Part shown: positions 1 through 44,042 of the stretch, piece after piece | Layout: every line of letters begins with the position of its first letter | Position numbering within the stretch: the stretch's first letter is position 1 | From: Patescibacteria group bacterium | GTDB taxonomy: Bacteria; Patescibacteriota; Patescibacteriia; Magasanikbacterales; GWA2-37-8 | Direction of reading: 5' to 3' | Assembly: GCA_004321885.1 (NCBI GenBank) | Contig: SCQK01000008.1 | Span: 1-44,042 of the forward strand | DNA length: 44,042 nucleotides | Position numbers and translations under genes: made by a program | The notes under the pieces: model-generated | Seen by the model: the letters and a program-made list of their open reading frames with translations, nothing else | Told to the model about the DNA's origin: nothing | The model's database searches: none

Positions 1-1299
1 TACAGTTTTTTTAATCAAATCAACCAAATTTGGGTGATAGTGTTCATATTGATTTTTTCCTTCTTTATTTAAATATATTTTAAACCACTCTGGATGGGAA
101 CTGCGATAGTAATCGGCCATGCCAGCAATTGTTTTGAATCCGGTGTTCATTTCTTTGGCCAACCCGCCGTTAGTCATCCATCCTTCCGGCGCTATTTCAC
201 CTCTTTCATCCGCTTTCTGTTTAATCAAATTTATCAAGTCATGGTGATAATGTTCTGATGGTCTTGCTTTTTTATCTAAGTATATTTTAAACCACTCTGG
301 ATGATATCGGCGATGAATTTGGGCTAAGGATCGTACGAAATTCCAACTTACCCCCAATAAAACAGCCACCCCACCATTAGTCATCCATCCTTCCGGCGCT
401 AATTCACCCCTTTCTTCTATATTTCTTTTTATTAGATTAATTAAATCTGGATGAAAATGCTCGTTTGGTTTATGTGCCTTGTCTAAGTATATTTTAAACC
501 ACTCTGGATGGGAACTGCGATAGTGATCGGCCATGTCAGCAATTGTTTTGCATCCGGTGTTCATTTCTTTGGCCACCTCCCTATTAGTCATCCATCCTTC
601 CGGCGCCAACTCCCTTTCTTCTATATTTCTTTTTATTAGATTAATTAAATCTGGATGAAAATGCTCGCGGGCGCTTTTACTGGATTTTTCTAAATACATT
701 TGAAACCATTCAGGATGAGAATGGCGATGTGGTGCTGCAAGTAATTTTATACTTGAATTACTAATATCTAATATTTCAGCTAATCCATTATTGGTTTTCC
801 AATCATCTGGTGCTGTGGTTCCCCTGTTAGATAGTGTCAGTTTTATTAAGTCGATTAAATTTGGATGGTAATGTTCGGTTGGCTTATTTGATTTGTCTAG
901 GTATGTTTTAAACCATTCTGGGTGCGAATTGCGATAAGCGTTTGCTAAATTATTGATTATTTTTCTTCCGGCTTTAAGTTCTCTCTCTAAACCAAAATTT
1001 GTAAACCAGCCGTTAGGAGGCTGTGGTACCCTTTTGTTTAGGTACTCTCTTATTAGATTTATCAGATTCGGATGTAAATATTCGTGTTTATTCTGTCTAT
1101 TTCCTAGATATATCTTAAACCATTCTGGGTGAGAATCGCGATAAGAATTAGCCGTTGACTCTATGAGATAGGAACTAACATTAAAAGATTTCGCCACCCC
1201 GTTATTAGTCATCCATCCTTCCGGAGCCCTTTCGGCTTTCTCTGTTTTTTCAATTGTTTGTACTACCGGTGTTATACCTCCTTCTGGTTTTCTATTCAT
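1..1299 (-). CDS. Partial (3' end beyond the window) tandem-repeat protein. It has at least 6 copies of a roughly 80-aa repeat (…APEGWMTNxGxAKxxN…YRxSHPEWFKIYLDKxxKPxEHxHPxLIxLIK…). Each repeat contains an HTH-like W-x-T-x-x-x-A motif.
   Basis: A minus-strand ATG at 1299 (the plus strand reads 'cat' at 1297-1299). The frame stays open to position 1. The roughly 240-bp DNA repeats are near-identical, for example 70-190 versus 490-600. The ORF track omitted it because it runs off the window edge. Confidence 0.5.
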   Translation of the reverse strand, partial: MNRKPEGGITPVVQTIEKTEKAERAPEGWMTNNGVAKSFNVSSYLIESTANSYRDSHPEWFKIYLGNRQNKHEYLHPNLINLIREYLNKRVPQPPNGWFTNFGLERELKAGRKIINNLANAYRNSHPEWFKTYLDKSNKPTEHYHPNLIDLIKLTLSNRGTTAPDDWKTNNGLAEILDISNSSIKLLAAPHRHSHPEWFQMYLEKSSKSAREHFHPDLINLIKRNIEERELAPEGWMTNREVAKEMNTGCKTIADMADHYRSSHPEWFKIYLDKAHKPNEHFHPDLINLIKRNIEERGELAPEGWMTNGGVAVLLGVSWNFVRSLAQIHRRYHPEWFKIYLDKKARPSEHYHHDLINLIKQKADERGEIAPEGWMTNGGLAKEMNTGFKTIAGMADYYRSSHPEWFKIYLNKEGKNQYEHYHPNLVDLIKKTV

Positions 1300-1357
1300 A
1301 TCTTAGTGTTTATTATGGCTATATTTTACCTTTTTTATAGCACCGTGTCCATTAATG

Positions 1358-1392
1358 AAAACCCAGCGGTTTTATGCGCTGGGTTTTTGTGT
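1358..1392 (+). terminator. GC hairpin (aaaacccagcg…cgctgggtttt) followed by a T-tract. It looks like an intrinsic terminator and may be bidirectional.
   Basis: A perfect 11-bp inverted repeat with an 8-nt loop, followed by tttttgtgtttt. Confidence 0.4.
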
Positions 1393-1464
1393 TTTGTCAT
1401 AGGAACCACAGAAAATGTGTGAGAGGGGCAGCGCGACGTGAGTCGGCTGCCCCCCCTCTTTCTC

Positions 1465-1782
1465 CTAGTCTGGTATTTCAAGCGGATAAGCGCGCATGGG
1501 GCGTTCGATGCCCAGCGCCTGGCTGATGTCTTTGGGGCGGTTGAAGGTTTTGCCGTCAACTTCCACCTTGGTCAGACGGACCACACCGCCGTCAGTGGTG
1601 ATGTTGGGGATGCAGATTCCCCGGTACCCAACGGCTACGATCAAGCCCGGCTTGAAGGACAACACCTCCCTATATCGAGCGCTTACCTTGTTGTGTGGGT
1701 ATGGCTCGACTTCGAGTACACGGAACACCGTGTTGCCGATGCGGAGGGTTCTGCCGATAACCTCACGTCCAAAGAGCAGCAT
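1465..1782 (-). CDS. Hypothetical 105-aa protein. It may be a small beta-barrel of PUA/ASCH type, but that is unclear.
   Basis: Clean ORF. Every plus-strand ORF overlapping it looks like antisense shadow. Confidence 0.35.
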   Translation of the reverse strand: MLLFGREVIGRTLRIGNTVFRVLEVEPYPHNKVSARYREVLSFKPGLIVAVGYRGICIPNITTDGGVVRLTKVEVDGKTFNRPKDISQALGIERPMRAYPLEIPD

Positions 1783-1867
1783 GCCATGTCTCCTTGTTGG
1801 CGGTTTTAAGTCTGTCCGTTGTTTAAAACACTAATCTGAAAATACTGGCTTGTCAATATTATTGTAC

Positions 1868-1913
1868 AAAAAACCAGCCCTCCGAAGTTATATCGGAGGG
1901 CTGTTGTATTTTT
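1868..1913. terminator. Bidirectional intrinsic terminator (cagccctccga-agttatat-cggagggctg). It is T-rich on both sides.
   Basis: A perfect 10-11-bp stem. It sits downstream of the 3' end of the minus-strand SPFH gene. Confidence 0.55.
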
Positions 1914-1927
1914 GGACGATTGGCGAA

Positions 1928-1964
1928 AGGGATTCCTCCCCGCCCTGGGCGGGTCGGAATGACA
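1928..1964. repeat. P6-family element (gggattcYtccccgcccYgggcRggtcRgaatgaca).
   Basis: A near-identical copy at 3108-3143 and an inverted partial copy at 28543-28578. Confidence 0.6.
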
Positions 1965-1970
1965 AAACCT

Positions 1971-2005
1971 CACCCCCTGCCCCTCCCCTTATAGGGGAGG
2001 GTGCG
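1971..2005. repeat. P1 palindromic element (CCCTCCCC-TTATA-GGGGAGGG with one extended arm).
   Basis: One of about 16 copies of this family in the window. Confidence 0.7.
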
Positions 2006-2006
2006 A

Positions 2007-2777
2007 TTAAACCCTCGGCGGGAGGTTTTCTTTATTCAAGAATTTTTTGATGTCGTCTATCGTACTCATGAATTGCGCCGGGAAGATGATGGTGGAATTT
2101 TTTTCAATGCTGATTTCCGCCATGGTCTGCAAGTTGCGCAGTTGCAGGGCGATGGGGTGGGCCATCATCACGTCGGCGGTATCGGCCAGTTTTTGCGAGG
2201 CCAGGAATTCGCCCTCGGCCGCGATGATTTTGGCGCGCTTTTCCCGTTCGGCTTCGGCCTGTTTGGCCATGGCCCTTTGCATGCCCTCGGGCAGTTCAAT
2301 ATCTTTTATTTCCACCACGGCCACGACCACGCCCCAGGCCTCGGTGTGCGCGTCCAACACCTTGGCGATTTCTTTGTTGATGGTTTCGCGCTCGCTTAGT
2401 ATTTCGTCCAATTGAAATTTGCCCACGATGTTTCGCACCGAGGTTTGCGCGATTTGGTTGATGGCCGACATTACGTTTTCAATGGCCACGATGCTTTTGA
2501 TGGAGTCCACAATTTTATAATAAGCCACGGCCGACACGTCCACGGACACGTTGTCTTTGGTAATAATTTTCTGCGGCGGAATGGGCAGGGTAACGGTGCG
2601 AAAATCCACCTTGCGCATCTGTTCAATAATTGGAATAATCCAGCTTAAGCCGGGTTCTTTGACGCGCACGATTTTACCCAGGCGGAAAACCACGCCTTTT
2701 TGGTATTGCTGGACAATGCGCAGGCCCCAGAAAATGACGATGACCGCGATGACTATAATCCACCATGTTAGCGACAT
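2007..2777 (-). CDS. SPFH/band-7 (stomatin/HflC-like) membrane protein of about 256 aa.
   Basis: N-terminal TM (MSLTWWIIVIAVIVIFWGL), then a typical SPFH body and coiled-coil (…EREKRAKIIAAEGE…). The start is set at the internal ATG at 2775-2777. The upstream extension consists of repeat DNA. Confidence 0.8.
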   Translation of the reverse strand: MSLTWWIIVIAVIVIFWGLRIVQQYQKGVVFRLGKIVRVKEPGLSWIIPIIEQMRKVDFRTVTLPIPPQKIITKDNVSVDVSAVAYYKIVDSIKSIVAIENVMSAINQIAQTSVRNIVGKFQLDEILSERETINKEIAKVLDAHTEAWGVVVAVVEIKDIELPEGMQRAMAKQAEAEREKRAKIIAAEGEFLASQKLADTADVMMAHPIALQLRNLQTMAEISIEKNSTIIFPAQFMSTIDDIKKFLNKENLPPRV

Positions 2778-2802
2778 ATGGTTTTGATTAGTGAATGAGT
2801 AC

Positions 2803-2840
2803 CCCTCTCTATCTCTCCCCTTATCAAGGGGAGAGAAAAG
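2803..2840. repeat. P1 palindromic element, CTCTC variant (ctctcccc-ttatcaa-ggggagag).
   Basis: Inverted repeat in the SPFH 5' region. Confidence 0.6.
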
Positions 2841-2886
2841 TAAGTGTACAGTACAATACCTCTGTTTTTTTGTCCACAGGGGTGGC

Positions 2887-2914
2887 TTGCGTGAAAAAAA
2901 ATATCTGCTATAAT
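2887..2914 (+). promoter_or_regulatory. Sigma70-like promoter: TTGCGT, a 16-nt spacer, TATAAT.
   Basis: -35 element at 2887-2892 and a consensus -10 at 2909-2914. It would drive the DUF4430 / surface-protein operon. Confidence 0.45.
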
Positions 2915-3101
2915 GCACTGGCGACAATTCAAGTGTATTTGTGGAAGTGAGGTATCGGGCTTTTGGCCCTTAATTCCTCCACTGTGCCGCAACGGTAATG
3001 GTCGCCTTCGGCGACCGAGTCCGGTCTTCAAATATACTAAATCTCCCGAGCAGGAAATATTGTTTTCGCGTCAATTTCTGCTCGGCAGAAATTTTTTTGT
3101 T

Positions 3102-3716
3102 ATGAAAGGGATTCTTCCCCGCCCCGGGCAGGTCAGAATGACAATCGGGATGTTGATTTTGCTGATTTTAATCGCGATAGCGAGCGGGGTGTGGTTGTTG
3201 TTGGCAGAACAGAAAGATGCGAATACCCCTCTCTCTGTCTCTCCCCTAAAGGGGGAGAGAAGTTTGGATGCCTCTCCCCCTCCTGACATTCAGGCTCCAC
3301 AGCCCCGACGTAAAGTCGGGGACTATGGAGCCAGCCTCGTTACCCCTCCCCAACCCTCCTCCCGAAACAAGTTCGGGACAAGCTCTTATAAAGTGGAGGG
3401 TACGGCCACGAGCGCGCCGGTCGTTGGCGCGAAAATGCTCATCGGCGGGCAAGAGTTTATTTTTTCCGTCCCCGCGGGCGCCACGGTTTATGACGCCATG
3501 AAACAGCTGGCGGATGAGAAAAAAATATTTTTCAGCGGCAAAGAATACGCGGGCATGGGATTTTTTGCGGAAGAAATAAACGGCTTGCAAAACGGTGACG
3601 GCGGCAAGTATTGGATTTATTATGTCAACGGCCAGCAGGCAAAAGTAGGAGTCTCAAGTTATTTAATTAAATCAAGTGACATAATTTCTTGGGTGTATGA
3701 AAACGAAAAATTTTAG
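3102..3716 (+). CDS. DUF4430-like (transcobalamin-like C-terminal domain) membrane-anchored protein. The start is ambiguous among ATGs at 3102, 3138 and 3150.
   Basis: N-terminal TM (MLILLILIAIASGVWLLLA). The C-terminus (GKYWIYYVNGQQAKVGVSSYLIKSSDIISWVYE) matches the DUF4430 pattern. The linker contains two in-frame palindromic elements. The ATG at 3138 lies inside a P6 element. Confidence 0.55.
   Translation: MKGILPRPGQVRMTIGMLILLILIAIASGVWLLLAEQKDANTPLSVSPLKGERSLDASPPPDIQAPQPRRKVGDYGASLVTPPQPSSRNKFGTSSYKVEGTATSAPVVGAKMLIGGQEFIFSVPAGATVYDAMKQLADEKKIFFSGKEYAGMGFFAEEINGLQNGDGGKYWIYYVNGQQAKVGVSSYLIKSSDIISWVYENEKF
3108..3143. repeat. P6-family element; it overlaps the probable start codon.
   Basis: Compare the copy at 1928-1964. 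Confidence 0.6.
3226..3262. repeat. P1 palindromic element, in-frame inside the CDS (it encodes …PLSVSPLKGERS…).
   Basis: cccctctctctgtctctcccc-taaag-ggggagagaag. Confidence 0.65.
3295..3335. repeat. P2 hairpin element (gctccacagccccgac-gtaaa-gtcggggactatggagc), in-frame inside the CDS (it encodes …APQPRRKVGDYGAS…).
   Basis: A second copy lies at 40567-40606, intergenic. Confidence 0.65.
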
Positions 3717-5862
3717 AGGAGCAATTTTTGTCAACATCGTATTTTTTTTGGCAATAAGCGCGGCGGTTTTTTACGCGACGCCGGCGCAAGCGGATGAGGC
3801 GACCACTTCCACGCCCGCCTCCACCATTATCGTGCGCCATGAAAATCAAGTTGTGTTTAGCGGCTCTGCGCCCTTAGCCGCCACCATCTATCACGATGAC
3901 GTAAATAATATTGATTACACGTTGGCCACCGGCACGGTTTTTTCCGCCCTGGCGGCCGCGGACAATGCCAGCGCGGCCTTTGATATTACGGACGCGCAAT
4001 TTAATTCCGGCTTCAACAGTTTTTACGTGGCCTGCCTGGCCATCGCCAGCTCCACCAGCAGTACTGCGCCGCAAAATGCCTGCGCTAATTGGAACTATGT
4101 CGTGAACAATACTTACCCAAGCGTGGGCATGGATAAATATAATTTAAGCGGGGGCGAAACAGTATACGTGTATTTTTCCGATTCATGGAAAATTTCCGCT
4201 TCTACCAGCACCTTTCCGGCCAATACCACGACTACCCTGCAAACCTGGCGCTACCAATACGATAACACGGCCGAGCCCTGGGCGCCGGACGGCAATGACC
4301 TGATTGATATTTCCGTCAGCAATCCCTCGTCAACCGGCTGGTGGGACGCGACTATCACCGCTACCACCACACAAAGCAATGCCGGCGGCGCAGTTGATTT
4401 TAAGTTCGCGGCCACGGGCACATATTTCGCCAAAATCACATCGCTTGACTGGTCAAAATGGAGCAATCCCATCACCCTTTCCGTGTTGCCCGCTCTTGAA
4501 GTTGCGGCCGCAACCACCAGCGCCGAGCAAATCAACGCGGCAGTGGCGAAAGTTTTGAATTTTTTGAGAACAAAACAGGGCGCGGACGGCGCAATTGCGG
4601 ATTTGGGCACATCGGATTGGGCCGCCATGTCTTTTGCCGCGAGCAACACTTACGCGGCCGATGTCAAAAGCGCCGGCGCCTCGCTGGGAGAATTTTTAAG
4701 CGGCGCCGAAGCGACCACATCCACGGACCCGCTTAATATCTGCGCCGGCTATGCCCGGCACGCGCTGGGTTTGCTGGCCGCCGGAATTGATAAAAGCGAC
4801 GTCAAGATAGTTGAATTGAAAGACAAAATAAAAACCCGGTGTTATGCGGCCGGAATTGTGGGCAAAGCAGGCATCAACGATGATATTTTTATTTTGTTGG
4901 CCCTGCTGGCGGCCGATGAAAGCGTGGACAGCGAAATCGCGCAGGCCGCGCTAACGGCCGTCAAAACCGACCAGCAGGCAAGCGGCGCTTTTACCTGGAG
5001 CGGCTGGCCCGGCCAGGATGTAACCGGCGCGGCCATAAACGCGCTGAAATACGCGGCCGGCCGCGGCGCCGCAGTGGACGCGTCTGTGTTTGACAACGCG
5101 AAAAATTATTTGCGTTCCACCCAGTTGCCCGATGGCGGCTGGGGATTTGGCGCGGCCGACGCACTGACGACTGGCTGGGCGATGTATGGTCTAAACGCGC
5201 TGGGCGAAGGCCAAAGCCAATGGACAAACGCCCAGGGGAAAAATCCGTGGTCCGTGCTGGTCGGCACACTGGGCGCGGGCGGATATTATGAAACTGCCTG
5301 GAGCGCCGACGGCATTGATTGGTTTGCCACCAAGCACGCCGTGCCGGCCCTGCTGGGAAAATCATGGCCAGTTGTTTTGGCTCCGCGATATGTTGCCGCG
5401 CCTGCCTCGCCGGCAGTCGGCGGTTCTTCGCCGCCCGACGCGTCGCCTATAGACGCGCCGGTTTATTCCGTTCCGATTAGTTCATCTTTGCCCGGGATAG
5501 TTTCTTTCAGCGCCGTCACTGCCCCAAACAGCGCGGCCGCCGCGACTATTGTTGAAAGCGATAATGCCGCTATTTCGCCGCCAAACGCTCGCATCATCAA
5601 GTCGCTCAGGCAATTCGTCGCGTCTAAAAGCAAAGTGTTGCAAACCGCGGCCGGAATTAAAGCCGCCCCTGCCGGCGCCGCCAGCGAACAAAAAATCGCT
5701 TCACAAAAAATCGGTCGCCTAAGGCGACCGACTGCCATCGCGGAGGAAAAAAATCCCCGTGAAAATCCCCGCGCAAAAATTAAAGTTATATTTTACGCTT
5801 CGGCAATCGGCGTCGTGCTGGCCGGGCTATACCTGGGGCGTGGTCTGCTCGGGAAGGTTTGA
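3697..5862 (+). CDS. Secreted or surface protein of 721 aa with prenyltransferase/terpene-cyclase-type alpha-alpha toroid repeats and a C-terminal membrane anchor.
   Basis: Signal peptide (…ATPAQA). Repeated Q-x-x-DGGW / GWxxxGxxxAL motifs (QLPDGGWGFGAADALTTGWAMYGLNALG, QQASGAFTWSGWPG…). C-terminal TM (VIFYASAIGVVLAGLYL). It overlaps the DUF4430 gene by 20 nt, so the two form an operon. Confidence 0.7.
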   Translation: MKTKNFRGAIFVNIVFFLAISAAVFYATPAQADEATTSTPASTIIVRHENQVVFSGSAPLAATIYHDDVNNIDYTLATGTVFSALAAADNASAAFDITDAQFNSGFNSFYVACLAIASSTSSTAPQNACANWNYVVNNTYPSVGMDKYNLSGGETVYVYFSDSWKISASTSTFPANTTTTLQTWRYQYDNTAEPWAPDGNDLIDISVSNPSSTGWWDATITATTTQSNAGGAVDFKFAATGTYFAKITSLDWSKWSNPITLSVLPALEVAAATTSAEQINAAVAKVLNFLRTKQGADGAIADLGTSDWAAMSFAASNTYAADVKSAGASLGEFLSGAEATTSTDPLNICAGYARHALGLLAAGIDKSDVKIVELKDKIKTRCYAAGIVGKAGINDDIFILLALLAADESVDSEIAQAALTAVKTDQQASGAFTWSGWPGQDVTGAAINALKYAAGRGAAVDASVFDNAKNYLRSTQLPDGGWGFGAADALTTGWAMYGLNALGEGQSQWTNAQGKNPWSVLVGTLGAGGYYETAWSADGIDWFATKHAVPALLGKSWPVVLAPRYVAAPASPAVGGSSPPDASPIDAPVYSVPISSSLPGIVSFSAVTAPNSAAAATIVESDNAAISPPNARIIKSLRQFVASKSKVLQTAAGIKAAPAGAASEQKIASQKIGRLRRPTAIAEEKNPRENPRAKIKVIFYASAIGVVLAGLYLGRGLLGKV

Positions 5863-6594
5863 AACCGGATTGGCTTTGGCGCTCGCGTAAAGAGCAATCG
5901 CGGCCAGCGCCGAGAGCGGAGTGAAGATGGCGTTGATGGCCGAGCTGATAATACTTGTGGAAATTTCGCGCGTGAACTCGTCTTTGACCAGTAGGCCAAA
6001 CGGCGCGCTCAAAATCAGCGCAATAAGCGAAGACCCCAGGCCGATGACAACCGCTGGCGCGAGCAAGCGCCAAAGTATTCCCCACCAGCGGCCGGCCACC
6101 ATGGCCTTGCTTTCGCGCAAGGCGCTCATTCCGGTTTTGCCTTCCAAAGCCACGATATAGAAAACAAACGAATACCAGACCGAAAAAATAATACCCGGGA
6201 CAATGAGCAGGAAAGTGCCTCCTAAAATAATAATCCCCGCGAGCAGAGACGTGTACACGACCGGCCAAATTAAATTATTGCTTTGGCTGAAAGTTTCTTT
6301 CCAGTGCGGCAGTGGCTGGTCTTCCACCAATTTGAGCAGGGCGCGCGATAGGGCAATGGCGGCCCACAGCATAAATACCAGCCCGATGGCCACCAATCCA
6401 AAAAACAGCGCCAGCGCGCCGATCGCGGTCTTGGATGGGCCAAAAATTGAATAAAGGTAGGTGTTGGCGGTGTCAAGTATAAACAAAATTACGGTTGGCA
6501 AAAATATAAGCAACATGTAATTGCTTAGGTTTTTCCAGTTTTTTTTGTACAAATTCCAGCTTTTGCTTAAAATTTCTTCGGTGGAGATGAGCAT
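5827..6594 (-). CDS. Polytopic integral membrane protein of 255 aa with no assigned function.
   Basis: Several hydrophobic segments. It overlaps the tail of the convergent surface-protein gene. Confidence 0.55.
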   Translation of the reverse strand: MLISTEEILSKSWNLYKKNWKNLSNYMLLIFLPTVILFILDTANTYLYSIFGPSKTAIGALALFFGLVAIGLVFMLWAAIALSRALLKLVEDQPLPHWKETFSQSNNLIWPVVYTSLLAGIIILGGTFLLIVPGIIFSVWYSFVFYIVALEGKTGMSALRESKAMVAGRWWGILWRLLAPAVVIGLGSSLIALILSAPFGLLVKDEFTREISTSIISSAINAIFTPLSALAAIALYASAKANPVSNLPEQTTPQV

Positions 6595-6601
6595 AAGTGT
6601 A

Positions 6602-7300
6602 TTATAAAATAGTTTTTAATAAAGCCACGGCCTTTTGTTTTATTATATCAATTTTATCGGCAGTGGACAAGTAGTGAACGGCTGTGCCACGGTCGGTAAA
6701 GATTTTTTGGTACTCGGGATTTTTGAATTGCGCTTCGGCTTTTTTCAAAAATTCCAGTTTTTCAAAAACAGCATTATCTTTTTTATCGCCCCTTTCGTTC
6801 AGCCGCGCCAGGGCTTCTTCGGCCTGGAGGTCGCAGATAATCAGATGGTCGGGGCGATGTTCCAAAGCCAGAGCGTTGCCGGGAAGCGCGGCTATCCCGG
6901 CGAAGTTCATTTCGCCTCCAAATGTTTGGTAGGCCAGCGAAGTGCTAAACGAGCGGTCGGCGATAATACAACGGCCATCGGCCAGCAGTGGGATATACAT
7001 TTTTTTATATAAAATTAAGCGGTCAAGCGAATAGGCCTGGGCAATGGCGGCCATGGAATAATTATTGCCATTTTTTATCAGCTCTTCACGGATGACTTTA
7101 CCCACGCCTGTGTAGGTGGGCTCGGCGGAAAAAATAAAATCATACGGGCGCGTTTCCGTCAGGGACGGGTATTCACATGTTTCTTTAATATAATTTTTCA
7201 AATCAAAAATACCGTTGCCTTCGGCCGCCAACTCTTCTTTCCAAAAATTAATAATTGTTCCCTTGCCGCTACCGTCAATGCCGTCTATGACAATGAACAT
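6602..7300 (-). CDS. tmk: Thymidylate kinase.
   Basis: P-loop FIVIDGIDGSGKGT and the DRS…SLAYQ motif. Confidence 0.75.
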   Translation of the reverse strand: MFIVIDGIDGSGKGTIINFWKEELAAEGNGIFDLKNYIKETCEYPSLTETRPYDFIFSAEPTYTGVGKVIREELIKNGNNYSMAAIAQAYSLDRLILYKKMYIPLLADGRCIIADRSFSTSLAYQTFGGEMNFAGIAALPGNALALEHRPDHLIICDLQAEEALARLNERGDKKDNAVFEKLEFLKKAEAQFKNPEYQKIFTDRGTAVHYLSTADKIDIIKQKAVALLKTIL

Positions 7301-7339
7301 ATACCTAAATTTTCAATTCGCAAATTGATAAATTGAAAA

Positions 7340-7846
7340 TTATTTTACCCGATACTTTACCTGCACCACGTTTGTATCAAGTTGTTTGGTCTCCAAAAGT
7401 TCCAAATTCAAATCCACGTCCGCGCCTAAAAAAAGCGGCAGGCCTTTGCCAAAAAGTTTGGGCTCTATCGTGAGCCAGGTTTCATTTATCAGCCCCTCTG
7501 TCAAAAATATCCCGTTGATGGTGGCCCCGCCGCCGATGATGACCGAAGAAAAGCCGCGCTGTTCCAAGTCGGCCAAAAGTTCTTTTGGTTGCTTGTCAGT
7601 ATATTCTACCGAGCCGGCAATATTTTTGCTCGCGTCGGGTTTGCGGGTCATGACAACGATGAGCCGGCCAGGCAAGGGCTTGCCTACTGTGGCATAAGTG
7701 GCCTGGCCGAAAATAATGACACCGGCTTTTTTGGTTTCTTCCACGAACATTTTTTTGTCGGCCTTGCTGGTCCAGTCGGCCGTATGCTTGCTGTCCCGAC
7801 CGATGAGCCCGTCCGCCGTAACGGCCATTAGTAATATAGTTTTCAT
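7340..7846 (-). CDS. Dihydrofolate reductase family protein (DHFR / RibD-C fold).
   Basis: MKTILLMAVTADGLIGRD…GVIIFGQATYATVGKPLPGRLIVVMTR. It overlaps the thyA stop by 4 nt. Confidence 0.65.
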   Translation of the reverse strand: MKTILLMAVTADGLIGRDSKHTADWTSKADKKMFVEETKKAGVIIFGQATYATVGKPLPGRLIVVMTRKPDASKNIAGSVEYTDKQPKELLADLEQRGFSSVIIGGGATINGIFLTEGLINETWLTIEPKLFGKGLPLFLGADVDLNLELLETKQLDTNVVQVKYRVK

Positions 7847-8715
7847 ACAGCTATCTCAAAATTTATTTTCGGATAACTTTGGTAATTTAGAATTTTCGTG
7901 TCCTCGTACTTCCAGTCAAAAATGGAAGTGAAATTTTCGGTTTGGATTTGCGGCAGGGGGTAAGTGTTCGGGTCGCGGGTGAGTTGTTCTTTCATTCCCT
8001 CAACGTGGTTTAAGTATATGTGGGTGTCCGCCAAAAATCCCACGAGTTTTCCTTCTTGGTAGCCCGTTTCTTTTGCCAACAGATGAAGCAGGGTGGCGTA
8101 GCTGGCGATGTTAAACGGCAGGCCGAGCGCCGTGTCCACGGTTCGCTGGCTCCAAAGCAAATTTAGCCGACCAGACATCACGGTCACTTGAAAACCAAAA
8201 TGGCAGAAAGGCGGGTTTACTATGTCCCTGTCCATCGGGTTCCAAGCCAAAACCATCATTCGTCTGCTGTGGGGGATCGATTTTAGGTCGTCAACCGTTC
8301 TTTTTAATTGGTCAACTCCCTGGCCGGTGTAGTCCACATCATATCCGGCGTACTTGGCGCCGAAATGTCGCCACTGCCAGCCGTAGATGGGTCCAAGGTC
8401 GCGTTCCTCCAACATTTTCTTTTTTGATTCTTCGTCGTGGCTGTATGGCACTTTGGCCGGCGTGCACCACTCATCCCAGATGTGATTATTTCGGTCTTGC
8501 AGCCATTTTTTGTCGCTGATACCCTTGATGAAAAATTCCAGTTCCGAGGCCACCAGGCGATAGGGAATTTTTTTGGTGGTGAGCAAGGGAAAACCCTTGG
8601 ACATGTCGTGTTCAAACAAGGCCCCGGCAATGGCAATAGTGCCGGTGCCGGTACGGTCTTCCTTTTTTTCCCCTTTTTCCAAAATCGCGCGGACAATATC
8701 CAAGTATGCTCGCAT
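7843..8715 (-). CDS. thyA: Thymidylate synthase.
   Basis: DRTGTGT…, FPLLTTKK, and the catalytic region. Collinear with ThyA over its full length. Confidence 0.9.
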   Translation of the reverse strand: MRAYLDIVRAILEKGEKKEDRTGTGTIAIAGALFEHDMSKGFPLLTTKKIPYRLVASELEFFIKGISDKKWLQDRNNHIWDEWCTPAKVPYSHDEESKKKMLEERDLGPIYGWQWRHFGAKYAGYDVDYTGQGVDQLKRTVDDLKSIPHSRRMMVLAWNPMDRDIVNPPFCHFGFQVTVMSGRLNLLWSQRTVDTALGLPFNIASYATLLHLLAKETGYQEGKLVGFLADTHIYLNHVEGMKEQLTRDPNTYPLPQIQTENFTSIFDWKYEDTKILNYQSYPKINFEIAV

Positions 8716-8725
8716 AAAAATATTA

Positions 8726-9154
8726 TTATCCCGTGCTGCCGAAGCCGCCGCGGCTGTCGTCGCTCATTTTATCGGTTTCTTCCCACTCGGCCGTGTCCAC
8801 GCGCAGGAAAGAGGCTTGGGCCACCCGTTCGCCGCGCTCAATTTTGACTTCGGCATCGGTAAAATTGTAGGCCAAAAATTTTATTTCGTCTTCTTCGCCG
8901 TGATAATCCTGATCCACGATGCCGATGCCGTGCGGGGAGAGCAGGCCTTTTCTTTTGGGGGTGCTGGAGCGGGGAGTGACGGCCAGCATATAGCCCTTGG
9001 GGACTTCAATTATAAGATTGGTCGGTATCAGGGCGATGGTTTTGGGCGCGATGGTGATGTCTTCGCGCGAGTACAGGTCAAACGCCACCGAGCCCGGAGT
9101 TTTGTATTCAGGCAGGGGCATGGTTTTATCAATTCGTTTGATTTTTACTCGCAT
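8726..9154 (-). CDS. dut: dUTP diphosphatase.
   Basis: dUTPase motif GIGIVDQDYHGEEDEI. Confidence 0.85.
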   Translation of the reverse strand: MRVKIKRIDKTMPLPEYKTPGSVAFDLYSREDITIAPKTIALIPTNLIIEVPKGYMLAVTPRSSTPKRKGLLSPHGIGIVDQDYHGEEDEIKFLAYNFTDAEVKIERGERVAQASFLRVDTAEWEETDKMSDDSRGGFGSTG

Positions 9155-9734
9155 AGTCGTCCAGGGTTTTCAAAATATTCGTTTTAAATTCCTCCATCGC
9201 GCCCGTATTCAAAATCGTGTAGTCGGCCATAGCGATGGGCCCGCTTTTTTCAATATTTTCAATTTCCGCGTAATCGCGCGAGCGCGCTTCTTCTTTGGAA
9301 AAATTGCGGTTGCGCAAGTCGGTATCGCCCGCGCCCATTTGTCTTTTGGAAATTCTTTCGTGCCGCAAAGCCGGCGGCGCGTACACGGCCATCACCGTCA
9401 GCCGAGCGCCGTAGTAATCCTTCAAAATTTTATATTCGCTCCAGCTGTACAAGCCGTCGGCCGCCAGATTTTGTTTTTCCAAAATCGCGTCAAATTTGGG
9501 CAGGTTTAATTTGGCGAAAGCGCCCATGCCGTGCTCCTTGCGCACGGCTTCGCGCACGGCTTTTTCATTGGCCTCGTTGATTTTCATGCCGCGTTCTTTC
9601 AAAATATCCAGCGTGATTTGCCCCAAACGCACGTAACCCCAGCCGCGGCTAACCAGTTCATCGGACAGGGTGCTTTTGCCGGCTCCGCACATGCCTACGA
9701 TGGCTATGATTTTACTTGCCCCACTCGCACACAT
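9129..9734 (-). CDS. P-loop nucleotide or nucleoside(-monophosphate) kinase family protein.
   Basis: Walker A motif IIAIVGMCGAGKST. It sits inside the thymidylate operon. The exact specificity is not determinable. Confidence 0.5.
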   Translation of the reverse strand: MCASGASKIIAIVGMCGAGKSTLSDELVSRGWGYVRLGQITLDILKERGMKINEANEKAVREAVRKEHGMGAFAKLNLPKFDAILEKQNLAADGLYSWSEYKILKDYYGARLTVMAVYAPPALRHERISKRQMGAGDTDLRNRNFSKEEARSRDYAEIENIEKSGPIAMADYTILNTGAMEEFKTNILKTLDDYASKNQTN

Positions 9735-10206
9735 ATTGTCTGTATTTTATTCCGGCCGCGTCAAACAAACGGCGGGCGGCGGCGAAAGCGTCCACGTCGT
9801 GATATTTGTCGCTTTCAAATATCACTTCAATGATGCCGTTTTGAATCATTGTTTTAGCGCATTCGTTGCAGGGGAAAAGCGTACAGTAGGTTTTGCAGCC
9901 GCGGGTGTCGTTGTTGGCGTTGTAAACGGCGTTTTCCTCGGCATGGCAGACATAGGCGTATTTGGTGTCTAGAAATCCGCCCTCGCGTTCCCACGGCAAT
10001 TTGTCGCTGGCTATGCCGCGCGGGAAGCCGTTGTAGCCCATGCCGACCACCACGTTATTTTTGTCAACGACCACGGCTCCGGCCTGGGTGGAAGGGTCTT
10101 TACTGCGCTCGGCGATGACGTGCGCCATGCGCATAAAACATTCGTCCCAGGAGATGCAATTTTCGCGGGCTGAAGTAGTCATATCTAGGTATATAGTGTT
10201 GGGCAT
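9712..10206 (-). CDS. dCMP deaminase (CMP/dCMP deaminase zinc-binding).
   Basis: HAEENA and PCNECA zinc motifs. The start is set at the ATG at 10204-10206; the ORF-track start at 10260 lies inside the upstream terminator. Confidence 0.75.
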   Translation of the reverse strand: MPNTIYLDMTTSARENCISWDECFMRMAHVIAERSKDPSTQAGAVVVDKNNVVVGMGYNGFPRGIASDKLPWEREGGFLDTKYAYVCHAEENAVYNANNDTRGCKTYCTLFPCNECAKTMIQNGIIEVIFESDKYHDVDAFAAARRLFDAAGIKYRQYVCEWGK

Positions 10207-10211
10207 TTTAA

Positions 10212-10242
10212 CAAAAAAGCCGGCTTTACGCAAGCCGGCCCG
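10212..10242 (-). terminator. Intrinsic terminator (gccggcttgcgtaaagccggc followed by tttttt on the minus strand), directly after the PEP-domain gene.
   Basis: The plus strand reads aaaaaagccggctttacgcaagccggc. The stop codon is embedded in the stem. Confidence 0.5.
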
Positions 10243-11305
10243 TGTCCCCGTCAACGTCAATTATATCGCCGTCCCTTATCTTTTTCATGGCGTCTTTTAC
10301 CCTCACCACGCAGGGCTTTTTCAGTTCGCGCGCCACAATGGCCGCGTGCGAAAGCAGTCCGCCCTGTTCGCAAACAATCGCCGCCGCTTTTTTCATGAGC
10401 GGCACATAGTCAACCGTGGTCATTTCGCAAACCAGCACCTCGCCGTCGTTAAATTCCGCGCCTTCGGCCTTGGCGACCAGCCGCGCCGGTCCACGTGCTC
10501 GCCCAGGACTGGCGCCGATGCCGTCAATGTCGGCCTTTGTTTTTGGAAAAATAGATGAAAAATTGTTATTAAACATTTTGTAAAGCACGCGATTGTAGTC
10601 AATGAAGGAAATGCCATTGTCAGGCCAGACGACAAATTCAAAATATCCTTTTAAATATCCTTGCGAAGTGAATTCGGCCTGGAGTTTTTCGCGCAAAAGC
10701 GTGTGTTTGTCGGCGGACACAAGCAAAAACCTCAGCGCCTCCATGGTCAGTTTTTTTATTTCAGCGTTGTTTTTTGAGTAAAGCCAATTGGCGAAATCAA
10801 AATAAAAAATGGTCGGCGGTTCCTCGTAGAACCCCTGGGTCAATTGCCAGTGTGCTCCTTTGGCGATTTCTCCCCAGACGCCTGAATCGGTGACTATAAA
10901 AATGGCTGAAAATAGTGTGTCGTCGTTGTGCGGTATCGCCTCGGCTTTATAATCGTCAGGGTTGATATCAAGAGAATTAAACCAGAGCAGGTTTTCTTTT
11001 AGAGTTTTTCCGCGAACGCGAAGTTTGGGCAAGCCCGGCTGCAACGGCACCAATCGCAGGGCGCATTTCTGGTTGCCTTTTCTCTTTAAAATATCAAAAA
11101 AAACAGCCGTTCGGTCAACGATATCCCGGGCTGTCATTTTTTCCGGCTTGTCGTACTTTATGCCCAAAATTTTATTTAAGATTTCCAGCCGGTCTCTTTT
11201 ATTGTTGTCCTCGTCTCGGAAAACGGCAAGATTGGAAAAATCAATTTTTTCCATCCACTCAGTTATTGAGGGCATCTGTTGGTCCGCTATCTCTTTGATG
11301 TTCAT
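10226..11305 (-). CDS. Protein with a C-terminal PEP-utilizing-enzyme 'mobile' phosphohistidine domain. The N-terminal 270 aa are unassigned.
   Basis: C-terminus …GGLLSHAAIVARELKKPCVV…, the conserved GGxxSHAAIxAREL motif. Confidence 0.6.
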   Translation of the reverse strand: MNIKEIADQQMPSITEWMEKIDFSNLAVFRDEDNNKRDRLEILNKILGIKYDKPEKMTARDIVDRTAVFFDILKRKGNQKCALRLVPLQPGLPKLRVRGKTLKENLLWFNSLDINPDDYKAEAIPHNDDTLFSAIFIVTDSGVWGEIAKGAHWQLTQGFYEEPPTIFYFDFANWLYSKNNAEIKKLTMEALRFLLVSADKHTLLREKLQAEFTSQGYLKGYFEFVVWPDNGISFIDYNRVLYKMFNNNFSSIFPKTKADIDGIGASPGRARGPARLVAKAEGAEFNDGEVLVCEMTTVDYVPLMKKAAAIVCEQGGLLSHAAIVARELKKPCVVRVKDAMKKIRDGDIIDVDGDTGRLA

Positions 11306-12374
11306 ACTTCGCTCGATTTTTATTCCGGTAATTTTCCACCTCGGCGATTATTTTTCTGGCTATTGATATTGGGTACGCCGGTCTCATGCTTATGCCTGTT
11401 TCGTGGCAGAGCATTATGCCGTCAACGCCGTCTAACACCATGTTGGTCAAATCGGATAACTCGCATCGCTGGGGGATGTAATTATGAATAGTACTTTCTA
11501 AAATTTGTGTGGCGATAATCAGCGGTTTGTTATTTTTTTTGCACAACGCGATCAGGTATTTTTGGTAAAGGCCAATTTTTTCAAAAGGGGCGTGTATGCC
11601 CAAATTTCCGCGCTCCATGAGTATCATATCGCCGTAGTTTATGATTTCAGGAGCGTTTTTAACGCCTTCTTCACTTTCAATTTTTAAAATGATTTTCGGT
11701 TTTACGTTCCAGGACAATTTTTCAATCGCCGTTTTGTATTTTTCGGCGATAATTGCGCTGTCCACGAAGGGGCAAGCGATATAATTAGGGTCGAGCGAAA
11801 TCAGTTTGGGCAGAATTTTTTCTTCCAGCTGGCGTATGTGTTCCTCCATGTTGTAGGGATTGTCTTGCACGTTTATGCCTTTGTATCGCAAAATAGTTCC
11901 GGAGTTTAAAACGAGGCATTCCAAGGAGTCGCTGGAAAGGACGCTAATAATTTTGATAGCGACTTCTCCCTCGTCAATTACAATGGTTTGTTCCGGGAAG
12001 AGCTCGTTGCCCGCGTTCGGCAGCTGAACGGGCAAAAAGACGATAGGGTCGTCGCTGTAGGAGGCTGTTTTCAGTATTATCTTGTCGCCTTCCTGAACGG
12101 TAAAAGTTTTTTGCGGAAAATCTCCCAGCCGTATTTTCGGATTTGGCAAATCAATAAGAATTTTTGTACTGCTGTTCAGTTCGCTTATGACGTTTTGGGT
12201 AAGGCGGATTGATTCCATTTTTTCTTCGGCCGTGCCGTAAGAAAAATTGAAGCGCAGTACGTCACTGCCGGAAAGAATCATTTTTTTTAAAATGTTGAGG
12301 TTGGAAGACAGGTGAGAGGCCGTAGCTATAATAAGCATAGATTTTATTTTTGTCTGCGATGATGCGACTGCCAC
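11259..12374 (-). CDS. pyk: Pyruvate kinase, short form (barrel domain only, no C-terminal regulatory domain).
   Basis: …LRFNFSYGT…DLPNPKIRLGDF… and …DGIMLCHETGISMRPAYPI…. Confidence 0.75.
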   Translation of the reverse strand: MAVASSQTKIKSMLIIATASHLSSNLNILKKMILSGSDVLRFNFSYGTAEEKMESIRLTQNVISELNSSTKILIDLPNPKIRLGDFPQKTFTVQEGDKIILKTASYSDDPIVFLPVQLPNAGNELFPEQTIVIDEGEVAIKIISVLSSDSLECLVLNSGTILRYKGINVQDNPYNMEEHIRQLEEKILPKLISLDPNYIACPFVDSAIIAEKYKTAIEKLSWNVKPKIILKIESEEGVKNAPEIINYGDMILMERGNLGIHAPFEKIGLYQKYLIALCKKNNKPLIIATQILESTIHNYIPQRCELSDLTNMVLDGVDGIMLCHETGISMRPAYPISIARKIIAEVENYRNKNRAKYEHQRDSGPTDALNN

Positions 12375-12964
12375 TCTTTAATTGATTTTTTCATCAGGCT
12401 CCAAAAGGGGAATCTTTTCCAGTCAAATTTTTCTTTTATCAGCAATTCGTTGGCTATCAGGCGGCGCATGTATTGGCTGATTATCAGGGGCTGTTTCCAA
12501 AAATAAATTTTTTTGTTTTCCTCAAGTAATAAGTAAGAAGGATTGTCTTTGACTTGAAACCCGAGTTCTTTGTAGTTTTTTAATACTGTCGCTTTCCCCA
12601 GATGGGATTCTATTTTTTTGCGCAACGGGATGTTGAAAGGTAGTATGTGGAAGTGGGCGTGTTCAACGCAACATCCGCCTTTATCGTCATATGACGCCCC
12701 GTGTTCAAAGCAAATATAGTTGCGATAGTTTTTTTTCTTTATAAATTTTTCGGTCTCAGTTTTTATTTCTATAAATTGGTTGTATACTTTCGGTTCATTT
12801 AAAAAACTGCCGATCGCCCGTTGGTGAGCATGAGAAATTATTAGAAAATAATAAGGTAAAAAGGAACCCTTGGCCGGCGCAAGATAAAAATGGTTATTTT
12901 CAGTGATTTTTTCTTTGGTTAGTATTTTATGGTCGCAGAATGGACATTCCATAGAGCAAAACAC
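12344..12964 (-). CDS. HIT-superfamily protein, possibly of the GalT/Ap4A-phosphorylase branch.
   Basis: N-terminal CPFC zinc knuckle and the histidine triad HAHFHILP. Confidence 0.45.
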   Translation of the reverse strand: MFCSMECPFCDHKILTKEKITENNHFYLAPAKGSFLPYYFLIISHAHQRAIGSFLNEPKVYNQFIEIKTETEKFIKKKNYRNYICFEHGASYDDKGGCCVEHAHFHILPFNIPLRKKIESHLGKATVLKNYKELGFQVKDNPSYLLLEENKKIYFWKQPLIISQYMRRLIANELLIKEKFDWKRFPFWSLMKKSIKEWQSHHRRQK

Positions 12965-12990
12965 CCCCTTGCGGGGGTGCCTTGTTTTAA
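12965..12990 (-). terminator. Hairpin cacccccgcaagggggtg followed by ttttg (minus strand), after rplA.
   Basis: Inverted repeat immediately 3' of the rplA stop. Confidence 0.45.
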
Positions 12991-13664
12991 TTGCTTGAAA
13001 CTTTTATAGCCGGCCCCATCGCCGAGCAAATGATGAAGTTCTTAATGAACGCACCTTTGGCCGACGCCGGCTTGGCTTTTTTGAGAGCGTCCAGAAAGGC
13101 CGTGAGATTTTCGGCCAGCTGGGTTTCGCTGAAGCTGGCCTTGCCGATGAGTTGGTGCACGTTGCCGGTATCGTCGTTTTTGAAAGTTACCTTGCCTTTT
13201 TTCAATTCCTCTATCATTTTTTTCAGGTTTGGGCCCACGGTGTCGGTTTTAGGGTTCGGCATCAAACCCTTAGGGCCGAGTATTTTGGCGATTTGGGCCA
13301 GTTTGGGCATCAGGTCTGGAGTGGTTACCGCGACTTCAAATTCAATCTTGCCCGTGTCTTTTATTTTTTTAATTTCTTCTTCGCCGTAGACAAAGTCGGC
13401 TCCGGCTTCTTTGGCTTCTTTTTCTTTGTCCGGCGCCACGAAAGCGGCGATGGTTTTGGTTTTGCCGGTGCCGTGCGGCAAGACCACGGTAGCGCGCACC
13501 TGTTGCTCGCTTTTTTTGGTGTCAATGCCTAATTTGGCGTGCGCTTCCACCGAGGCGTCAAATTTAACATTGGCGGTTTCCTTTACCAATTTCACGGCTT
13601 CCTCCACGCCGTACTGCTTGTTTTTTTCCACTTTCGCCTTGAGGGCGGACATCCGTTTGGACAT
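12987..13664 (-). CDS. rplA: 50S ribosomal protein L1.
   Basis: Full-length L1 similarity (…VVLPHGTGK…GLMPNPK…). Confidence 0.9.
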   Translation of the reverse strand: MSKRMSALKAKVEKNKQYGVEEAVKLVKETANVKFDASVEAHAKLGIDTKKSEQQVRATVVLPHGTGKTKTIAAFVAPDKEKEAKEAGADFVYGEEEIKKIKDTGKIEFEVAVTTPDLMPKLAQIAKILGPKGLMPNPKTDTVGPNLKKMIEELKKGKVTFKNDDTGNVHQLIGKASFSETQLAENLTAFLDALKKAKPASAKGAFIKNFIICSAMGPAIKVSSN

Positions 13665-13831
13665 AAATATTGTTCTGGATTCCGGTCGCCTGCGGCGACT
13701 GGAATGACAGAGTAATGTGGTGCAAACTCCCGACTGAATCGGGATCCCACGTTGCCCCGATTATATAATAAAGAAGGTTGTTTTGTCAAGATGTTGCGAA
13801 AAAGCGCGTTTTAGGTTAGAATATTGAAAAT

Positions 13832-14575
13832 ATGCTCACGAATATCATATTAGCTAACGTGTTGATGGGGCTTGTCGGAGTTGTCGGGGCTTACGTCGCC
13901 GTCAGATTTTTGGCGAAAAATCATGACCGTCTGGTTTTTTTGGTAAGCTTTGCCGCCGGGTCGCTTATCGCCGTTTCGTTTTTTGACCTCTTGCCCGAAG
14001 CGGTAGAAGCCCACGGCGATTTGGGCGTTATTTTGCAGTTTGTGGTGGCCGGTATTTTAATTTTTTTGCTTATTGAAAAAGCCCTCCTTTATTATCATTG
14101 TCATGACGTGGATTGTCACGAGCATGGCACGACGGGGATGATAATTTTGGGCGACAGCTTTCACAATTTTTTGGATGGCGTGGCTATCGCCGGCAGTTTT
14201 TTGGCTGGCTGGCAGGTAGGCATTTTTACCACGTTGGCTATTATTATCCACGAAATACCGCAGGAAGTCGGCGATATGGGGGTGCTGATGCACGGCGGTT
14301 ACAGCCGCGCCAAAGCCCTGGCCTACAATTTTCTTTCCGCTCTGACCGCGATTTTGGGCGGTCTTATCGGTTATTATTTTCTGCGTCAGTTTGAGCAGTT
14401 TATTCCGTATATTTTGGCGTTGGTCGCCGGCGGCTTCATATATATAGCCGCGGCCGATTTATTGCCGAAGCTCAATCACGCCAACGATAGCCGGTGGAAA
14501 ATATTTTTGAACAGCTTGTGTGTGGTTTCGGGCGTGGCGGTTATCTGGCTGCTCGCGAAGTTCGTTGGAGAATAA
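13832..14575 (+). CDS. zupT: ZIP-family metal (zinc) transporter.
   Basis: HNFLDG and HEIPQEVGD motifs and several TM segments. Confidence 0.8.
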   Translation: MLTNIILANVLMGLVGVVGAYVAVRFLAKNHDRLVFLVSFAAGSLIAVSFFDLLPEAVEAHGDLGVILQFVVAGILIFLLIEKALLYYHCHDVDCHEHGTTGMIILGDSFHNFLDGVAIAGSFLAGWQVGIFTTLAIIIHEIPQEVGDMGVLMHGGYSRAKALAYNFLSALTAILGGLIGYYFLRQFEQFIPYILALVAGGFIYIAAADLLPKLNHANDSRWKIFLNSLCVVSGVAVIWLLAKFVGE

Positions 14576-14843
14576 TTTTTTCTTTGGAAAATTTAAGCCC
14601 TTCTTTTTTGAGCAAATTGATTTTTTCGGAGATGCCGCGGTTGAAGCCGCGCATTTTTTTATCCGAGCCGACCACGCGATGGCAGGGGATTCCGGGGTCA
14701 GAATTTTTATTGAGGATATTGCCAACGGCGCGGTAAGCGCGAGGACTGCCGGCGCGGACAGCGACTTGTTTGTACGTCAAAGTTTTCCCTTTCGGAATTT
14801 TAGCGACTATGGCCAAAACTTTTTGCTTAAAAGTTTTATTCAT
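14541..14843 (-). CDS. Methylated-DNA-protein-cysteine methyltransferase, DNA-binding/active-site domain only (MGMT-like, 100 aa).
   Basis: Active-site PCHRVV. Convergent 35-nt overlap with zupT. Confidence 0.7.
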   Translation of the reverse strand: MNKTFKQKVLAIVAKIPKGKTLTYKQVAVRAGSPRAYRAVGNILNKNSDPGIPCHRVVGSDKKMRGFNRGISEKINLLKKEGLKFSKEKIILQRTSRAAR

Positions 14844-14888
14844 ACAGATATTGTAACATTAAATAAAGCGTGATAAAATAATTGCCAT

Positions 14889-16142
14889 ATGCGCTACTCG
14901 CAACTTTTCGGGAAAACCAGTAAAACTGCGCCGGCCGACGCCGACAGCGTCAATGCCCAGCTCTTAACCAAGGGCGGGTTTATTGCCAAGCAGATGGCCG
15001 GTGTTTATAATTATCTGCCGTTGGGGCTTCGTGTTTTAACAAAAATTCAAAATATCATCCGTGAGGAGATGAACGCAATCGGCGGAAATGAAATACTGAT
15101 GCCCGCGTTGACGTTGGAAGAAAGTTATAAAGAAACCGGAAGAGACGTCGTCTTGGCCGATATACTTTTTAAGAGCGAAGGCCGTGATGGAAGCAAAATG
15201 GTTCTCAATCCAACCTGCGAAGAAGTAATTACGCCGCTGGTAAAAAAATTTGTCTTTTCCCATCGCGATTTGCCGCTGGCGGTCTACCAGATACAAAACA
15301 AGTTTCGCAACGAGCCGCGCGCCAAATCCGGTTTGCTTCGCGGGCGCGAATTCAACATGAAGGATTTGTATTCTTTTCATAAAGACGAAAATGATTTGAA
15401 TGAGTATTATGAAAAAGCCAAGCAAGCGTATTTTAATATCTACAATCGCGTGGGGTTGGGTGATATTACCGTCTTAACTTATGCTTCCGGCGGGGCTTTC
15501 AGCAAATACTCTCATGAGTTTCAAACTTTAACCGATATCGGCGAGGACACGATTTATTTGTGCGAGAAATGCAAAGTGGCCGTAAATAAAGAAATTATTG
15601 ACGAGCAAAAAGCCTGTCCTTCTTGCGGAAATAAAAAATTGATTGAACAAAAAGCTGTTGAAGTCGGTAATATCTTTAAATTGCGGACGAAGTTTTCCGA
15701 TGCTTTTTCATTTTATTATGCTGATGAAAACGGCAAGCAAAAAATAGTTGAAATGGGGACGTATGGTATTGGCCCGTCGCGACTGATGGGCGCGCTGGTG
15801 GAAGTTTTCCACGATGACAAGGGAATAATTTGGCCCGAAGCCGTGGCGCCGTATCAATATCATTTGCTCACTATCGGCAAAGAAGCTGAAGCGGCCAAAG
15901 CCGGCGAGAAGTTATACGCCGATTTGCTGAAAAAAGATACGGAAGTGTTGTATGACGACCGCGACGCTTCGCCCGGCGCCAAACTGGCAGACGCCGACCT
16001 GCTCGGCATCCCCACGCGTTTGGTAATATCAAAAAAGACATTAGAAAAAAATAGTGTGGAAGTGAAGAAAAGAAATGAGAAGGAAGCGAAATTGGTCGCG
16101 CTGTCTGTCATTGCGAGCGAAGCGAAGCAATCCCAAACTTAA
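14889..16142 (+). CDS. proS: Prolyl-tRNA synthetase, compact form of 417 aa with no editing insertion. It carries a Cys4 insert (CEKC…CPSC).
   Basis: N-terminus MRYSQLFGKT…, class II motifs. The last 14 codons are supplied by a P3 repeat element. Confidence 0.85.
   Translation: MRYSQLFGKTSKTAPADADSVNAQLLTKGGFIAKQMAGVYNYLPLGLRVLTKIQNIIREEMNAIGGNEILMPALTLEESYKETGRDVVLADILFKSEGRDGSKMVLNPTCEEVITPLVKKFVFSHRDLPLAVYQIQNKFRNEPRAKSGLLRGREFNMKDLYSFHKDENDLNEYYEKAKQAYFNIYNRVGLGDITVLTYASGGAFSKYSHEFQTLTDIGEDTIYLCEKCKVAVNKEIIDEQKACPSCGNKKLIEQKAVEVGNIFKLRTKFSDAFSFYYADENGKQKIVEMGTYGIGPSRLMGALVEVFHDDKGIIWPEAVAPYQYHLLTIGKEAEAAKAGEKLYADLLKKDTEVLYDDRDASPGAKLADADLLGIPTRLVISKKTLEKNSVEVKKRNEKEAKLVALSVIASEAKQSQT
16098..16137. 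repeat. P3-family half element (gtcattgcgagcgaagcgaagcaatccc) forming the 3' end of proS.
   Basis: It matches the left arms at 17556, 17650, 18522, 21402 and 40884. Confidence 0.65.
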
Positions 16143-16158
16143 TGTGTTAAACCCTCCT

Positions 16159-17553
16159 ATGTCCGAACTCAAACCACCCTCCACGGAAGAATTGGCAAAA
16201 ATGCAAGAATTGGCAGAAACGCTTAGAAAGACGGTTGAGGAAGAGCGGCAGAAACCCCCGCAAAGGTATAGAAAGTTCAGCCTGGCGGAAAAAAATGCTC
16301 AAAGCGAAGAGGACAAGAAAACGGGAGTCGAGGATTTTTTTAGCAATCCGGCTTTGAAGATATCGGAAACGTCGGATAACGATCCTGATGCCGACAAAAT
16401 TTTGTCCTCTCTATCTCTTCTCCCCGAGTCCTTCCAGGTGCTTTGGGACAAAATGGGCGGCTCGTCACCCGTCAACGCCGGTTCCAGCGAACGGAAGCAA
16501 ATAGAATTCTTGGAATTTATCGACGAAATCAAGGATTCCCACTTTTTATCCCTCTTCCAGCACTTTTTAGATAGTAACACCTGGTCTCTCCAGGAATACG
16601 CCCAAAAAATTACCTCGTTTTCTCAAAATCGAGCCATCACCCTCACAACCAAAGAAGCCGAGCAGGCCACGATTTTTCAAACCACCAATGAAGACCAAAC
16701 ATTTCAAACCAAATCCAAAAAAGAACAGCAAGAAATTATAGACCAGGCCAAAACCGAGGCCCAGGAAGCCGCGGAACTGGGCATGGAAATGCTCCTTATC
16801 GCCGCGGACAAAAAAGCCCAGGGGATGGTTGAAAAAGTCATCAGCAACCAAATCAATATTGACACCAAAGAAGGAAAAGAAGAATTTATCAAACAATGGC
16901 AAGAACAATGCCCCAACACCCCCATGCCGGCCGTGCCGGGCAAGAGCTGGGGTTGGAATTACTTGTCTTGGCTGAAAAACAATAAGGTTGTCAGCAACCT
17001 GGAACCGGAAGCAGATCAAGTAGACGAGCCTCAGCCAATCAAACCCCGATTCCATCGGCACCAAACACTCTGGGTGGACAAATGGCAAGAAGAAGATTAC
17101 AACGCGCCCCAAGCACAGGCCTCGCATACCTCCACTCTCGTCAAGCAATTCTTTCCGGAAAGAAACAGCGATAGAGTGGTTGAAATCAACAGAGAAGCAA
17201 TAGATCAAGCCCTGTGGGAAATTCCCATGCGTTGGGGAGGGCAACCCCCTCGCCGGATAAAATCCAAGGATCATGAAGAGTTTTTGCGTCAACATGGCTT
17301 CAACCCCGACGAATACGAACTGCGCCTCATAATCCACGACGAATACGCTCGCGGAGCCGGTGTCAAAAACTGGGGACAAAAAAATTTCTGGACCCATTTT
17401 GACCATTATTTTCTTGGGGACGACGGCGAGCGCGACGGTCTGAGTGGCGGGCGCCGCGACTCTGGCGGGCCTTCCCATGTGGACGCCTACTGGCGTGACG
17501 ATACGGATGGCTATCTCGGTGTCCGTCTGGTTCTCTCGCGCATACAAAAGTAA
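16159..17553 (+). CDS. Hypothetical protein of about 465 aa; acidic, with coiled-coil in the N-terminal half and no recognised domain.
   Basis: Long clean ORF; the 326-aa minus-strand ORF across it is shadow. The start is uncertain between ATGs at 16159 and 16201; there is no obvious SD. Confidence 0.45.
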   Translation: MSELKPPSTEELAKMQELAETLRKTVEEERQKPPQRYRKFSLAEKNAQSEEDKKTGVEDFFSNPALKISETSDNDPDADKILSSLSLLPESFQVLWDKMGGSSPVNAGSSERKQIEFLEFIDEIKDSHFLSLFQHFLDSNTWSLQEYAQKITSFSQNRAITLTTKEAEQATIFQTTNEDQTFQTKSKKEQQEIIDQAKTEAQEAAELGMEMLLIAADKKAQGMVEKVISNQINIDTKEGKEEFIKQWQEQCPNTPMPAVPGKSWGWNYLSWLKNNKVVSNLEPEADQVDEPQPIKPRFHRHQTLWVDKWQEEDYNAPQAQASHTSTLVKQFFPERNSDRVVEINREAIDQALWEIPMRWGGQPPRRIKSKDHEEFLRQHGFNPDEYELRLIIHDEYARGAGVKNWGQKNFWTHFDHYFLGDDGERDGLSGGRRDSGGPSHVDAYWRDDTDGYLGVRLVLSRIQK

Positions 17554-17555
17554 CT

Positions 17556-17642
17556 GTCATTGCGAGCGAGTCGCAGACGAGCGCGGCAATCCCATTCGTG
17601 TTTGGGGTTGCTTCACTCCACTTCGTTCCGTTCGCAATGACA
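17556..17642. repeat. Complete P3 MITE-like palindrome (gtcattgcgag…cgcggcaatccc / ggggttgcttc…cgcaatgac).
   Basis: Solo copy with both arms present. Confidence 0.65.
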
Positions 17643-17649
17643 ATCGTCT

Positions 17650-18056
17650 GTCATTGCGAGGTCGCCTGCGGCGACCGAAGCAATCCCATACAATCAAGTA
17701 TGCCGAAACGCAAGCAGTATTATGTTTACATAATGACCAACAAGAATAATACTGTTTTGTATACCGGTGTTACCAACAGTTTAGTCCGTAGAGCCTACGA
17801 ACACAAAAGCAAGTTCAGTTTTTATGAAAGTTTTACAAAAAAATACAATATCAATAAACTCGTCTATTACGAATGTTTTGATAATGTGAATAACGCGATT
17901 ACCAGAGAAAAACAGATAAAAGCCGGTTCGCGAAAAAAGAAAATAGATCTAATCAATAAAATGAATCCTATTTGGCGGGATTTGTATGGAGAACTTTACC
18001 CTGATTAGGGATGGGATTGCTTCGTCGGTCGCCTGCGGCGACCTCCTCGCAATGAC
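17650..18056 (+). mobile_element. GIY-YIG nuclease gene enclosed by P3-type terminal inverted repeats: IR-L 17650-17687, CDS 17700-18008, IR-R 18013-18056.
   Basis: IR-L is gtcattgcgag-gtcgcctgcggcgac-cgaagcaatccc. IR-R is gggattgcttcg…gtcgcctgcggcgacc…ctcgcaatgac, its near-exact reverse complement, including the shared core gtcgcctgcggcgac. Confidence 0.5.
17700..18008 (+). CDS. Small GIY-YIG nuclease-superfamily protein (YhbQ/UPF0213-like, about 102 aa).
   Basis: YYVYIMTNKNNTVLYTGVTNSLVRRAYEH, the GIY-YIG core. The ORF-track start at 17598 lies inside repeat DNA; the ATG at 17700 is taken as the start. Confidence 0.7.
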   Translation: MPKRKQYYVYIMTNKNNTVLYTGVTNSLVRRAYEHKSKFSFYESFTKKYNINKLVYYECFDNVNNAITREKQIKAGSRKKKIDLINKMNPIWRDLYGELYPD

Positions 18057-18061
18057 AGTAA

Positions 18062-18099
18062 AAAAATCCCCTCCGACGTAACGTCGGAGGGGATTTTGT
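18062..18099. terminator. Bidirectional terminator hairpin (aaatcccctccgacgtaacgtcggaggggattt), flanked by A7 and T4.
   Basis: It lies between the GIY-YIG gene (plus) and the small membrane-protein gene (minus). Confidence 0.5.
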
Positions 18100-18105
18100 T
18101 TATAG

Positions 18106-18510
18106 TTAAACCGTTTCTTTTTTGCGGATTATTCGCCAGTGAAAGGCGAAGAGCGGGATGCCGACGACAATCATTGATATGTCGCGCACCAGGTCGCGCT
18201 GGCGCTGGGCGGCGCGGTTTTCTTCAGCGTTCTTTTTTTCTTCATTTATTTGGGCGCATTCTTTTTCACCGGGTGAGCTGGTAACAATCTTTTTGATTTC
18301 GTCTTTGGGTGGGTTGCTTTCACAACCAGCCAAATGTGGCACATAGTAGTCAAATTTATCGGCTTTGGTGAAAACATACGTGCGCAGAAGCGTGTTTATA
18401 ATGTCGGCCGTGGAAAAAACCATCATCATCAGGGCGACGAAAGAAACCAGATAAAGATAAATATTTTTAATGACGTTGCCTTTACCCGGCGTTGTGTTTG
18501 GCGTGTCCAT
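18106..18510 (-). CDS. Small membrane protein of 134 aa with two TM segments.
   Basis: Hydrophobic N-terminal and C-terminal segments. It is flanked on both sides by P3 elements. Confidence 0.45.
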   Translation of the reverse strand: MDTPNTTPGKGNVIKNIYLYLVSFVALMMMVFSTADIINTLLRTYVFTKADKFDYYVPHLAGCESNPPKDEIKKIVTSSPGEKECAQINEEKKNAEENRAAQRQRDLVRDISMIVVGIPLFAFHWRIIRKKETV

Positions 18511-18521
18511 ATATCTTGTTT

Positions 18522-18608
18522 GTCATTGCGAGGAGGTCTGCAGACCGACGCGGCAATCCCAATGTTGAAAGGGATTGCTTCGGTCGCCACAGGCGACCTC
18601 GCAATGAC
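18522..18608. repeat. P3 MITE-like palindrome, an 'empty' copy with no cargo.
   Basis: It lies exactly between the trpS stop and the start of the 18106..18510 gene. Confidence 0.65.
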
Positions 18609-18611
18609 AGA

Positions 18612-19625
18612 TTAAAGTCCTATTAAATTTCTAACCCCTTCCATTGTTTTGTCCGCCACCTTTTGCGCTTTGGCCGCGCCGTCTCTCATTATCTTGTCCA
18701 GCTTGGCCGGATTTTTTAACAGCTCGGCGCGTTTGGCGCGGAAATCGGCGAAATAATTGGCAATCGCTTTGGCCAATTCGTCTTTCAGCTCACCGTATCT
18801 TATTGTGCCGTCCTTTTCCGCTTTGACAAATCTTTCGTAGCTGGATTCCCCCGTACTTAGTCGGGGGAATGACAGACCGGATTCGAACTTTTGCAGGAGC
18901 ATCAACAGGTTTATCACCCCGGGCGCTTGGCCGCCGCCTTCGGTGGCCGTCACGGCGCGTTTGATTTTTTGTTCTATCACGCCCGGCTCGTCAGCCATCT
19001 CAATCACGTGGTCGGCGCCCAAACTTTTGCTCATTTTTTTATTGGGTTCCAGCAAGCTCATTACTTTGGGCGTTTCGGTGAGCAGATGTTTTGTTTCCGG
19101 AAAATACGCCCCGTATTTTTTATTGAACCAGCGAGCAATGTCGCGGGTCAGCTCTACGTGTTGGATTTGGTCTTGGCCCACCGGCACCATTTCGCCTTTG
19201 TACATTAATATATCCGCCGCCTGCAAAATCGGATAGGTAAAAAGTCCGGCCGTGGACATTTTAAGTTGCGCTGTTTTGTCTTTATATTGAGTCATGCGCT
19301 CCAGTTCGCTCATCGGGGTGAGACAGTTCAAAATCCAGGCCAGCTCGGCGTGGCCGGCGATACGCGATTGAAAATAAAAAGTCGTTTTCTTCGGGTCAAT
19401 GCCGGCGGCCAAAAGTTCAGCGGCCGTTGTCCGCGTTTGCGCGCGCAGTTCGTCGGGTGTCATTTTTCCAGAAAGCGAATGCAGGTCGGCGATAAAAATA
19501 TACATTTCATACTTGCCCGAGTTTTGTAAATCCACCCAATTTTTTACCGCGCCCAAATAATTGCCGATATGCAGGTTGCCCGTGGGCTGAATGCCCGAGA
19601 CGATGATGTGTTTGTGATTGGACAT
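18612..19625 (-). CDS. trpS: Tryptophanyl-tRNA synthetase.
   Basis: HIGNYLG (HIGH-class) and KMSKS motifs. An in-frame P2-type hairpin at 18848-18871 encodes …SFPRLSTGES…. Confidence 0.9.
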   Translation of the reverse strand: MSNHKHIIVSGIQPTGNLHIGNYLGAVKNWVDLQNSGKYEMYIFIADLHSLSGKMTPDELRAQTRTTAAELLAAGIDPKKTTFYFQSRIAGHAELAWILNCLTPMSELERMTQYKDKTAQLKMSTAGLFTYPILQAADILMYKGEMVPVGQDQIQHVELTRDIARWFNKKYGAYFPETKHLLTETPKVMSLLEPNKKMSKSLGADHVIEMADEPGVIEQKIKRAVTATEGGGQAPGVINLLMLLQKFESGLSFPRLSTGESSYERFVKAEKDGTIRYGELKDELAKAIANYFADFRAKRAELLKNPAKLDKIMRDGAAKAQKVADKTMEGVRNLIGL

Positions 19626-19664
19626 ATTGGATATATTTTAGCTCATTAGCGGTCTTGGCGCAAC

Positions 19665-20135
19665 TTAGTAATGGTATTTACGTCCGCCGTTTATCATCAG
19701 CGCGCGGTAAATTTGCTCCAGCAAAAACACCCGGCACATTTGGTGCGTGAAAGTCAGGGGGGACAAAGAAAGCTCTAAATCGGCTTTTTGCCGGACGGAA
19801 GAATGTAGGCCGAGCGGTCCGCCGATAATAAAGGTGATATTTTTTCGCGTCTGTGTCTGGGAAAGCTGTTTTGCCAATTCGGTGGAAGAAAATTGTTTGC
19901 CGTGTTCGTCCAGGGCGATGATAAAATCATCCGTTTTCGGCAGGGCGTTTAAAATTTTGTCCGCTTCTTTTTGTTTTATCGTTTCCGGGCTGTCTTTTTC
20001 GCCAAAGGCCTCTTCTTTCAGTTCGCGGATTTCAATTTTCGTAAAAGGTTTCAACCGTTTTAAATATTCGGCTTCGGCCTCGCGCCAATACGATTCTTTC
20101 AGCTTGCCCAGGCAGATGATGTTAGTTTTTGGCAT
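19665..20135 (-). CDS. rlmH: 23S rRNA m3Psi1915 methyltransferase RlmH (SPOUT family).
   Basis: Collinear with RlmH (…IIGGPLGL…LTFTHQMCRVFLLEQIYRA…). Confidence 0.8.
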   Translation of the reverse strand: MPKTNIICLGKLKESYWREAEAEYLKRLKPFTKIEIRELKEEAFGEKDSPETIKQKEADKILNALPKTDDFIIALDEHGKQFSSTELAKQLSQTQTRKNITFIIGGPLGLHSSVRQKADLELSLSPLTFTHQMCRVFLLEQIYRALMINGGRKYHY

Positions 20136-21345
20136 ACGATTGCCATTCTTTTTTTAATTTCAAAAATTTGTCTTCGGCGATGGCCGCGCGGATTTGTTTC
20201 ATCAAATCCAAAAAGAAATGCAGATTGTGAATGGTGGCCAGGCGCATGGCCGAGAGCTCCCCGGCGTTAAAAAGATGGCGCAAGTAGGCGCGGGAATAAT
20301 GTTGGCAGGTGTGACAGGCGCAGTTTTTGTCTATCGGCTTGGCGTCGCTAGCGAACCGCGAGTTGGTGATGTTTATGCGATACCCCTCCCCAGCCCTCCC
20401 CTTATTAAGGGGAGGGAGAAAGAGCATGCCGTGGCGGGCCAAGCGGGTGGGGGCCACGCAGTCAAACATGTCTATGCCGCGTTCCACCACTTCAAAAATG
20501 TCCAAAGGCGACAGCCCCAGACCCATGCTGTAGTGGGGCTTGTCGGGCGGAAGCAGGGGGTAGACCCAATCCAAAATTTCTTTGGTCGCGGACATGTTGT
20601 AGCCGATAGATTCGCCGCCGACGGCGATGCCGTCAAAATCCATGGCGGAAATATGGCGCGCTGATTCTTCACGCAAGTCGCGGTGATTGGAGCCCTGGAC
20701 GATGCCGAAGAGATGTTGCCGATACCCCTCCCTCACCCTCCCCTTATAAAGGGGAGGGGATGATAGATGATATTCCAAACATCTTTTCGCCCATCTGTGC
20801 GTGCGTTCCATTGCTTCGCGCGCATACTTAGCATCAACATTGTCCGGCGCGCATTCGTCAAAGGCCATGATAATGTCCGCGTCCAGTTTGTGCTGGATTT
20901 TTATTGACGACTCGGGCGTGAAGCGATGCGTGGAGCCGTCTATGTGGCTTTTGAAGGTGACACCGTCCTTGTCTATTTTCGCCAAACGCTCTTTGCGAAA
21001 CTCCACCCCTTGTCCCTCCCCTAATAGGGGAGGAATTTGTTTGCCCAAACTGAAAACCTGGAATCCGCCGCTGTCGGTAAGCATTGGTCTGTCCCAATTC
21101 ATGAATTTGTGCAAGCCGCCCAGTTTGGCGACAATATCTTCGCCCGGGCGTAGATGCAAATGGTAAGTGTTTCCTAAAATTATTTGCGCGTTCAAATCGC
21201 GCAAATCAAAAGAATCCAGGGATTTTACGGTCGCTTGCGTGCCCACGGGCATGAAAGACGGTGTTTCAATGTCGCCGTGCTCGGTATGAATTACGCCCGT
21301 CCGCGCTCGGCTGTTTTTGTCTTGATGAAACGTTTCAAAAAACAT
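20122..21345 (-). CDS. tgt: Queuine tRNA-ribosyltransferase (tRNA-guanine transglycosylase). It carries three in-frame palindromic-element insertions.
   Basis: Full-length Tgt similarity including the zinc site CxCxxC…H (CACHTCQHYSRAYLRHL). The insertions encode [25 protein letters not shown] and PPLLGEGQG. Confidence 0.9.
   Translation of the reverse strand: MFFETFHQDKNSRARTGVIHTEHGDIETPSFMPVGTQATVKSLDSFDLRDLNAQIILGNTYHLHLRPGEDIVAKLGGLHKFMNWDRPMLTDSGGFQVFSLGKQIPPLLGEGQGVEFRKERLAKIDKDGVTFKSHIDGSTHRFTPESSIKIQHKLDADIIMAFDECAPDNVDAKYAREAMERTHRWAKRCLEYHLSSPPLYKGRVREGYRQHLFGIVQGSNHRDLREESARHISAMDFDGIAVGGESIGYNMSATKEILDWVYPLLPPDKPHYSMGLGLSPLDIFEVVERGIDMFDCVAPTRLARHGMLFLPPLNKGRAGEGYRINITNSRFASDAKPIDKNCACHTCQHYSRAYLRHLFNAGELSAMRLATIHNLHFFLDLMKQIRAAIAEDKFLKLKKEWQSYAKN
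20384..20421. repeat. P1 palindromic element, in-frame in tgt.
   Basis: cccctccccagccctcccc-ttattaa-ggggagggagaaag. Confidence 0.75.
20725..20770. repeat. P1 palindromic element, in-frame in tgt.
   Basis: cccctccctcaccctcccc-ttataaa-ggggagggga. Confidence 0.75.
21003..21034. repeat. P1 palindromic element, in-frame in tgt.
   Basis: ccctcccc-taata-ggggagg. Confidence 0.7.
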
Positions 21346-21401
21346 ACTTTAACTAAATGGTAAGGTATTTTGCAGGTTATGGCAAGACATGGTATGCTTT
21401 T

Positions 21402-21489
21402 GTCATTGCGAGGACCCGCCCGGGGCGGGGACGAAGCAATCCCATTCATAAGCGCGAGAGATTGCTTCGGCCTACGGCCTCGCAATGAC
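21402..21489. repeat. P3 MITE-like palindrome in the tgt/uvrD divergent intergenic region.
   Basis: gtcattgcgag…cgaagcaatccc … gattgcttcgg…ctcgcaatgac. Confidence 0.65.
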
Positions 21490-21494
21490 AACCT

Positions 21495-23711
21495 GTGTAT
21501 ATGATTGATTTTTCCAGCGACCTCAATGACGAACAATTAAATGTCGTTCTTAATGGCGACGGCCCGTGCTTGGTGTTGGCCGGAGCCGGCAGCGGCAAGA
21601 CGCGCGCCATTGTTTACCGTGCGGCTTATCTTTTGGAACAGGGCGTGAAGCCGGAAAATATTTTGCTCGTGACTTTTACCAACAAGGCGGCAGGGGAGAT
21701 GAAAGAAAGGGTGCGCGGACTCACCGGCAACGAGGGCTTGCCCTGGGCCGGTACTTTTCACAGCATCGGCAACAGAATACTGCGCCACCACGCCATGGCT
21801 TTGGGTTACATGTCCAATTTTACGATTTTGGATTCCGATGACAGCGAGTCATTGATAAAAATTTGCGCGAAAGACTCCCACCCCCCCTCAATCCCCCCCT
21901 CGGGCAGGGGGGGAGGATGGACCGGTGGTAAATTTCCCTCGGCCGGTAATTTGCAGGCGATAATCAGCTTTTCTCGCAACGCGGAAATGGCGCTTGCTGA
22001 AGTGTTGGAAACGCGCTGGCCCCAGTATGAGATGTGGGCCGACCCCCTGGCGGAAATCGCCAAGGAATACGAAAAAAGAAAATTACAGGCCAACGCCATG
22101 GATTTTGACGACTTGCTGGTGAACTTTTCGCGTTTGCTAAACGACCCGAAGATTTTGAAAAAATATTCCGGGCAGTTTCAATATATTCTGGTTGACGAGT
22201 ATCAGGATACGAATAAAATTCAGGCGTCCATCGTGAAAAAATTGGCCACCGAGCACGGAAATATTTTGGTCGTTGGCGACGACGCGCAAAGCATTTATTC
22301 TTTCCGCGCGGCCGACATAGAAAACATCTTGCGTTTTGAAAAAGATTTTCCCAAAGCGAAAATTTTCAAGCTGGAAACCAATTACCGCAGTAGCCAGGAA
22401 ATTTTGGACGTGGCCAACAACGTCATCGCCAACAATCCAAAACAGATAAAAAAGGAATTACATACCCCTCCCCAACCCTCCCCTTATAAAGGGGAGGGAG
22501 ATAGCGTTTCCTCCCCCTTTATAAGGGGGAGGTTAGGTGGGGGTGTCAAGCCCGAACTGCATCCGAAAATTGACCAAAGCGACGAGGCAAATTTCGTGGC
22601 CGAGAAAATCGCTTCGCTGATTCGCGGCGGAGTGGAACCGACCGAGCTGGCCGTGCTTTTCCGCGCGGCGCATCACAGCCAGCAATTGGAGCTTGAACTA
22701 ATGCGCATAGGCATTGATTACGATTATCGCGGCGGCCTGCGCTTTTTTGAACGCTCGCACGTGAAAGACGCCCTGGCCTACTTGCGCATACTGAACAATC
22801 TGGCCGACACGACCGCCTGGCTGCGCGTGCTTTTGTTTGAAGACGGCATCGGTCCGGTGGCGGCCGGCAAAATCGTGGATTATATAAGGAAGGTGGAAAA
22901 CGTGGAAGAAGTGGCCAAGGCCGGAGAGGTTTTGGGCGACAAAGCGCAGACGGGCTGGAATAATTTTTTACAAATTTGGAACAGCTTGCTGAATGTGGGG
23001 CCGGGCAGTCCGGCGCAACTGGTGGAGGCGATTTTGGCTTCGCCTTACCGCGATCGGCTGGAAGACGATTTTGGCAACGGCAACCAGCGGGCCGAAGATT
23101 TGAAACAGCTGGCGATTTTCGCGCGCAAATACGAAAAGCTGGATGACTTTTTATCCGAGGCGGCTTTGCAAGAGGCGTTTAGCATGCAGAGGAAAAAAGA
23201 AAGCGCCAGCAAAGCGCACGAGGGAAAAATTGTTCTTTCTACTATACATCAGGCCAAGGGGCTGGAGTGGTCCGGCGTGTTTGTGATTAATTTGCTGGAC
23301 GGGCAGTTTCCCAACGAACGCGCTTTGCGGGAAAACGGCGGGCTGGAAGAAGAGCGGCGCTTGTTTTATGTGGCGGTTACCCGCGCCAAAAAATATTTGT
23401 ATTTGTCGTATCCGCTGGCCGGCCCGGCCCGAGGCGGACAAAGCGGGGGCTGGGGAGACAGCGCGTCCGCGCCGAGCTCGTTTTTGGGTGAAATCAGTCC
23501 GGATTTGCTGGAAGATAGTTCGCTATTGCTTAAGCCGAGTTCGGTTTTTGATTTCTCTTCCCTTGCTAAGGGGAGAGATAGTGAGGGGTCGATCACATAC
23601 GTGGACGACCCGGATGCCGAGACCCGCCCCCACACCAAAGATTTTGGTGTGGGGGCCCGTCCCTTCCGCTTCAAACCCGGCAGTTTTTTGCGCGACGTGG
23701 GAGATTTATAA
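21495..23711 (+). CDS. uvrD: UvrD/PcrA/Rep-family ATP-dependent DNA helicase. It carries four in-frame palindromic-element insertions.
   Basis: Walker A GAGSGKT and helicase motifs across the length. The start is a GTG at 21495 or an ATG at 21501. Confidence 0.9.
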   Translation: MYMIDFSSDLNDEQLNVVLNGDGPCLVLAGAGSGKTRAIVYRAAYLLEQGVKPENILLVTFTNKAAGEMKERVRGLTGNEGLPWAGTFHSIGNRILRHHAMALGYMSNFTILDSDDSESLIKICAKDSHPPSIPPSGRGGGWTGGKFPSAGNLQAIISFSRNAEMALAEVLETRWPQYEMWADPLAEIAKEYEKRKLQANAMDFDDLLVNFSRLLNDPKILKKYSGQFQYILVDEYQDTNKIQASIVKKLATEHGNILVVGDDAQSIYSFRAADIENILRFEKDFPKAKIFKLETNYRSSQEILDVANNVIANNPKQIKKELHTPPQPSPYKGEGDSVSSPFIRGRLGGGVKPELHPKIDQSDEANFVAEKIASLIRGGVEPTELAVLFRAAHHSQQLELELMRIGIDYDYRGGLRFFERSHVKDALAYLRILNNLADTTAWLRVLLFEDGIGPVAAGKIVDYIRKVENVEEVAKAGEVLGDKAQTGWNNFLQIWNSLLNVGPGSPAQLVEAILASPYRDRLEDDFGNGNQRAEDLKQLAIFARKYEKLDDFLSEAALQEAFSMQRKKESASKAHEGKIVLSTIHQAKGLEWSGVFVINLLDGQFPNERALRENGGLEEERRLFYVAVTRAKKYLYLSYPLAGPARGGQSGGWGDSASAPSSFLGEISPDLLEDSSLLLKPSSVFDFSSLAKGRDSEGSITYVDDPDAETRPHTKDFGVGARPFRFKPGSFLRDVGDL
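21877..21920. repeat. P1-variant palindrome, in-frame in uvrD (it encodes SHPPSIPPSGRGGGW).
   Basis: cccaccccccctcaatcccccc-tcgggca-gggggggagg. Confidence 0.65.
22465..22545. repeat. Two tandem P1 elements in opposite orientation, in-frame in uvrD (they encode PSPYKGEGDSVSSPFIRGRLGGGV).
   Basis: Copy a at 22465-22502 and copy b at 22509-22545. Confidence 0.75.
23555..23590. repeat. P1 element (CTCTC variant), in-frame near the uvrD C-terminus (it encodes SLAKGRDSEGS).
   Basis: ctcttccc-ttgctaa-ggggagag…gagggg. Confidence 0.65.
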
Positions 23712-23726
23712 AAAAGCCGGTAAATC

Positions 23727-23758
23727 TTGACAGATTTTAATAGAGTTGTATTATATAT
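23727..23758 (+). promoter_or_regulatory. Sigma70-like promoter (TTGACA, 16-17-nt spacer, TATTAT/TATATA) upstream of the AAA+ gene.
   Basis: A consensus -35 at 23727-23732. Confidence 0.45.
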
Positions 23759-23782
23759 ACATAAGTAAACTATACTTTATTT

Positions 23783-25012
23783 ATGCCAGGTAAAAATAAA
23801 CAATTATTTAGATATTTGGAGCAACAGATAACCCGTTTGTTAGCCAAAAAATACTCCTGTCTGATTTTGGGTCCGCGCCAGGTCGGCAAAACGACGCTAA
23901 TAAACAAAGCGCTTTCGGGACTTAAGAATAAGGTGGAATATTTTTTGCAAAATCCGGCCGAGCGCCAAGAGCTTGAAGCCAATCCGGGCAGAATTATTAG
24001 GCGTATTGAAGCGGAGCCGCGTCCGCCCTACGTATTCGTGGATGAGGCGCAAAAGGTCCCTGAAATTTTTGACGCCGCTCAATATTTGATAGATAAGCGG
24101 GCCGCCCAATTCATTTTTACCGGCTCCTCGGCTCGCAAGTTAAGGCGAAGCGGCGTTAATCTTTTGCCGGGAAGAATAAAAAGATATTATCTTGATCCGC
24201 TTACTTGGGGCGAACTGGGTTTGCTTAGAGGCAGCACAATTCGCCAGCTTAATATTGACAATATTAATAAAAGCACGAGTTTTAGTTTTGAGGATTCTTT
24301 GGTTTTTGGTTCCTTACCCGGAATTGTCAGCTTGCCTGAAAAAGAAAGGCGGGATTTTTTGAGATCTTACGCGGAAATTTATCTCGAGGAAGAGATTAGG
24401 GCCGAAGCGTTGTCCAGAAAGGTCGGCGCCTTTTCCAGATTTTTGGAGCTCGCGGCAGTCGAATCGGGCGGAAACCCGAATTTTTCCAAGCTTTCCAATG
24501 AATCGGGCGCGAGCCAGCCGGCGATCAAGGATTTTTATAAGATTTTGGAAGATACATTGATCGTTGAAAGAGTGGACCCGCTACTCAAAAACGCGCGCAA
24601 AAGAATTTTATCCACGCCGCGCTACTATTTTTTTGATATTGGCGCGCGGAATTCATTGTCTCGTTTCCCCCTTTCGCCCGGGTTGGTGAACGCGCAAAAG
24701 GGAACGTTGTTTGAGCACGCCGTTATCTTGGAAATAATCAGAAGAATAAGGGCGCTAAACAAGAATTACAAAGTTTGCTATTGGCGCACGGCGGGCGGGG
24801 CGGAAGTGGATTGCGTTATTGACGCCGGCGACGAGTTTATCCCGATCGAAATCAAGGATTCTCCATACGCGACGCGGTCTGATTTATTGGGGCTGAAAAG
24901 CTTTTTGGTTGATTATAAGAAATTCGCGCGGCACGGATACGTGGTTACTTTGGGTGGAAAAAAAGAGAAGCTGGAAAAAAATATCACGGCTGTTCCTTGG
25001 TTTGAATTGTAA
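23783..25012 (+). CDS. AAA+ ATPase of the DUF4143/AAA_14 family.
   Basis: Walker A LGPRQVGKTTL. The C-terminal region is typical of DUF4143 (restriction-endonuclease-like fold). Confidence 0.75.
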   Translation: MPGKNKQLFRYLEQQITRLLAKKYSCLILGPRQVGKTTLINKALSGLKNKVEYFLQNPAERQELEANPGRIIRRIEAEPRPPYVFVDEAQKVPEIFDAAQYLIDKRAAQFIFTGSSARKLRRSGVNLLPGRIKRYYLDPLTWGELGLLRGSTIRQLNIDNINKSTSFSFEDSLVFGSLPGIVSLPEKERRDFLRSYAEIYLEEEIRAEALSRKVGAFSRFLELAAVESGGNPNFSKLSNESGASQPAIKDFYKILEDTLIVERVDPLLKNARKRILSTPRYYFFDIGARNSLSRFPLSPGLVNAQKGTLFEHAVILEIIRRIRALNKNYKVCYWRTAGGAEVDCVIDAGDEFIPIEIKDSPYATRSDLLGLKSFLVDYKKFARHGYVVTLGGKKEKLEKNITAVPWFEL

Positions 25013-25028
25013 TGATGCGTAATCATTA

Positions 25029-25046
25029 ACAATTTTGTTAATAATC
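25029..25046. promoter_or_regulatory. Perfect palindrome ATTAACAA-TT-TTGTTAAT.
   Basis: An 8+8-bp inverted repeat upstream of the 786-aa gene. The same half-sites occur at 36988-37001. Confidence 0.35.
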
Positions 25047-25135
25047 GCGCGCCATTCCTGGCTTGGCGGAGCAGCTTTTTGCGGGGCGTGGGGGATCTTT
25101 AACTTTTGCGAGCGGGGTGGTAAAATTAATGAGGT

Positions 25136-27496
25136 ATGCAAGAATCACGGCACTTAGAGTTTTTATTGGAAAGAGCTGGGATGCACGAAATGGAACGGCT
25201 TTTTGAAAAAGCCAAGCGGGATGTTTTGGATTTTTTGAATACGCCATATAAAGATTATGTTGAGAAATTGGACGATCAACAACCCGGCATACAATTTTTG
25301 CACAGCTCTGCTATTTTTGACGATTTTGAGAAAAAAATAAAAAATGTAATTGAAAAAGACCCGTCGCGTTTAAAAGTTGGCGCCATTAATTTTCTAAAAT
25401 TTTTATTGTTGAATGACAAAGCGGATGATTCACGAATTCCGCCAATTTTTGAAGATGTTTTCGTGAATTTTTATGACGATTCCGATACACCGACGCAAAA
25501 AACTTATCGGTCGTATCTTTACGAAAAAATAATAAAAGTTCTGATGAAGTTGAAAGGAAGCGATGCCGCTGTTGTAGAATGTCTGAAAGATATTGATTCA
25601 GTTGTATCCGTTAGCTTAATTGAGGATTTGCCACATGAGAAAGGCCGAGCGTACAAAATGTATAAGGGAAAATTTAATAAAGACATAAGCCCAGAGCAAT
25701 TTGACGTATTAAAACAAAGAAGACAAAAACAAATTGATGAAGGTGATATAGTGTATCGCGAGGATGCTTACGAAGAAACAGACATTGCGAATATAAATGA
25801 TGATAATTATAGAGTATATTATGATGAAGCATTTGAGGGGGAATTTTATGACGAAGAGGAGTATACATTTCCCAAAAAAACTGCTTTTAGGACGTGGAAC
25901 AAAAAGCAGGAAGTTGACCCGGTGGTCATTGACTATATAATTGAAAGCATTAGAACTGCTGAAACTGATTTTCGTGAAAATATTGATTTAATTTGTGAAA
26001 TTTTAAACAAAGACGCGGCGCGCGCCGGCAAAAAGTTGATGGAATTTGTCCAGCAAGAACAAAATCCGGTAAAAAAGTTAATCGCCACCAAGGTTTTATA
26101 TCGCCTGGAGTTCGGAAAAGTGGGAATGTCCGAAACAGGGTTGCGTTATTTGGACAAGCAGTTTGATTTGGGGGCGTACAACAATTCGGAAAATTTCGCG
26201 CATCGTCTTACGGGCGACGGCAAAGTGGGAATTTTTGACAAAAACAAACAAGCGCTCGGTTATTTCCAGTTGCACGGTCTGGATTCGCCGGAGCAAAAAT
26301 TAAAAGGTGATGTTTTGCGGTTCAGTTACGAGACATTGTTTCACCCCAAGCCGGGTGAAACGTCGAAAGAGCGCGCCGAGCGGGAGAAAATTTTGGAAGA
26401 ATTCAAGCAGAAATATTTTGACACTTATCTGCGGCAGGAAAAAGAAAAAGGAACCGGCAAGAGTTTTTATGAAGAAACCGGCGTGATGTTTAACAACTTA
26501 AGTTTTCCGGAACAGGGCTGGTTTTTGTGGTCTGTTTCGCATGCGAGCGAGGCGGATAAAAAACGCGCGATGGAGTTTATAAAAAAATATCGCGAGCCCG
26601 GGTTTAAGACGTTTTTATCGTTGGAACACGGGCAGGAAGGCGGGCGGGATATTTTGACTATCGGCGAAAATTTGGAACAGAAAACAGCCGAAGCGGTATT
26701 TCAAAAATATGGGCGGATAGTTGAAGCGACAAAGTCCATTGGCGGTTACATTGAGGCGCGGTTTGGCAAAGGGAAAAAATACAGCCAAGAGGACACGGAC
26801 AGAATTGTTGACAATCTGTTGAAAAGAGGGCAAAACTTACTTGCCGACACGGCCGATGAGATAGAAAAAGGCAAAGTAAAAGGCGAGATTATTTCCGAGA
26901 AATTGATGGAGAAGTTAAATTGTCTCCATGTGGATTTGCTGTTGTTCGCCAGCGCCTTCAAAGTATTTTCAAAAGATAAAAAAGAAATAAAATTTTCTGA
27001 AATAGAAGGAGTGGAACTGATTAGCAAGGACGCCAATGAGCTTGGAGAGCCGGAAAAAGAAGAAATGCGTAGAATTTTTATTGGCAACAGAAAAGAAGAG
27101 AAAGAGGAGTTTTCTGCGGAATATTTGGAAGAGCGGTCTAAACAATTTGATGAATCTGACCGCAAATATTATATCTTAAAAAAAGACGGCAAAGTCGTGT
27201 CATTTGCACGTTTCAACGAATTGCCGAACGGCAATTTGTATGTTTCTTTTATAAATACGGTTCCTGAAATAAAGGGCCATTCTATCGGTACCGCTTTTTT
27301 GAAGGTGGTTTTTGACCGAGAAACAACTAGTAGAGACGTAGAACTTAAAGTGCGCGTAGATAATCGCGTCGCCAAAAATTATCAAACAGATTTTGGTTTT
27401 AAAATAGTAGGTGAGCCGTTTGTTGATAAAAACGGGAAAAAGTATTTTAGGATGGTTCGGGAACCTTTGCGGGCGCGGCAGGAGAAGGCCGCATAG
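25136..27496 (+). CDS. Large hypothetical protein of 786 aa, AT-rich, with a C-terminal GNAT-like acetyltransferase fold.
   Basis: C-terminus …KVVSFARFNELPNGNLYVSFINTVPEIKGHSIGTAFLKVVF…VDNRVAKNYQTDFGFKIVGEPF…. By eye the GC content is lower than in neighbouring genes. Confidence 0.55.
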   Translation: MQESRHLEFLLERAGMHEMERLFEKAKRDVLDFLNTPYKDYVEKLDDQQPGIQFLHSSAIFDDFEKKIKNVIEKDPSRLKVGAINFLKFLLLNDKADDSRIPPIFEDVFVNFYDDSDTPTQKTYRSYLYEKIIKVLMKLKGSDAAVVECLKDIDSVVSVSLIEDLPHEKGRAYKMYKGKFNKDISPEQFDVLKQRRQKQIDEGDIVYREDAYEETDIANINDDNYRVYYDEAFEGEFYDEEEYTFPKKTAFRTWNKKQEVDPVVIDYIIESIRTAETDFRENIDLICEILNKDAARAGKKLMEFVQQEQNPVKKLIATKVLYRLEFGKVGMSETGLRYLDKQFDLGAYNNSENFAHRLTGDGKVGIFDKNKQALGYFQLHGLDSPEQKLKGDVLRFSYETLFHPKPGETSKERAEREKILEEFKQKYFDTYLRQEKEKGTGKSFYEETGVMFNNLSFPEQGWFLWSVSHASEADKKRAMEFIKKYREPGFKTFLSLEHGQEGGRDILTIGENLEQKTAEAVFQKYGRIVEATKSIGGYIEARFGKGKKYSQEDTDRIVDNLLKRGQNLLADTADEIEKGKVKGEIISEKLMEKLNCLHVDLLLFASAFKVFSKDKKEIKFSEIEGVELISKDANELGEPEKEEMRRIFIGNRKEEKEEFSAEYLEERSKQFDESDRKYYILKKDGKVVSFARFNELPNGNLYVSFINTVPEIKGHSIGTAFLKVVFDRETTSRDVELKVRVDNRVAKNYQTDFGFKIVGEPFVDKNGKKYFRMVREPLRARQEKAA

Positions 27497-28289
27497 GCGG
27501 CAAAGAATTCCAAATATATTCAAATAACGAGCGTTGCATCTGCGCTATATTTTTATCTTCAATGATGACTCCGATTTGTTGTTCCTCGGCAAGCGTGGAA
27601 TAACTGATGGTGTCGTTGTAAATTTGCATCCCAGTTTTGAAAGGATTTAACGCTTGCGGGATCAAACGCACTTCAAGCAAACGTGAACTCGGCGGCAAAT
27701 TTTTATATCTTTCCCTCGTAAATGGAGTATCAAGAGAGATTTGTTTTTTGTGAATTCCCAGTTCAATTCTTTTTTCAACATACTTTTTGTTCATTTCGCC
27801 TCCGTATTTAACCAAAGCTTCCATATCAATAAAAGTGTAAATTTCGCCTTTGGCTTTTAAAGAATCAAAAGTAACTTCTTTTATTCCTTCGGGACCTTCG
27901 TAAAATTTCACCCCGGGTTTGTGGTGGGCCAGGCGGTAGCTGGATTTAAGGTCGCCCAGCACGTCGCCGAGCATGGCTTTTTGGCGCTGGATTTCCTTTT
28001 CCTGGTCGGCCACAAAGTCCTCTAACTTTTCGGGCGGGGCGGCGTTGTACATGGTTTTCTTGCTTTTATCTCCTGCGCCGGGCTTTTTTTCGGTGGCCAA
28101 ATCAGACGCGATAAGGTTGTCCAGCACATAGTAGAGCATGGTGCGGGAAAAGTTGGTTTGCTGGCGCAGCTGGGGGATAGTGGCGTCGGGCGTTTTGAGC
28201 AAAACCTCATATAGCAAGGCCTCGTTTTCGCCCAGGCCCAGCTCTTTCAGGGTATTCTGGATAGTGGTATTTTGGTTAGCTTTCTGCAT
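27447..28289 (-). CDS. TrmB-family transcriptional regulator (N-terminal wHTH plus a C-terminal effector domain).
   Basis: …LGLGENEALLYEVLLKTPDATIPQLRQQTNFSRTMLYYVLDNL…. Convergent 50-nt overlap with the 786-aa gene. Confidence 0.6.
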   Translation of the reverse strand: MQKANQNTTIQNTLKELGLGENEALLYEVLLKTPDATIPQLRQQTNFSRTMLYYVLDNLIASDLATEKKPGAGDKSKKTMYNAAPPEKLEDFVADQEKEIQRQKAMLGDVLGDLKSSYRLAHHKPGVKFYEGPEGIKEVTFDSLKAKGEIYTFIDMEALVKYGGEMNKKYVEKRIELGIHKKQISLDTPFTRERYKNLPPSSRLLEVRLIPQALNPFKTGMQIYNDTISYSTLAEEQQIGVIIEDKNIAQMQRSLFEYIWNSLPPMRPSPAAPAKVPEPS

Positions 28290-28444
28290 ATTATTGACAT
28301 TTTTTTAGCTGTATAAAGCCATTATAGCACACTTTTAGATATTTGTCAAGAGCAGATTGACATATTTAGGCATTTAGAATAGAAATTGGCTTGGCTAAAA
28401 TTAGCCAAAAAAGAAAAAATAAGGCGGAAAGTGAGGCGTACCCC

Positions 28445-28473
28445 TTGACATATTTTAAGATATATGCTATAAT
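28445..28473 (+). promoter_or_regulatory. Near-consensus sigma70 promoter: TTGACA, a 17-nt spacer, TATAAT.
   Basis: TTGACA at 28445-28450 and TATAAT at 28468-28473. A weaker TTGACA-type promoter lies at 28357-28385. Confidence 0.6.
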
Positions 28474-28479
28474 GCTCTG

Positions 28480-28691
28480 TTAAGCTGGAAAATCTGAAAA
28501 AAGGGCTGAATAAGCACAAAGGGCTTAACAAACAGGGTGTCATTCTGAACGAAGTGAAGAATCCCTGTCGCACATTTCAATACAAATGGCGGATGACAGA
28601 ACCTGTGGAGGAGAGACCACGGGCGGACACAAAGCCAATTTTCTAAAAGCAATAGGGCCTCTCTCCAATTTGGATAGAGGCCCTTTTCGTT
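28480..28691 (+). ncRNA. Candidate small RNA of about 210 nt, bounded by the consensus promoter and an intrinsic terminator. Identity unknown.
   Basis: No ORF. It contains a P6-like internal hairpin (cagggtgtcattctgaacgaagtgaagaatccctg). Confidence 0.3.
28655..28691 (+). terminator. Intrinsic terminator gggcctctctcc-aatttg-gatagaggccc followed by ttttcgtt.
   Basis: An 11-12-bp stem with one mismatch, followed by a T-tract. Confidence 0.55.
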
Positions 28692-28734
28692 AGCGATGAG
28701 GCGAGCCGCTATAGCGGCAAGCCCATCCGGCTAA

Positions 28735-28752
28735 CGATCCGCCTTTGGCGGA
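28735..28752. repeat. P4 mini-hairpin (gATCCGCC-TTTGG-CGGAT).
   Basis: Further copies at 32303-32319 and 37217-37233. Confidence 0.5.
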
Positions 28753-29100
28753 TGTTGCTTACGCGGATGAGGGAGAGAACTTATTCATTTCCTCATCCGT
28801 TGAAGCAATGTGAACAACAAAGTTTCAACGCCACTTGTCGTGGATTGTACATTAAAATGCTCCTCCGCGAGTCCGGGCGACCGGTCCGCGGGTTGCGAAA
28901 AGCATCGTCTGGTTATTCGTATGAGTAGGAGAGAGTCCTACCGATAACAAGATGATTTCTCTGTTTGCTCCCGCCCAAGGCGGGAGACCGGGCGGAGAGT
29001 GTCCCACGATGCGGCGAAAGCCGAGTCCGGGCGCTCGCGGTCCGGCTATATGCCTACAGAGACATATAGTACCGAGTGCGCCCTAAATCCGATCACAACT

Positions 29101-29125
29101 GTCATCCTGAATTTATTTCAGGATC
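29101..29125. repeat. P5 hairpin (GTCATCCTGAA…TTCAGGATC).
   Basis: Second copy at 37111-37135. Confidence 0.5.
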
Positions 29126-29166
29126 TCCGTTCGGTCGGAGGCGGGGCAGACGATCCCATATCATTT

Positions 29167-29203
29167 CCTCCCCCTTAATAAGGGGGAGGTTAGGAGGGGG
29201 TAA
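29167..29203. repeat. P1 palindromic element.
   Basis: cctccccc-ttaataa-gggggaggttaggaggggg. Confidence 0.65.
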
Positions 29204-29320
29204 ATTGGATCGCCTGCCTCGCCGGAATCCTTGGAGAGAAAAGCGAGTCGGCGCTATTGAGAGAGTAGGCCTGGAGCACTTTGACAATTTATCCACTAAA
29301 GCTGGCAACTGTCGTTTTTT

Positions 29321-29354
29321 CTCCCCTCAATAAGGGGAGGACGAAGGAGGGGTG
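29321..29354. repeat. P1 palindromic element.
   Basis: ctcccctc-aataa-ggggaggacgaaggagggg. Confidence 0.65.
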
Positions 29355-29515
29355 TTGTCATTTTTAGTGGCGCCACCATGGTGGTGGCGAAAGAAAGGAG
29401 GTGCGCCATGAAGCGCACCTATCCGAGTGGGTTTCTTTAGATAAAAAAAAGAAACCCCGCGTTGTGGCTGGCATCCACTTTAATCACTGCCCGCGGCAGA
29501 CGCAGTTCTGTCGCG

Positions 29516-29575
29516 CCAACCAAACCTCGGCGGTTCACCAAGTAGCCGGGGAAGTCCTCGCGTCAGCGAGGGCGA
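29516..29575 (+). repeat. Direct repeat DR1 (…ttcaccaagtagccggggaagtcctcgcg-tcag-cgagggcga).
   Basis: Nearly identical to DR2 at 30041-30097; the two are about 520 bp apart. Confidence 0.6.
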
Positions 29576-30040
29576 GCGTGGCTCCGACGCCACTCGGACA
29601 ACGGTGCTGGCCGGAACAAACCAGCCGCGAGCCGCGATGCTAATATCTCCTATAAGTCGGCTGACATCCGACGAAGTGGAGAGAATGAGGCATCGCGAGG
29701 GGCGCGATAGACCCCGAAGGTGCCACACCATGGAGATGTGGTGTGGTGAGGAGACTCGTCTCCTCGGGTTCGCCCGAGGAGACGAGGAGGCCGTGCTTGT
29801 GGCGGCCCTGGCTGTCTTCGCGTTCGCGGAGGCGGCGGGGCTGCCGCGACCCAGCTTGAAGCTGGGTTGGATGGGGTGGAAGTATCTCACCCTGTCCAGC
29901 ACGCAGGAGGTGCAGCGACAGCTGCAGCTCCTGCGGGAGCACGGCCCCGCGGGTTACTGGGTGGCAGCCACCCGGTAGCCGGGCGGTTGGTGGACCGCTG
30001 TCAAAAACCACCCGTCTAAGCGCTCAATCGCTTAGACGCC

Positions 30041-30097
30041 CACCAAACCCCGGCAATTCACCAAGTAGCCGGGGAAGTCCTCGCGACGCGAGGGCGA
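30041..30097 (+). repeat. Direct repeat DR2.
   Basis: See DR1. Confidence 0.6.
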
Positions 30098-30238
30098 TAG
30101 TCCGGTCATCCGACCGGACAAGCGCTCGGAGGCGAACAAGCACATGTTCGCCTTTCCGATTACTCTTTTCACCGCAATAGTGCGGTGGAAGGAGTTGAGG
30201 AAAACAAAAAACAGCTTGCAAGCGCGAGCTGCCTTTAG

Positions 30239-30314
30239 TGGTGGACCCGACGGGAGTTGAACCCGTTCCTCTACTTGTCAATGGTAGCATGCTAACCGTT
30301 TACACCACGGGCCC
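30239..30314 (-). tRNA. tRNA of 76 nt with an encoded CCA. The anticodon loop is AUUGACA, so the apparent anticodon is UGA (nominally Ser), but it has a short type-I variable loop. The isotype is uncertain.
   Basis: Minus-strand cloverleaf. Acceptor GGGCCCG/CGGGTCC, D-arm GTGT-AAACGGTTA-GCAT, anticodon arm CTACC-ATTGACA-AGTAG, T-arm ACGGG-TTCAACT-CCCGT, discriminator A, then CCA. A TATAAT about 20 nt upstream of the 5' end. Confidence 0.7.
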
Positions 30315-30550
30315 CAGAGTCCACCGGGTCTAATTATAACACAAAAGTCCCTTCCTAAGAAGGGACTCATGTGTGACAAGTAGATGTAAACCCACGATGT
30401 ATAGGTTCATGCTACCAAAATTACATTATCAAGAAAGTAGTATTTTGTCAAGATTAAATTATCCACAGGCGATTTCCACTTCAAGCGTCACGCTTTATTG
30501 GCGTTATGCTTGAGGCGGGAATGGTTCCCGCCCTATGAAAGGAGGGCGCC

Positions 30551-31411
30551 ATGAAGAGCGCCCAGAAGAAGGGGCCGCCGAGCCCCTCGTCTCGGCACAA
30601 CGACCTCGCCTCCCAACACAGGGGGGTGAAGAGCGGAGGAGCCCTCCCCTCCGGCGACGCCAAGTCGCCGAAGAGGAGGCCCTCCAAGATCAACAGCCGC
30701 CAGTTGGAGGGAATGGAATTTCAGTATCTGCTCCTTGACGGGCTTTGGGTCAAATGCAAGCAGTTTGGCTTAAGCGAGCGCAACAATACGGTTCTGCTCT
30801 GCGCCCTGGGCATCACCAAAGAGGGCAAAAGAGAGATCGTTGGCTTTATGACGAGTGACGCCGAGGACGCCGAAAGCTGGGGGCAGATGCTCGCCAATTT
30901 GAAAGAGCGCGGATTGAATAAGGACAAACTCGAGCTGGTCATTGCCGACGACAACGCCGGACTGGTTTCAGCCGTAGGCCACTATCTGCCGGGGGTTAAA
31001 TTACAAAAGTCCGAATGAAGTTATTAAAGAAGTGGTGCTGTGAAAACTTGACTTTTTAGCCACAAAAAGCAAATTGCCGCCGATGTCAAAATTATCTATC
31101 AGTCCAACAGTAGAGAAGAGGCCACCGAGCGGATGAAACAATTCGCCAGGAAGTGGTACGTGGCCGAAGAGAAAGCCGTGAACAGTTTGCGCTTCAATTT
31201 TGAAAAAACATTGACCTACTTTGATTGGCCGCCCGACACCTGGAAAAAAATCAGGACCACCAACATTTTGGAAAGAGAGTTCCGGGAAGTCCGGCGTCGC
31301 ATCAAGGTGTTTGATAATTCGTTCAACGACCAAAACAGCTTACTCCGATACGGCAATTCCATTTTTGACAATCTTAATAATCATTACCCTGCAAAAAGTT
31401 ATACACACTAA
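30551..31411 (+). pseudogene. Degraded IS256-family (Mutator-like) transposase. The N-terminal third is missing and there is a frameshift or deletion between about 31018 and 31090.
   Basis: Fragment 1 is …FQYLLLDGLWVKCK…REIVGFMTSDAEDAESWGQMLANLKERGL…LVIADDNAGLVSAVGHYLPGVKLQ. Fragment 2, in a different frame, is …KQFARKWY…FDWPPDTWKKIRTTNILEREFREVRRRIKVF…. Confidence 0.65.
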
Positions 31412-31504
31412 AGGTTGACAGTACCCGCACAATCGCCGCACTTCCGTCATAGATTTTGATTTTTTGAAATTTGTGACGGGAGAATAAATTTTAACATCAA
31501 TTGT

Positions 31505-31831
31505 ATGGAAAAATTTAACCCAAACGAATTCGTAAAATACAACGATCAAACAGACAGCCAAGAGCCGCAATTCAAAAAATTTGATGATCTGCCGGCTAAG
31601 TATAAAGATCAATTTAAACCTGCACCTGGTGGAGGATTCGCCAGAATTGAAGCCGAAGAAAATATCAATAAAGCGCGAAATATGGCGATAGCTGAAAACA
31701 ATCGGCGAGAAGCGGCGCTGGCGTACCAGAAAAAAAGTGAGCGGCAGTTGGCGCGAATAATCGCCGAAGCGGAAGAGCAGGGAGAAATAGCGGGTGCGGC
31801 ATACGAAGAAGGAGCGGAAGAAAAAAAATAA
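31505..31831 (+). CDS. Hypothetical 108-aa protein, Lys/Glu-rich.
   Basis: ORF only. Confidence 0.35.
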   Translation: MEKFNPNEFVKYNDQTDSQEPQFKKFDDLPAKYKDQFKPAPGGGFARIEAEENINKARNMAIAENNRREAALAYQKKSERQLARIIAEAEEQGEIAGAAYEEGAEEKK

Positions 31832-31945
31832 GCCAAAGGCGAGCGGGCAAACCGGTCGCCTCTTCAATTTAATTTCAGAAATTTTGTTTGTAAAAAATTT
31901 AGGAATTGGATTGAGGAAATCAAATCCTCGAAAAGGAGAGCCAAG

Positions 31946-32245
31946 ATGTCGTCGATTTTGATCGAGAGGGTTGTGATATTCGCGGACTTGGTGAGGGCGT
32001 TGGTGACGATCAATGACGGTCAGTTGCTGTACGCGGGGGGCCGCCTTCGTGGCGGCTCTCGCGAGGCGGCGGGGGCGGCGGTCGCCTCCGCAAAGGAGAT
32101 CGTTCTTGTGCGGGGCGGCGTGGAGGTGATGCGAATTCCGGTTGACGCGTTTAGGCACGAGCGGGTTTGGTCCCGCGCGTGCGTTCAGGTTTGCGATGGG
32201 GTCGATCTGGCCCGCGTCGCCCGCATGTGGTACGGGGACTTGTAG
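31946..32245 (+). CDS. Hypothetical 99-aa protein, GC-rich, with a strong RBS (aaggagag-N7-ATG).
   Basis: A good SD. It sits at the head of the MoxR/vWA module. Confidence 0.45.
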   Translation: MSSILIERVVIFADLVRALVTINDGQLLYAGGRLRGGSREAAGAAVASAKEIVLVRGGVEVMRIPVDAFRHERVWSRACVQVCDGVDLARVARMWYGDL

Positions 32246-32255
32246 TACTCGGTTG

Positions 32256-32285
32256 GTGAACGTCGCGCATTCTTGACGTTCACCT
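32256..32285. promoter_or_regulatory. Perfect 10-bp inverted repeat ggtgaacgtc-N10-gacgttcacc overlapping a TTGACG -35-like hexamer. Candidate operator/promoter for the MoxR gene.
   Basis: Located 158 nt upstream of the MoxR ATG. A P4 mini-hairpin follows at 32303-32319. Confidence 0.4.
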
Positions 32286-32442
32286 GCCCATCATAATTTT
32301 TTATCCGCCTTGGGCGGATTGAAAATTGCGATGGGGACCCAAACCGCGGGGTTGTCCTGCGTGGAGGGAAAAGTGAGAGAGCTTTGCCCTCCCCAGGGCA
32401 AGCCCAATCCGAGCGCCAACAATAGGTGCGAGGAGGTTTGCG

Positions 32443-33528
32443 ATGTACCAGAAAATTCTCGTTATTCTTTCGACGATGTTCGTGTTCGTCGAGGAGATCG
32501 CCCGTCTCCTCGGTCTCGCATTCGAGAGCAAGAAGTTTGTGATCATCTTCGGTCCCGCTGGGCATGGGAAGTCAGAGATGGTCAAGGCGGTGGTGGAGGG
32601 GCTCGGCCTGGACGGCGAGACCTTCTACCAGTTTTTTGGGGAAGGCATGGATGAGAGTAGACTCTTCGGCGGGCTTAACTTTAAGAAGCTCGAAGAGGAG
32701 AAAATTCTCGAGTATTACCCCGAGAAGAGCTTTCTGGCTGCTCGGGTAGCAGTGTTCGAGGAGCTGTTCGACGCGCCAGCGTCGGTGCTCCTGGCGCTCA
32801 AGGACGTATTGACAGCACGTGAGCTTCGGAACGGCGCGCAACGTTTCAAGATGCGCACCGAGCTCATCATCTGCCTCACGAATAAGGAGCCGAGCGAGAT
32901 TTCTGATCTCGGTCCGGCGGCGCACGCACTGATCGAGCGCTTCCCGTTACAGCTCAATCTCAAGTGGCGTGATTATTCCGCCAAGTCGTATCTTGAGATG
33001 TTCGATAAGATCGCGGCGCGGTTGGGCGGCCCGGTGATGAACGGTTTCAAGGCCGTTCTCGCCGAGATTCTCGCCAACGCCTCGGCGAACGGAAATTTCG
33101 TGTCGCCGAGGACCGCGGTTCACGCGCTCCAGGTCTGTCAGGCCGCTGCTTCGATGCGTGGTTCCGACCACGTAGAGAAGCAGGATCTCACAGATCTGCG
33201 TTTCCTCCCAGGTCTGGAGGGTCTCGCTGAGACCATCCAGAAGGACCTCGAAGCGGCGATGGAGAGGGCGGCGGCGGAGGCCAAGGTGGTGGAGGCAGAG
33301 CGTAAGCTCGCCACCATCATCGCGTCGCTGGCTGAGGCGATGGCGGCGAAGAGCCCCATCAAGCTTCTCCAGTCGGCGAAGTGTCTCACGGCCTTCGGCG
33401 ACGAGGCCGCTGCGTTGAAGGTCACCGACGGTCTCACCGACCGTCGCAAGCGGCTCCGCGACGCGGCCTCGGAAAAGGCCGCCGAGGCCCAGAAGCTCGC
33501 GCTGGAGAACACGCGCGTCGCGGCGTAG
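32443..33528 (+). CDS. MoxR-like AAA+ ATPase.
   Basis: Walker A FGPAGHGKSE. The second region …ELFDAPASVLLALKDVLTAREL… is the kind of hydrophobic stretch where a Walker B could lie, but no acidic DE/DD pair is evident. The downstream partner is a vWA protein. SD gaggagg. Confidence 0.65.
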   Translation: MYQKILVILSTMFVFVEEIARLLGLAFESKKFVIIFGPAGHGKSEMVKAVVEGLGLDGETFYQFFGEGMDESRLFGGLNFKKLEEEKILEYYPEKSFLAARVAVFEELFDAPASVLLALKDVLTARELRNGAQRFKMRTELIICLTNKEPSEISDLGPAAHALIERFPLQLNLKWRDYSAKSYLEMFDKIAARLGGPVMNGFKAVLAEILANASANGNFVSPRTAVHALQVCQAAASMRGSDHVEKQDLTDLRFLPGLEGLAETIQKDLEAAMERAAAEAKVVEAERKLATIIASLAEAMAAKSPIKLLQSAKCLTAFGDEAAALKVTDGLTDRRKRLRDAASEKAAEAQKLALENTRVAA

Positions 33529-33754
33529 GTTCTCCCGAGGTCAGACTAAGACCTCGTAAAAATAAAAAAGAAAATTCCGTCGCCGGGCAACCTGCGGCGT
33601 TATATAGCCCAGTCATCTGACTGGGCAAGCACTCGAAGGCGGGCTCTGCTTGCACAAGCATCTCGCCCTTCGACTTTTGAAGCAAAAAATTTTTGAATCA
33701 GAAGTCGGAGCAATAGTGCTCCAAATTTCCCCCGCAGTGCGGGAGGAGGGCGTA

Positions 33755-35107
33755 ATGAGTCAGTTTACTTTTCGCACGACCCCTCCCGCTACCTACATCA
33801 GCCCCACGGCTGATGAGATGCGGGACGCGGCGAAAAAGGTCGGCCTCAAGTCGTTTTCGAAGGACCTGGTGGCTGACCTCTGCAACCTGGCGGCGGGCGG
33901 GCGCATCACGCCGCCGTCGGGATATCGTGGTGAGGTGATGCGTCGAGTCGAGGAGAGACTGCCGGCTCCCGACTCGAATGGATCGTGGTCCATTTCCGTT
34001 CGCAAGAACGGGGTGAAGACCTCGGTCAGAACGAAGAACCGGCAGGAGGCGATCCAGGCGAAGACGGACGAAGCCATGCGGTATCATGGCAATGTCTGCG
34101 ACTTCCTTGGGTCGCTTGAGCCCGCCTCCTTCGGCGAGACGCCGCTTGAGCAGGCAATGGCCTGCCTTAAGCTGCTATCAAAGAAAGAGGGCGGGCAGGG
34201 TGGCGGAGAGGCCGGCGAGCCTCTCCCCATCTTTTCGGAGGAGAACAGCAAGCCGGAGGGCATTGCCGAGGCCCTCCGGGACGCAATCGAAGTTCTCGAG
34301 AGCCTTTCCCCCGAGGAGAAGGCAATGCTCGACCCGGAAGAAAAGGGTCTGAGCAAGCTCGAGGTCGCCGAGGACATGCTCGGCGACAAGCGGCTGATGA
34401 TCGACATCAGCCGTCAGTTGGATCAACTCACCAAGCTGCAAGTTCGCCGCCAGCGCAAGCTGGAAGTGGACCCGGCCGGTGAGGAGGTGCGGACTCGCCC
34501 GATCCGCAACCTTGGAGAGCTTTCAAAGATCTCCAAAACCGCTTGGGGCATGAGGCAGGAGAACCCCACGTTCTTCCTGTACCAGGCGGTAACGGGGCAG
34601 CTTCCGGTGCGCGAAAGGGTGACGCGCATCGAGAAGAAGCAGAGCATCTTCATCCTCGTGGACGGGTCGGGGTCCATGAGTGGGCGGCGTCACTGGAAGG
34701 CGACTGGGGTGGTGATGAACCGCCTCAAGGCCGTTTTGGCCGGTGACGCCGAGGTGTTCCTCAGCGTATTTGACACTTCCATGGGGAATGTCAGCCACGC
34801 GGGGACGCCGGAGGAGGCCAAGGAGCTGATCAAAAAGTTCCAGGCCAATAATTTCTCCGGCGGCGGCACGGACATCGCTTCGGCGGTGCGTGCCGCGCAT
34901 AAGTACATCGAGGACCTCATCTCCAAGGGCGCGGCTTTGTACCGCCCCGAGATAGTGGTCCTGACCGACGACGACACGTCGGTCGCCTCCCTCAAGAAGT
35001 CGGAACTCGCGGGAACGCGGGTCCACGGCTTCGCGATGGAAGTCGCGAACAAGTCGCTTGTCGACCTCGCTCGTTCCACGGGCGGGGTTGGCATCGACAA
35101 GTTTTAA
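33755..35107 (+). CDS. vWA (von Willebrand factor A) domain protein with an unassigned N-terminal domain of about 300 aa.
   Basis: MIDAS motif DGSGSM, and a vWA fold through …TDIASAV…VVLTDD…. The start is taken at the ATG at 33755, after the SD gggaggagg. Confidence 0.7.
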   Translation: MSQFTFRTTPPATYISPTADEMRDAAKKVGLKSFSKDLVADLCNLAAGGRITPPSGYRGEVMRRVEERLPAPDSNGSWSISVRKNGVKTSVRTKNRQEAIQAKTDEAMRYHGNVCDFLGSLEPASFGETPLEQAMACLKLLSKKEGGQGGGEAGEPLPIFSEENSKPEGIAEALRDAIEVLESLSPEEKAMLDPEEKGLSKLEVAEDMLGDKRLMIDISRQLDQLTKLQVRRQRKLEVDPAGEEVRTRPIRNLGELSKISKTAWGMRQENPTFFLYQAVTGQLPVRERVTRIEKKQSIFILVDGSGSMSGRRHWKATGVVMNRLKAVLAGDAEVFLSVFDTSMGNVSHAGTPEEAKELIKKFQANNFSGGGTDIASAVRAAHKYIEDLISKGAALYRPEIVVLTDDDTSVASLKKSELAGTRVHGFAMEVANKSLVDLARSTGGVGIDKF

Positions 35108-35742
35108 TGTCCAACCGACAACAAGGAGGTGCGTCGTGACCTATCACGGCAGTTCGTAAGGCAGGGTTAAACTTGCAGGAGAAATGGCCGCGCTCCTTTA
35201 CTGAAGGTCGGCCCATGGTCTGCTGATAGCCATGTATCCCGTATGACCATGTGGGTCAAGGAAAGTCAGCTCGGGTCCTGGCGCGAAAGCGATAGTCCAG
35301 GAGCCTCACCAAACGAGGCAAACATTGCGAACAGGGAGTGATTGAGCCCCTCTCGTGATGATTGATCCGAAAGGATCAAGCCGTGAAAAACACGGCAATC
35401 AATCTCGGGTGCGCAGGCGCGGGCCAAACGCATCTTAAAGTTCGGTTCGACCACGGTGTCGAACAAAGTAAGGGCTGGCCAAATCATTGGGTGCCCAGAC
35501 CCGCGACCAAGGCGAAAGGAGGTGAAAACCGCGTGCGTTCCACACGCATTTGCCTTGGATCCGGCGATCCTACTCGAGGAGAAAAACGAAGACAGCGGCC
35601 GGAGCTGTCTACCAATGGGACAATGCGCTCGGGGAAAGGGTTCTTGATTGCACTACAGTCAAGAACCCACCCCATCCTTGCTGATAAAATTTTTTCAGCA
35701 GAGATGAGGTTTGAAATGGAATGCCAAGGAAAGGAGGAAACA

Positions 35743-36207
35743 ATGCCTTGGCTACTGAAGAATGGTGAAGTGGTCGTGAATCGTTACCAGAGTCACCTCC
35801 ACTCCGACGTCGAGCGCTTGCTCCCGGAAGCGCTCGGCCAGATTGACCCGGCCGGGAGAGGGTTTCTCGTCGAGGAGGTGGTCTTTGACCGCGTCGTCGG
35901 CGAGACCACCTGCGTCGCCACTGGGCCTGGTGACCAGGCCGTTTACGCGAAGCGGCCCAAGCGGTTCGGGCCGAGCCGGTTCGTGAAGAACCGTTCGCCC
36001 GAGCCGTGCAACAGCGTCGTCGTCATCCTGAAGGCGGGTGACGGCGAGTACGTTCTGGTCACTGCCTTCGTGGGTACACGGCCCGAGCCGGAGCCCTGGG
36101 ATCGGAACGCCACCGAGAAGTCGGTGGAGTTCTGGGCCTCGCACGCCCTGATTTGGGGCAGCGAGCCCGTGATCCCGGGCACCGAAACGGACAAGTGCCC
36201 GTGGTAG
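35743..36207 (+). CDS. Hypothetical 154-aa protein, GC-rich.
   Basis: Strong RBS (aaggaggaaaca-ATG). It is the last gene of the GC-rich island. Confidence 0.4.
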   Translation: MPWLLKNGEVVVNRYQSHLHSDVERLLPEALGQIDPAGRGFLVEEVVFDRVVGETTCVATGPGDQAVYAKRPKRFGPSRFVKNRSPEPCNSVVVILKAGDGEYVLVTAFVGTRPEPEPWDRNATEKSVEFWASHALIWGSEPVIPGTETDKCPW

Positions 36208-36340
36208 AATGGCGGTATGTCCGCCCGCGTTAGGCCGCAGTGGCGCGTAAGAAATATCTGCGACACACTCGGTGTTTGAGGAACGGCTTGCACAAGCGCT
36301 CCTCTTCACCCGCATAGCGACAAAGGAGATTTCTCGCTTA

Positions 36341-36390
36341 CCCCTCACCAACTCTCCCCTTATAAAGGGGAGAGAGAATGAGGGTAAAGG
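36341..36390. repeat. P1 palindromic element at the right edge of the GC-rich island.
   Basis: cccctcaccaactctcccc-ttataaa-ggggagagagaatgaggg. Confidence 0.6.
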
Positions 36391-36436
36391 AATCTCTCCT
36401 CCGCGCGAGGAATTAAATTTGTCGCTAGTCGGGTGA

Positions 36437-36470
36437 AAGAAAAAAGACGCTCTTATGAGACGTCTTTTTT
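36437..36470. terminator. Bidirectional terminator aaaaaagacgctc-ttatg-agacgtcttttttt.
   Basis: The stem is flanked by A6 and T7. Confidence 0.55.
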
Positions 36471-36698
36471 TATTTCCTCTAAATATTTTTTGATAAATTT
36501 TTCAACGTACTCTACTACTTCCTCGCGCGCTTCAGGCGGACTTTGCGCCACTTTTTGGAAGGGAGCGGCGATACAGCTTTCCAGCACGCGGGGGAAGCGA
36601 GTGTGAAACTCTGGAATAGGTTCGTTCCAGCCCATGGTATCTTGTGCCAAACGGTGGGCGGTATATTTTATCAGTTCTAAAGTGATTGGCTTGGACAT
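36453..36698 (-). CDS. Doc/Fic-family-like N-terminal fragment (81 aa) lacking the catalytic Fic motif. Probably a truncated toxin.
   Basis: ITLELIKYTAHRLAQDTMGWNEPIPEFHTRFPRVLESCIAAP resembles the Doc N-terminus. No HxFx(D/N)GNKR motif is present. Confidence 0.35.
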   Translation of the reverse strand: MSKPITLELIKYTAHRLAQDTMGWNEPIPEFHTRFPRVLESCIAAPFQKVAQSPPEAREEVVEYVEKFIKKYLEEIKKDVS

Positions 36699-36699
36699 A

Positions 36700-36951
36700 T
36701 TATTCTTGGCCCAGCATTTTTAACGTCTCGCCATATTCACGCACGACCTTTTTTACGCCCTTATCAATTTCTTTTTTTTGTCCGGCAGAAAGTTGACCGC
36801 CATTTATCTCTGGCAGGTCGTTTTTTTTGATGATATAAGTTTTACCGATTTTTTCGGCCTTAATTTCGCCTTTTTTGATTCTATTGAATATTGTCACCCT
36901 GCTTACCCCCAAAATTTCGGCCAATTGTTTGGTAGTAAGATAACCAGACAT
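36700..36951 (-). CDS. HTH DNA-binding protein of the excisionase / MerR-like HTH_17 family (83 aa).
   Basis: LTTKQLAEILGVSRVTIFNRIKKGEI. Confidence 0.6.
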   Translation of the reverse strand: MSGYLTTKQLAEILGVSRVTIFNRIKKGEIKAEKIGKTYIIKKNDLPEINGGQLSAGQKKEIDKGVKKVVREYGETLKMLGQE

Positions 36952-36987
36952 ATTAGTGTAGCTTATGTTAATAGATTAAATATATCT

Positions 36988-37001
36988 TAACATATGTTAA
37001 T
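36988..37001. promoter_or_regulatory. Perfect palindrome TTAACA-TA-TGTTAA, a candidate operator upstream of the HTH gene.
   Basis: The same half-sites as the palindrome at 25029-25046. Confidence 0.35.
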
Positions 37002-37245
37002 ATATTTGTCAATACTTAACAAAGATATAAACATGGCAGTTCTTGACACTTTTTCCCCCTTTCTATATACTATTGCCAAGAACGTTACCCCGAGTAATCG
37101 GGGCACCCGAGATCCTGAAACAAGTTCAGGATGACAGGGAACTCGTGGCTGAGCTTCATCGTTCAGCTTTTTGTTAACGACAGAAATTTAAGAATTAAAT
37201 TTCTTGTCAGTTAACAATCCGCCTTTGGCGGATATTCATTATTTA

Positions 37246-37280
37246 CCCCTCCCTGCCCTCCCCTTATTAAGGGGCGGGGA
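37246..37280. repeat. P1 palindromic element immediately upstream of rpsL. Its right arm may serve as the SD.
   Basis: cccctccctgccctcccc-ttattaa-ggggcgggg; the ATG follows 13 nt later. Confidence 0.65.
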
Positions 37281-37292
37281 AAATTAAGAATT

Positions 37293-37721
37293 ATGTCCAC
37301 AGTCAACCAACTGGTGCGCCGCGGGAGACATCCCAAAAAGCGCAAGACAAAAGTTCCGGCCCTGCAATTCACGCTGGACACTTTGCATCGCAAGAGAACG
37401 GATTTGCCGCATGGCGCGGCTTTTAAGCGCGGGGTTTGCACCAAGGTGTACACCACCACGCCCAAGAAACCAAACTCGGCCTTGCGCAAAGTCGCCAAGG
37501 TGCGACTCTCAAACGGCATGGAAGTTATCGCTTACATCCCGGGCGAGGGCCATAATTTGCAAGAGCACTCCATCGTGCTTTTGCGCGGCGGCCGCGTGAA
37601 GGATTTGCCGGGCGTGCGCTATCACATAGTGCGCGGTGTTTATGATACCCAAGGTATAGAAGCCCGCAGACGCGGACGAAGCGTTTACGGCGCTAAGCGA
37701 CCGAAAGCGGCCAAGAAATAA
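37293..37721 (+). CDS. rpsL: 30S ribosomal protein S12, with an insertion of about 15 aa between the PAL and RGVC motifs.
   Basis: …VPALQ[[20 protein letters not shown]][27 protein letters not shown]…. Confidence 0.9.
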
Positions 37722-37725
37722 TTTA

Positions 37726-37829
37726 CCCCTCCCTAACCCTCCCCTTATATGCGAAATGAGAGAGGAAACAAAAGCAATGCTTTTGTTTCCGAACGAATGA
37801 GCATATATCCAGGATATAAAGGGGGAGGG
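37726..37829. repeat. P1 element split by a 64-bp secondary insertion (37751-37814) that carries its own hairpin (ggaaacaaaagcaatgcttttgtttcc).
   Basis: The left arm is cccctccctaaccctcccc-ttata (ends 37750). The right arm is tataaa-gggggaggg (37815-37829). Confidence 0.55.
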
Positions 37830-37844
37830 ACTAACGAAACTATT

Positions 37845-38375
37845 ATGCGTGGAAGCAAAAAACAGGAAAAGCGGCCAATCGCGGCCGACCCAAAATATGG
37901 TTCGGTCCAACTGGCCAAGTTTATCAATTATGTGATGGAAAGGGGCAAGAAAACCGTGGCCCGAGCAATCGTTTACGGCGCTTTGGAAAACATCGCCGAA
38001 TCCGCCTCTGCCAAAGGAGTAGATGCGTCCTCTGGCGCCAAAGGCGGACAGGGCGGCAAAAAAGACGCGCTCAAAGTTTTTGAGGAAGCCGTGCGCAACG
38101 TGGCCCCCCAGGTAGAGGTGCGCTCGCGGCGCGTGGGCGGAGCCAACTATCAGGTGCCCATGCCTGTCAGCTCCTCGCGCCAGCACGCCCTTACTTTCCG
38201 CTGGATTATAGACGCGGCGCGCAATAAAAAAGGCCTGCCCATGGCCAAAAAGCTAGCCCAGGTTTTGCTTGACGCCAGCAACAACACCGGCGACGCCATG
38301 AAAAAGCGCGACGACGTGCATAGAATGGCCGAAGCCAACAAGGCCTTCGCGCACTTTGCCCGCTTTGCTAAATAA
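37845..38375 (+). CDS. rpsG: 30S ribosomal protein S7, with an insertion of about 14 aa (…[14 protein letters not shown]…).
   Basis: S7 similarity (…[16 protein letters not shown]…[15 protein letters not shown]). The start is at the ATG at 37845. Confidence 0.85.
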
Positions 38376-38381
38376 TTCTAT

Positions 38382-40457
38382 ATGCCCCGAGAATATACAT
38401 TGGATAAAACCAGAAACATCGGCATCATGGCCCACATTGACGCCGGCAAAACCACCACCACCGAGCGCGTGTTGTTTTACACGGGTAAGAAACACAAAAT
38501 CGGCGAGGTGCACGAGGGCGCGGCCGAGATGGACTGGATGGAGCAGGAAAAAGAGCGCGGCATTACGATTACTTCCGCCGCGACAACCTGTTTCTGGAAA
38601 GACCATCGTATAAATATAATTGACACCCCGGGCCACGTGGACTTTACCGTGGAAGTGGAGCGCAGTTTGCGCGTGCTTGACGGCGCCGTGGCCGTGTTTG
38701 ACGGCTCGCAAGGCGTGGAACCACAATCCGAAACCGTCTGGCATCAGGCCGACAAATACAACGTCCCGCGCGTCGCCTTTATAAACAAAATGGACAAGAT
38801 GGGCGCGGATTTTTACATGTCTTTGGATTCCATTCGCGAACGTTTATCCAAAGACGCTTATCCGGTTCAACTGCCCATCGGCAGCGAGGGAACTTTTTCC
38901 GCCTTGATTGATTTGATAGAAGAAAAAGCCTTTAGATACGAAGGCAAGAACGGCGAGAACATCGTGGAAATTCCCATTCCCGAAGACATGAAAGAAAAGG
39001 TGAAAAAATACCGCGCCGAGCTGGTGGAAAAAGCCGCCGAAGGCGATGACACACTCATGGAAAAATTTTTGGGCGGGCAGGCGCTTTCAAATGAAGAAAT
39101 CCGCCGCGGCATCCGCGCCCTGACTTTGCAAGGCAAAATGTATGCCGTGCTCTGCGGCGCCGCGCTGTCTAACATTGGCGTGCAAAATATGCTTGACGCC
39201 GTGGTTTGGTATTTGCCTTCGCCTTTGGACATGCCGCCGGTAAAAGGCGTTAACCCTGACACCGAAGCCGAAGAAACTCGCGACGCCGACGACAACAAAC
39301 CGTTCGCGGCTTTGGCCTTTAAGATTGCCACCGACCCGTTCGTGGGTAAATTGATTTTCTTCCGCGTGTATTCCGGACACGTCAGCGCCGGCAGTTATGT
39401 GTACAATTCTTCCAACGGCAACAAAGAACGTTTGGGAAGAATTTTGCGCATGCACGCCAATCACAAAGAAGACGTGACCGACGTCTACGCCGGTGAAATC
39501 GCCGCGGCCATCGGTCTCAAGTCAACTTTTACCGGCGATACTTTGTGTGATGAAAACCATCCGATCGTATTGGAAAAAATTGTTTTCCCGGAGCCGGTTA
39601 TCTCAGTGGCCATTGAGCCGAAAACCAAAGCCGACCAGGAAAAAATCGGCATGGCCATGCAAAAACTGATGGAAGAAGACCCGACGTTCAAGGTGCGCAC
39701 GGACGAAGAAACCTTGCAGACCATCATCTCGGGCATGGGCGAATTGCATTTGGATATTATTGTGGACCGCATGAAGCGCGAATTCAAAGTGGAAGCCAAT
39801 GTGGGCAAGCCCCAGGTGGCTTACAAAGAAACCATCCGTATTACTGCCGAAGCCGAAGGCAAGTACATCAAGCAATCGGGCGGCCGCGGCCAATACGGCC
39901 ACTGCTGGCTGCGCGTGGAGCCCGTGGAGCGCGGGGCCGGCTATGAATTTGTTGATGAAGTTAAAGGCGGCGTGATCCCCAAAGAATATTTGCCGGCCAT
40001 TGAAAAAGGCATCAAAGAAGCCATCACCCGCGGTATTCAGGCCGGCTATCCGGTGGTGGATTTGAAATGTTTCTGTTACGACGGTTCGTACCATGAAGTT
40101 GACTCTTCCGAGGCGGCCTTCAAGATGGCCGGCTCCATGGCTTTCCAGTCGGCCTGCCGCAAGGCCAGTCCGGTTATTTTGGAACCGATAATGAAGGTGG
40201 AAGCCGTTACTCCCGAACAATACATGGGCGATGTCATCGGCGACCTCAATTCCAAACGCGGACAAATTCAGGAAATGTTTGACCGCGGTCAGATGAAAGT
40301 GGTGAAGGCCATGGTGCCGCTCGCCACAATGTTCGGCTACGCCACCACCTTGCGCAGTATTTCCCAGGGCCGCGCCAGCTACACCATGGAGTTTGGCCAT
40401 TACGCCGAAGTGCCAAACAATGTGGCCGCGGAAATCATCGCCGGAAAACAGAAGTGA
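38382..40457 (+). CDS. fusA: Elongation factor G.
   Basis: [12 protein letters not shown] and DTPGHVDF motifs, full length of 691 aa. Confidence 0.95.
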
Positions 40458-40606
40458 CCCCGACGTTACGTCGGGGTCATCCTGACCCTGCACCGCTCTG
40501 GTGCAGGGGAAGGATTCCTTTCTCATTCGCTGGCTCCATACTTTGTGTGGAGCCAGTTTGCGTTATGGCTCCACAGCCCCGACTTGGTCGGGGACTATGG
40601 AGCCAG
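40457..40606. repeat. Cluster of P2-type hairpins after fusA: gaccccgacgttacgtcggggtc (40457-40479), ctgcaccgctctggtgcagg, ctggctccatactttgtgtggagccag, and gctccacagccccgac-ttg-gtcggggactatggagc (40567-40606).
   Basis: Four consecutive inverted repeats. Confidence 0.55.
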
Positions 40607-40667
40607 CGGAGATTCGCGCGGCCGTTTTTTTTATCCACAATTTTATGGTGAAACAACGATAAAATTA

Positions 40668-40676
40668 TGGTATAAT
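40668..40676 (+). promoter_or_regulatory. Extended -10 element (TGgTATAAT) for the large surface-protein gene.
   Basis: tggtataat at 40668-40676. No good -35 element. Confidence 0.35.
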
Positions 40677-40795
40677 ATATGTGTTAGATTTTCTGTTTTT
40701 ATGCTCGCAGGCGTAAAGGCGATATATTTGCGTTTGAAGCACAAATTATTTTGTGTATTTTTTAAGCACTCGTTAAGGCGGGCGTTCTCTTTGAA

Positions 40796-40835
40796 TCCCT
40801 CCCCTGTTAGGGGAGGGACAAAGGGTGGGGTATGT
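40796..40835. repeat. P1 palindromic element.
   Basis: tccctcccc-tgtta-ggggagggacaaagggtgggg. Confidence 0.6.
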
Positions 40836-40862
40836 CGCCATCGCCGCAGACGCGGCTTCGCT

Positions 40863-40979
40863 GTCATTCCGAAGACGCGTTTTGTCATTGCGAGCGAAGC
40901 GAAGCAATCCCATGCGTATTTAAGAAATGCCCTGCTTTTTTGCAAGGGATTGCTTCGTCGCTTCGCTCCTCGCAATGAC
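40863..40979. repeat. P3 MITE-like palindrome (with an extra partial left arm) in the 5' leader of the surface-protein gene. It ends 1 nt before the ATG.
   Basis: gtcattgcgagcgaagcgaagcaatccc…gggattgcttcgtcgcttcgctcctcgcaatgac. Confidence 0.65.
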
Positions 40980-43900
40980 ATGTTGCGCATGCTCCACTCC
41001 CGCCACTTTCGCGCGGCCATTGCCTCGCTGGTCATCATCACCGTCTTGCTCAACATTTTCAAACCCACGCCGCAGAATACGGCCCAAGCCGCCACCTATA
41101 CCTTCACCCAAACATCGTGGAGCGGCGGGGCGAGCACCACGGCCGTGGCCGCGCACGCCAGCGACCAGAGCGGGTGGAGTAAGTATGATTCCTCGTCAAA
41201 TGTTGCAGTTTCAGGCAACATAAGTCTTTCCTTAAATTCAAACCTTACTTTTATTGACAGTGGTTCACCAACAAGTACCGGCCTTGCCACTGGAGGCGGA
41301 TTTACGAATGGTGTTAATTCAAATACATTGGTTCAGGGTGGCGTGTCTACACAAGCTGATATAAAATTAGCCACTACATCAGAAACCCAGGTAAATGCCT
41401 GGTCTAATTTGTCCAATTTACCCTTTACATGCGGCCAAGGCGGATGTTCTGCTTTCAAGAGCGATGATTTTCCTGATTTTATCTATATTCATCGCGGCAC
41501 CAACACAGATTTTTCAAAATACAATATTTATGACAACACATGGACTTCTTTAAATGCCGCCCCAGTAACTTATTTGGTTGGAGCAATCACGTATCTAACA
41601 GGCGACTCCATCGCTGGCCAGAATTTCGTCAATGGAGATAATCTCTATTTTAGAGGTCAGAGTGGATATTCAAATCTTTGGTACAAGTATAATATTACGG
41701 GAAACGCATGGTCAGCATTACAAGCGCCTCCGGCCATACCAAATTGCGTTCAACAGTCAAAAAATTCAGATGTTATTCTTGCTTCAAATGGCACGACCGG
41801 ATTCTACAGCTATTCGGTTGCTCAAAATTCATGGTCAAATTTAACAGCCGTGCCTTCAACTTTAGGGGGCGGCTGCTGGATTTTTAGAGGCGGTTTAGAT
41901 AATAATGTTTTTGTGTTGGGAAGTAACGGAGCCCTTTTTCGGTACTCCATTGGTGGTAATTCTTGGGTTACCTTAAATACTGCCGGCGGAACAGTCAAAG
42001 GTGCTGTTAGGAATGATTCTGATGATGAAATATATGCTAGCACTTGGGTTGTTGATTTGAAAAAATATTCAATATCTTCTGGCCAATGGACTATTTTAGA
42101 TAATGGCACAGTTGCCGCCTATGATATTTGGCGTCACGGGAAAAGTGATAATGTGTATAGATTTGCTAGACACGTCACTAACGATCCGAATACAAAAAAG
42201 TATTCCCTAGCAAATAATTCATGGGCGAATCTTGGCACCGATAATATATGGAATCCGTTTATAAAAAATCATTCGGATTCCGAAATATATAGAATAAATG
42301 GCGGATATACTAGTAATGGATTTGGAAAATTTGTGTTAAGCAATCAGGCTTTTCAATCCTCTGGTAATTTTACTTCTGCCTCCATTGACGCCAAGGGCGC
42401 TACATATGATGGTTTTTTTTGGTCACCGACAAATACGCCGTCTCCGGCTGGCGCGGGCGCGCTTAAATTTCAAGTCGCGGCTAATAATGATAACTCCACT
42501 TGGAATTTCATTGGACCCGACGGCACTGGTTCAACTTATTTCACAGTTACTTCGTCCTCTTTGCCTGTGTCTGTAAATAATAATAGATATTTTAAATATA
42601 AAGCATATTTACAAACTGCCTCCACCACAGTTTCTCCGGCTTTGTATAATGTAACCTTAAATTATTCAACATATTCAACTTCGGGGAATGTTACCTCTTC
42701 TATTTACGACTCCGCTGACCCTACTAATGTAATAGCCAATATCAAATGGACCACCACCACCCAGCCCACGGGCACAGCCATCAAGTTTCAGCTCCGTTCA
42801 GCTTCCACCACAGCGCTTCTTTCTTCGGCCACTTTCGTTGGTCCGGACGGTACGGCCAATACATATTTTACCGACCCCACCGGCGCGGAAAACACCACCA
42901 CGACCATGCGCGACGGGGTGGGCGATAGATATTTTCAATATAAGGTCTTTCTTACTTCTGACGGTACCAACACCCCCACCCTTGACCGTGTCCAGGTTAC
43001 CTATGTGGTTAATGCCAGCCCAGAAGTGCAAAATGTGACGGCCGTGGCCAACTCCGACGGCACTGTTAGCATTTCATACCAAGTTCGCGATACTGACACG
43101 GATTCCGGCTCTCCGGCCAATCAATACAAAATCACGCCTTCGTTTCAGTACTGCCCGTCCGGCACCGGCTGTCAAAGTATCACCGCTCTCTCGGCCTCTT
43201 CCACAGAAATAAAGGCAGTAGCCACCTCAACCTGGAATACCTACTACGCCACCTGGACACCGGCCACGGACTTCCCAAGCACCTGGGACAGCAATGCTAT
43301 GGTAAAAGTTATTGCCAACGACGGCGAGGCCGCCAACAACACCGGTTCGGCTCTCTCGGCCGGCTTTACTTTGGATACCGGTAGTCCGTCATCAAACAGC
43401 GTCACAATTTACGCTTCTTCCACACCTGCCGCGCTCATTTTGAATTCATCAGACACGTCCACCCTTTATATGAAAATATCTCTTAATTCCGATCTGTCTG
43501 GCGCCAGTTGGCAGGCCTACACTTCCACCGCGACGATTTCTCTGGCCACCAATCCGGATACTGTCTACGTCCGTTTCAAAGATGCTTACAATAATCAGTC
43601 GTCAATTCTGTCCGTTGCCACCCCGGAATCGCCGGCCAGTTTTATGGTGCAGGATAACAGCAATATCCTAAACGGCGCCACTGACTACCGCCTGTTTTTG
43701 GCCTGGAAAAAAGTGTCTGCTCCAGACCCGGGATTCGCCAATTACAAACTTTATCGTTCCACTTCCACCGAGTCTTCCAGTTTTTCCCTACTAAGCACAA
43801 TTTACGACATCAACACCAATTATTATTTTGACACCAGCACACCTTACGATACCACGCTTTATTATAAAGTCCTCACGACCGACAACAGCGGCAATGTTTC

Positions 43901-44042
43901 ATATTTTTCATCTACTGTGAATGGCAAAGCCAACGGCACCCAAGACGCGGGCGAGGGCGGGGGCATCATACCGGCGGCCAACACCCCCACCATTTCCAAT
44001 GTCGCCACTTCCTCGCCCACACCCTCGTCAATCACCATTACC
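40980..44042 (+). CDS. Very large secreted/surface protein of more than 1020 aa; partial, continuing past the window end. It is Thr/Ser/Asn-rich with internal modules of about 110 aa (…F(I/V)GPDGT…YFT…RYF(K/Q)YK…L…) and a possible Fn3-like segment.
   Basis: The frame is open from the ATG at 40980 (or 40989) to 44042. N-terminal TM/signal (AAIASLVIITVLLNIF). The ORF track omitted it because it runs off the window edge. Confidence 0.7.
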   Translation, partial: MLRMLHSRHFRAAIASLVIITVLLNIFKPTPQNTAQAATYTFTQTSWSGGASTTAVAAHASDQSGWSKYDSSSNVAVSGNISLSLNSNLTFIDSGSPTSTGLATGGGFTNGVNSNTLVQGGVSTQADIKLATTSETQVNAWSNLSNLPFTCGQGGCSAFKSDDFPDFIYIHRGTNTDFSKYNIYDNTWTSLNAAPVTYLVGAITYLTGDSIAGQNFVNGDNLYFRGQSGYSNLWYKYNITGNAWSALQAPPAIPNCVQQSKNSDVILASNGTTGFYSYSVAQNSWSNLTAVPSTLGGGCWIFRGGLDNNVFVLGSNGALFRYSIGGNSWVTLNTAGGTVKGAVRNDSDDEIYASTWVVDLKKYSISSGQWTILDNGTVAAYDIWRHGKSDNVYRFARHVTNDPNTKKYSLANNSWANLGTDNIWNPFIKNHSDSEIYRINGGYTSNGFGKFVLSNQAFQSSGNFTSASIDAKGATYDGFFWSPTNTPSPAGAGALKFQVAANNDNSTWNFIGPDGTGSTYFTVTSSSLPVSVNNNRYFKYKAYLQTASTTVSPALYNVTLNYSTYSTSGNVTSSIYDSADPTNVIANIKWTTTTQPTGTAIKFQLRSASTTALLSSATFVGPDGTANTYFTDPTGAENTTTTMRDGVGDRYFQYKVFLTSDGTNTPTLDRVQVTYVVNASPEVQNVTAVANSDGTVSISYQVRDTDTDSGSPANQYKITPSFQYCPSGTGCQSITALSASSTEIKAVATSTWNTYYATWTPATDFPSTWDSNAMVKVIANDGEAANNTGSALSAGFTLDTGSPSSNSVTIYASSTPAALILNSSDTSTLYMKISLNSDLSGASWQAYTSTATISLATNPDTVYVRFKDAYNNQSSILSVATPESPASFMVQDNSNILNGATDYRLFLAWKKVSAPDPGFANYKLYRSTSTESSSFSLLSTIYDINTNYYFDTSTPYDTTLYYKVLTTDNSGNVSYFSSTVNGKANGTQDAGEGGGIIPAANTPTISNVATSSPTPSSITIT

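What the first reader, a model, noticed from the sequence alone, without database searches (positions are those of the whole stretch)
20122..21345. Three palindromic elements are inserted in-frame inside the essential tgt gene and translated as extra loops
Copies of the CCCTCCCC-TTATAA-GGGGAGGG element (P1) at 20384-20421, 20725-20770 and 21003-21034 lie inside the Tgt reading frame without breaking it. They add the peptides [25 protein letters not shown] and PPLLGEGQG. The first falls where E. coli Tgt reads …ARNGHLFVTDGVVKIRN…, so the host protein is otherwise collinear and the element is simply interpolated. This is the same behaviour as Rickettsia palindromic elements, which are selfish DNA tolerated as surface loops of proteins. 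It involves a much shorter element of about 35-45 bp, in a genome that looks unrelated to Rickettsia.
Basis: partly seen in the sequence, partly recalled or inferred. Interest (0 to 1): 0.85.

Follow-up and report, generated by a model that had tools for sequence, protein, structure and literature searches.

The report
Tiny palindromic repeats translated inside tgt
A candidate-phyla-radiation (CPR) bacterium carries about 36-base hairpin repeats inserted in frame inside intact housekeeping genes (three in tgt, three or more in uvrD), where they read as extra Pro/Gly-rich loops; this extends a behaviour known from Rickettsia and REP elements to CPR rather than being a new kind of system.

Summary
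The tgt gene (20122-21345, minus strand, 407 aa) is intact and holds three copies of a dispersed hairpin repeat at 20380-20416, 20723-20758 and 21000-21034. They encode [25 protein letters not shown] and PPLLGEGQG.

The unit has three boxes: TACCCCTCCCC, 2-3 nt, then CCCTCCCC-TTATAAA-GGGGAGGG (about 36 nt). It also occurs as inverted doublets of 75-95 nt. The 44-kb contig holds 15 copies, 7 of them in credible coding sequence.

In an AlphaFold model all three inserts lie in low-confidence coil between conserved secondary-structure elements. Most of 120 Patescibacteria orthologues (about 380-385 aa) lack them. Nineteen carry element-like peptides at the same three loops, scattered over the tree. 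Orthologue genes 85-89% identical in nucleotides differ by clean 72-, 75- and 84-nt insertions.

The interpretation (selfish palindromic DNA tolerated as translated loops, as with Rickettsia palindromic elements) is supported. Three caveats apply: the loops are hypervariable, so this is not pure interpolation; tgt is not essential in E. coli; and short intragenic REPs, including in uvrD, were already described in 2013.

One unexpected result: the same 23-nt core and outer box occur in Nomurabacteria, Falkowbacteria and Magasanikbacteria, and in Nostocales cyanobacteria. How the element moves is unknown.

The parts
20122..21345 (-). tgt coding sequence (queuine/preQ1 tRNA-ribosyltransferase), 407 aa, intact, host of three element copies
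   Evidence: ORF list; Pfam PF01702 E=4e-146; PDB Z. mobilis TGT E=1e-106; AF2 model pLDDT 86, TM 0.93 to 1ozm
20380..20416 (+). Element copy in Tgt loop 'site 3': ATACCCCTCCCC-AG-CCCTCCCC-TTATTAA-GGGGAGGG. Read on the minus strand it gives [13 protein letters not shown] (aa 310-322), between strands E307-309 and E323-325.
   Evidence: model secondary structure and pLDDT; RNA hairpin -27.2 kcal/mol
20723..20758 (+). Element copy in Tgt loop 'site 2': TACCCCTCCCT-CA-CCCTCCCC-TTATAAA-GGGGAGGG. It gives [12 protein letters not shown] (aa 197-208), between helix 172-195 and strand 211-216.
   Evidence: exact 23-nt core
21000..21034 (+). Element copy in Tgt loop 'site 1', the most degenerate: ACTCCACCCCTTGT-CCCTCCCC-TAATA-GGGGAGGA. 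It gives (I)PPLLGEGQG(VE) (aa 103-114), inside the coil at residues 96-118.
21495..23711 (+). Neighbouring uvrD/pcrA-type helicase, 738 aa against 664-681 aa in four of five relatives (a fifth, L002, is 748 aa with its own inserts); host of further copies
   Evidence: Pfam UvrD-helicase/UvrD_C; alignment with four orthologues shows clean 10-aa and 21-aa insertions plus 7-, 8- and 14-aa C-terminal extras
21880..21914 (+). Variant copy in uvrD (CCCACCCCCCCTCAA-TCCCCCCC-TCGGGCA-GGGGGGGA), giving SHPPSIPPSG
22462..22546 (+). Inverted doublet in uvrD: an A-orientation unit (22462-22498) followed by a B-orientation unit (22510-22546), giving PPQPSPYKGEGDSVSSPFIRG. It folds as one long hairpin.
   Evidence: (I1); -58.7 kcal/mol, z=-5.9
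3224..3259 (+). Copy in the linker between the N-terminal membrane helix and the DUF4430 domain of ORF 2913-3716 (NTPLSVSPLKGERS)
1966..2001 (+). Intergenic copy just downstream of the Band_7 gene stop codon
2799..2849 (+). Four-box symmetric copy (GTACCCC...GTGTAC). It lies in the long ORF 2007-2927 but upstream of the likely true start (MSLTWWIIV...), so it is probably 5' of the Band_7 gene.
   Evidence: (I8)
36339..36389 (+). Four-box symmetric copy (TTACCCCTCACC...GAGGGTAA); not in any Pfam-supported or >=200-aa gene, only a 54-aa ORF spans it
   Evidence: (I6)
37243..37278 (+). Intergenic copy immediately upstream of rpsL
37724..37830 (+). Copy between rpsL and rpsG, split in its TTATA|ATAAA loop by an unrelated hairpin-containing insert of 67 nt (37751-37817); a nested insertion
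   Evidence: sequence read; S7 Pfam match starts at aa 37 of the long ORF
29167..29203 (+). B-orientation copy (CCTCCCCC-TTAATAA-GGGGGAGG-TTA-GGAGGGGGTAA) in a stretch with no ORF of 100 aa or more
29319..29355 (+). B-orientation copy, same unassigned stretch
40797..40832 (+). B-orientation copy inside a 150-aa ORF with no Pfam match (coding status unknown)

Best explanation
The three sequences are copies of a very small non-autonomous dispersed palindromic repeat. The unit is about 36 nt: an outer C-rich box plus an 8-bp-stem hairpin with an A/T loop. It also occurs as inverted doublets of 75-95 nt, and resembles REP/REPIN elements or cyanobacterial small dispersed repeats (SDRs). Copies insert around the genome. 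In a gene-dense CPR genome many land in genes. Those that survive keep the frame, avoid the one stop-containing frame of each orientation (TAA in the loop), and fall in structurally permissive surface loops. Because the arms are C-runs and G-runs, either orientation reads as Pro...Gly, a loop-friendly peptide. The ribosome simply translates them (inferred). Tgt has three hypervariable loops, which have been colonised repeatedly and independently in different Patescibacteria lineages. The mobilising enzyme and the insertion chemistry are not identified.
For: 1. The element is a repeat family. There are 15 copies in 44 kb with a shared three-box anatomy in both orientations, against 0 expected by chance.
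2. The signal is at DNA level, not protein level. Copies lie in intergenic DNA, upstream of rpsL and downstream of stop codons. Copies in genes are read in different frames and orientations, giving different peptides: PPLNKGR, PSPYKGEG, SPFIRGRLGGG.
3. They are insertions. The modal orthologue length is about 380-385 aa, and most orthologues lack the inserts. UvrD shows clean 10- and 21-aa gaps in four orthologues. L002 against L208 (85% nt identity) differ by clean 75- and 72-nt insertions at sites 1 and 3. L210 against L209 (89%) differ by 84 nt at site 2.
4. The insertions are independent. Carriers number 8, 7 and 13 of 120 at the three sites, requiring at least 7, 5 and 11 changes on a neighbour-joining tree. 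Nearest neighbours of carriers are mostly non-carriers. Each lineage carries its own sequence variant, for example CCCCTCTCC-TTTACAA-GGAGAGGGG at all three sites in L001.
5. The sites are permissive loops. In the AF2 model (pLDDT 86, pTM 0.88) the inserts lie in coil with pLDDT below 50-61, between conserved elements. The rest superposes on Z. mobilis TGT with TM 0.93.
6. The gene is functional. Catalytic Asp and Zn-ligand Cys/His columns are invariant.
7. The behaviour is general. The exact 23-nt core is in frame in MnmA of Nomurabacteria, in a WecB/Nudix protein of Falkowbacteria, in a TsaE, in a UvrD and in a Jag-like protein. In the Falkowbacteria protein it is retained in all six cluster members aligned, which share 93-100% identity.
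Against: - No transposase that could move it was found. The window has only an IS256/Mutator fragment.
- No target-site duplication is discernible at the best empty-versus-filled comparisons.
- Net length gain at Tgt sites 2 and 3 is smaller than the element, so insertion was accompanied by loss or replacement of loop residues, or the boundaries differ from my reading.
- Copies are over-concentrated in tgt (P=0.008) and uvrD (P=0.04). Three lineages have all three Tgt sites filled against 0.05 expected. Random insertion plus tolerance does not fully explain this.
- Translation itself is inferred from frame conservation. No proteomic or RNA data were available.
Confidence: 0.8

Rival explanations
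1. The inserts are exapted or targeted rather than merely tolerated. The hairpins, or the Pro/Gly loops they encode, would be selected in tgt, uvrD and other nucleic-acid-handling genes. Possible roles are mRNA structure (pausing or stability), G-rich motifs, or protein loops contacting tRNA or DNA. Alternatively, the element has a target preference that directs it to these genes.
For: - Copies cluster in tgt and uvrD beyond random expectation.
- The same three Tgt loops are filled in several lineages even where flanking DNA has only 0-1 hairpins per 10 kb.
- All three sites are filled in 3 lineages against 0.05 expected.
- L001 and the window share the same right-hand junction, GGTAT|CG, at sites 2 and 3.
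- Within coding sequence, orientation is biased about 11:3 towards the G-rich outer box lying downstream on the sense strand.
- Di Nocera et al. 2013 also noted intragenic REPs concentrated in repair and RNA-handling genes.
- The insert is retained across strains of 93-100% identity.
Against: - The relatives were chosen because they carry inserts, which is an ascertainment bias.
- Most orthologues do without any insert.
- Peptide sequences differ with frame and orientation, so no single peptide motif is conserved.
- Unrelated repeat families (SDEAIQ-, PAGRQ- and VEGS-type) occupy the same loops, which points to permissiveness rather than a specific function.
Confidence: 0.15
2. The insertions are ancient and shared. 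The elements entered the three Tgt loops once in a common ancestor, were kept similar within each genome by gene conversion with other copies, and were lost in most lineages.
For: Same three sites, same orientation and same right junction in the window and L001. P0066 and P0033 are close relatives and both carry all three.
Against: - This requires many independent precise losses. Carriers are scattered, needing 7, 5 and 11 changes.
- Relatives with Tgt proteins about 92% identical, such as P0101 and P0078, differ by presence or absence.
- Insertion points differ by about two codons between L002 and the window at site 3.
- Some lineages have singlets and others doublets.
Confidence: 0.08
3. The segments are ordinary lineage-specific protein loops rich in Pro and Gly. 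Their DNA palindromy is incidental, and they are not mobile DNA.
For: The three sites are hypervariable in length even without recognisable elements. Loop lengths run 10-60, 10-42 and 5-35 aa at sites 1, 2 and 3.
Against: Identical 23-nt cores occur in unrelated genes and in intergenic DNA, and in at least 120 unrelated metagenome loci. The three-box anatomy is conserved at DNA level in both orientations.
Confidence: 0.02
4. The elements are not translated. They would be removed from the mRNA or bypassed by the ribosome, as in T4 gene 60 or the yeast mitochondrial 'byp' elements.
For: Stable hairpins of -17 to -59 kcal/mol lie inside coding sequence.
Against: Every copy in a gene keeps the frame and avoids the stop-containing frame. 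All clean insertions are multiples of three: 30, 63, 72, 75 and 84 nt. Neither would be required if the sequence were skipped.
Confidence: 0.03

Closest known systems
Rickettsia palindromic elements (RPEs; Ogata et al. 2000, 2002, as summarised in PMC10969869)
   Same: Palindromic selfish repeats inserted in frame in many unrelated housekeeping genes, translated, and predicted to be compatible with the fold. They are also found in non-coding DNA.
   Different: RPEs are about 100-150 bp, confined to Rickettsia, and end in a CGTC tag (PMC3733652). The element here is about 36 nt (75-95 nt as a doublet), has a G/C-run hairpin plus a third direct box, shows no sequence relation to RPEs, and occurs in CPR and cyanobacteria.
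Intragenic REPs of the GTAG- and CGTC-tagged superfamilies (Di Nocera, De Gregorio & Rocco 2013, PMC3733652)
   Same: Palindromic repeats of 20-40 bp, as singlets and inverted dimers, mostly intergenic. A minority lie inside known genes, notably UvrABCD/RecBCD, tRNA synthetases and tRNA pseudouridine synthase, and were suggested to sit in flexible loops.
   Different: The element here has no GTAG or CGTC tag; its outer end is GGGGTA(A/T). No RAYT was seen. The host phylum (Patescibacteria) is not among those surveyed. In this contig about half of the copies are in genes, rather than a small minority.
REPINs (REP doublets forming hairpins; Bertels & Rainey 2011, PMC3116915)
   Same: Two inverted units separated by a short spacer form one long hairpin, seen in the uvrD doublet, in L002 and in the cyanobacterial loci. 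Singlets coexist with doublets.
   Different: REPINs are extragenic and linked to a cognate RAYT gene. Neither property is shown here.
Small dispersed repeats (SDR1-8) of Nostoc and relatives (Elhai et al. 2008, Genome Res 18:1484; cited in PMC3116915, PMC4390886; details from memory because the paper is not held)
   Same: Very small (21-27 nt) hairpin-forming mobile repeats, often nested inside MITEs or inside each other. The exact 23-nt core of this window occurs in Desmonostoc, Nostoc and Crinalium-type contigs, nested in MITE-like elements. A nested insertion is also seen in the window at 37724-37830.
   Different: SDRs were described only in a coherent subgroup of cyanobacteria. Identity of this core to a published SDR consensus could not be checked. 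In-frame colonisation of conserved enzymes in CPR has not been reported, as far as my searches reach.

Membership tests
Rickettsia palindromic elements (RPE) | Length about 100-150 bp with a conserved RPE family consensus | tested here: not met
   The unit is about 36 nt and the doublet 75-95 nt. Size per PMC10969869.
Rickettsia palindromic elements (RPE) | In-frame insertion in unrelated protein-coding genes, compatible with the fold | tested here: met
   Tgt x3, UvrD x3 or more, and the DUF4430 protein. Inserts lie in coil or low-pLDDT loops.
Rickettsia palindromic elements (RPE) | CGTC terminal tag (Di Nocera 2013) | tested here: not met
   The aligned copies end in (A/T)TACCCC / GGGGTA(A/T), not CGTC.
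REP / REPIN | Imperfect palindrome of 20-40 bp, high copy number, dispersed | tested here: met
   15 copies in 44 kb; 0 expected by chance.
REP / REPIN | Conserved GTAG (or CGTC) tetranucleotide at one end | tested here: not met
   The asymmetric third box ends in GGGGTA(A/T).
REP / REPIN | Inverted doublets forming a long hairpin | tested here: met
   Window 22462-22546 (-58.7 kcal/mol); L002 sites 1 and 3; cyanobacterial loci.
REP / REPIN | Predominantly extragenic | tested here: inconclusive
   Across metagenome loci only 15 of 124 copies lie in open frames of 150 aa or more, against 71% of random positions. In this window 7 of 15 copies are in credible CDS.
REP / REPIN | Cognate RAYT (Y1 HUH transposase) in the genome | tested here: inconclusive
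   No Y1_Tnp hit among the roughly 40 ORFs scanned. However, the window is only one 44-kb contig of the MAG.
Cyanobacterial small dispersed repeats (SDR) | Very small hairpin repeat nested in MITEs or in other repeats in Nostocales | tested here: met
   The core plus outer box lies inside elements with terminal inverted repeats (TIRs) in HIP1-rich loci. These were identified as Desmonostoc, Nostoc and Oculatellaceae/Crinalium-type.
Cyanobacterial small dispersed repeats (SDR) | Sequence match to a published SDR1-8 consensus | not testable with these tools
   Elhai et al. 2008 is not held in the library.
MITE | Terminal inverted repeats plus target-site duplication | tested here: inconclusive
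   Doublets and four-box copies have inverted outer boxes. No TSD is recognisable at the filled-versus-empty sites.

The most novel reading that the evidence does not exclude
One ultra-small (about 36 nt) hairpin element, nearly identical in core, spacer and outer box, is shared between Nostocales cyanobacteria and at least three CPR lineages (Magasanikbacteria-like, Falkowbacteria, Nomurabacteria). In CPR it repeatedly enters the same loops of tRNA- and DNA-handling enzymes (Tgt, UvrD, MnmA, TsaE). This would imply a mobilisation route that crosses phyla and needs no element-encoded protein, together with either a directed insertion preference or exaptation of the encoded Pro/Gly loops, rather than passive tolerance alone.
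Probability: 0.25. Interest if true: 0.75.

Novelty: new member of a known kind. Interest (0 to 1): 0.55.

Why it matters
CPR/Patescibacteria genomes are regarded as streamlined. Yet here about half of the copies of a selfish repeat sit inside conserved genes, and they lengthen Tgt by about 25 aa and UvrD by about 65 aa. This has several consequences.

- Length variation and odd Pro/Gly-rich segments in CPR proteins can be repeat insertions rather than lineage-specific domains. That matters for annotation, orthology and structure prediction.
- The insertions give a natural map of insertion-tolerant loops in Tgt and UvrD.
- The data include filled and empty sites among orthologue genes 85-89% identical in nucleotides, which is the material needed to work out how such tiny elements move.
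- The shared core between CPR and Nostocales raises a concrete question about horizontal spread, or a common host-encoded mobilisation mechanism, for elements too small to encode anything.

Tried and rejected
It returned mostly Firmicutes and Chloroflexi Tgt and only a handful of CPR loci.
- No strain variants of this Tgt exist in the protein collection: the cluster has one member, and the next relative is 68-69% identical. Presence/absence therefore had to be studied in other lineages.
- Literature searches for CPR or Patescibacteria with in-frame or palindromic elements found nothing relevant. A search for SDR4/5/6 returned only unrelated papers. Elhai 2008 is not held.
- The search for a target-site duplication or a consistent target motif at junctions was inconclusive. 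There is only a hint of CG next to the GGGGTAT end.
- Rfam found only one tRNA, and no known RNA family overlaps the elements.
- The GC-skew profile shows no switch near the tgt-uvrD hotspot.
- Single-copy hairpins are not much more stable than dinucleotide shuffles of the same G/C-run sequence (z about -1 to -2.9). Fold energy alone is therefore weak evidence; only the doublet stands out.
- I first counted the 2799-2849 copy as lying in the Band_7 gene. I rejected this because a Met start followed by the membrane helix lies downstream of it.
- The viral-contig scan gave one hit only, so there is no sign of a phage origin.
- I considered whether the inserts could be introns, inteins or bypass elements, and rejected this on frame and stop-codon grounds.
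Full report
**What is there**

The window is a whole 44,042-bp contig of a Patescibacteria (CPR) metagenome-assembled genome. Its Tgt protein is in NCBI as 'Patescibacteria group bacterium', and the nearest relatives, at 61-69% identity, include several named Magasanikbacteria.

The minus-strand ORF 20122-21345 encodes a 407-aa Tgt. Pfam TGT scores E=4e-146 and Z. mobilis TGT scores E=1e-106.

The DNA under them is a hairpin: CCCTCCCC, a 5-7 nt A/T loop, then GGGGAGGG. In each case a third, direct C-rich box (consensus TACCCCTCCCC) lies 2-3 nt upstream on the + strand. The unit is therefore about 36 nt and asymmetric. On the tgt sense strand it reads C-arm, loop, G-arm, outer G-box, which gives P-P-L-x-K-G-R-x-G-E-G-Y.

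**Is it more than chance?**

- CCTCCCC occurs 28 times against 4.5 expected.
- The 23-mer core with up to 3 mismatches hits six distinct sites against none in 100 shuffles.
- I count 15 copies of the three-box unit in the window. Ten have one orientation on the + strand, four have the other, and one is split by a nested insert.
- Two copies have a fourth box and are fully symmetric (2799-2849, 36339-36389).
- One pair in uvrD forms an inverted doublet, 22462-22546, folding at -58.7 kcal/mol with z=-5.9.

**Where the copies lie**

Seven copies are in credible coding sequence:
- three in tgt;
- three in the adjacent uvrD-type helicase;
- one in the linker of a DUF4430 membrane protein.

Five lie outside recognised coding sequence:
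- downstream of the Band_7 gene;
- upstream of its likely true start;
- at 36339;
- upstream of rpsL;
- between rpsL and rpsG.

Three lie in stretches I could not assign.

About 75% of the window is in Pfam-supported or long ORFs. Copies in genes are therefore only mildly depleted (the test used 8 of 15, counting the 2799-2849 copy I later placed outside the CDS: P=0.06). tgt (P=0.008) and uvrD (P=0.04) hold more copies than their length predicts.

Copies in genes are read in different frames and orientations, giving PPLNKGR, PSPYKGEG, SPFIRGRLGGG and TPLSVSPLKGE. The conserved object is the DNA, not a peptide.

**Are they insertions?**

I aligned 120 orthologues. The common length is about 380-385 aa. 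The three positions are the main length-variable blocks of the family.

Most orthologues have short, unrelated loop sequences there. Against Z. mobilis TGT the alignment gaps fall at the same three places.

For UvrD the case is cleaner. Four orthologues show clean gaps of 10 aa and 21 aa exactly opposite the element copies. Three further small C-terminal extras appear, two of which coincide with other small palindromes (23555-23577 and 23621-23661).

In Tgt the picture is not pure interpolation. At sites 2 and 3 the net gain over the median orthologue loop is 4-5 aa (6-8 aa over insert-free orthologues such as L002, P0014 and P0005), against 12-13 aa encoded by the element. The terminal G-Y of the element coincides with a native G-Y or Y in empty orthologues (HHGYRQ in L002). 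So loop residues were replaced or lost as well.

**Other lineages**

Other lineages do have similar residues at the same places: 19 of 120 orthologues carry element-like Pro...Gly peptides at one or more of the three loops (8, 7 and 13 at sites 1, 2 and 3). The DNA shows these are their own elements.

- L001 (63% identical Tgt) has three copies of the variant CCCCTCTCC-TTTACAA-GGAGAGGGG-CA-GGGGGTGAGGTAT at all three sites.
- L002 has inverted doublets at sites 1 and 3 and an empty site 2.
- L204 and L207 have another variant at site 1.
- L210 has a doublet at site 2.

On a neighbour-joining tree built from conserved columns the carriers are scattered. The minimum numbers of changes are 7, 5 and 11, and nearest neighbours are mostly empty.

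Two close pairs give direct presence/absence evidence. L002 against L208 (85% nt identity across tgt) differ by clean 75- and 72-nt insertions. L210 against L209 (89%) differ by 84 nt.

Unrelated repeat families also occupy the same loops. One example is a GTCATCCCGAGCG...TCGAGGGATC-type element at site 1 of L209. Others give SDEAIQ-, PAGRQ- and IASS..RND-type peptides. Together this argues for recurrent, independent insertion into permissive loops.

**Structure**

An AlphaFold2 model built with the 120-sequence alignment is confident overall (pLDDT 86, pTM 0.88). It matches Z. mobilis TGT with TM 0.93 normalised to the target. The three inserts lie as follows:
- site 1 in coil at residues 96-118 (pLDDT below 50);
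- site 2 between helix 172-195 and strand 211-216 (200-204 below 50; block mean 59);
- site 3 in the turn between strands 307-309 and 323-325 (block mean 61).

Catalytic Asp residues and Zn ligands are invariant. I could not measure distances to the tRNA or to the dimer interface.

**Wider distribution**

One viral contig also matched. The three-box anatomy recurs, including the TTA spacer and the GGGTGGGGTAA outer box.

Sixty-eight of the 121 loci are rich in the cyanobacterial HIP1 octamer. Proteins on four of them are from Desmonostoc, Nostoc and an Oculatellaceae cyanobacterium clustering with Crinalium. In these loci the element is a doublet nested inside larger MITE-like units with their own terminal inverted repeats. 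From memory, this matches the small dispersed repeats that Elhai et al. described in Nostoc in 2008. The paper is not held, so I could not compare sequences.

Across all loci, only 15 of 124 copies lie in open frames of 150 aa or more, against 71% of random positions. The family is therefore mainly intergenic in general.

The non-cyanobacterial in-frame cases include MnmA of Candidatus Nomurabacteria, a WecB/Nudix protein of Candidatus Falkowbacteria, a TsaE, a UvrD and a Jag-like protein. The Falkowbacteria insert is retained in all six cluster members aligned, which share 93-100% identity and differ only in the hairpin loop.

**Mechanism**

- Shown: a dispersed DNA repeat; insertions relative to orthologues; recurrent independent hits on the same loops; frame and stop-codon filtering; loop location.
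- Inferred: that the inserts are translated. This follows from intact, conserved genes, from insertion lengths of 30, 63, 72, 75 and 84 nt, and from avoidance of the TAA-containing frame.
- Also inferred: that survival reflects tolerance of Pro/Gly-rich surface loops.
- Unknown: what moves the element. The window has only an IS256/Mutator fragment and no Y1 transposase. I saw no target-site duplication.

The clustering in tgt and uvrD, the three lineages with all three sites filled (0.05 expected) and an orientation bias of about 11:3 in genes leave room for target preference or exaptation. I give that 0.15. Part of the signal is ascertainment bias.

**Comparison with what is known**

The behaviour is that of RPEs. 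RPEs are still presented as the outstanding case of in-frame palindromic repeats in a 2024 MITE review, which says similar cases may exist elsewhere (PMC10969869).

Di Nocera et al. 2013 (PMC3733652) catalogued 20-40 bp REPs inside known genes in several phyla. They were concentrated in repair genes including UvrD and in tRNA-handling enzymes, and the authors suggested they sit in linkers or loops.

The present element fails membership of RPEs on size and on the CGTC tag. It fails membership of the tagged REP superfamilies because it lacks GTAG or CGTC. It shares the singlet/doublet organisation of REPINs and the nested, tiny-hairpin habit of cyanobacterial SDRs.

I found no report of the phenomenon in CPR/Patescibacteria. 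The library is limited, so this is not proof of absence.

**Verdict**

I file it as a new member of a known kind: intragenic REP/RPE-like palindromic repeats.

Two aspects go beyond the ordinary. First, the same three Tgt loops have been colonised repeatedly across Patescibacteria. Second, CPR and Nostocales cyanobacteria share an almost identical core and outer box. Interest 0.55.

Noticed in passing
window 21400-21492 (tgt-uvrD intergenic); related arm at 40900-40957; L209 Tgt site 1: A second palindromic repeat family: TTGTCATTGCGAGG...CGAAGCAATC...GATTGCTTCG...CCTCGCAATGACAA, about 93 nt. It sits between tgt and uvrD. A GTCATCCCGAGCG...TCGAGGGATC-type repeat that looks related is inserted in frame in Tgt site 1 of a Magasanikbacteria relative (peptide PSAVEGSLKPDERDSS).
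   Followed up: partly
window 37724-37830: A copy of the three-box element between rpsL and rpsG is split exactly in its TTATA|ATAAA loop by an unrelated 67-nt insert that contains its own hairpin (GGAAACAAAAGCAATGCTTTTGTTTCC). This is a nested insertion, and it suggests the A/T loop is itself a target. It also means rpsG most likely starts at 37846, not 37749.
   Followed up: partly
L083-L202, e.g. L084, L134, L165 (metagenome loci): The exact 23-nt core with the same outer box occurs in Nostoc, Desmonostoc and Crinalium-type cyanobacteria. There it is a doublet embedded in at least two larger MITE-like families, with TIRs AGAGGATGTTTGAAAAGT... and CATTGGTGTCAACTTAA....
   Followed up: partly
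window 23555-23577 and 23621-23661 (uvrD C-terminus): Two further small palindromes coincide with 8-aa and 14-aa extras of UvrD relative to four orthologues: CTCTTCCC-TTGCTAA-GGGGAGAG, and GACCCGCCCCCACACCAAA/TTTGGTGTGGGGGCCCGTC. A 7-aa PARGGQS extra lies nearby. UvrD may therefore carry up to six repeat-derived inserts.
   Followed up: partly
window 30551-31018: A 155-aa ORF matches only the middle of the Mutator/IS256 transposase profile (positions 152-252 of 379), so it is a transposase fragment. It lies next to tRNA-Ser (30239-30314).
   Followed up: no
L002, L204, L205, L206, L208 and window 20122-23711: Divergent uvrD-tgt adjacency is conserved across these Patescibacteria relatives. In L204 both genes carry an element copy. 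L002 and L204 UvrD have inserts (HPPPLLGKDG, HPNPLLQGEG) at a shared fourth hotspot that is empty in the window.
   Followed up: partly
window 28290-29480: About 1.2 kb has no ORF of 100 aa or more, no Rfam hit and two element copies. Its nature (non-coding, or decayed genes) is unresolved.
   Followed up: no
L051, L060 (Nomurabacteria and Paceibacteria Tgt): More distant CPR Tgt proteins (436-438 aa) carry long, unrelated insertions of 30-40 aa at site 2. The same loop is therefore expandable well outside the Magasanikbacteria-like clade.
   Followed up: no

What the first reader, a model, noticed from the sequence alone, without database searches (positions are those of the whole stretch)
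21495..23711. UvrD/PcrA helicase carries four more in-frame copies, including a head-to-head tandem pair
P1 elements at 21877-21920, 22465-22502, 22509-22545 and 23555-23590 are all read through in-frame on the plus strand. The tandem pair produces PSPYKGEGDSVSSPFIRGRLGGGV. Copies are translated in both orientations: tgt reads them on the minus strand as PPLxKGRxxEGY, and uvrD reads them on the plus strand as SPYKGEGD / FIRGRLGGG. The element is therefore 'open' in several frames. Its TTATAA core would give a TAA stop in one frame, and that frame is never the one used. This implies selection, or insertion bias, for frames that are harmless to the host protein.
Basis: seen in the sequence. Interest (0 to 1): 0.8.

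Follow-up and report, generated by a model that had tools for sequence, protein, structure and literature searches.

The report
Tiny palindromic transposons translated inside a helicase
A DNA-repair helicase gene of an ultra-small (Patescibacteria) bacterium carries five tiny palindromic mobile DNA elements that are read through in frame as extra surface loops; this kind of event is known from Rickettsia but was not found described for these bacteria, and here it is unusually dense and involves much smaller elements.

Summary
ORF 21501-23711 is an intact UvrD/PcrA helicase. It holds four P1 units at the stated places, all read through in frame.

- At each P1 site, 24-119 orthologs (60-68% identical) lack the extra residues.
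- The sites lie between helicase motifs, in loops or the C-terminal tail that AlphaFold models with low confidence.
- The 'head-to-head pair' (22464-22544, 81 nt, 27 codons) is the canonical full-length form of P1. The same convergent doublet dominates in cyanobacteria, and the 35-nt P1 sequence recurs in Gammaproteobacteria and several Patescibacteria classes.
- I found a fifth in-frame insert of another family, 'P5' (core 23627-23655). It is flanked by a 4-bp target duplication (CCCG), so it adds 29+4 = 33 nt, or 11 codons.
- P5 is widespread in metagenomes. 65 of 122 copies have 4-bp duplications. It sits in frame in PolA, LigA, RecJ and PNPase genes, with an empty site in 83-91% identical LigA relatives.
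- P5 shows a strong frame bias towards PHTKxFGVG.

The 'TAA frame never used' argument is circular for P1, because intact ORFs cannot contain stops. The P5 data do support selection on frame.

Closest analogues are Rickettsia palindromic elements, REPIN and MITE. The transposase is unknown.

The parts
21501..23711 (+). uvrD/pcrA-type SF1 helicase CDS. ATG at 21501; the mechanical ORF starts at GTG 21495. 736 aa, about 50-60 aa longer than most orthologs.
   Evidence: Pfam; PDB sequence matches; fold match; 100% identical NCBI protein P0001; all helicase motif blocks present.
21879..21918 (+). P1 unit no. 1, a divergent copy with loop CTCGGGCAG instead of TTATAA. Read as HPPSIPPSGRGGGW (aa 127-140), in the loop between helices 112-126 and 148-160 (domain 1B region).
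   Evidence: nhmmer E 9e-6. About 10 extra residues against orthologs. Gap against PcrA ~133-141. pLDDT<50 at 132-141.
22464..22544 (.). Full-length P1 doublet of 81 nt (27 codons). Left half 22464-22499 (ACCCC-first orientation), spacer 22500-22508, inverted right half 22509-22544. Read as TPPQPSPYKGEGDSVSSPFIRGRLGGG (aa 322-348), between the NYRS block (294-297) and the LFRAAHHSQ block (386-394).
   Evidence: Inverted repeat I1, 36-nt arms, 81% complementary. nhmmer 5e-13 and 5e-10. 21 extra alignment columns against all orthologs. Folds at -24.8 kcal/mol, z -4.0. Same convergent doublet architecture in 34 of 46 adjacent +- pairs in other genomes. The halves are 93% and 91% identical to copies at 20380-20422 and 29158-29201.
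23551..23590 (-). P1 unit no. 4 (half element, inverted orientation). Read as DFSSLAKGRDSEGS (aa 684-697), in the C-terminal tail after motif VI.
   Evidence: nhmmer 4e-10. 8-10 extra residues against orthologs. pLDDT<50 at 677-736. Lies beyond the part alignable to PcrA.
23623..23659 (.). Fifth in-frame insert, a 'P5' micro-element. The 29-nt perfect-stem palindrome core is 23627-23655 (CCCCCACACCAAAGATTTTGGTGTGGGGG). It is flanked by 4-bp direct repeats CCCG at 23623-23626 and 23656-23659. It adds 33 nt (11 codons, PHTKDFGVGAR).
   Evidence: Inverted repeat I10. Hairpin -18.5 kcal/mol, z -6.6. More than 120 metagenome contigs carry the same core. 65 of 122 copies have exact 4-bp flanking repeats, against 17.7 in shuffled controls. 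Deleting 23627-23659 restores ...TRPFRFKPG, like the orthologs.
20381..20419 (+). P1 copy inside tgt (gene on the minus strand), read as [13 protein letters not shown].
   Evidence: Absent from Z. mobilis TGT and from the L110 ortholog.
20723..20760 (+). P1 copy inside tgt, read as [13 protein letters not shown].
21003..21036 (+). Degenerate P1 copy inside tgt, read as IPPLLGEGQG.
   Evidence: nhmmer E 0.04. 18-aa gap against solved TGT. Another repeat family occupies the same loop in L109.
3224..3382 (+). Two P1-related copies (3224-3261 and 3340-3382) in the linker of a DUF4430 protein, read as TPLSVSPLKGER and TPPQPSSRNKFG.
36339..36389 (+). Intergenic P1 copy with both outer arms around a single hairpin ('collapsed doublet'). 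Other non-coding copies are at 1968-2003, 2800-2838 (upstream of the real Band7 start), 29163-29202, 29316-29353, 37244-37282, 37724-37831 (split) and 40794-40832.

Best explanation
The helicase gene has been colonised at least four times by very small, non-autonomous palindromic mobile elements of two families.

P1 is a roughly 36-nt unit: a 12-nt C-rich outer arm plus a 9-10-bp G/C hairpin with a TTATAA loop. Its complete form is an ~81-nt convergent inverted doublet. The gene holds one full doublet and two half or diverged units. P5 is a 29-nt hairpin that duplicates 4 bp of target on insertion, so it adds 33 nt.

The inserts remain in the mRNA and are translated. They survive for three reasons:
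- Their net length is a multiple of three.
- C-runs and G-runs encode Pro and Gly in every frame, and only the loop can create a stop. Most frames are therefore open and encode flexible Pro/Gly/Ser/Arg-rich loops.
- Purifying selection keeps only copies that landed in permissive surface loops or the disordered tail, between the helicase motifs.

What is shown:
- Membership in a repeat family, and in-frame read-through.
- Absence of the inserts from orthologs, and their loop location.
- A 4-bp target duplication for P5, with filled and empty sites for P5 in a related phylum member.

What is inferred:
- That the inserts are translated rather than removed.
- That they are neutral or slightly deleterious passengers.
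- That a trans-acting transposase, not present in the window, moves them.
For: Repeat family and significance.

In-frame reading and the frame table.

Inserts absent from relatives: 24 aligned and 119 surveyed orthologs lack residues at exactly these sites, while all motif blocks are invariant.

Location: the inserts correspond to gaps against PcrA at ~133-141 and ~314-325 and lie beyond residue 650. In the AF2 model they fall in coil with pLDDT<50 (132-141, 294-348, 677-736), while the core matches UvrD/PcrA.

Same behaviour in the neighbouring gene: tgt has 3 copies and is 407 aa, against 375 aa for the ortholog in L110 and 457 aa in L109.

Mobility of P5:
- Core found in more than 120 metagenome contigs.
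- 4-bp direct repeats in 65 of 122 copies, and 90 of 122 allowing one mismatch. Shuffled control mean is 17.7 (maximum 28), and shifted registers give 2-3.
- CCCG/CCCG flanks the copy in uvrD.
- Filled site in Giovannonibacteria LigA, against a clean 11-aa gap in eight relatives of 83-91% identity.
- In-frame hosts include PolA, PolX, PNPase, Mur ligase, LigA, RecJ and ComEC.
- Frame bias towards PHTKxFGVG.

P1 as a doublet element: convergent pairs with gaps under 40 nt make up 34 of 46 adjacent +- pairs, against 4 of 23 -+ pairs and 0 ++ or -- pairs. 22 of 32 doublets are flanked TA...TA. Each half of the uvrD doublet has a 91-93% identical copy elsewhere in the window. An independent P1-type doublet sits at another site of the uvrD ortholog in L109. 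P1 is in frame in UvrA, UvrB-like and other genes of other phyla.
Against: - There is no transcript, proteome or read-level evidence. Everything comes from one MAG contig.
- No close strain exists (next relative 63-68% identical), so no empty site can be shown for the P1 inserts. The doublet replaces about 6 ancestral residues rather than being a pure insertion.
- P1 has no unambiguous target duplication. TA...TA could simply be part of the inverted repeat.
- No transposase with matching ends was found, either in the window or between distant inverted P1 pairs.
- Half elements in genes are not explained by a doublet-only replicative unit.
- Neutrality of the inserts is assumed, not tested.
Confidence: 0.8

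Rival explanations
1. The inserts are assembly or sequencing artefacts: repeat-induced chimeras that are not present in the real uvrD molecules.
For: The contig is from a single metagenome-assembled genome, and P0001 is a singleton cluster seen on one contig. Short G/C hairpin repeats can confuse assemblers.
Against: - All five inserts keep the frame and lack stops, and the flanks are collinear with orthologs.
- P5 carries a 4-bp target duplication.
- The same kinds of in-frame insert occur in independent assemblies from other projects: L109, L037, L010 and the LigA cluster of 9 members on 2 contigs.
- A chimera would not add 3n nucleotides five times over.
Confidence: 0.03
2. The elements are removed after transcription or translation (intron-like or intein-like), so the helicase protein is unaltered.
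For: Each element forms a stable hairpin that could be recognised by a nuclease or ligase. There is no expression data.
Against: - If the elements were removed, nothing would constrain frame or stops. Yet all 9 CDS copies of P1 in the window and the P5 copy preserve the frame and are open. Non-coding copies show stops at the expected rate.
- P5 shows a peptide-level frame bias in verified genes.
- There are no ribozyme or intron matches in Rfam.
- 29-81 nt is far too small for inteins or known introns.
Confidence: 0.04
3. The inserts are host-beneficial. They could be domesticated linkers or loops that tune helicase interactions, or mRNA hairpins that regulate translation or stability, maintained by positive selection rather than tolerated.
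For: - Recurrent use of the same loops by different families in orthologs. Examples are the hot spot after core columns 434-442, and the TGT loop hit in both the window and L109.
- P5 frame bias.
- Very high density in DNA-repair and replication genes.
Against: - The inserts are lineage-specific and differ in family and site between orthologs.
- The same sequences are common in intergenic DNA and across phyla.
- They are predicted to be disordered.
- Hot spots and frame bias are equally what purifying selection on random insertions would produce.
Confidence: 0.1
4. P1 copies spread by recombination, gene conversion or template switching between hairpins rather than by transposition. The half units would then be products of such events.
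For: - No clear target duplication for P1.
- About 18 nt of ancestral sequence was replaced at the doublet site.
- The outer arm nearly repeats the left hairpin arm, allowing alternative pairings.
- Tandem P1-like triplet in one TGT loop of L109.
Against: - The conserved doublet, with defined ends, sits in unrelated flanks in many genomes.
- TA...TA flanks occur in 22 of 32 doublets.
- The sister family P5 clearly transposes.
Confidence: 0.12
5. uvrD is a decaying pseudogene that merely still looks open.
For: Five foreign inserts in one gene. Patescibacteria have reduced genomes.
Against: - There is full-length colinearity with 119 orthologs.
- Every invariant motif residue is retained (Walker A, DEYQD, motif III, V, VI).
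- There are no frameshifts or stops over 736 codons.
- Synteny with tgt, the SPOUT methyltransferase and the aminoacyl-tRNA synthetase is conserved.
Confidence: 0.03

Closest known systems
Rickettsia palindromic elements (RPE; Ogata et al. 2000 Science 290:347; 2002 Genome Res 12:808; as summarised in PMC10969869 and PMC3184786)
   Same: Both are selfish palindromic repeats inserted in frame into unrelated housekeeping genes of a reduced-genome bacterium. Both are translated as extra peptide segments at structurally permissive sites, and both also occur in non-coding DNA.
   Different: RPEs are about 100-150 bp and confined to Rickettsia. P1 units are ~36 nt (doublet 81 nt) and P5 is 29 nt. 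The sequences are unrelated. The host is a Patescibacterium. P1 recurs with a near-identical sequence in Cyanobacteria, Gammaproteobacteria and several CPR classes. P5 has a demonstrable 4-bp target duplication.
REP / REPIN elements mobilised by RAYT transposases (Bertels & Rainey 2011, PMC3116915)
   Same: The palindromic unit is short (~35 nt). The predominant form is an inverted doublet with a short spacer that can fold into a long hairpin. Singlets look like decayed or collapsed doublets. All of this holds for P1.
   Different: REPs are by definition extragenic, whereas 9 of 17 P1 copies in this window lie in coding sequence. The GTAG/CGTC 5' tag typical of REP superfamilies (PMC3733652) is absent. 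No RAYT gene was seen, though only 44 kb of the genome is available. The TA...TA flanks of P1 are not a REPIN feature.
[quoted passage not shown]
   Same: Terminal inverted repeats, no coding capacity of their own, target-site duplication (P5: 4 bp; P1: possibly TA), stable hairpins, and occasional in-frame fusion with host ORFs.
   Different: P5 at 29 bp, and even the P1 doublet at 81 bp, are at or below the usual MITE size range (about 100-400 bp in the tables cited). No parent insertion sequence with matching ends was identified.
[quoted passage not shown] 2008, Genome Res 18:1484)
   Same: From the title, its citation in PMC3116915 and my own recollection: mobile palindromic repeats of roughly 21-27 nt in heterocystous cyanobacteria, some nested within each other. 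P1 is abundant in exactly these genomes, and a nested insertion is seen at 37724-37831.
   Different: The paper could not be read here, so I could not check whether P1 equals one of the SDR families. In-frame residence in CPR genes is not, to my knowledge, part of that description.

Membership tests
UvrD/PcrA/Rep SF1A helicase (host gene) | UvrD N-terminal and C-terminal helicase domains with Walker A, DEYQD (motif II), motif III, V and VI | tested here: met
   Pfam PF00580 2e-81 and PF13361 1.7e-56. Motif blocks located at aa 27-34, 231-236, 258-271, 580-590 and 624-630, and invariant among 25 orthologs.
UvrD/PcrA/Rep SF1A helicase (host gene) | Four-subdomain (1A/1B/2A/2B) fold | tested here: met
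   The AF2 model matches 2is4, 4c2t and 3pjr with TM(target) 0.76-0.78 and E about 1e-38.
Rickettsia palindromic elements (RPE) | In-frame insertion of a palindromic repeat into unrelated protein-coding genes | tested here: met
   uvrD, tgt and a DUF4430 gene in the window. PolA, LigA and others for P5.
Rickettsia palindromic elements (RPE) | Element length about 100-150 bp, belonging to RPE sequence families found in Rickettsia | tested here: not met
   P1 is 36-81 nt and P5 is 29 nt. The host is Patescibacteria. Sizes of RPE are as listed in PMC3184786 and PMC10969869.
REP / REPIN | Short imperfect palindrome repeated many times, organised mainly as inverted doublets with a short spacer | tested here: met
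   34 of 46 adjacent +- P1 pairs have gaps under 40 nt, while other orientations are rare. The doublet in uvrD has 36-nt arms, 81% complementary.
REP / REPIN | Extragenic location | tested here: not met
   9 of 17 P1 copies in the window are inside coding sequence. In other phyla only about 3% are.
REP / REPIN | Conserved GTAG or CGTC tetranucleotide at one end | tested here: not met
   P1 ends read (T)ACCCC...GGGGT(A), and no GTAG or CGTC tag is present. The criterion is from PMC3733652 (abstract).
REP / REPIN | A cognate RAYT (IS200/IS605-like Y1 transposase) gene in the genome, flanked by the REPs | not testable with these tools
   Only 44 kb of this genome is available. The only transposase-like ORF is an IS256/Mutator-family fragment at 30551-31018.
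MITE | Terminal inverted repeats and no transposase gene | tested here: met
   P1 doublet with ~35-nt inverted ends. P5 is a 13-bp inverted repeat with a 3-nt loop.
MITE | Target-site duplication | tested here: met
   For P5: 4 bp in 65 of 122 copies, against 17.7 in the shuffled control, and CCCG in uvrD. For P1 the result is inconclusive: TA...TA in 22 of 32 doublets, which cannot be told apart from a repeat extension.
MITE | A related autonomous insertion sequence sharing the ends | tested here: inconclusive
   Distant inverted P1 pairs (0.5-3 kb apart) in fetched loci enclose ordinary genes, not transposases. No genome-wide search was possible.
Cyanobacterial small dispersed repeats (SDR) | Identity of P1 or P5 with a published SDR consensus | not tested
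   The paper is not held. Sequence-string literature searches found nothing.

The most novel reading that the evidence does not exclude
P1 and P5 may represent a class of 'coding-compatible' micro-transposons of 29-81 bp. On this reading, their design (G/C-run stems, insertion increments of 3n, few or no stops in any frame, Pro/Gly-rich products) lets them live inside genes of gene-dense Patescibacteria. They would be a major, so far undescribed source of lineage-specific loops in essential CPR proteins. At least one of them (P1) would be shared almost unchanged across bacterial phyla by an unknown, broadly distributed mobilising enzyme.
Probability: 0.35. Interest if true: 0.8.

Novelty: new variant of a known kind. 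Interest (0 to 1): 0.62.

Why it matters
In-frame 'protein-coding palindromes' have been treated as a Rickettsia peculiarity. Four things seen here go beyond that picture:

- One CPR helicase carries five such inserts from two families, and its neighbour tgt carries three.
- Orthologous helicases across Magasanikbacteria-like genomes carry other repeat-derived inserts at more than 25 sites.
- A 29-bp element with a 4-bp target duplication sits in frame in PolA, LigA, RecJ, PNPase and other genes in groundwater metagenomes.
- That element shows a clear reading-frame bias.

If this is general, three consequences follow:

- It would explain part of the unexplained length variation and 'disordered insertions' in CPR proteins.
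- It gives a natural map of the permissive loops of essential enzymes.
- It warns annotators and structure predictors about repeat-derived segments.

It also opens a tractable question: which enzyme moves 29-81-bp hairpins, and how does one 35-nt sequence come to be shared by Cyanobacteria, Vibrionaceae and CPR?

Tried and rejected
- **Peptide searches for other P1 hosts failed.** A 52-aa synthetic concatenate of the four open frames found no candidate. A 35-aa window segment against 1.84 billion representatives returned one weak hit. Short low-complexity queries do not work with these tools.
- **Phage carriage of P1.** There were 0 exact matches in 2.9 million viral contigs for the 35-nt pattern and 2 for the hairpin alone. 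Phages are therefore not an obvious vector.
- **Autonomous parent element.** Distant inverted P1 pairs enclose normal genes: an ABC ATPase with a permease, and a histidine kinase.
- **Known RNA families.** Rfam at gathering threshold finds only tRNA-Ser in the window. The permissive search of 28250-30600 gives only sub-threshold noise.
- **Band7 (2007-2927) and orf150 (40643-41095) as further coding hosts: rejected.** The Band7 copy lies upstream of the start inferred from the L110 ortholog. orf150 is an ORF made of repeat translations with no Pfam hit.
- **Search for a near-identical strain with empty P1 sites.** It was not attempted by DNA scan, because P0001 is a singleton at 90% and the next relative is 63-68% identical.
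- **Literature.** Nothing was found on such elements in CPR or on the sequences themselves. Elhai 2008 and Ogata 2002 are not held.
- **Aliivibrio P1 arrays as integron attC sites.** I considered this and left it untested.
Full report
**1. What the window is, and the host gene**

The 44,042-bp window equals a contig of a Patescibacteria (Magasanikbacteria-like) metagenome-assembled genome. The ORF product is 100% identical to an NCBI 'ATP-dependent helicase [Patescibacteria group bacterium]' of 736 aa that was seen on one 44,042-bp contig.

ORF 21495(GTG)/21501(ATG)-23711 is a UvrD/PcrA-type SF1 helicase:
- Pfam gives UvrD-helicase 2e-81 and UvrD_C 1.7e-56.
- It aligns to PcrA 1pjr at 9e-101.
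- An AlphaFold2 model built on 25 orthologs has mean pLDDT 71. It superposes on UvrD/PcrA-DNA complexes with TM(target) 0.76-0.78.
- All canonical blocks are present and invariant among orthologs: Walker A aa 27-34, TFTNKAA 58-64, DEYQD 231-236, motif III 258-271, NYRS 294-297, LFRAAHHSQ 386-394, motif V 580-590 and motif VI 624-630.

Typical orthologs are 670-700 aa, so this protein is about 50-60 aa longer.

**2.

The element has the consensus (T)ACCCCTCCCnnnCCCTCCCCTTATAAAGGGGAGGGA. It is a 12-nt C-rich outer arm followed by a 9-10-bp hairpin with a TTATAA-type loop. The core motif occurs 8 times against 0.06 expected.

A profile search finds 12 clear and about 5 degenerate copies in the window. 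The four in uvrD are:

| Position | Orientation and form | Peptide | Residues |
|---|---|---|---|
| 21879-21918 | forward, divergent loop CTCGGGCAG | HPPSIPPSGRGGGW | 127-140 |
| 22464-22499 | forward, left half of pair | part of TPPQPSPYKGEGDSVSSPFIRGRLGGG | 322-348 |
| 22509-22544 | inverted, right half of pair | part of the same peptide | 322-348 |
| 23551-23590 | inverted | DFSSLAKGRDSEGS | 684-697 |

All are read through in the helicase frame.

**3. They are insertions, and where they sit**

In an alignment with 24 orthologs (60-68% identical), and in a survey of 119, P0001 alone has extra residues at exactly these places. It has about 10 extra at site 1, 21 columns at the doublet and 8-10 at site 4.

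Against the solved PcrA the inserts appear as follows:
- Gaps at PcrA ~133-141. This is the domain 1B region; the domain borders are from my recollection of the PcrA/UvrD literature.
- Gaps at ~314-325, in the first half of domain 2A.
- Material beyond residue 650, the C-terminal tail that is not ordered or alignable.

In the model the inserts are coil with pLDDT<50 (132-141, 294-348, 677-736), lying between well-predicted secondary-structure elements. None interrupts a motif block.

**4. The neighbouring gene behaves the same way**

tgt (20122-21345, minus strand; Pfam TGT 4e-146) reads three copies as [23 protein letters not shown] and [13 protein letters not shown]. Each coincides with a gap against solved TGT structures and against the ortholog of the closest UvrD relative's genome. 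That ortholog (L110) is 375 aa, with no P1 detected in 22 kb.

In another relative (L109) TGT is 457 aa. It carries three tandem P1-like units in the same loop as the window's third copy. It also carries an insert of another repeat family in the same loop as the window's first copy.

In total, 9 of 17 P1 copies in the window lie in real coding sequence: uvrD 4, tgt 3, and a DUF4430 protein linker 2. The other 8 are non-coding. I removed two apparent hosts:
- The Band7 copy lies upstream of the start inferred from an ortholog.
- orf150 is a spurious ORF made of repeat translations.

**5.

For 11 well-preserved copies:

| Frame | Typical peptide | Copies with a stop |
|---|---|---|
| F1 | TPPQPSPYKGEG | 5 of 11 |
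| F2 | [11 protein letters not shown] | 0 of 11 |
| F3 | PSPTLPL*RGG | 5 of 11 |
| R1 | [12 protein letters not shown] | 2 of 11 |
| R2 | PSPL*GEGWGG | 10 of 11 |
| R3 | PPLYKGRVGEG | 1 of 11 |

The frames used in genes here are F1 (uvrD doublet left half, DUF4430), R1 (doublet right half), R3 (uvrD no. 4, tgt twice) and F3 in the divergent copy, which has no TAA. Open-frame products are 47% Pro+Gly+Ser, because C-runs give Pro and G-runs give Gly in any frame.

About 8 events cannot show a preference among open frames. F2 is unused here but is used in other genomes.

**6. The 'head-to-head pair' is the complete element**

Most are Nostocales and Oscillatoriales. Others are Aliivibrio and Cellvibrio isolates and Ignavibacteria and Eisenbacteria MAGs. 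Patescibacteria hits come from several classes: Nomura-, Pacei-, Buchanan- and Saccharibacteria.

In these loci the predominant arrangement is a convergent inverted doublet of 80-86 nt: ACCCCTCCC..hairpin..spacer..hairpin..GGGGGGT. Among adjacent copies, 34 of 46 +- pairs have gaps under 40 nt. Only 4 of 23 -+ pairs do, and no ++ or -- pairs.

The uvrD pair has the same architecture and is 81 nt, or 27 codons. It has 36-nt arms that are 81% complementary, and it folds at -24.8 kcal/mol (z -4.0). Its halves are 93% and 91% identical to copies at 20380-20422 and 29158-29201, which argues for recent spread.

Taken as CCCC...GGGG, 22 of 32 doublets are flanked TA...TA. This could be a TA target duplication of the IS630/Tc1 type, or just an extension of the inverted repeat; I cannot tell which.

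An independent P1-type doublet (YKGEEEVKRPLLAKERNEV) sits at a different site in the uvrD orthologs P0078 and P0114, and I confirmed it at the DNA level in L109.

P1 is also read in frame in a UvrB-like gene (L010), in UvrA (L037, the same peptide TPPQPSPYKGEG), and in two large ORFs that were not scanned against Pfam. From their sequences these look like a membrane glycosyltransferase (L039) and a CHAT-domain protein (L046). Only about 3% of copies outside this window are in long ORFs, against 9 of 17 here.

**7. A fifth in-frame insert, with a target duplication**

The C-terminal tail contains a perfect-stem palindrome, CCCCCACACCAAAGATTTTGGTGTGGGGG (23627-23655; -18.5 kcal/mol, z -6.6). It is unique in the window.

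- Of 122 copies, 65 are flanked by an exact 4-bp direct repeat, and 90 allowing one mismatch.
- Shuffled partners give a mean of 17.7 (maximum 28), and shifted registers give 2-3.
- The repeats are mostly TAAA or TTTA.
- In uvrD the repeat is CCCG (23623-23626 and 23656-23659).
- An insertion therefore adds 29+4 = 33 nt, or 11 codons. Removing 23627-23659 restores ...TRPFRFKPGSFL, colinear with orthologs.

About a quarter of P5 copies lie inside ORFs with at least 60 codons on each side. Ten hosts checked by Pfam are real genes: PolA, PolX, PNPase, a Mur ligase, LigA, RecJ, ComEC, YjeF/Nnr, a nucleotidyltransferase-kinase and an RRXRR-HNH protein.

For LigA the host is Candidatus Giovannonibacteria. 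Eight relatives at 83-91% identity have a clean 11-residue gap, HF[YPHTKSFGVGV]YAEPKFDG, four residues before the KxDG adenylation motif. This is a filled/empty-site comparison.

All three frames of P5 are open, yet about 17 independent in-ORF copies use PHTKxFGVG, as does uvrD. About 4-5 use PPHQxxWCGG and 3 use PTPKxLVWG. Among the Pfam-verified hosts the count is 9 of 10. Target-site constraints should if anything disfavour the NTT-TAC register, so selection on the encoded peptide is the more likely cause. This is inference.

**8. Broader context in the orthogroup**

Across 120 UvrD orthologs there are inserts of at least 8 aa at more than 25 sites. Many are recognisable translations of other dispersed palindromic repeats: CHPERSEGS..., VIPAxAGIQ...WIPNQVGNDK, HPRESGDP...SRLRGND, REPSGISEGIPPL..GRND...ILRFAQND and TRAAGAAQYG. 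There are hot spots after core columns 74-80 and 434-442. The phenomenon is therefore general in this clade and not a peculiarity of one gene.

**9. Mechanism and rivals**

- **Best-supported reading.** Repeated invasion by tiny non-autonomous transposable hairpins, followed by filtering for 3n length, open frames and permissive loops. Translation is inferred from the universal preservation of frame and from the P5 frame bias.
- **Artefact.** This is unlikely: 3n lengths five times over, a target duplication, and independent assemblies showing the same kind of insert.
- **Removal at RNA or protein level.** This is disfavoured by the same frame constraints and by the absence of ribozyme or intron signals.
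- **Adaptive domestication.** This cannot be excluded, but it is not needed to explain the data.
- **Recombinational spread of P1.** This remains possible, because P1 lacks an unambiguous duplication and the doublet replaces about 6 ancestral residues.
- **The mobilising enzyme is unknown.** The window holds only an IS256-type fragment, and distant P1 pairs enclose ordinary genes.

**10. Comparison with what is known**

The behaviour is that of Rickettsia palindromic elements (PMC10969869; PMC3184786). The architecture of P1 is REPIN-like (PMC3116915), while the P5 features are MITE-like.

Membership fails for RPE on size, taxon and sequence. It fails for REP on extragenic location and on the GTAG/CGTC tag. 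P5 is smaller than listed MITEs.

Cyanobacterial 'small dispersed repeats' may overlap with P1, but that paper could not be read.

Full-text searches found nothing on such elements in CPR or on the sequences themselves. The library is incomplete, so prior description cannot be excluded.

**11. Verdict**

I rate this a new variant of a known kind: RPE-like in-frame palindromes, but made of REP- or micro-MITE-sized elements, in Patescibacteria, at high density, with one family shared across phyla and another adding exactly 11 codons per insertion. Interest 0.62.

Noticed in passing
window 37724-37831: Between rpsL and rpsG, a P1 unit is split in its loop. The left part ACCCCTCCCTAACCCTCCCCTTATA (37724-37749) and the right part TATAAAGGGGGAGGGA (37815-37831) are separated by a ~65-nt insert that contains its own hairpin (GGAAACAAAAGCAATGCTTTTGTTTCC). 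TATA is present on both sides, so this looks like a nested insertion with a 4-bp duplication.
   Followed up: partly
window 21395-21492; also 16099-16142, 17554-17700, 18540-18581, 40876-40960: A second palindromic repeat family (TGTCATTGCGAG...CGAAGCAATCCC...GGGATTGCTTCG...CTCGCAATGACA) fills the tgt-uvrD intergenic space directly upstream of the uvrD start. It recurs at several gene ends. Its translations (..SLRGAKRRSNP.., ..CFASLAMT..) make up spurious ORFs such as 40643-41095.
   Followed up: partly
window 1925-1965 and 3104-3144: A third repeat family (GAAAGGGATTCCTCCCCGCCCTGGGCGGGTCGGAATGACAA), with two copies 90% identical to each other.
   Followed up: no
window 1-1340: An array of ~207-nt tandem repeats (4-5 units, 62-100% identical) in an AT-rich stretch (37% GC) at the left end of the contig. 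It was not characterised.
   Followed up: no
window 38000-38060 (rpsG, ribosomal protein S7): S7 matches the Pfam profile over 162 residues for 145 profile positions. The extra segment ..[19 protein letters not shown].. is encoded by DNA with weak P1-like hairpin remnants (CCTCTGCCAAAGGAG / CCTCTGGCGCCAAAGGCGG). This may be an old repeat-derived insert in a ribosomal protein.
   Followed up: partly
window 28300-30550: About 2 kb has no convincing ORF or Rfam match. It holds two P1 copies (29163-29202, 29316-29353), a 49-nt direct repeat (29514-29562 and 30037-30085, 92%) and tRNA-Ser (30239-30314, minus strand), followed by an IS256/Mutator-family transposase fragment (30551-31018). It may be a degraded integration site.
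   Followed up: partly
L003, L013, L017, L023, L029, L040, L053, L058, L077, L091, L105 (Aliivibrio): In Aliivibrio the two P1 halves face away from each other (..GGGAGGGGGT - ~58-nt conserved spacer - ACCCCTCCC..), giving a ~128-nt unit. The unit recurs several times along 40 kb of one contig with conserved flanks. This is reminiscent of cassette-array recombination sites, but I did not test that.
   Followed up: partly
L208 4923-6932 (Candidatus Giovannonibacteria LigA) and proteins P0122-P0132: A P5 insertion (YPHTKSFGVGV) lies only four residues upstream of the catalytic KxDG adenylation motif of NAD-dependent DNA ligase. It is absent from eight relatives of 83-91% identity.
   Followed up: yes
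UvrD orthologs P0002-P0120 (alignment): There are recurrent insertion hot spots (after core columns 74-80, 434-442, 468-470 and 660), hit by different repeat families in different lineages. P0032 carries a TRAAGAAQY-type insert at the same site as the window's P1 no. 1. P0046 and P0047 carry one at the site of the window's P5.
   Followed up: partly
L109 7886-9259: The TGT of a related Patescibacterium (732-kb JGI contig) is 457 aa. It has three tandem P1-like units (PLAPPFKKEG / LPPLAKRGTEGE / SPPARGGDEKGGG) in one loop and a VIPAKMGIR..SRLHENDN insert in another. These are the same two loops that carry P1 copies in the window's tgt.
   Followed up: partly

What the first reader, a model, noticed from the sequence alone, without database searches (positions are those of the whole stretch)
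28445..28691. An orphan transcription unit of about 210 nt: a perfect TTGACA-17-TATAAT promoter to an intrinsic terminator, with no ORF. Candidate sRNA.
This is the best promoter match in the whole window. It points away from the divergent TrmB-regulator gene into non-coding DNA and is closed about 210 nt later by a clean hairpin plus U-tract. The transcript would contain a P6-like internal hairpin. It could be a small regulatory RNA, or the leader of a longer structured RNA extending into the 28.7-30.2 kb region.
Basis: seen in the sequence. Interest (0 to 1): 0.5.

Follow-up and report, generated by a model that had tools for sequence, protein, structure and literature searches.

The report
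Conserved terminator-closed RNA heading a large structured RNA
The promoter-to-terminator unit is real and conserved in related uncultured Patescibacteria, and it is the front module of a previously uncatalogued structured noncoding RNA of about 0.7-0.85 kb that always lies back-to-back with a TrmB-type regulator gene.

Summary
A 12/12 sigma-70 promoter with an extended -10 (28445-28473) is followed 210 nt later by a strong hairpin plus U-tract (28655-28691). No ORF in between is conserved.

The window is a whole contig of a Patescibacteria MAG. In 11 of 14 related lineages, found through the neighbouring TrmB gene, the same unit sits divergent from TrmB. Promoter geometry is invariant: TTGACA, 17 nt with TGn, TAWAMT, 5 nt, GUUAAGC. 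All but one carry a covarying hairpin with an invariant GGAGAG loop and an intrinsic terminator whose 5' arm, CCUCUCUCC, is complementary to that loop.

Conservation runs past the terminator on the same strand for another 460-630 nt (to about 29154-29322). Several helices there covary and the junction sequences are near-invariant (CGCGGUC, GUAGUACCGAGUGCG, CAGUCGGU). No Rfam 15 family matches it in the window or in 10 homologous loci.

Best reading: a short RNA ended by a conserved terminator, with read-through giving a large structured RNA. The GGAGAG:CUCUCC pairing is the candidate switch or tertiary contact. Its function is unknown.

The 29.45-30.2 kb GC-rich stretch is not part of the RNA.

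The parts
28344..28362 (.). Palindrome TGTCAA-N7-TTGACA that overlaps the -35 of the divergent TrmB promoter. It is a likely TrmB operator and is context only, not part of the RNA.
   Evidence: It is present upstream of TrmB in all 13 loci read, including loci that lack the RNA. Protein binding is inferred.
28445..28473 (+). Sigma-70 promoter of the RNA: TTGACA, 17 nt with TGn, TATAAT.
   Evidence: The same geometry is found in all 12 RNA-bearing loci.
28479..28691 (+). Short transcription unit of about 210 nt, from the inferred start at G28479 of GUUAAGC to the U-tract.
   Evidence: The -10 element is always 5 nt from GUUAAGC. Fold z = -3.5. The transcript ends are inferred, not mapped.
28479..28529 (+). 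P1, the 5'-terminal hairpin (GUUAAGC 28479-28485 pairing with GCUUAAC 28523-28529).
   Evidence: It forms in 6-7 of 11 lineages, with compensatory variants GUUACGC/GCGUGAC (L008) and GUUGAC/GUCAAC (L003). It is absent in L026 and L032.
28533..28567 (+). Inserted dispersed-repeat hairpin (CAGGG-UGUCAUUCUGAACGAAGUGAAGAAUC-CCCUG).
   Evidence: It is absent from all homologs. Related hairpins lie at 29101-29125 and 37111-37135.
28572..28586 (+). A/U-rich block (CAUUUCAAUACAAAU) that corresponds to the conserved CUUUACAAC-AUAUAUA of the relatives.
   Evidence: It is present in 10 of 11 lineages. Its role is unknown.
28602..28623 (+). Hairpin HpA: CCUGUGG / CCACGGG with loop A-GGAGAG-A.
   Evidence: The GGAGAG loop is invariant. 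Five of 7 stem pairs show compensatory changes across 8 distinct sequences. Covariance model R1 hits 28591-28693 with 64 bits.
28655..28691 (+). Intrinsic terminator: stem 28655-28683, U-tract 28684-28691. Its 5' arm CCUCUCUCC (28658-28666) is complementary to the HpA loop.
   Evidence: Stem plus U-rich tail is conserved in 10 of 11 lineages. Three of 8 stem pairs are compensatory. RNAalifold selects the GGAGAGAGG:CCUCUCUCC pairing as the consensus structure.
28692..29154 (+). Core of the long structured RNA. Helix CGGAUGAGG/CCUCAUCCG followed by GUUGAAGCAA (28763-28808). GGAGAGAG hairpin 28925-28941. Hairpin 28946-28965. Hairpin 28968-28986. GNRA hairpin around 29011-29023. CGCUCGCGGUC 29032-29042. 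Hairpin 29046-29069. GUACCGAGUGCG 29069-29080. Helix 29080-29147. CAGACGAU 29147-29154.
   Evidence: nhmmer and MAFFT homology to L003, L005, L008, L014, L020, L026, L031 and L032. In the helix 29080-29147, 10 of 12 pairs are compensatory and 0 of 500 shuffles reach the covariation score. The hairpin at 29046-29069 has a different sequence in every lineage. G-U pairs fit this strand.
29155..29322 (+). Optional 3' extension that ends near the conserved CUUUGACAAUUUA (29279-29291) and a T-run (29315-29320). It carries an inserted CCUCCCCCUUAAUAAGGGGGAGG repeat at 29164-29189.
   Evidence: The block is shared with L003, L005, L020 and L031 but is absent in L008, L026 and L032. The 3' end is not defined.

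Best explanation
The unit is a genuine, strongly promoted gene for a noncoding RNA. It belongs to an uncatalogued RNA family of a Patescibacteria clade (Magasanikbacteria-like) that sits divergent from a trmB-like regulator gene. Transcription starts at about 28479. By default the nascent RNA folds into the GGAGAG-loop hairpin (HpA) and the downstream terminator, and ends at 28684-28691, giving a short RNA of about 210 nt. Polymerases that read through produce a highly structured RNA of about 0.7-0.85 kb, ending around 29154-29322. The conserved complementarity between GGAGAG(AGG) and the terminator's CCUCUCUCC arm is the candidate control point. It would work either as an antiterminator pairing that opens the terminator, or as a loop-to-hairpin tertiary contact of the mature RNA. 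Shown here: the promoter and terminator motifs, conservation, covariation of helices, absence from Rfam, and absence of a conserved ORF. Inferred: the transcript ends, the read-through, the switch, and any cellular function.
For: The promoter layout is invariant in 12 of 12 RNA-bearing loci despite diverged surroundings. Model R1 finds exactly one copy per locus. On that alignment 82.5% of cells are paired, 8 of 15 pairs have compensatory changes, and 0 of 500 shuffles reach the covariation score. A U-rich tail follows the hairpin in 10 of 11 lineages. GGAGAGAGG:CCUCUCUCC is the RNAalifold consensus. In L020 both sides are changed together (AGAGACC with GGUCUCU), and L026 keeps the pairing through G-U. 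Sequence conservation continues without any recognisable promoter after the terminator. The downstream helices covary. L004 keeps the intact short unit although the long RNA has been replaced by a truncated foreign gene, which suggests the short unit is selected on its own. L016 has no internal terminator and reads as one continuous RNA of about 390 nt.
Against: There is no expression data. HpA plus terminator is the minimum-energy fold in every lineage, and the forced alternative pairing is 0.5-21 kcal/mol worse. An antiterminated state would therefore need a factor that has not been identified. The GGAGAG/CUCUCC sequences are almost invariant, so the covariation evidence for that pairing rests on two lineages. 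P1 is missing in 3-4 lineages. The 3' end of the long RNA is undefined. Only about 11 distinct sequences were available, and all were retrieved through the TrmB neighbour, so the distribution and the TrmB linkage are biased by the sampling.
Confidence: 0.6

Rival explanations
1. The unit is a stand-alone trans-acting small RNA. The 210-nt transcript is the whole functional product, acting by base-pairing through the A/U-rich block or the CCUCUCUCC tract. The downstream structured RNA would be a separate, merely adjacent gene.
For: The terminator and its U-tract are conserved. L004 retains only the short unit. The terminated fold is the MFE everywhere.
Against: No promoter-like site lies between the terminator and the long RNA in the window. 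Conserved sequence starts directly after the U-tract. L016 lacks the internal terminator. No convincing complementary target was found in the contig.
Confidence: 0.22
2. The unit is a protein-binding decoy or attenuator. The GGAGAG hairpins (HpA and the GGAGAGAG hairpins further downstream) would bind an RNA-binding protein. This would resemble PyrR-type anti-antiterminators or CsrB/RsmZ sponges, with binding deciding termination.
For: The loop is invariant on a covarying stem. Further GGAGAGAG hairpins lie in the long RNA. The best sub-threshold Rfam similarity is to the PyrR site.
Against: The PyrR score is 23 bits against a gathering score of 54. There are only 2-4 such hairpins per RNA. 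No candidate protein was identified. The conserved neighbours are a DNA-binding wHTH regulator and a GNAT whose only structural matches are protein N-acetyltransferases.
Confidence: 0.1
3. The unit is a cis-regulatory leader (riboswitch or attenuator) for downstream protein genes, such as the P-loop/Csx3-type genes seen downstream in some loci.
For: P-loop genes lie downstream in the same direction in L004, L032 and L020-24.
Against: In most loci 0.5-0.9 kb of structured noncoding RNA follows the unit, and in two cases an opposite-strand tRNA does. The L004 junction truncates the adjacent gene. The window has no such gene downstream. The leader core between P1 and HpA is short and variable, with no conserved pocket-like junction.
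Confidence: 0.05
4. The unit is a chance promoter-like match plus repeat debris, or a small unannotated protein gene.
For: The genome is rich in small hairpin repeats. A 35-aa ATG ORF exists at 28586-28693.
Against: The unit is conserved at the same position in 11 lineages with compensatory changes. There is no translated similarity for any ORF.
Confidence: 0.03

Closest known systems
Large 'ornate' bacterial ncRNAs of unknown or emerging function (OLE, ROOL, GOLLD, raiA motif)
   Same: Size of 0.5-0.9 kb, many covarying helices separated by near-invariant junction nucleotides, GNRA-capped hairpins, a narrow phylogenetic range, and no ORF.
   Different: There is no match to any of their Rfam models. 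The genomic context differs (divergent from trmB-GNAT). It has a terminator-closed 5' module. It was not found in phage or plasmid collections.
Terminator/antiterminator attenuators with a protein-bound anti-antiterminator hairpin (PyrR binding site, RF00515)
   Same: The order is hairpin with a conserved purine-rich apex, linker, then intrinsic terminator. The 3' half of the hairpin is complementary to the terminator's 5' arm.
   Different: The score is 23 bits against a gathering score of 54. The motif is UGGAGAGAGG rather than the PyrR consensus, which I recall from memory. No pyr genes are present. What lies downstream is a noncoding RNA.
Riboswitch-gated noncoding RNAs (B12 riboswitch with EutX/Rli55; c-di-GMP-II riboswitch with a group I ribozyme). 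These examples come from my own knowledge.
   Same: A 5' terminator-containing element decides whether a downstream functional RNA is made.
   Different: No recognisable aptamer or ligand is present, and the leader core is small and variable.
CsrB/RsmZ-type sponge RNAs
   Same: They have repeated GGA-containing hairpin loops and a Rho-independent terminator.
   Different: There are only 2-4 motifs here, the loop is GGAGAG, and the rest of the RNA is a complex multi-helix fold rather than a string of hairpins.

Membership tests
Bacterial sRNA-type transcription unit (sigma-70 promoter to intrinsic terminator, noncoding) | Consensus -35 and -10 elements at the proper spacing | tested here: met
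   12 of 12 matches plus an extended -10. The layout is conserved in 12 loci.
Bacterial sRNA-type transcription unit (sigma-70 promoter to intrinsic terminator, noncoding) | GC-rich hairpin followed by a U-tract | tested here: met
   The hairpin is -21.6 kcal/mol and is followed by UUUUCGUU. This is conserved in 10 of 11 lineages.
Bacterial sRNA-type transcription unit (sigma-70 promoter to intrinsic terminator, noncoding) | No conserved ORF | tested here: met
   tblastn of all ORFs of 30 aa or more in 28.35-29.42 kb against the homologous loci gives no significant hits on the RNA strand.
Bacterial sRNA-type transcription unit (sigma-70 promoter to intrinsic terminator, noncoding) | The transcript is actually made, with the predicted ends | not testable with these tools
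   No RNA-seq or end-mapping data were available.
Any Rfam 15 family | Reaches the family's gathering score | tested here: not met
   Only tRNA reaches its gathering score, in the window and in 10 homologous loci. Permissive scans give only sub-threshold noise.
PyrR binding site (RF00515) | Model score of at least 54 bits, with pyr genes downstream | tested here: not met
   23 bits, E = 0.25-0.96. No pyr genes are present.
Transcription attenuator / riboswitch expression platform | Mutually exclusive terminator and antiterminator pairings | tested here: inconclusive
   A 7-10-bp alternative pairing exists in all terminator-bearing lineages. It is never the MFE, and it covaries only in L020 and L026.
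Transcription attenuator / riboswitch expression platform | A conserved ligand- or factor-binding aptamer upstream | tested here: inconclusive
   Only P1, an A/U-rich block and HpA are conserved. Ligand binding cannot be tested here.
Large structured ncRNA (works like OLE/ROOL/GOLLD; not membership) | More than 500 nt with multiple helices supported by covariation | tested here: met
   (10 of 12 pairs compensatory in one helix; a different hairpin sequence in every lineage in another).
CsrB/RsmZ-type sponge | Many GGA hairpins, and a CsrA-family partner encoded in the genome | tested here: not met
   There are 2-4 GGAGAG hairpins per RNA. The presence of a partner protein cannot be tested from one contig.

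The most novel reading that the evidence does not exclude
A new class of large (about 0.5-0.9 kb) ornate structured RNA that is specific to a clade of ultra-small Patescibacteria. It is expressed from one of the strongest promoters of the genome. Its synthesis is gated by a built-in terminator whose 5' arm pairs with an invariant GGAGAG loop. The conserved junctions (CGCGGUC..GUAGUACCGAGUGCG..CAGUCGGU) would mark a catalytic or RNP core of a kind not yet described.
Probability: 0.4. Interest if true: 0.8.

Novelty: new variant of a known kind. Interest (0 to 1): 0.62.

Why it matters
Patescibacteria (CPR) have genomes of about 1 Mb with little spare DNA. Here up to 0.85 kb of noncoding sequence is kept, with a near-perfect promoter, across lineages whose neighbouring TrmB proteins are only 42-70% identical to the window's. 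New large structured RNA classes are rare, and the known ones have tended to reveal unusual biology. This one comes with a ready-made handle for experiments: a short terminator-closed module with a simple, mutable GGAGAG/CUCUCC pairing. It also shows that small hairpin repeats insert freely into the RNA, which marks the dispensable positions.

Tried and rejected
1. Known RNA families. I ran Rfam at gathering and at permissive thresholds on the window and on the homologs. Only tRNA was found. Sub-threshold hits to IRES, miRNA, PyrR and Thr-leader models were rejected. By inspection, RNase P, tmRNA, SRP, 6S, T-box and group I/II introns have no support.

2. Phage or plasmid origin. blastn against the phage and plasmid collections gave nothing. 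Three completed viral pattern scans gave nothing or chance 15-mers with no conserved context.

3. GTDB genome scan with TrmB. This returned only a distant archaeal hit.

4. Metagenome pattern scan for the GGAGAGAGG..CCUCUCUCC pair. One true homolog (L008) and five chance matches were found.

5. Coding potential was rejected.

6. Targets in cis. There is no meaningful complement of the A/U-rich block or extra GGAGAGAG sites near start codons in the contig.

7. The 31-nt inverted repeat formed by the two divergent promoters. It is explained by both being near-consensus promoters with A/T-rich spacers, so it is not a separate element.

8. A functional clue from the conserved GNAT neighbour. The AF2 model has pLDDT 78.5. 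Only the C-terminal GNAT domain matches PDB (NatD/RimI-like), and the N-terminal 620 aa or so have no match. This gives no link to RNA.

9. Literature searches found no description of this RNA.

Full report
**Observation**

The window is the whole 44,042-bp contig of a Patescibacteria-group MAG. The TrmB-like protein next to the finding is recorded as NCBI EPN28_02600.

- At 28445-28473 (+) lies TTGACA, then 17 nt, then TATAAT, preceded by TG. It scores 12 of 12.
- Perfect matches of this kind occur three times in the window against 0.02 expected. One of the others is the divergent promoter of the TrmB gene (28349-28321, minus strand). This promoter therefore ties for best rather than being uniquely best.
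- About 210 nt downstream, GGGCCUCUCUCCAAUUUGGAUAGAGGCCC (28655-28683) folds to -21.6 kcal/mol on its own and is followed by UUUUCGUU.
- The whole 213-nt stretch folds better than 199 of 200 shuffles, z = -3.5.
- Only ORFs of 30-35 aa lie on this strand.

**Conservation**

A DNA search of phage and plasmid collections found nothing, and a GTDB scan with TrmB found only a distant archaeon. I therefore collected TrmB homologs (42-70% identity) and fetched their contigs. One further locus, L008, came from a metagenome pattern scan.

The gene order is TrmB, then a convergent and slightly overlapping GNAT protein of about 790 aa. This order is kept throughout, except that the L029/L030 neighbour (582 aa) has no Pfam hit.

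Fourteen lineages had at least 140 nt (300 nt or more in all but two) of DNA upstream of TrmB.

- Eleven carry a homolog of the finding, on the strand pointing away from TrmB: the window, L003, L004, L005-7, L008, L014, L016/17, L020-24, L026/27, L031 and L032.
- Three lack it: L015, L025 and L029/30.

The promoter is strikingly constant. In all 12 RNA-bearing loci it reads TTGACA, exactly 17 nt ending in TGn, TAWAMT, 5 nt, then GUUAAGC or a close variant. This places the start at about 28479 in the window.

**Anatomy of the short unit**

- **P1.** A 5' hairpin (28479-28485 with 28523-28529) is present in 6-7 lineages, with compensatory variants.
- **A/U-rich block.** CUUUACAAC-AUAUAUA in the relatives corresponds to 28572-28586 in the window.
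- **HpA.** This hairpin (28602-28623) has a stem that differs in almost every lineage, while its loop GGAGAG is invariant.
- **Terminator.** After a variable linker of 30-45 nt comes a terminator whose 5' arm is CCUCUCUCC, followed by a U-rich tail in 10 of 11 lineages.

A covariance model of HpA plus terminator finds exactly one copy per locus, and in the window only 28591-28693 (64 bits). On the resulting alignment:

- 82.5% of cells pair.
- 8 of 15 pairs show changes on both sides (5 of 7 in HpA).
- None of 500 shuffles, and none of the slid controls, reach the observed covariation score.

The sample is small (8 distinct sequences) and the alignment is fitted to the model. The result is supportive rather than conclusive.

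It belongs to a family of small dispersed hairpin repeats.

**The candidate switch**

GGAGAG(AGG) of HpA is complementary to CCUCUCUCC of the terminator.

- RNAalifold picks this long-range pairing as the consensus structure (9 pairs, all invariant).
- In L020 both partners are changed together (AGAGACC with GGUCUCU), and there the second partner sits in the terminator loop. In L026 the pairing survives through a G-U.
- On the other hand, HpA plus terminator is the minimum-energy fold in every lineage. Forcing the alternative costs 0.5-21 kcal/mol.

Termination is therefore the default. The pairing is either an antiterminator that needs a helper, or a tertiary loop-hairpin contact of the finished RNA. 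I cannot decide between these.

**What lies downstream**

Sequence conservation does not stop at the U-tract, and there is no promoter-like site after it. On the same strand the following conserved elements appear:

- A long hairpin that covaries, for example CGAUGAGG/CCUCAUCG against CGGUGAGG/CCUCACCG, GACGAAGGA/UCCUUCGUC and AGUCGAGGA/UCCUCGACU. It is usually followed by GUUGAAGCAA.
- A GGAGAGAG hairpin followed by CGGCGA.
- A covarying hairpin, for example GAAGAG/CUCUUC, GAUGUG/CACAUC and GACAGAG/CUCUGUC.
- A tetraloop-capped hairpin.
- The block CGCUCGCGGUC, then a hairpin, then GUAGUACCGAGUGCG. The hairpin has a different sequence in each lineage.
- A helix in which 10 of 12 pairs have compensatory changes, 87.5% of cells pair, and 0 of 500 shuffles reach the score, followed by CAGUCGGU.

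In the window this core runs from 28692 to 29154. A less widely shared extension reaches CUUUGACAAUUUA (29279-29291) and a T-run at 29315-29320. G-U pairs fit only this strand. No ORF in the region has translated similarity in the relatives.

Two loci show that the parts are separable:

- L004 keeps an intact short unit. Directly after its U-tract comes a 5'-truncated copy of a GC-rich gene whose full version is at 35744-36207 in the window.
- L016 has no internal terminator and reads as one RNA of about 390 nt ending in a GGAGAGAG-type hairpin and a terminator.

**Comparison with known families**

- No Rfam 15 family reaches its threshold in the window or in ten homologous loci, apart from tRNA.
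- Permissive scans give only noise. The best is the PyrR site at 23 bits against a gathering score of 54, which reflects the generic hairpin-hairpin-terminator layout.
- Viral collections hold only chance matches.
- Three literature searches found no description of this RNA.

The RNA works like a terminator-gated leader joined to a large ornate RNA, but it is a member of none of the catalogued families.

**Context that did not help**

- The GNAT neighbour models well (pLDDT 78.5). Only its C-terminal domain matches solved structures, and those are protein N-terminal acetyltransferases. Relatives swap this domain for a methyltransferase.
- A palindrome TGTCAA-N7-TTGACA overlaps the TrmB promoter in all loci, including those without the RNA. 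It is probably the TrmB operator.
- The GC-rich 29.45-30.2 kb stretch is not shared with any relative. It lies between the RNA and an opposite-strand tRNA-Ser (30239-30314). L032 has the same RNA-then-tRNA arrangement without the insert.

**Verdict**

It is the 5' module of an uncatalogued structured RNA family. Function and regulation remain inferred. Confidence in the overall reading is 0.6, and about 0.35 in the antiterminator version of the switch.

Noticed in passing
window 29508-29600 and 30031-30125 (+): Two copies of a three-hairpin unit of about 95 nt, 83-90% identical. Hairpins 1 and 2 are conserved, while hairpin 3 has a different sequence but still pairs. Fold z is -2.4 and -6.5 on the + strand. 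They flank a small 66%-GC ORF (29730-29978, about 82 aa, no Pfam hit). There is no Rfam hit, and the unit is absent from all related loci. It could be a pair of recombination sites or a repeated regulatory RNA of an inserted element.
   Followed up: partly
window 28533-28567, 29101-29125, 37111-37135(-); 29164-29189, 29321-29340, 22480-22544, 20395-20414, 36355-36376, 37257-37274; 28737-28753, 37216-37233: Three families of small dispersed hairpin repeats: GUCAUYC-stem-GRAUC, CCCUCCCCUUAWWAAGGGGAGGG and AUCCGCCUUUGGCGGAU. Some copies lie inside ORFs (the UvrD gene at 22.5 kb and the ORF at 20.4 kb). Related loci carry the same kinds of repeat at other positions within the homologous RNA.
   Followed up: partly
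window 28344-28362: The palindrome TGTCAA-N7-TTGACA overlaps the -35 of the TrmB promoter. It is conserved upstream of TrmB in all 13 loci read, including those without the RNA. It is a likely autoregulatory operator.
   Followed up: partly
window 27447-27496: The TrmB gene and the 786-aa GNAT gene converge and overlap by 50 nt. The same overlap is seen in L004, L014 and L026.
   Followed up: no
L004 4655-5293, L032 123-710, L020 685-1944 (all - strand in locus coordinates): A P-loop protein of about 200 aa (MKxVxCGPPxSGKS) lies downstream of the RNA in the same direction in three lineages. In L020 it is fused to a Csx3 (CRISPR-associated) domain. It is not present in the window.
   Followed up: partly
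window 35108-35743: About 630 nt of GC-rich sequence without a convincing ORF lies between the VWA-domain gene and a 154-aa gene (35744-36207) that has a strong RBS. The mechanical ORF 35362-36207 (TTG start) probably overcalls this gene.
   Followed up: no
window 30551-31018: A fragment of a Mutator/IS256-family transposase (155 aa, covering profile positions 152-252 of 379) sits just beyond the tRNA-Ser. The 29.4-36.3 kb stretch, with 50-66% GC in most 500-nt windows, MoxR and VWA genes, looks like foreign DNA inserted next to the tRNA.
   Followed up: no
window 25136-27496 (+): The large GNAT protein has a well-modelled N-terminal region of about 620 aa with no PDB match. In relatives the C-terminal GNAT domain is replaced by a SAM-methyltransferase domain.
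   Followed up: partly

What the first reader, a model, noticed from the sequence alone, without database searches (positions are those of the whole stretch)
28700..30238. A 1.5-kb non-coding, increasingly GC-rich, hairpin-dense stretch with a pair of 58-bp direct repeats, abutting the 3' end of a tRNA
Only short mutually overlapping ORFs occur on both strands; these are typical of GC-rich non-coding DNA. The density of perfect palindromes is very high (cacaccat…atggtgtg, gaggagac/gtctcctc, cagcttgaagctg, and two gagtccgggcg…ggtccg(c/g) motifs). DR1 (29516-29575) and DR2 (30041-30097) are nearly identical direct repeats bracketing about 520 bp. The position immediately 3' of a tRNA gene and next to a transposase remnant fits the remains of an integrated element, with the direct repeats as possible att-like sites. 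A large structured RNA is another possibility. I saw a GAAAG-CCGA-GUCCGGGCGCUC stretch reminiscent of the RNase P P4 strand, but could not find the matching ACAGAA-CCGGCUUA partner.
Basis: seen in the sequence. Interest (0 to 1): 0.55.

Follow-up and report, generated by a model that had tools for sequence, protein, structure and literature searches.

The report
Conserved large RNA plus hairpin-rich tail
The 1.5-kb hairpin-dense stretch is a mosaic: its first half is most of a roughly 0.9-kb structured RNA locus (leader plus about 0.7-kb core) shared by related candidate-phyla-radiation bacteria and absent from Rfam, while its GC-rich second half is unique to this genome and hides a probable 82-codon gene flanked by the two direct repeats.

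Summary
In detail: 17 perfect hairpins against about 1 expected, a 62-nt direct repeat pair (90% identical, 523 nt apart), a GC step at about 29500, and a tRNA 3' end at 30239.

There is no RNase P, tmRNA, intron or GOLLD/ROOL/OLE match, and the repeats are not att sites.

Related Patescibacteria contigs, reached through the neighbouring TrmB-family gene, share a + strand unit. It has a conserved sigma-70 promoter (28445-28473), a roughly 215-nt leader ending in an intrinsic terminator (28655-28692), and a roughly 700-nt structured RNA (28690-29389).

A covariance model built only from relatives finds window 28990-29151 (E=3.8e-7). 21 of 30 pairs show compensatory changes (0/500 shuffles).

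In this genome the RNA carries several dispersed hairpin repeats, two of them of the NTS/SRM-like type.

The tail (29390-30238) has no relative anywhere. Within it, ORF 29730-29978 has codon usage like the neighbouring GC-rich island genes, and a confident single-sequence AlphaFold model. "Non-coding" is therefore wrong there.

Function is inferred: a long structured leader or RNA that gates read-through into variable GC-rich cargo.

The parts
28445..28473 (+). Sigma-70 promoter (TTGACA-17-TATAAT with TG extension), divergent from the TrmB-family gene promoter at 28349-28321
   Evidence: It scores 12/12 in the consensus scan. A TTGACA-N17-TG.TA.A.T promoter is present at the same place in L004, L005, L007, L011, L014 and L024.
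28475..28692 (+). Module A: roughly 215-nt leader or small RNA. It has a GUUAAGC...GCUUAAC hairpin, a purine tract GGAGGAGAGACC (28608-28619), and an intrinsic terminator (stem-loop 28655-28683 plus U tract). It contains an SRM/NTS-like hairpin at 28537-28567.
   Evidence: It is conserved in 7 lineages, each with a terminator hairpin plus U run. The purine tract is complementary to the terminator 5' arm CCUCUCUCC (read from the sequence; inferred antiterminator). There is no Rfam match.
28690..29389 (+). Module B: conserved large structured RNA. Elements in order:
- P1, 28764-28772/28791-28799
- UUGAAGCAA, 28799-28808
- outer helix, 28988-28993/29040-29045
- GAAA-capped hairpin, 29012-29023
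- hairpin, 29046-29069
- invariant GUACCGAGUGCG, 29069-29080
- helix, 29088-29094/29133-29139
- ACUUUGACAAUUUA, 29278-29291
- stem, 29293-29300/29363-29370
- hairpin, 29371-29389
   Evidence: - nhmmer, with relatives as queries: window 28445-29083 (E=7e-10 and 4.6e-11) and 29255-29350 (E=3.8e-6).
- Covariance model R1, built from relatives only: window 28990-29151, E=3.8e-7.
- Pair counts: 95.8% of cells paired, 21/30 pairs with compensatory changes, 0/500 shuffles reach this, slid controls 36-52%.
- Helix tables.
- The + strand folds better than the - strand.
28732..28761 (+). Dispersed hairpin repeat (TAACGATCCGCCTTTGGCGGATG...) inserted in the P1 domain
   Evidence: A second copy lies at 37212-37241, 87% identical. 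It is absent from the relatives' P1 domain.
29099..29127 (+). SRM/NTS-like hairpin repeat (CTGTCATCCTGAATTTATTTCAGGATCTC) inserted in a loop of Module B
   Evidence: A copy lies at 37109-37137, 93% identical. The covariance-model alignment shows a 53-nt insertion here against 28 model positions. Motif type is as described in PMC11893778.
29137..29222 (+). Long hairpin enclosing a copy of the dispersed CCTCCCCCTTAATAAGGGGGAGGTTAGGAGGGGGT repeat (29158-29205). A second copy lies at 29312-29353, in the loop of the 29293/29363 stem.
   Evidence: The family has about 11 copies in the window. The fold is shown.
29399..29457 (+). Two perfect hairpins carrying AGGAGG and a 10-codon mini-ORF (ATG 29408 to TAG 29440)
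   Evidence: Read from the sequence. Short ORFs occupy the same position after Module B in L004, L007 and L014. Its role is unknown.
29514..29575 (+). Direct repeat copy 1: two hairpins (CCUCGGC...GCCGGGG and CCUCGC-GUCA-GCGAGG)
29730..29978 (+). Probable 82-codon gene (ORF83), GC-rich and extremely structured as RNA
   Evidence: - Codon log-likelihood is +0.40 bits/codon in frame, with the same six-frame pattern as moxR, VWA and g154. 0/2000 shuffles reach it.
- GC by codon position is 0.68/0.52/0.76 over the longer ORF 29604-29978 in the same frame.
- The upstream extension 29604-29729 looks non-coding.
- Single-sequence AlphaFold2 gives pLDDT 84.3 and pTM 0.66, with a beta-alpha-beta-beta-alpha-beta fold. 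The antisense ORF control gives 56.1 and 0.18.
- No homologue was found for the enclosing 124-aa ORF 29604-29978. There is no Pfam hit for that ORF and no PADLOC hit for ORF83 itself.
- Fold z=-15.
29988..29996 (+). 9-nt copy of the tRNA 3' end (TGGTGGACC)
   Evidence: It does not extend further. It is a weak lead only.
30037..30097 (+). Direct repeat copy 2
   Evidence: A Logan unitig from the same sequencing run starts at 30056, inside this copy.
30100..30187 (+). Three perfect hairpins (30100-30119, 30130-30153, 30170-30187)
   Evidence: No relative was found anywhere.
30201..30231 (-). Intrinsic terminator of the tRNA gene (8-bp stem at 30212-30231, T run on the minus strand)
   Evidence: Read from the sequence.
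30239..30314 (-). tRNA gene, convergent with the RNA unit. It is atypical: G3:U70 and A73, a short variable loop, and anticodon UGA.
   Evidence: ARAGORN and Rfam tRNA at 48.4 bits. Identity features were read from the alignment.

Best explanation
The stretch is the body and tail of one + strand transcription unit in a Patescibacteria (CPR) chromosome. The order of elements is as follows.

1. A conserved sigma-70 promoter (28445-28473) drives a roughly 215-nt leader that ends in an intrinsic terminator (28655-28692).
2. Directly behind the terminator lies a roughly 700-nt RNA (28690-29389). It folds into many helices, several capped by GNRA loops. It is conserved in sequence islands and by compensatory base changes in related genomes.
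3. Behind that comes DNA specific to this genome. It is GC-rich and densely hairpinned. It includes a probable 82-codon gene (29730-29978) flanked by two copies of a 62-nt two-hairpin module. It ends at the terminator of a convergent tRNA gene.

Most likely mechanism (inferred): the leader's terminator is opposed by an upstream purine tract that can pair with the terminator's 5' arm. Read-through would then be conditional, and the large structured RNA would act as a long leader or platform for the variable GC-rich accessory genes downstream.

The extreme hairpin density has three sources:
- genuine RNA helices;
- at least five inserted copies of short dispersed hairpin repeats that litter this genome, two of them NTS/SRM-like;
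- genome-specific perfect palindromes in the GC-rich tail.

Shown: conservation, covariation, strand, promoter and terminator conservation, repeat membership, and the coding signature of ORF83. Inferred: transcription itself, the antitermination switch, and any function of the large RNA and of the 62-nt repeats.
For: Origin: the neighbouring protein is annotated EPN28_02600, Patescibacteria group bacterium, on a 44042-nt contig.

Synteny and conservation:
- Contigs carrying TrmB homologues of 49-66% identity have the same unit upstream and divergent.
- Conserved blocks are seen in the alignment.
- nhmmer with relatives only hits window 28445-29083 (E=7e-10 and 4.6e-11) and 29255-29350 (E=3.8e-6).
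- Covariance model R1, built from L004, L007 and L009 only, finds the window (E=3.8e-7), L011 (2.6e-4) and L014 (0.016). All lie at the syntenic place and on the expected strand. Nothing else in 141 kb scores below E=1.

Structure:
- 95.8% of cells are paired, and 21/30 pairs show changes on both sides. 0/500 shuffles reach this. Slid controls give 36-52% paired and 3-5 such pairs.
- Seven helices were defined by hand. All are complementary within each species (98-100%) but less so between species (54-84%).
- The same helix order appears in all five lineages.

Strand:
- The + strand folds at -826 kcal/mol against -735 for the - strand, with stronger z-scores.
- Conserved U-G pairs are present.
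- A terminator with a U run is conserved in 7 lineages.

Read-through: in L005 a deletion fuses the leader's terminator to a 5'-truncated homologue of window gene 35743-36207. That gene can then only be reached by read-through.

Inserted repeats.

ORF83.

No promoter-like site lies between 28474 and 30238 on the + strand.
Against: - Only five distinct Module B sequences, one of them partial, and seven Module A sequences were available. The covariance-model alignment is fitted to the model, so pair counts lean towards the structure.
- There is no expression data.
- The terminator/antiterminator pairing involves low-complexity purine and pyrimidine tracts, so complementarity could be fortuitous. 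RNAalifold on a MAFFT alignment gave only a weak consensus for the leader.
- A strain with an identical TrmB protein (L019) lacks the unit. L022 (50% TrmB) lacks it too. The unit is therefore dispensable.
- The tail 29390-30238 has no relative, so nothing about it can be tested comparatively.
- ORF83 has no homologue among 5.8 billion proteins, searched as the enclosing 124-aa ORF. Only one of five AlphaFold models is confident.
- The segment 28565-30055 is present only in the MAG contig. The two Logan unitigs of the same run stop at repeats on either side. The join at DR2 is therefore not independently confirmed.
Confidence: 0.6

Rival explanations
1. Module B is a free-standing, trans-acting large RNA in the manner of OLE, ROOL or GOLLD. 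Under this reading it has nothing to do with the downstream DNA, and the GC-rich tail (29390-30238) is unrelated mobile or accessory DNA that happened to land between it and the tRNA.
For: - Module B has conserved sequence islands and GNRA-capped helices typical of RNAs with tertiary structure.
- What follows it differs completely between lineages.
- The locus lies in a variable, defence-gene-rich region: a PDC-S01 ATPase and MoxR-VWA in the window, and Csx3-AAA and AbiEii in relatives.
Against: - No promoter of its own was found. It starts one or two bases after the leader's terminator U tract, which itself appears to pair with the conserved GAAGCAA.
- No terminator-like site was found on the + strand at its 3' end.
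- In L007 its 3' part is duplicated in front of a second small ORF, which looks more like a cis element.
Confidence: 0.25
2. The whole stretch is merely a dump of REP/MITE-like palindromic repeats (a BIME-like cluster) in a tolerant intergenic region, with no RNA-level function.
For: - The genome is hairpin-rich everywhere, with 126 perfect hairpins in 44 kb.
- At least five hairpins in 28530-29360 belong to dispersed families.
- Many stems in the tail are perfect, as expected of young DNA palindromes.
- Logan unitigs break at two of these repeats.
Against: - The helices that define Module B are not dispersed repeats. They are kept at the same positions in relatives while their sequences change on both sides.
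- Relatives carry different repeat families inserted in the same loops.
- The promoter and terminator are conserved.
- No dispersed copy of the 62-nt repeat or of the tail hairpins was found in any collection.
Confidence: 0.1
3. The stretch is the remnant of an element integrated at the 3' end of the tRNA gene, with direct repeats as att sites.
For: - It lies next to a tRNA 3' end and near an IS256-family fragment.
- A 9-nt copy of the tRNA 3' end lies 243 nt downstream of the tRNA, at 29988-29996.
- The GC content is foreign to the genome.
Against: - The 62-nt repeats share nothing with the tRNA.
- The tRNA-derived match is only 9 nt and does not extend, even allowing 3 mismatches in 18 nt.
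- There is no integrase or recombinase.
- The first 700 nt are an ancestral, syntenic feature of the TrmB locus and not an insertion.
- GC-rich genes belong to this locus in relatives as well.
Confidence: 0.05

Closest known systems
Large ornate bacterial non-coding RNAs of unknown or recently studied function (OLE, GOLLD, ROOL, raiA; Rfam families)
   Same: - Size of several hundred nucleotides.
- Many helices, several with GNRA caps.
- Short invariant single-stranded islands, such as GUAYCGAGUGCG and ACUUUGACAAUUUA.
- Patchy distribution within one lineage.
- Location in variable or accessory regions. GOLLD and ROOL are often near tRNAs (own knowledge).
   Different: - No covariance-model match to any of them, even at E<=10.
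- Found in Patescibacteria.
- Preceded by a terminator-containing leader under one promoter.
- Followed by variable GC-rich small genes.
- The tRNA is convergent and absent from the relatives' loci.
Terminator-based riboswitches and attenuator leaders
   Same: Module A has a promoter, a structured segment, a sequence complementary to the terminator's 5' arm, then a hairpin plus U tract.
   Different: - No known aptamer was detected.
- No ligand can be inferred.
- What follows is not a coding region but a further 700 nt of structured RNA.
NTS / Ssn-related motif (SRM) hairpin repeats and the GIY-YIG ssDNA nuclease SsnA (PMC11893778)
   Same: - Hairpins 28537-28567 and 29099-29127 have the oriented TGTCAT + palindrome + ATC design.
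- Similar copies are dispersed through the window.
- A GIY-YIG ORF (17598-18008) is flanked by such repeats, as in the NTS-ssnA-NTS arrangement.
   Different: - Only one window copy (18841-18874) fits the published degenerate SRM pattern.
- These repeats explain two hairpins, not the stretch.
- The 62-nt direct repeats are not of this type.
REP/BIME clusters and Rickettsia palindromic elements (own knowledge)
   Same: Short palindromic repeats accumulate in intergenic DNA. In this genome they are even inserted in frame in genes (UvrD 22462-22544).
   Different: The core helices of Module B are lineage-conserved and covarying. They are not copies of a dispersed family.
att sites of tRNA-targeting integrative elements; integron attC sites
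   Same: Direct repeats bracket a short segment containing a small ORF, next to a tRNA 3' end.
   Different: - The repeats contain no tRNA sequence.
- No integrase is present.
- There are no RYYYAAC/GTTRRRY core sites (read).

Membership tests
RNase P RNA (bacterial type A/B) | Match to the Rfam covariance models, including the P4 helix and conserved regions CR-I to CR-V | tested here: not met
   No RNase P hit at the gathering threshold or at E<=10 on 28300-30600. The GAAAG-CCGA-GUCCGGGCG motif is not conserved in relatives.
tmRNA | tRNA-like domain plus tag reading frame and pseudoknots (ARAGORN, Rfam) | tested here: not met
   ARAGORN finds no tmRNA. The Rfam tmRNA model aligns only its tRNA-like ends to the tRNA gene itself, scoring 30.3 bits against a gathering score of 47.
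GOLLD, ROOL, OLE, HEARO, raiA, group I and group II introns, and all other Rfam 15 families | Covariance-model match | tested here: not met
   Nothing above noise in the window region or in four relatives' loci at E<=0.5.
Conserved structured RNA (generic) | Homologues in other genomes whose predicted helices are kept through compensatory changes | tested here: met
   (21/30 pairs compensatory, 0/500 shuffles reach this, slid controls far lower). Caveats: only five lineages, and the alignment is fitted to the model.
Conserved structured RNA (generic) | Evidence of transcription | not testable with these tools
   Only indirect evidence is available: a conserved promoter and terminator.
Terminator-type riboswitch or attenuator | Intrinsic terminator conserved downstream of a structured leader | tested here: met
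   A hairpin plus U run is present in the window, L004, L005, L007, L011, L014 and L024.
Terminator-type riboswitch or attenuator | Mutually exclusive antiterminator pairing supported by covariation, and an identified ligand or effector | tested here: inconclusive
   The purine tract is complementary to the terminator arm in every lineage by reading the sequences. The tracts are low-complexity, however, and the alifold consensus is weak. No ligand can be inferred.
Integrated element at a tRNA gene | Direct repeats that include the 3' part of the tRNA (usually 15 nt or more) | tested here: not met
   The 62-nt repeats share no sequence with the tRNA. Only a 9-mer of the tRNA end recurs.
Integrated element at a tRNA gene | Integrase or recombinase gene within the element | tested here: not met
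   Pfam finds none in the flanking ORFs or in ORFs of the stretch. Only a Mutator-family transposase fragment lies beyond the tRNA.
Integron gene cassette (attC) | attC with R''/L''-L'/R' inverted cores (RYYYAAC ... GTTRRRY) | tested here: not met
   By reading the repeat sequences. DR2 lacks any GTT at the corresponding place.
NTS/SRM repeats of the Ssn system | Oriented motif (TGTCAT, palindrome, ATC) in many copies | tested here: inconclusive
   Nine to ten look-alike copies are in the window. Only one fits the published degenerate pattern.
NTS/SRM repeats of the Ssn system | A small GIY-YIG (ssnA-like) gene flanked by the repeats | tested here: met
   ORF 17598-18008 matches GIY-YIG at E=1.3e-13. 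Repeats lie at 17554-17595 and 17648-17689.
Protein-coding gene (ORF 29730-29978) | Codon usage and periodicity of the local gene class | tested here: met
Protein-coding gene (ORF 29730-29978) | Homologues under purifying selection | tested here: not met
   No hit among 5.8 billion proteins, queried as the enclosing 124-aa ORF 29604-29978. No Pfam hit for that ORF, no PADLOC hit for ORF83, and nothing in the relatives' loci.
Protein-coding gene (ORF 29730-29978) | Foldable product | tested here: met
   AlphaFold2 single-sequence model: pLDDT 84.3 and pTM 0.66, against 56.1 and 0.18 for the antisense ORF. Only one of five models is confident. No specific fold family emerges.

The most novel reading that the evidence does not exclude
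Modules A and B are a new class of large (about 0.9 kb) ornate RNA specific to Magasanikbacteria-like CPR bacteria. Under this reading it is functionally tied to the hypervariable GC-rich cargo that follows it. It might act as a regulatory or scaffolding RNA of an accessory (defence or conflict) island. Its 3' module (ACUUUGACAAUUUA, stem, UGGUGGUG) would be reused in front of successive small-gene cassettes, as seen duplicated in L007. The 62-nt repeats flanking ORF83 would then be this genome's equivalent cassette boundaries.
Probability: 0.2. Interest if true: 0.8.

Novelty: new member of a known kind. Interest (0 to 1): 0.6.

Why it matters
Large structured non-coding RNAs are rare in bacteria, and each new class has opened new biology. 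None is established for the candidate phyla radiation, whose small genomes leave little room for 0.9 kb of non-coding sequence.

This locus offers a testable candidate. It has a defined promoter, a terminator-containing leader and about 700 nt of covarying helices, next to a TrmB-family regulator and variable defence-like genes.

It also shows how dispersed hairpin repeats (NTS/SRM-like and others) colonise loops of a structured RNA, and even reading frames, in a CPR genome.

Finally, a "non-coding GC-rich" stretch can hide an orphan small gene.

Tried and rejected
- Rfam at gathering and permissive thresholds, on the window and on relatives. Only the tRNA was found.
- blastn of 28300-30400 against plasmids and phages. 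No match.
- Exact-pattern scans with the repeat core (CACCAAGTAGCCGGGGAAGTCC) in GTDB genomes, JGI metagenomes and IMG/VR. 0 hits each.
- The same scans with the tRNA anticodon arm. 0 hits.
- The search for related loci with the TrmB protein in GTDB genomes. It returned only a distant archaeal relative, so that scan was wasted.
- A chimeric peptide query made from all open frames of the repeat, to catch spurious ORFs over other copies. Nothing found.
- A scan of IMG/VR for the conserved GCACTTTGACAATTTAWYC. One chance hit inside a phage gene, with no model match.
- Tandem or segmental duplication beyond the 62-nt core. Rejected: flank similarity is no better than in shuffles.
- A DGR template/variable-repeat pair. 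Rejected, because the differences are not adenine-specific (read).
- IS200/IS605-type ends. Considered, but there is no Y1 transposase and ORF83 lacks an HUH motif.
- MAFFT Q-INS-i structural alignment. Not installed.
- MAFFT plus RNAalifold. It mis-registers the covarying hairpins, so a covariance model from close relatives was used instead.
- The published SRM degenerate pattern. It fits only one window copy.
- Literature searches for a described CPR RNA of this kind. Nothing found.
Full report
**Observation**

- A count of perfect hairpins (stem >=7 Watson-Crick pairs, loop 3-12) gives 17 in 28700-30238. Dinucleotide shuffles give 0.88 +/- 0.98, and the rest of the window gives 3.95 per equal length.
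- RNA folding of 29440-30240 gives z=-13.7.
- The direct repeats are 29514-29575 and 30037-30097, 62/61 nt and 90% identical. They are unique in the window. Their similarity stops at the 62-nt core.
- GC content rises in a step at about 29500.
- The tRNA gene is on the minus strand at 30239-30314, so its CCA end abuts the stretch.
- ORF 30551-31018 is a fragment of a Mutator/IS256-family transposase.

**What it is not**

- No Rfam family matches at the gathering threshold or at E<=10 on 28300-30600. That covers RNase P, tmRNA, group I and II introns, GOLLD, ROOL, OLE and the rest. The same holds for the homologous regions of four relatives.
- There is no similar DNA in the phage or plasmid collections.
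- The repeat core has no exact match in GTDB genomes, JGI metagenomes or IMG/VR.

**Context**

The window is a whole 44,042-nt contig of a Patescibacteria MAG. It is chromosomal, carrying UvrD, rpsL-rpsG-fusA and a tRNA synthetase.

The gene to the left (27447-28289, minus strand) encodes a TrmB-family regulator. Two perfect, divergent sigma-70 promoters sit between it and the stretch.

**Comparative evidence**

I fetched contigs carrying TrmB homologues of 49-66% identity. In L004, L007 (and its near-identical copies), L011 and L014, the DNA upstream of TrmB shares blocks with window 28445-29390 in the same orientation.

Searches that use only the relatives as queries recover the window:
- A profile of L004 plus L007 hits 28445-29083 (E=7e-10).
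- L011 alone hits 28461-29083 (E=4.6e-11).
- L014 alone hits 29255-29350 (E=3.8e-6).

All lineages keep a TTGACA-N17-TG.TA..T promoter.

After it comes a roughly 200-400-nt leader (Module A). It ends in a hairpin plus U run. L005 and L024 also have this leader.

After the terminator comes Module B. By reading the per-segment folds, the same helices occur in the same order in every lineage, although their sequences differ.
- P1: GAUGAGG/CCUCAUC, GGUGAGG/CCUCACC, CCCCGUCCG/CGGACGGGG.
- An outer helix: CCGGGC/GUCCGG, GGAGAU/GUCUCC, GAGAUC/GAUCUC, GGUGG/CCGCC.
- A GNRA- or pentaloop-capped hairpin.
- A fully covarying hairpin immediately 5' of the invariant GUAYCGAGUGCG.
- A helix after that invariant sequence.
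- A stem after the invariant ACUUUGACAAUUUA.

A covariance model built only from L004, L007 and L009 finds window 28990-29151 (34.4 bits, E=3.8e-7), L011 (E=2.6e-4) and L014 (E=0.016). All lie at the syntenic place. Nothing else in 141 kb scores below E=1.

On the resulting alignment, 95.8% of cells pair and 21 of 30 pairs have changes on both sides. 0 of 500 shuffles reach any of the five measures. Sliding the partners by 1-3 columns drops pairing to 36-52%.

The alignment is fitted to the model and there are only five lineages. This is therefore strong but not final evidence.

**Strand**

- The + strand folds at -826 kcal/mol, against -735 for the minus strand, over 28700-30238.
- z-scores are stronger on the + strand in most segments.
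- Conserved U-G pairs occur.
- The promoter and the U-tract terminator fit only the + strand.

The RNA is thus convergent with the tRNA, not downstream of it. The tRNA has its own extended -10 promoter and a strong terminator (30201-30231).

**Inserted repeats**

Several hairpins inside the unit are copies of families dispersed through the window:
- TAACGATCCGCCTTTGGCGGATG at 28732, also at 37212.
- CTGTCATCCTGAATTTATTTCAGGATCTC at 29099, also at 37109.
- GTCATTCTGAACGAAGTGAAGAATCC at 28537, similar to 16099, 17554, 17648 and 40876.
- CCTCCCCCTTAATAAGGGGGAGG... at 29158 and 29312, a family of about 11 copies.

Relatives have different repeats in the same loops. The covariance-model alignment shows the window's copy at 29099 as an insertion.

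The TGTCAT-palindrome-ATC type resembles the NTS/SRM repeats. Those are cut by the GIY-YIG single-strand nuclease SsnA (PMC11893778). A GIY-YIG ORF flanked by such repeats is present at 17598-18008. However, only one window copy fits the published degenerate pattern.

**The tail, 29390-30238**

Nothing in the relatives' loci resembles it, at the DNA level or in six-frame translation.

- GC by codon position, measured over the longer in-frame ORF 29604-29978, is 0.68/0.52/0.76. This is the pattern of the neighbouring GC-rich genes.
- I trained a codon log-likelihood model on the GC-rich island genes, using sense codons only so that there is no bonus for being open. It gives +0.40 bits/codon in frame. 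The six-frame profile is the same as for moxR, VWA and g154.
- The overlapping minus-strand ORFs, the upstream extension 29604-29729, Module B and another non-coding stretch are negative in all frames.
- 0 of 2000 dinucleotide shuffles reach this value in any frame.
- AlphaFold2 without an alignment gives pLDDT 84.3 and pTM 0.66, with a beta-alpha-beta-beta-alpha-beta sandwich. The antisense 123-aa ORF gives 56.1 and 0.18.
- Fold searches find only generic alpha/beta sandwiches.
- There are no sequence homologues for the enclosing 124-aa ORF, and no Pfam or PADLOC hits.

ORF83 is therefore a probable orphan gene. As RNA it is exceptionally structured (z=-15). Other GC-rich genes of this locus also fold unusually well.

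The 62-nt repeats lie 155 nt upstream and 59 nt downstream of ORF83. Each is two hairpins. The six differences between copies lie in loops or single strands, or turn G-U into G-C.

They are not att sites. They contain no tRNA sequence, and only a 9-mer of the tRNA end recurs, at 29988-29996. No integrase is present.

**Locus history**

In L005 the leader's terminator is fused to a 5'-truncated homologue of window gene 35743-36207. A Csx3-AAA gene follows. In L014, Module B is followed, about 800 nt later, by a Csx3-AAA gene.

In L007 the 3' part of Module B is duplicated in front of a second small ORF. GC-rich genes thus belong to this locus in several lineages. This argues against a chimeric contig.

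The unit is missing in L019 (identical TrmB protein) and in L022, so it is accessory.

**Mechanism**

Shown:
- A conserved promoter, leader and terminator, followed by a conserved covarying RNA, on the + strand.
- Repeat insertions.
- A coding signature for ORF83.

Inferred:
- A purine tract (GGAGGAGAGACC, 28608-28619; GGAGAGAGG in relatives) can pair with the terminator's 5' arm (CCUCUCUCC). This would give an antiterminator.
- Read-through would produce Module B and reach the variable GC-rich genes. No other + strand promoter-like site precedes them.
- I consider this long-leader model the most likely reading (about 0.35-0.4 on its own). A free-standing large RNA is the main rival.

**Caveats**

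- There are few homologues and no expression data.
- Segment 28565-30055 is seen only in the MAG contig. The Logan unitigs of the same run end at repeats on either side.
- The join inside Module A is validated by synteny in relatives. The join at DR2 is not.

Noticed in passing
window 30239-30314 (minus strand): The tRNA is odd. It has a class-I cloverleaf with a 4-5-nt variable loop. It has G3:U70 and A73, which form the AlaRS identity set (own knowledge). Its anticodon is UGA (serine codon UCA), with a C31-A39 mismatch and C37. ARAGORN calls it tRNA-Ser. It has its own promoter-like TGTTATAAT and a strong terminator. Its anticodon arm has no exact match in the genome, metagenome or viral collections. 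It is either a possible mistranslating tRNA or a decaying one.
   Followed up: partly
window 22462-22544, inside the UvrD/PcrA-like gene 21495-23711: Two copies of the dispersed CCCTCCCCTTATAAAGGGGAGGG-type hairpin repeat are inserted in frame. They add about 29 residues (HTPPQPSPYKGEGDSVSSPFIRGRLGGGV) to the helicase, in the manner of Rickettsia palindromic elements. The family has about 11 copies in the window, several of them inside ORFs.
   Followed up: partly
window 17554-18008; also 13678, 16099, 18841, 37109, 40876: A GIY-YIG ORF (17598-18008, Pfam E=1.3e-13) is preceded by two TGTCAT-palindrome-ATC repeats. Similar repeats are scattered through the window. This resembles the NTS-ssnA-NTS arrangement of the Ssn single-strand nuclease system (PMC11893778), here in a CPR genome.
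   Followed up: partly
window 35110-35742: A second hairpin-rich, apparently non-coding stretch of about 630 nt lies upstream of a GC-rich gene (35743-36207). The listed ORF 35362-36207 is over-extended. Codon scores are negative in all six frames of this stretch.
   Followed up: partly
window 65-1242: Tandem repeats with a 207-nt period (4-5 copies, 62-100% identical) lie at the left end of the contig.
   Followed up: no
window 29988-29996 and 30239-30247: The last 9 nt of the tRNA gene (TGGTGGACC on the + strand) recur 243 nt downstream of the tRNA. The two copies bracket DR2, four perfect hairpins and the tRNA terminator. The match is too short to call an att duplication.
   Followed up: yes
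L024 675-1055 and flanks: In one relative, a bAvd / 23S-rRNA-IVS-protein-like gene sits between the TrmB gene and the leader's promoter. It is flanked by GGGGTTAGAATTTAGAATTTAGG palindromes.
   Followed up: no
L007 5567-6535: The gene called on the + strand of this locus scores as coding on the opposite strand (codon log-likelihood 0.54 against 0.02). The public gene call is probably on the wrong strand.
   Followed up: no
whole window: Perfect hairpins (stem >=7) number 126 in 44 kb. Even outside the target the density (3.95 per 1539 nt) is about four times the target region's shuffle expectation (0.88). GC-rich genes of the 32-36 kb island also fold far better than shuffles (z -3.5 to -7).
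   Followed up: partly
L019 versus L014: Two contigs encode the identical TrmB protein but diverge 145 nt upstream of it. L019 has an IS30-type (HTH_38) transposase gene and no leader or large RNA.
   Followed up: partly

What the first reader, a model, noticed from the sequence alone, without database searches (positions are those of the whole stretch)
31946..36207. GC-rich island carrying a MoxR-like AAA+ ATPase / vWA module with small flanking proteins, a candidate NTP-dependent 'conflict' (defence-type) system
From about 29.4 to 36.3 kb the GC content is clearly higher than in the flanking housekeeping genes. The island ends at a P1 element and a bidirectional terminator, and on its left side abuts a degraded IS256-family transposase and a tRNA. 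Inside it are, in order:
- A 99-aa ORF with a strong RBS.
- A perfect 10+10 inverted-repeat operator in a promoter.
- A MoxR-like AAA+ ATPase (Walker A GPAGHGKSE).
- A vWA protein (MIDAS DGSGSM) with an unassigned N-terminal domain of 300 aa.
- A 630-bp ORF-free gap.
- A 154-aa ORF with a strong RBS.
MoxR-vWA pairs with additional associated proteins have been described computationally as ternary vWA-MoxR-VMAP systems in the comparative-genomics literature on NTP-dependent conflict systems; I recall this from memory and cite no specific paper. The accessory partners here, the long vWA N-terminal region and the two small ORFs, are unrecognisable to me and could be novel effector or sensor components.
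Basis: partly seen in the sequence, partly recalled or inferred. Interest (0 to 1): 0.7.

Follow-up and report, generated by a model that had tools for sequence, protein, structure and literature searches.

The report
Conserved RNA-structured MoxR-vWA module in Parcubacteria
The GC-rich stretch is not a recently acquired defence island but the local copy of a very slowly evolving three-gene module (AAA+ ATPase, vWA adaptor, RNase-like small protein) found at the same chromosomal site in many Parcubacteria, and it is unusual because its transcript is packed with conserved and selected RNA structure.

Summary
The MoxR ATPase (32443-33528), the vWA/MIDAS protein (true start 33755, to 35107) and the 154-aa ORF (35743-36207) are real. 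Each has hundreds of homologues in Patescibacteria at 57-82% identity. The 99-aa ORF is an orphan, and the 10+10 inverted repeat is not conserved.

The module is not a mobile island. In at least 17 distinct loci it sits downstream of the same divergent TrmB regulator and GNAT-domain gene, which have native GC. None of the third components that define ternary MoxR-vWA conflict systems is present.

The GC excess is nevertheless shared by all orthologous loci: +12.5 points on average, with GC3 up to 0.85 against 0.15-0.55 in neighbouring genes.

The likely cause is RNA structure:
- The coding sequences fold far better than synonymous-codon shuffles (z -3.4 to -12 for MoxR and vWA in 10 loci). Neighbouring genes and GC-rich viral homologues do not.
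- The "ORF-free gap" holds a covarying structured RNA of about 430 nt.
- MoxR has a conserved leader that sequesters its Shine-Dalgarno sequence.
- Neither RNA is in Rfam.

The 154-aa protein belongs to the DUF3228 superfamily and has an RNase A/BECR-like core. Its jumbo-phage homologues sit inside tRNA gene clusters.

My best reading is a chaperone-controlled RNase with a self-protected transcript. The function is inferred, not shown.

The parts
27447..28289 (-). TrmB-family HTH regulator, divergently oriented. It is a conserved syntenic neighbour and a candidate regulator of the module, and it has native GC.
   Evidence: Pfam TrmB 4.5e-9. A TrmB homologue lies 1-3 kb upstream of MoxR on the opposite strand in at least 17 distinct loci. 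Its GC3 is 0.17-0.62, generally below that of the module.
25136..27496 (+). Large protein with a C-terminal GNAT (RimI-like) domain. It is syntenic context and has native GC.
   Evidence: NCBIfam rimI 1.8e-7 at residues 658-759. Homologues lie upstream of TrmB in L001, L002, L007, L022, L047, L053, L059 and others.
31946..32245 (+). 99-aa ORF. It is an orphan and not a conserved component: either a chance ORF in GC-rich structured sequence or a strain-specific gene.
   Evidence: Only a self-hit among 5.8 billion proteins. No homologue in the 68 loci then held. No similarity to the L071 97-aa ORF at the analogous position. Nucleotide similarity to close relatives begins only at 32319.
32255..32284 (+). 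Perfect 10+10 inverted repeat with a 10-nt spacer, at the 5' edge of the leader. More likely an RNA hairpin than an operator.
   Evidence: Sequence read directly. Not conserved in sequence in the other type A loci. No sigma-70 consensus promoter is reported there. It lies in a 150-nt tile with folding z = -7.0.
32296..32442 (+). Conserved structured 5' leader of MoxR ('type A'). A covarying hairpin carries the loop CAACAAU. Around it, the helix GCAAGCC/GGUUUGC sequesters the Shine-Dalgarno and start region. The alternative hairpin UUGCCCU-CCCC-AGGGCAA would compete with that helix.
   Evidence: nhmmer matches in 11 loci directly upstream of MoxR. RNAalifold on 11 sequences gives 26 pairs; the CAACAAU hairpin stem has compensatory changes at 4 of its 5 pairs. 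A second leader type occurs in 19 further loci, with 14 pairs of which 10 have double changes. No Rfam match.
32443..33528 (+). MoxR-class AAA+ ATPase, 361 aa, with the canonical P-loop GPAGHGKS and a C-terminal tail rich in Ala, Glu and Lys (probably helical; inferred from the sequence).
   Evidence: Pfam bpMoxR 7.1e-17, AAA_5 1.2e-9, AAA_lid_2. 52-82% identity to the gene upstream of vWA in all Patescibacteria-type loci. Synonymous-shuffle folding z = -6.0.
33531..33741 (+). Structured intergenic element. It begins with the hairpin CGAGGUC-AGACUAA-GACCUCG followed by an A-rich tract, and further hairpins run up to the vWA ribosome-binding site.
   Evidence: nhmmer finds the same element after MoxR and/or after vWA in L001 (twice), L007, L008/L044, L017, L042 and L058. 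Blastn gives 90% identity over 42 nt to L001. The tile at 33600-33749 has z = -6.1.
33755..35107 (+). vWA protein, 450 aa. It has a family-specific N-terminal domain (residues 1 to about 290) and a C-terminal vWA domain with a complete MIDAS motif: D303-x-S305-x-S307, T372 and D405 are invariant.
35296..35721 (+). Structured noncoding RNA of about 430 nt that fills the 'ORF-free gap'. Its features include a hairpin with loop ACCAAAC, a GNRA-capped hairpin, long-range helices, and a 10-bp 3' hairpin at 35638-35668.
   Evidence: Iterated nhmmer matches in L001, L005, L006, L008/L044 and L018. Covariance model R1 of the 5' domain (35300-35452) also finds sequences outside its training set: L007 (E 1e-10), L017, and L071 (79 bits, E 3e-27), where it again lies between vWA and the P154-like gene. 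86.6% of cells are paired against 35-48% when the partners are slid; 27 of 32 pairs show double changes; 0 of 500 shuffles reach the observed values. G-U pairs favour the + strand. No Rfam match.
35743..36207 (+). P154, a 154-aa protein of the DUF3228 superfamily with an RNase A/BECR-like core. It is the conserved third protein of the module.

Best explanation
This is the window's copy of a module inherited at a fixed chromosomal site, beside a divergent TrmB-family regulator, in a broad group of Parcubacteria/Patescibacteria.

It encodes three proteins:
- a bpMoxR-type AAA+ ATPase;
- a vWA adaptor with a complete MIDAS site and a family-specific N-terminal domain;
- P154, a small DUF3228-superfamily protein whose core resembles RNase A-like and BECR-fold RNase toxins.

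Proposed mechanism:
- The MoxR ring and its vWA adaptor use ATP to hold, load or release P154.
- P154 acts as an endoribonuclease, probably on tRNA or another structured RNA.
- Expression is gated by two conserved RNAs. One is a leader that base-pairs the MoxR Shine-Dalgarno and start region, with a competing alternative hairpin. The other is an RNA of about 430 nt in front of P154.
- The coding sequences are under selection at synonymous sites for base pairing. This raises GC3 and creates the 'GC island'.
- I take this heavy pairing to make the module's own transcript long-lived, or resistant to single-strand-specific cleavage, including cleavage by its own nuclease.

Shown here: conservation, synteny, domain content, fold similarity, covarying RNA helices, and excess folding of the coding sequences.

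Inferred: nuclease activity and its target, the chaperone-client relation, the switching of the leader, and the self-protection role of the structure.
For: Conservation and synteny:
- vWA has 303 homologues and P154 has 256, nearly all Patescibacteria, at 57-82% identity.
- The order GNAT gene, then TrmB on the minus strand, then MoxR and vWA recurs in at least 17 distinct loci.
- Median pairwise identity is 62-64% for MoxR and vWA, against 29% for the flanking genes. The pairs closest in TrmB are also among the closest pairs in the module proteins.

GC excess:
- Module GC is at or above flank GC in all 23 loci compared (in L018 the rounded values are equal). The mean excess is 12.5 points and the largest is 26.

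RNA folding of the coding sequences:
- Against synonymous-codon shuffles, z is -3.4 to -12 for MoxR and vWA in 10 of 10 loci.
- For P154, z is -2.1 to -7.0 in eight of the nine loci tested. The divergent P154-like gene of L001 is the exception, at -0.4.
- Flanking and housekeeping genes give z from -2.3 to +0.9. rpsG is the exception, at -3.95.
- Viral MoxR/vWA homologues with GC3 0.76-0.92 give -2.6 to +1.2, so the effect is not a GC3 artefact.
- The sense strand is always more stable than the antisense strand.

Conserved noncoding RNAs.

P154 fold and context:
- Invariant residues H18, H20, R71, R74, R79 and nearly invariant H134 lie in the same N-terminal, middle and C-terminal order as the His/Lys/His catalytic residues of RNase A. 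That comparison rests on my own knowledge.
- Phage homologues of P154 lie inside tRNA gene clusters.
- A tRNA-like gene sits directly upstream of P154 in L026 and L037.
Against: - Folding in the coding regions is not positionally conserved (structure conservation index 0-0.13). The selected property is therefore general 'foldedness', whose purpose is unknown.
- Identities of MoxR and vWA are only loosely correlated between loci (rho 0.43), which hints at recombination between lineages.
- Gene order varies: P154 lies upstream or downstream, and accessory small ORFs differ between lineages.
- The ~430-nt gap RNA was found only in the subgroup with the type A leader.
- In L002-L004 the MoxR gene carries an in-frame TAG.
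Confidence: 0.4

Rival explanations
1. Defence or abortive-infection 'conflict' system. A MoxR-vWA thresholding switch releases an RNase toxin (P154) on phage attack or other invasion. The system has become fixed in this lineage.
For: - The ATPase matches the Pfam family built from ternary conflict systems.
- P154 has a toxin-type RNase fold.
- P154 homologues occur in jumbo phages, and a MoxR-vWA pair occurs on a viral contig, which suggests traffic between phage and host.
- Small accessory ORFs vary between lineages.
- A highly structured, stable toxin mRNA recalls type I toxin-antitoxin systems (my own knowledge).
Against: - None of the defining third components (VMAP, iSTAND, FtsH, beta-propeller) is present, and the vWA has no C-terminal propeller.
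- The P-loop is canonical, not GXXXTAKS.
- PADLOC gives only a marginal hit.
- The position is syntenic, only one copy is seen per locus, and the proteins evolve about twice as slowly as their neighbours.
- There is no hypervariable effector or sensor.
- No antitoxin or immunity gene is recognised.
Confidence: 0.2
2. Ordinary MoxR-vWA maturation chaperone, of the CoxD/CoxE, NorQ/NorD, RavA/ViaA or CbbQ/CbbO kind. It assembles or inserts a cofactor into a protein complex specific to Patescibacteria. P154 is a client or adaptor, not a nuclease. The RNA elements only tune expression.
For: - The vWA domain matches VWA_CoxE best (7e-10), with weak ViaA and chelatase hits. The ATPase weakly matches RavA.
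- All characterised MoxR-vWA pairs work in this way (PMC9976466 abstract; PMC7159879).
- High conservation and fixed synteny fit a housekeeping role.
Against: - No candidate client enzyme is encoded nearby in any locus.
- It does not explain why three genes in every lineage carry strong selection for RNA folding, or the large structured RNA.
- The P154 fold and its tRNA-cluster context in phages point to RNA.
Confidence: 0.2
3. The GC excess reflects repeated horizontal replacement of the cassette, or GC-biased gene conversion at a recombination-prone, highly conserved locus. The ultimate source would be a GC-rich phage or bacterium. On this view the excess folding is a by-product.
For: - Identities of MoxR and vWA between loci are discordant, for example L047/L002 at 72% against 47%, and L033/L002 at 54% against 68%.
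- Module GC correlates only weakly with host GC (rho 0.31).
- A full-length homologue lies on a 62% GC viral contig.
- The GC boundaries coincide with the conserved sequence.
Against: - The flanking synteny is preserved, and the closest TrmB pairs are also among the closest module pairs.
- GC-rich viral homologues show no excess folding, so high GC alone does not produce the signal.
- The sense strand is consistently more stable than the antisense strand, which points to selection on the RNA.
- The intergenic helices covary.
Confidence: 0.15

Closest known systems
MoxR-vWA-beta-propeller ternary systems (Kaur, Burroughs, Iyer and Aravind 2020, PMC7159879; Pfam PF20030 bpMoxR)
   Same: - The ATPase scores best against bpMoxR (7e-17).
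- It is paired with an adjacent vWA gene that has a long uncharacterised N-terminal region.
- Additional linked small proteins cannot be unified with known superfamilies, as the paper describes for a subset of these systems.
   Different: [quoted passage not shown]
- There is no third protein with TPR, propeller and transmembrane regions.
- The P-loop is canonical, not GXXXTAKS.
- The host group is Patescibacteria, not Bacteroidetes, Planctomycetes, Verrucomicrobia or Proteobacteria.
- The proteins are highly conserved and syntenic rather than variable.
CoxD-CoxE, NorQ-NorD and RavA-ViaA type MoxR/vWA chaperone pairs
   Same: - An AAA+ MoxR ATPase is followed by a MIDAS-bearing vWA protein.
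- VWA_CoxE is the best vWA model.
- There are weak RavA and ViaA matches.
   Different: - All scores are far below the family cut-offs (20-24 bits against 500-780).
- No client oxidoreductase or decarboxylase gene is nearby.
- An extra RNase-like partner and structured RNAs are present.
DUF3228 (PF11539; structures 2pd0 and 4fbd) and RNase A-like CdiA-CT / BECR-fold RNase toxins
   Same: - P154 shares a C-terminal motif with DUF3228: a strand, then EPEP, then RN, then FW..HA.
- L001 encodes a true DUF3228 protein just upstream of its MoxR gene.
   Different: - There is no significant sequence match to either Pfam family.
- DUF3228 has no known function.
- P154 is not fused to a toxin-delivery domain, and no immunity gene is recognised.
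Ro60 (TROVE + vWA) / Y RNA ribonucleoproteins
   Same: Conceptually similar: a MIDAS vWA protein encoded next to structured noncoding RNAs and tRNA-like elements.
   Different: - A MoxR partner is present.
- The RNAs match no Y RNA model.
Genome-scale ordered RNA structure (GORS) of RNA viruses, and highly folded type I toxin mRNAs such as hok
   Same: There is pervasive excess folding of coding sequence that is not positionally conserved between relatives. This comparison rests on my own knowledge.
   Different: Here the property belongs to a chromosomal three-gene DNA locus of a bacterium, and it is maintained across deeply diverged lineages.

Membership tests
Ternary MoxR-vWA conflict systems (VMAP / iSTAND / FtsH / beta-propeller; PMC7159879) | Adjacent MoxR AAA+ ATPase and vWA genes | tested here: met
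   Pfam bpMoxR and AAA_5 on 32443-33528. VWA_CoxE and VWA_2 on the next gene.
Ternary MoxR-vWA conflict systems (VMAP / iSTAND / FtsH / beta-propeller; PMC7159879) | A conserved third component: VMAP, inactive STAND NTPase, double FtsH AAA+, or a TPR + beta-propeller protein | tested here: not met
   The only conserved third protein is the 154-aa P154, which has no Pfam domain. No such component appears among the called genes or the clustered ORFs of about 60 loci. The features are defined.
Ternary MoxR-vWA conflict systems (VMAP / iSTAND / FtsH / beta-propeller; PMC7159879) | [quoted passage not shown] | tested here: not met
   The protein ends about 10 residues after the vWA domain (...GGVGIDKF) in all 32 aligned members. 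The P-loop is GPAGHGKS.
Ternary MoxR-vWA conflict systems (VMAP / iSTAND / FtsH / beta-propeller; PMC7159879) | Variable or polymorphic effector and sensor modules, with sporadic, mobile distribution | tested here: not met
   The proteins are 57-82% identical across lineages. The module sits at a syntenic site. It evolves more slowly than its neighbours.
Known anti-phage defence systems (PADLOC-DB 2.0) | Significant match of the components to defence-system models | tested here: not met
   There is only a 21.5-bit mad8 hit to the P-loop region of the ATPase. vWA, P154 and the 99-aa ORF have no hit.
MoxR-class AAA+ / vWA chaperone pairs (general class) | A MoxR AAA+ module with Walker A and lid domain, plus a partner with a complete MIDAS motif (DxSxS...T...D) | tested here: met
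   AAA_5 and AAA_lid_2 hits and GPAGHGKS. D303, S305, S307, T372 and D405 are invariant in A1.
MoxR-class AAA+ / vWA chaperone pairs (general class) | ATP-dependent remodelling of a defined client | not testable with these tools
   This needs biochemistry. No client gene is evident in the neighbourhoods.
DUF3228 superfamily (PF11539) | Sequence match to the family model or its members | tested here: inconclusive
   No Pfam hit at E < 0.1. hhalign to the L001 DUF3228 protein aligns only the strand-EPEP segment, with low probability. The profile gives a weak hit to 4fbd, E 1.3.
DUF3228 superfamily (PF11539) | Same fold as the solved members 2pd0 and 4fbd | tested here: met
   [not shown]
RNase A-like / BECR-fold ribonucleases | Fold similarity to solved RNase toxins | tested here: met
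   [not shown]
RNase A-like / BECR-fold ribonucleases | Catalytic residues in place, and RNA cleavage activity | not testable with these tools
   Invariant H18, H20, R71, R74, R79 and nearly invariant H134 are suggestive only. I did not map the residues onto the model or superpose it on known RNases.
Rfam RNA families | Covariance-model match for the leader, the intergenic element or the gap RNA | tested here: not met
   The gathering and E-value scans of the window, and of L045, L008 and L026, find only tRNA.

The most novel reading that the evidence does not exclude
The locus is an RNA-centred system of a kind not yet described. Its parts are a chaperone pair (MoxR-vWA), an RNase-fold protein, two new families of structured RNA (a translational switch and an RNA of about 430 nt that may be a ligand, scaffold or substrate), and a transcript that evolution keeps 'armoured' by base pairing throughout its coding sequence. 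On this reading it works as a self-protected ribonucleoprotein machine for tRNA or RNA processing, or for stress-induced RNA shutdown, in ultra-small epibiotic bacteria.
Probability: 0.3. Interest if true: 0.85.

Novelty: new variant of a known kind. Interest (0 to 1): 0.65.

Why it matters
Patescibacteria have tiny genomes and few conserved lineage-specific systems whose role is understood. This work points to several things worth following up.

- **A near-universal module for a large Parcubacteria group.** It evolves as slowly as core machinery, yet it consists entirely of unnamed proteins attached to a MoxR-vWA pair. It is a concrete target for the few cultivable representatives.
- **A rare bacterial case of selection for RNA folding.** Locus-wide selection across whole coding sequences is strong enough to raise GC3 by up to 50 points. 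This is a caution for methods that call such islands horizontal transfers from composition alone.
- **Two new structured RNA families.** Both have covariation support and can be tested directly as riboregulators.
- **A first functional lead for DUF3228 and phrog_23674.** They have an RNase-like fold and sit in tRNA gene contexts in jumbo phages.

Tried and rejected
- **Third gene in phages linked to MoxR-vWA.** Rejected: the ATPase and neighbour next to the GAP32 P154 homologue are unrelated to the window's MoxR and vWA. The viral contig L060 has MoxR-vWA but no P154.
- **A large conserved RNA or gene in the 1-3 kb between TrmB and the module.** Rejected: apart from the leader and P154, these gaps share no sequence between distant loci and have native GC.
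- **Positionally conserved helices inside the coding sequences.** Rejected: SCI is 0-0.13.
- **A recurring 'ACCAA' hairpin-loop motif as a shared protein-binding site.** No enrichment in the window.
- **Accessory small ORF families from other loci.** None has a remnant in the window or a Pfam domain.
- **GC3 as an artefactual cause of the folding signal.** Rejected using GC-rich viral controls.
- **A sigma-70 promoter at the inverted repeat.** Not found.
- **Literature.** Nothing on DUF3228 or on a MoxR-vWA module in Patescibacteria.
- **Searches that could not be completed.**
  - The afdb50 fold library was unavailable.
  - The genome-contig scan with a single sequence returned only 6 loci, so prevalence across species could not be measured.
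  - The exact-sequence look-up for the window's MoxR protein found no record.
  - The 27-mer from the repeat at 29.5/30.06 kb has no match in viral contigs.

Full report
**1. What is in the window**

The window is a 44,042-bp contig of a Patescibacteria (CPR) bacterium. Its vWA protein is identical to an NCBI entry named [quoted passage not shown] from a contig of exactly that length.

GC is 0.57-0.62 between about 32.0 and 36.3 kb. It is 0.54-0.60 at 29-30.5 kb, and about 0.48 elsewhere.

- The ORF at 32443-33528 is a MoxR-class AAA+ ATPase. Pfam gives bpMoxR 7e-17 and AAA_5 1e-9, and the P-loop is GPAGHGKS.
- The next gene has a C-terminal vWA domain (VWA_CoxE 7e-10) with DGSGSM.
- An alignment of 32 family members places the true start at the ATG at 33755, giving 450 aa. 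D303, S305, S307, T372 and D405 are invariant, so the MIDAS motif is complete.
- The 154-aa ORF runs from 35743 to 36207.

The two IS256/Mutator transposase fragments (30551-31411) and a tRNA gene (30239-30314, minus strand) are also there. So is the perfect 10+10 inverted repeat at 32255-32284.

**2. Which parts are conserved**

The vWA protein has 303 homologues. The 119 best besides the window's own protein are 56-82% identical over 88-94% of the query, which includes the unassigned N-terminal 290 residues. Where they carry a name, almost all are Patescibacteria, including a Taylorbacteria entry.

The 154-aa protein (P154) has 256 homologues. The 119 best besides the window's own protein are 61-78% identical. 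All are "hypothetical" and none has a Pfam domain.

I fetched 72 related loci in all. They break down as follows:
- 61 are genome or metagenome loci that encode a vWA homologue.
- 9 are viral contigs.
- 2 are jumbo-phage regions that hold a P154 homologue.

In the genome and metagenome loci, MoxR always directly precedes vWA wherever the contig reaches that far. P154 is found on the same strand in about 35 loci, either just upstream of MoxR or downstream of vWA.

The 99-aa ORF is different:
- It matches only itself among 5.8 billion proteins.
- It has no counterpart in the 68 loci held at that point.
- It is unrelated to the 97-aa ORF at the equivalent position in a close relative.
- Nucleotide similarity to that relative begins only at 32319.

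The inverted repeat is not conserved in sequence, and no consensus promoter is found at it.

**3. Not an island in the usual sense**

In at least 17 distinct loci the module lies 1-3 kb downstream of a divergently oriented TrmB-family regulator. That regulator in turn follows a large gene with a GNAT domain, exactly as in the window (27447-28289 minus strand; 25136-27496). The Kaiserbacteria-type locus L010 is an exception within the 4.9 kb available.

These neighbours have the local GC and are only about 29% identical between loci. MoxR and vWA are 62-64% identical between the same loci. The pairs closest in TrmB are also among the closest pairs in MoxR and vWA.

The second half of that test, "with native GC", is not met:
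- Module GC is at or above flank GC in all 23 loci where flanks were available (equal after rounding in L018). The mean excess is 12.5 points and the largest is 26.
- Module GC3 is generally 0.5-0.85 (0.32-0.44 in the three most AT-rich genomes), against 0.15-0.62 for the adjacent TrmB and GNAT genes. Examples are L059 (0.82 against 0.31-0.39) and L022 (0.69 against 0.24-0.28).

The proteins have diverged to about 60% identity, so I infer that synonymous sites are saturated. A GC3 offset that persists in every lineage then needs a force specific to this locus.

**4. The force appears to be RNA structure**

With dinucleotide shuffles, 150-nt tiles of the flanking genes have folding z near 0. 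Tiles of the vWA coding sequence have z from -2.7 to -6.2. The leader tile has z -7.0 and the MoxR-vWA spacer tile has z -6.1.

I then used a stricter null that permutes synonymous codons. This keeps the protein, the codon usage and GC3. The results:
- MoxR and vWA fold more stably than their shuffles in all ten loci tested, with z from -3.4 to -12.
- P154 gives z from -2.1 to -7.0 in eight of the nine loci tested. The divergent P154-like gene of L001 gives -0.4.
- GNAT, TrmB, fusA, recA, ftsK and guaA give z from -2.3 to +0.9. rpsG is an exception at -3.95.
- MoxR/vWA homologues on GC-rich viral contigs (GC3 0.76-0.92) give -2.6 to +1.2, so the signal is not a by-product of high GC3.

The sense strand is more stable than the antisense strand in 14 of 14 genes. 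This points to the RNA rather than to a DNA palindrome effect.

The coding-region structures are not conserved in position. The structure conservation index across 14 loci is 0-0.13. What is maintained is general foldedness, as in the genome-scale ordered RNA structure of some RNA viruses. That comparison rests on my own knowledge.

**5. Conserved noncoding RNAs**

*(a) The MoxR leader.*
- A leader lies directly upstream of MoxR in essentially all loci, in two forms.
- The window has type A (about 32296-32442).
- A hairpin with the loop CAACAAU has compensatory changes at four of its five pairs.
- Around it, the near-invariant helix GCAAGCC/GGUUUGC, together with UCY/GAG, pairs the Shine-Dalgarno and start region.
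- An alternative hairpin UUGCCCU-CCCC-AGGGCAA would compete with that helix.
- Type B occurs once per locus in 19 further distinct loci. RNAalifold gives 14 pairs, 10 of them with double compensatory changes.

*(b) The MoxR-vWA spacer.* The spacer (33531-33741) begins with a hairpin followed by an A-rich tract. The same element recurs after MoxR and/or after vWA in other loci.

*(c) The "630-bp ORF-free gap".*
- The gap contains a structured RNA of about 430 nt (about 35296-35721).
- A covariance model of its 5' domain finds sequences outside its training set in L007, L017 and L071. In L071 it again lies between vWA and the P154-like gene (79 bits).
- On the resulting alignment, 86.6% of cells pair, against 35-48% when the partners are slid.
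- 27 of 32 pairs show changes on both sides, and no shuffle out of 500 reaches the observed values. The caveat is that this alignment was fitted to the model.
- This RNA was found only in the subgroup with type A leaders.

None of these RNAs matches Rfam 15.

**6. The proteins**

2pd0 and 4fbd are the solved members of DUF3228. They are hit by the DUF3228-annotated gene that L001 carries just upstream of its MoxR gene. P154 shares the C-terminal motif of that family: a strand, then EPEP, then RN, then FW..HA.

Eight of 34 family members give weak hits to Pfam RNAse_A_bac. Histidines H18 and H20 and arginines R71, R74 and R79 are invariant, and H134 is nearly invariant.

P154 matches phrog_23674 at 1.6e-25. 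It has homologues of about 40% identity in jumbo phages such as GAP32, CBB, Serratia BF and Yersinia fHe-Yen9-04, and in Pseudomonas phage Astolliot (174 kb). These lie inside tRNA gene clusters and are not linked to a related MoxR-vWA pair. In L026 and L037 a tRNA-like gene sits directly upstream of P154.

**7. Comparison with known systems**

The ternary conflict systems are defined by a third component: VMAP, inactive STAND, FtsH, or a TPR/beta-propeller protein. [quoted passage not shown] None of these features is present.

PADLOC gives only a marginal hit. Matches to RavA/ViaA, CoxE and the chelatases are far below the family cut-offs.

The locus is therefore a member of the general MoxR-vWA chaperone class. 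It has a new third partner and new RNA components. It is not a member of any named system.

**8. Interpretation**

I favour an ATP-driven MoxR-vWA pair that controls an RNase-fold protein acting on tRNA or another structured RNA. Two riboregulators would set its expression. Its own transcript would be kept base-paired so that it is long-lived or resists single-strand-specific cleavage (confidence 0.4).

The descriptive parts are shown by the data. The nuclease activity, the chaperone-client relation and the self-protection role are inferences.

The rivals are:
- a lineage-fixed defence or abortive-infection system (0.2);
- a conventional cofactor- or complex-assembly chaperone, with the RNA elements serving only for regulation (0.2);
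- recurrent horizontal replacement or biased gene conversion as the cause of the GC excess (0.15). The loose correlation between MoxR and vWA identities (rho 0.43) gives this some support.

**9. Verdict**

The defence-island interpretation is only partly supported.

What is there is a new variant of the MoxR-vWA theme with unusual RNA-level properties. Interest 0.65.

Noticed in passing
window 28650-30750: This stretch of about 2 kb is ORF-free and GC-rich (0.55-0.67). It is extremely dense in hairpins: every 150-nt tile but one (28800-28949, z -1.9) has a dinucleotide-shuffle z from -2.9 to -9.5. Apart from the tRNA part it is not similar to any related locus. It contains two copies of a motif of about 85 nt, each preceded by a hairpin. 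The exact 29-mer TTCACCAAGTAGCCGGGGAAGTCCTCGCG occurs at 29534 and 30057. The 27-mer core has no match in viral contigs.
   Followed up: partly
window 30239-30314 (-), and L007 10387-10460 (-): The tRNA gene is called Ser(UGA), but it is only 76 nt, lacks the long variable arm and has C at position 37. It has its own extended -10 element and terminator. Its 5' leader GGUGGAC can pair with the 3' end GUCCACC. L007 carries the same tRNA body and flanks near its module, but with anticodon GCG.
   Followed up: partly
window 2815, 20396, 20738, 22478, 22513, 29170, 29322, 36354: A REP-like palindrome, TCCCCTT(A/T)ATAAGGGGA, is dispersed across the window. There are 10 matches against 0.06 expected. 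The copy at 36354 lies inside a larger palindromic element of about 115 nt (36316-36430), which is followed by a bidirectional terminator. The tile at 36300-36449 has z = -9.1.
   Followed up: partly
L002 9587-9589 (same in L003 and L004): The MoxR gene of this lineage carries an in-frame TAG in place of a conserved glutamine (VEK*DLTDL against VEKQDLTDL in the window). The identical sequence was recovered from three different metagenome samples. This could be a split gene, read-through or a pseudogene.
   Followed up: partly
L026 4498-4585 and L037 7369-7456; L069 (phage GAP32) and L070 (phage Astolliot): In L026 and L037 a tRNA-like gene with an extended anticodon arm lies about 35 nt upstream of P154. 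ARAGORN calls it 'tRNA-???' in one locus and Leu(CAA) in the other. In jumbo phages the P154 homologue sits within tRNA gene clusters, immediately after tRNA-Trp in GAP32.
   Followed up: partly
L002 12094-12432, L010 4399-4758, L045 2429-2788; L001 12387-13073, L006 8678-9343, L007 8290-8958; L011 3842-4174, L012 5914-6243: Several further families of small GC-rich ORFs travel with the module in some lineages and change position relative to MoxR-vWA. Their sizes are about 115 aa, 220 aa, 110 aa and 120-157 aa. None has a Pfam domain, and none is present in the window.
   Followed up: partly
L060 (IMG/VR contig, 112 kb, 62% GC) 4521-7413: A viral contig carries a full-length MoxR-vWA pair of this family, including the N-terminal domain. 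MoxR is 51% identical and vWA 33%. There is no P154 homologue, and the coding sequences show no excess RNA folding.
   Followed up: partly
L007, L008 and L009 record titles: Contigs carrying the module are labelled 'uncultured Gammaproteobacteria' (L007, L008) and 'Elusimicrobia' (L009) in their MAG records. L007 nevertheless has the same GNAT-TrmB synteny as the Patescibacteria loci, so it is probably mis-binned.
   Followed up: no
window 37749-38375 (rpsG): The S7 gene also folds better than its synonymous shuffles (z = -3.95), unlike fusA and rpsL. This may reflect an autoregulatory structure.
   Followed up: no
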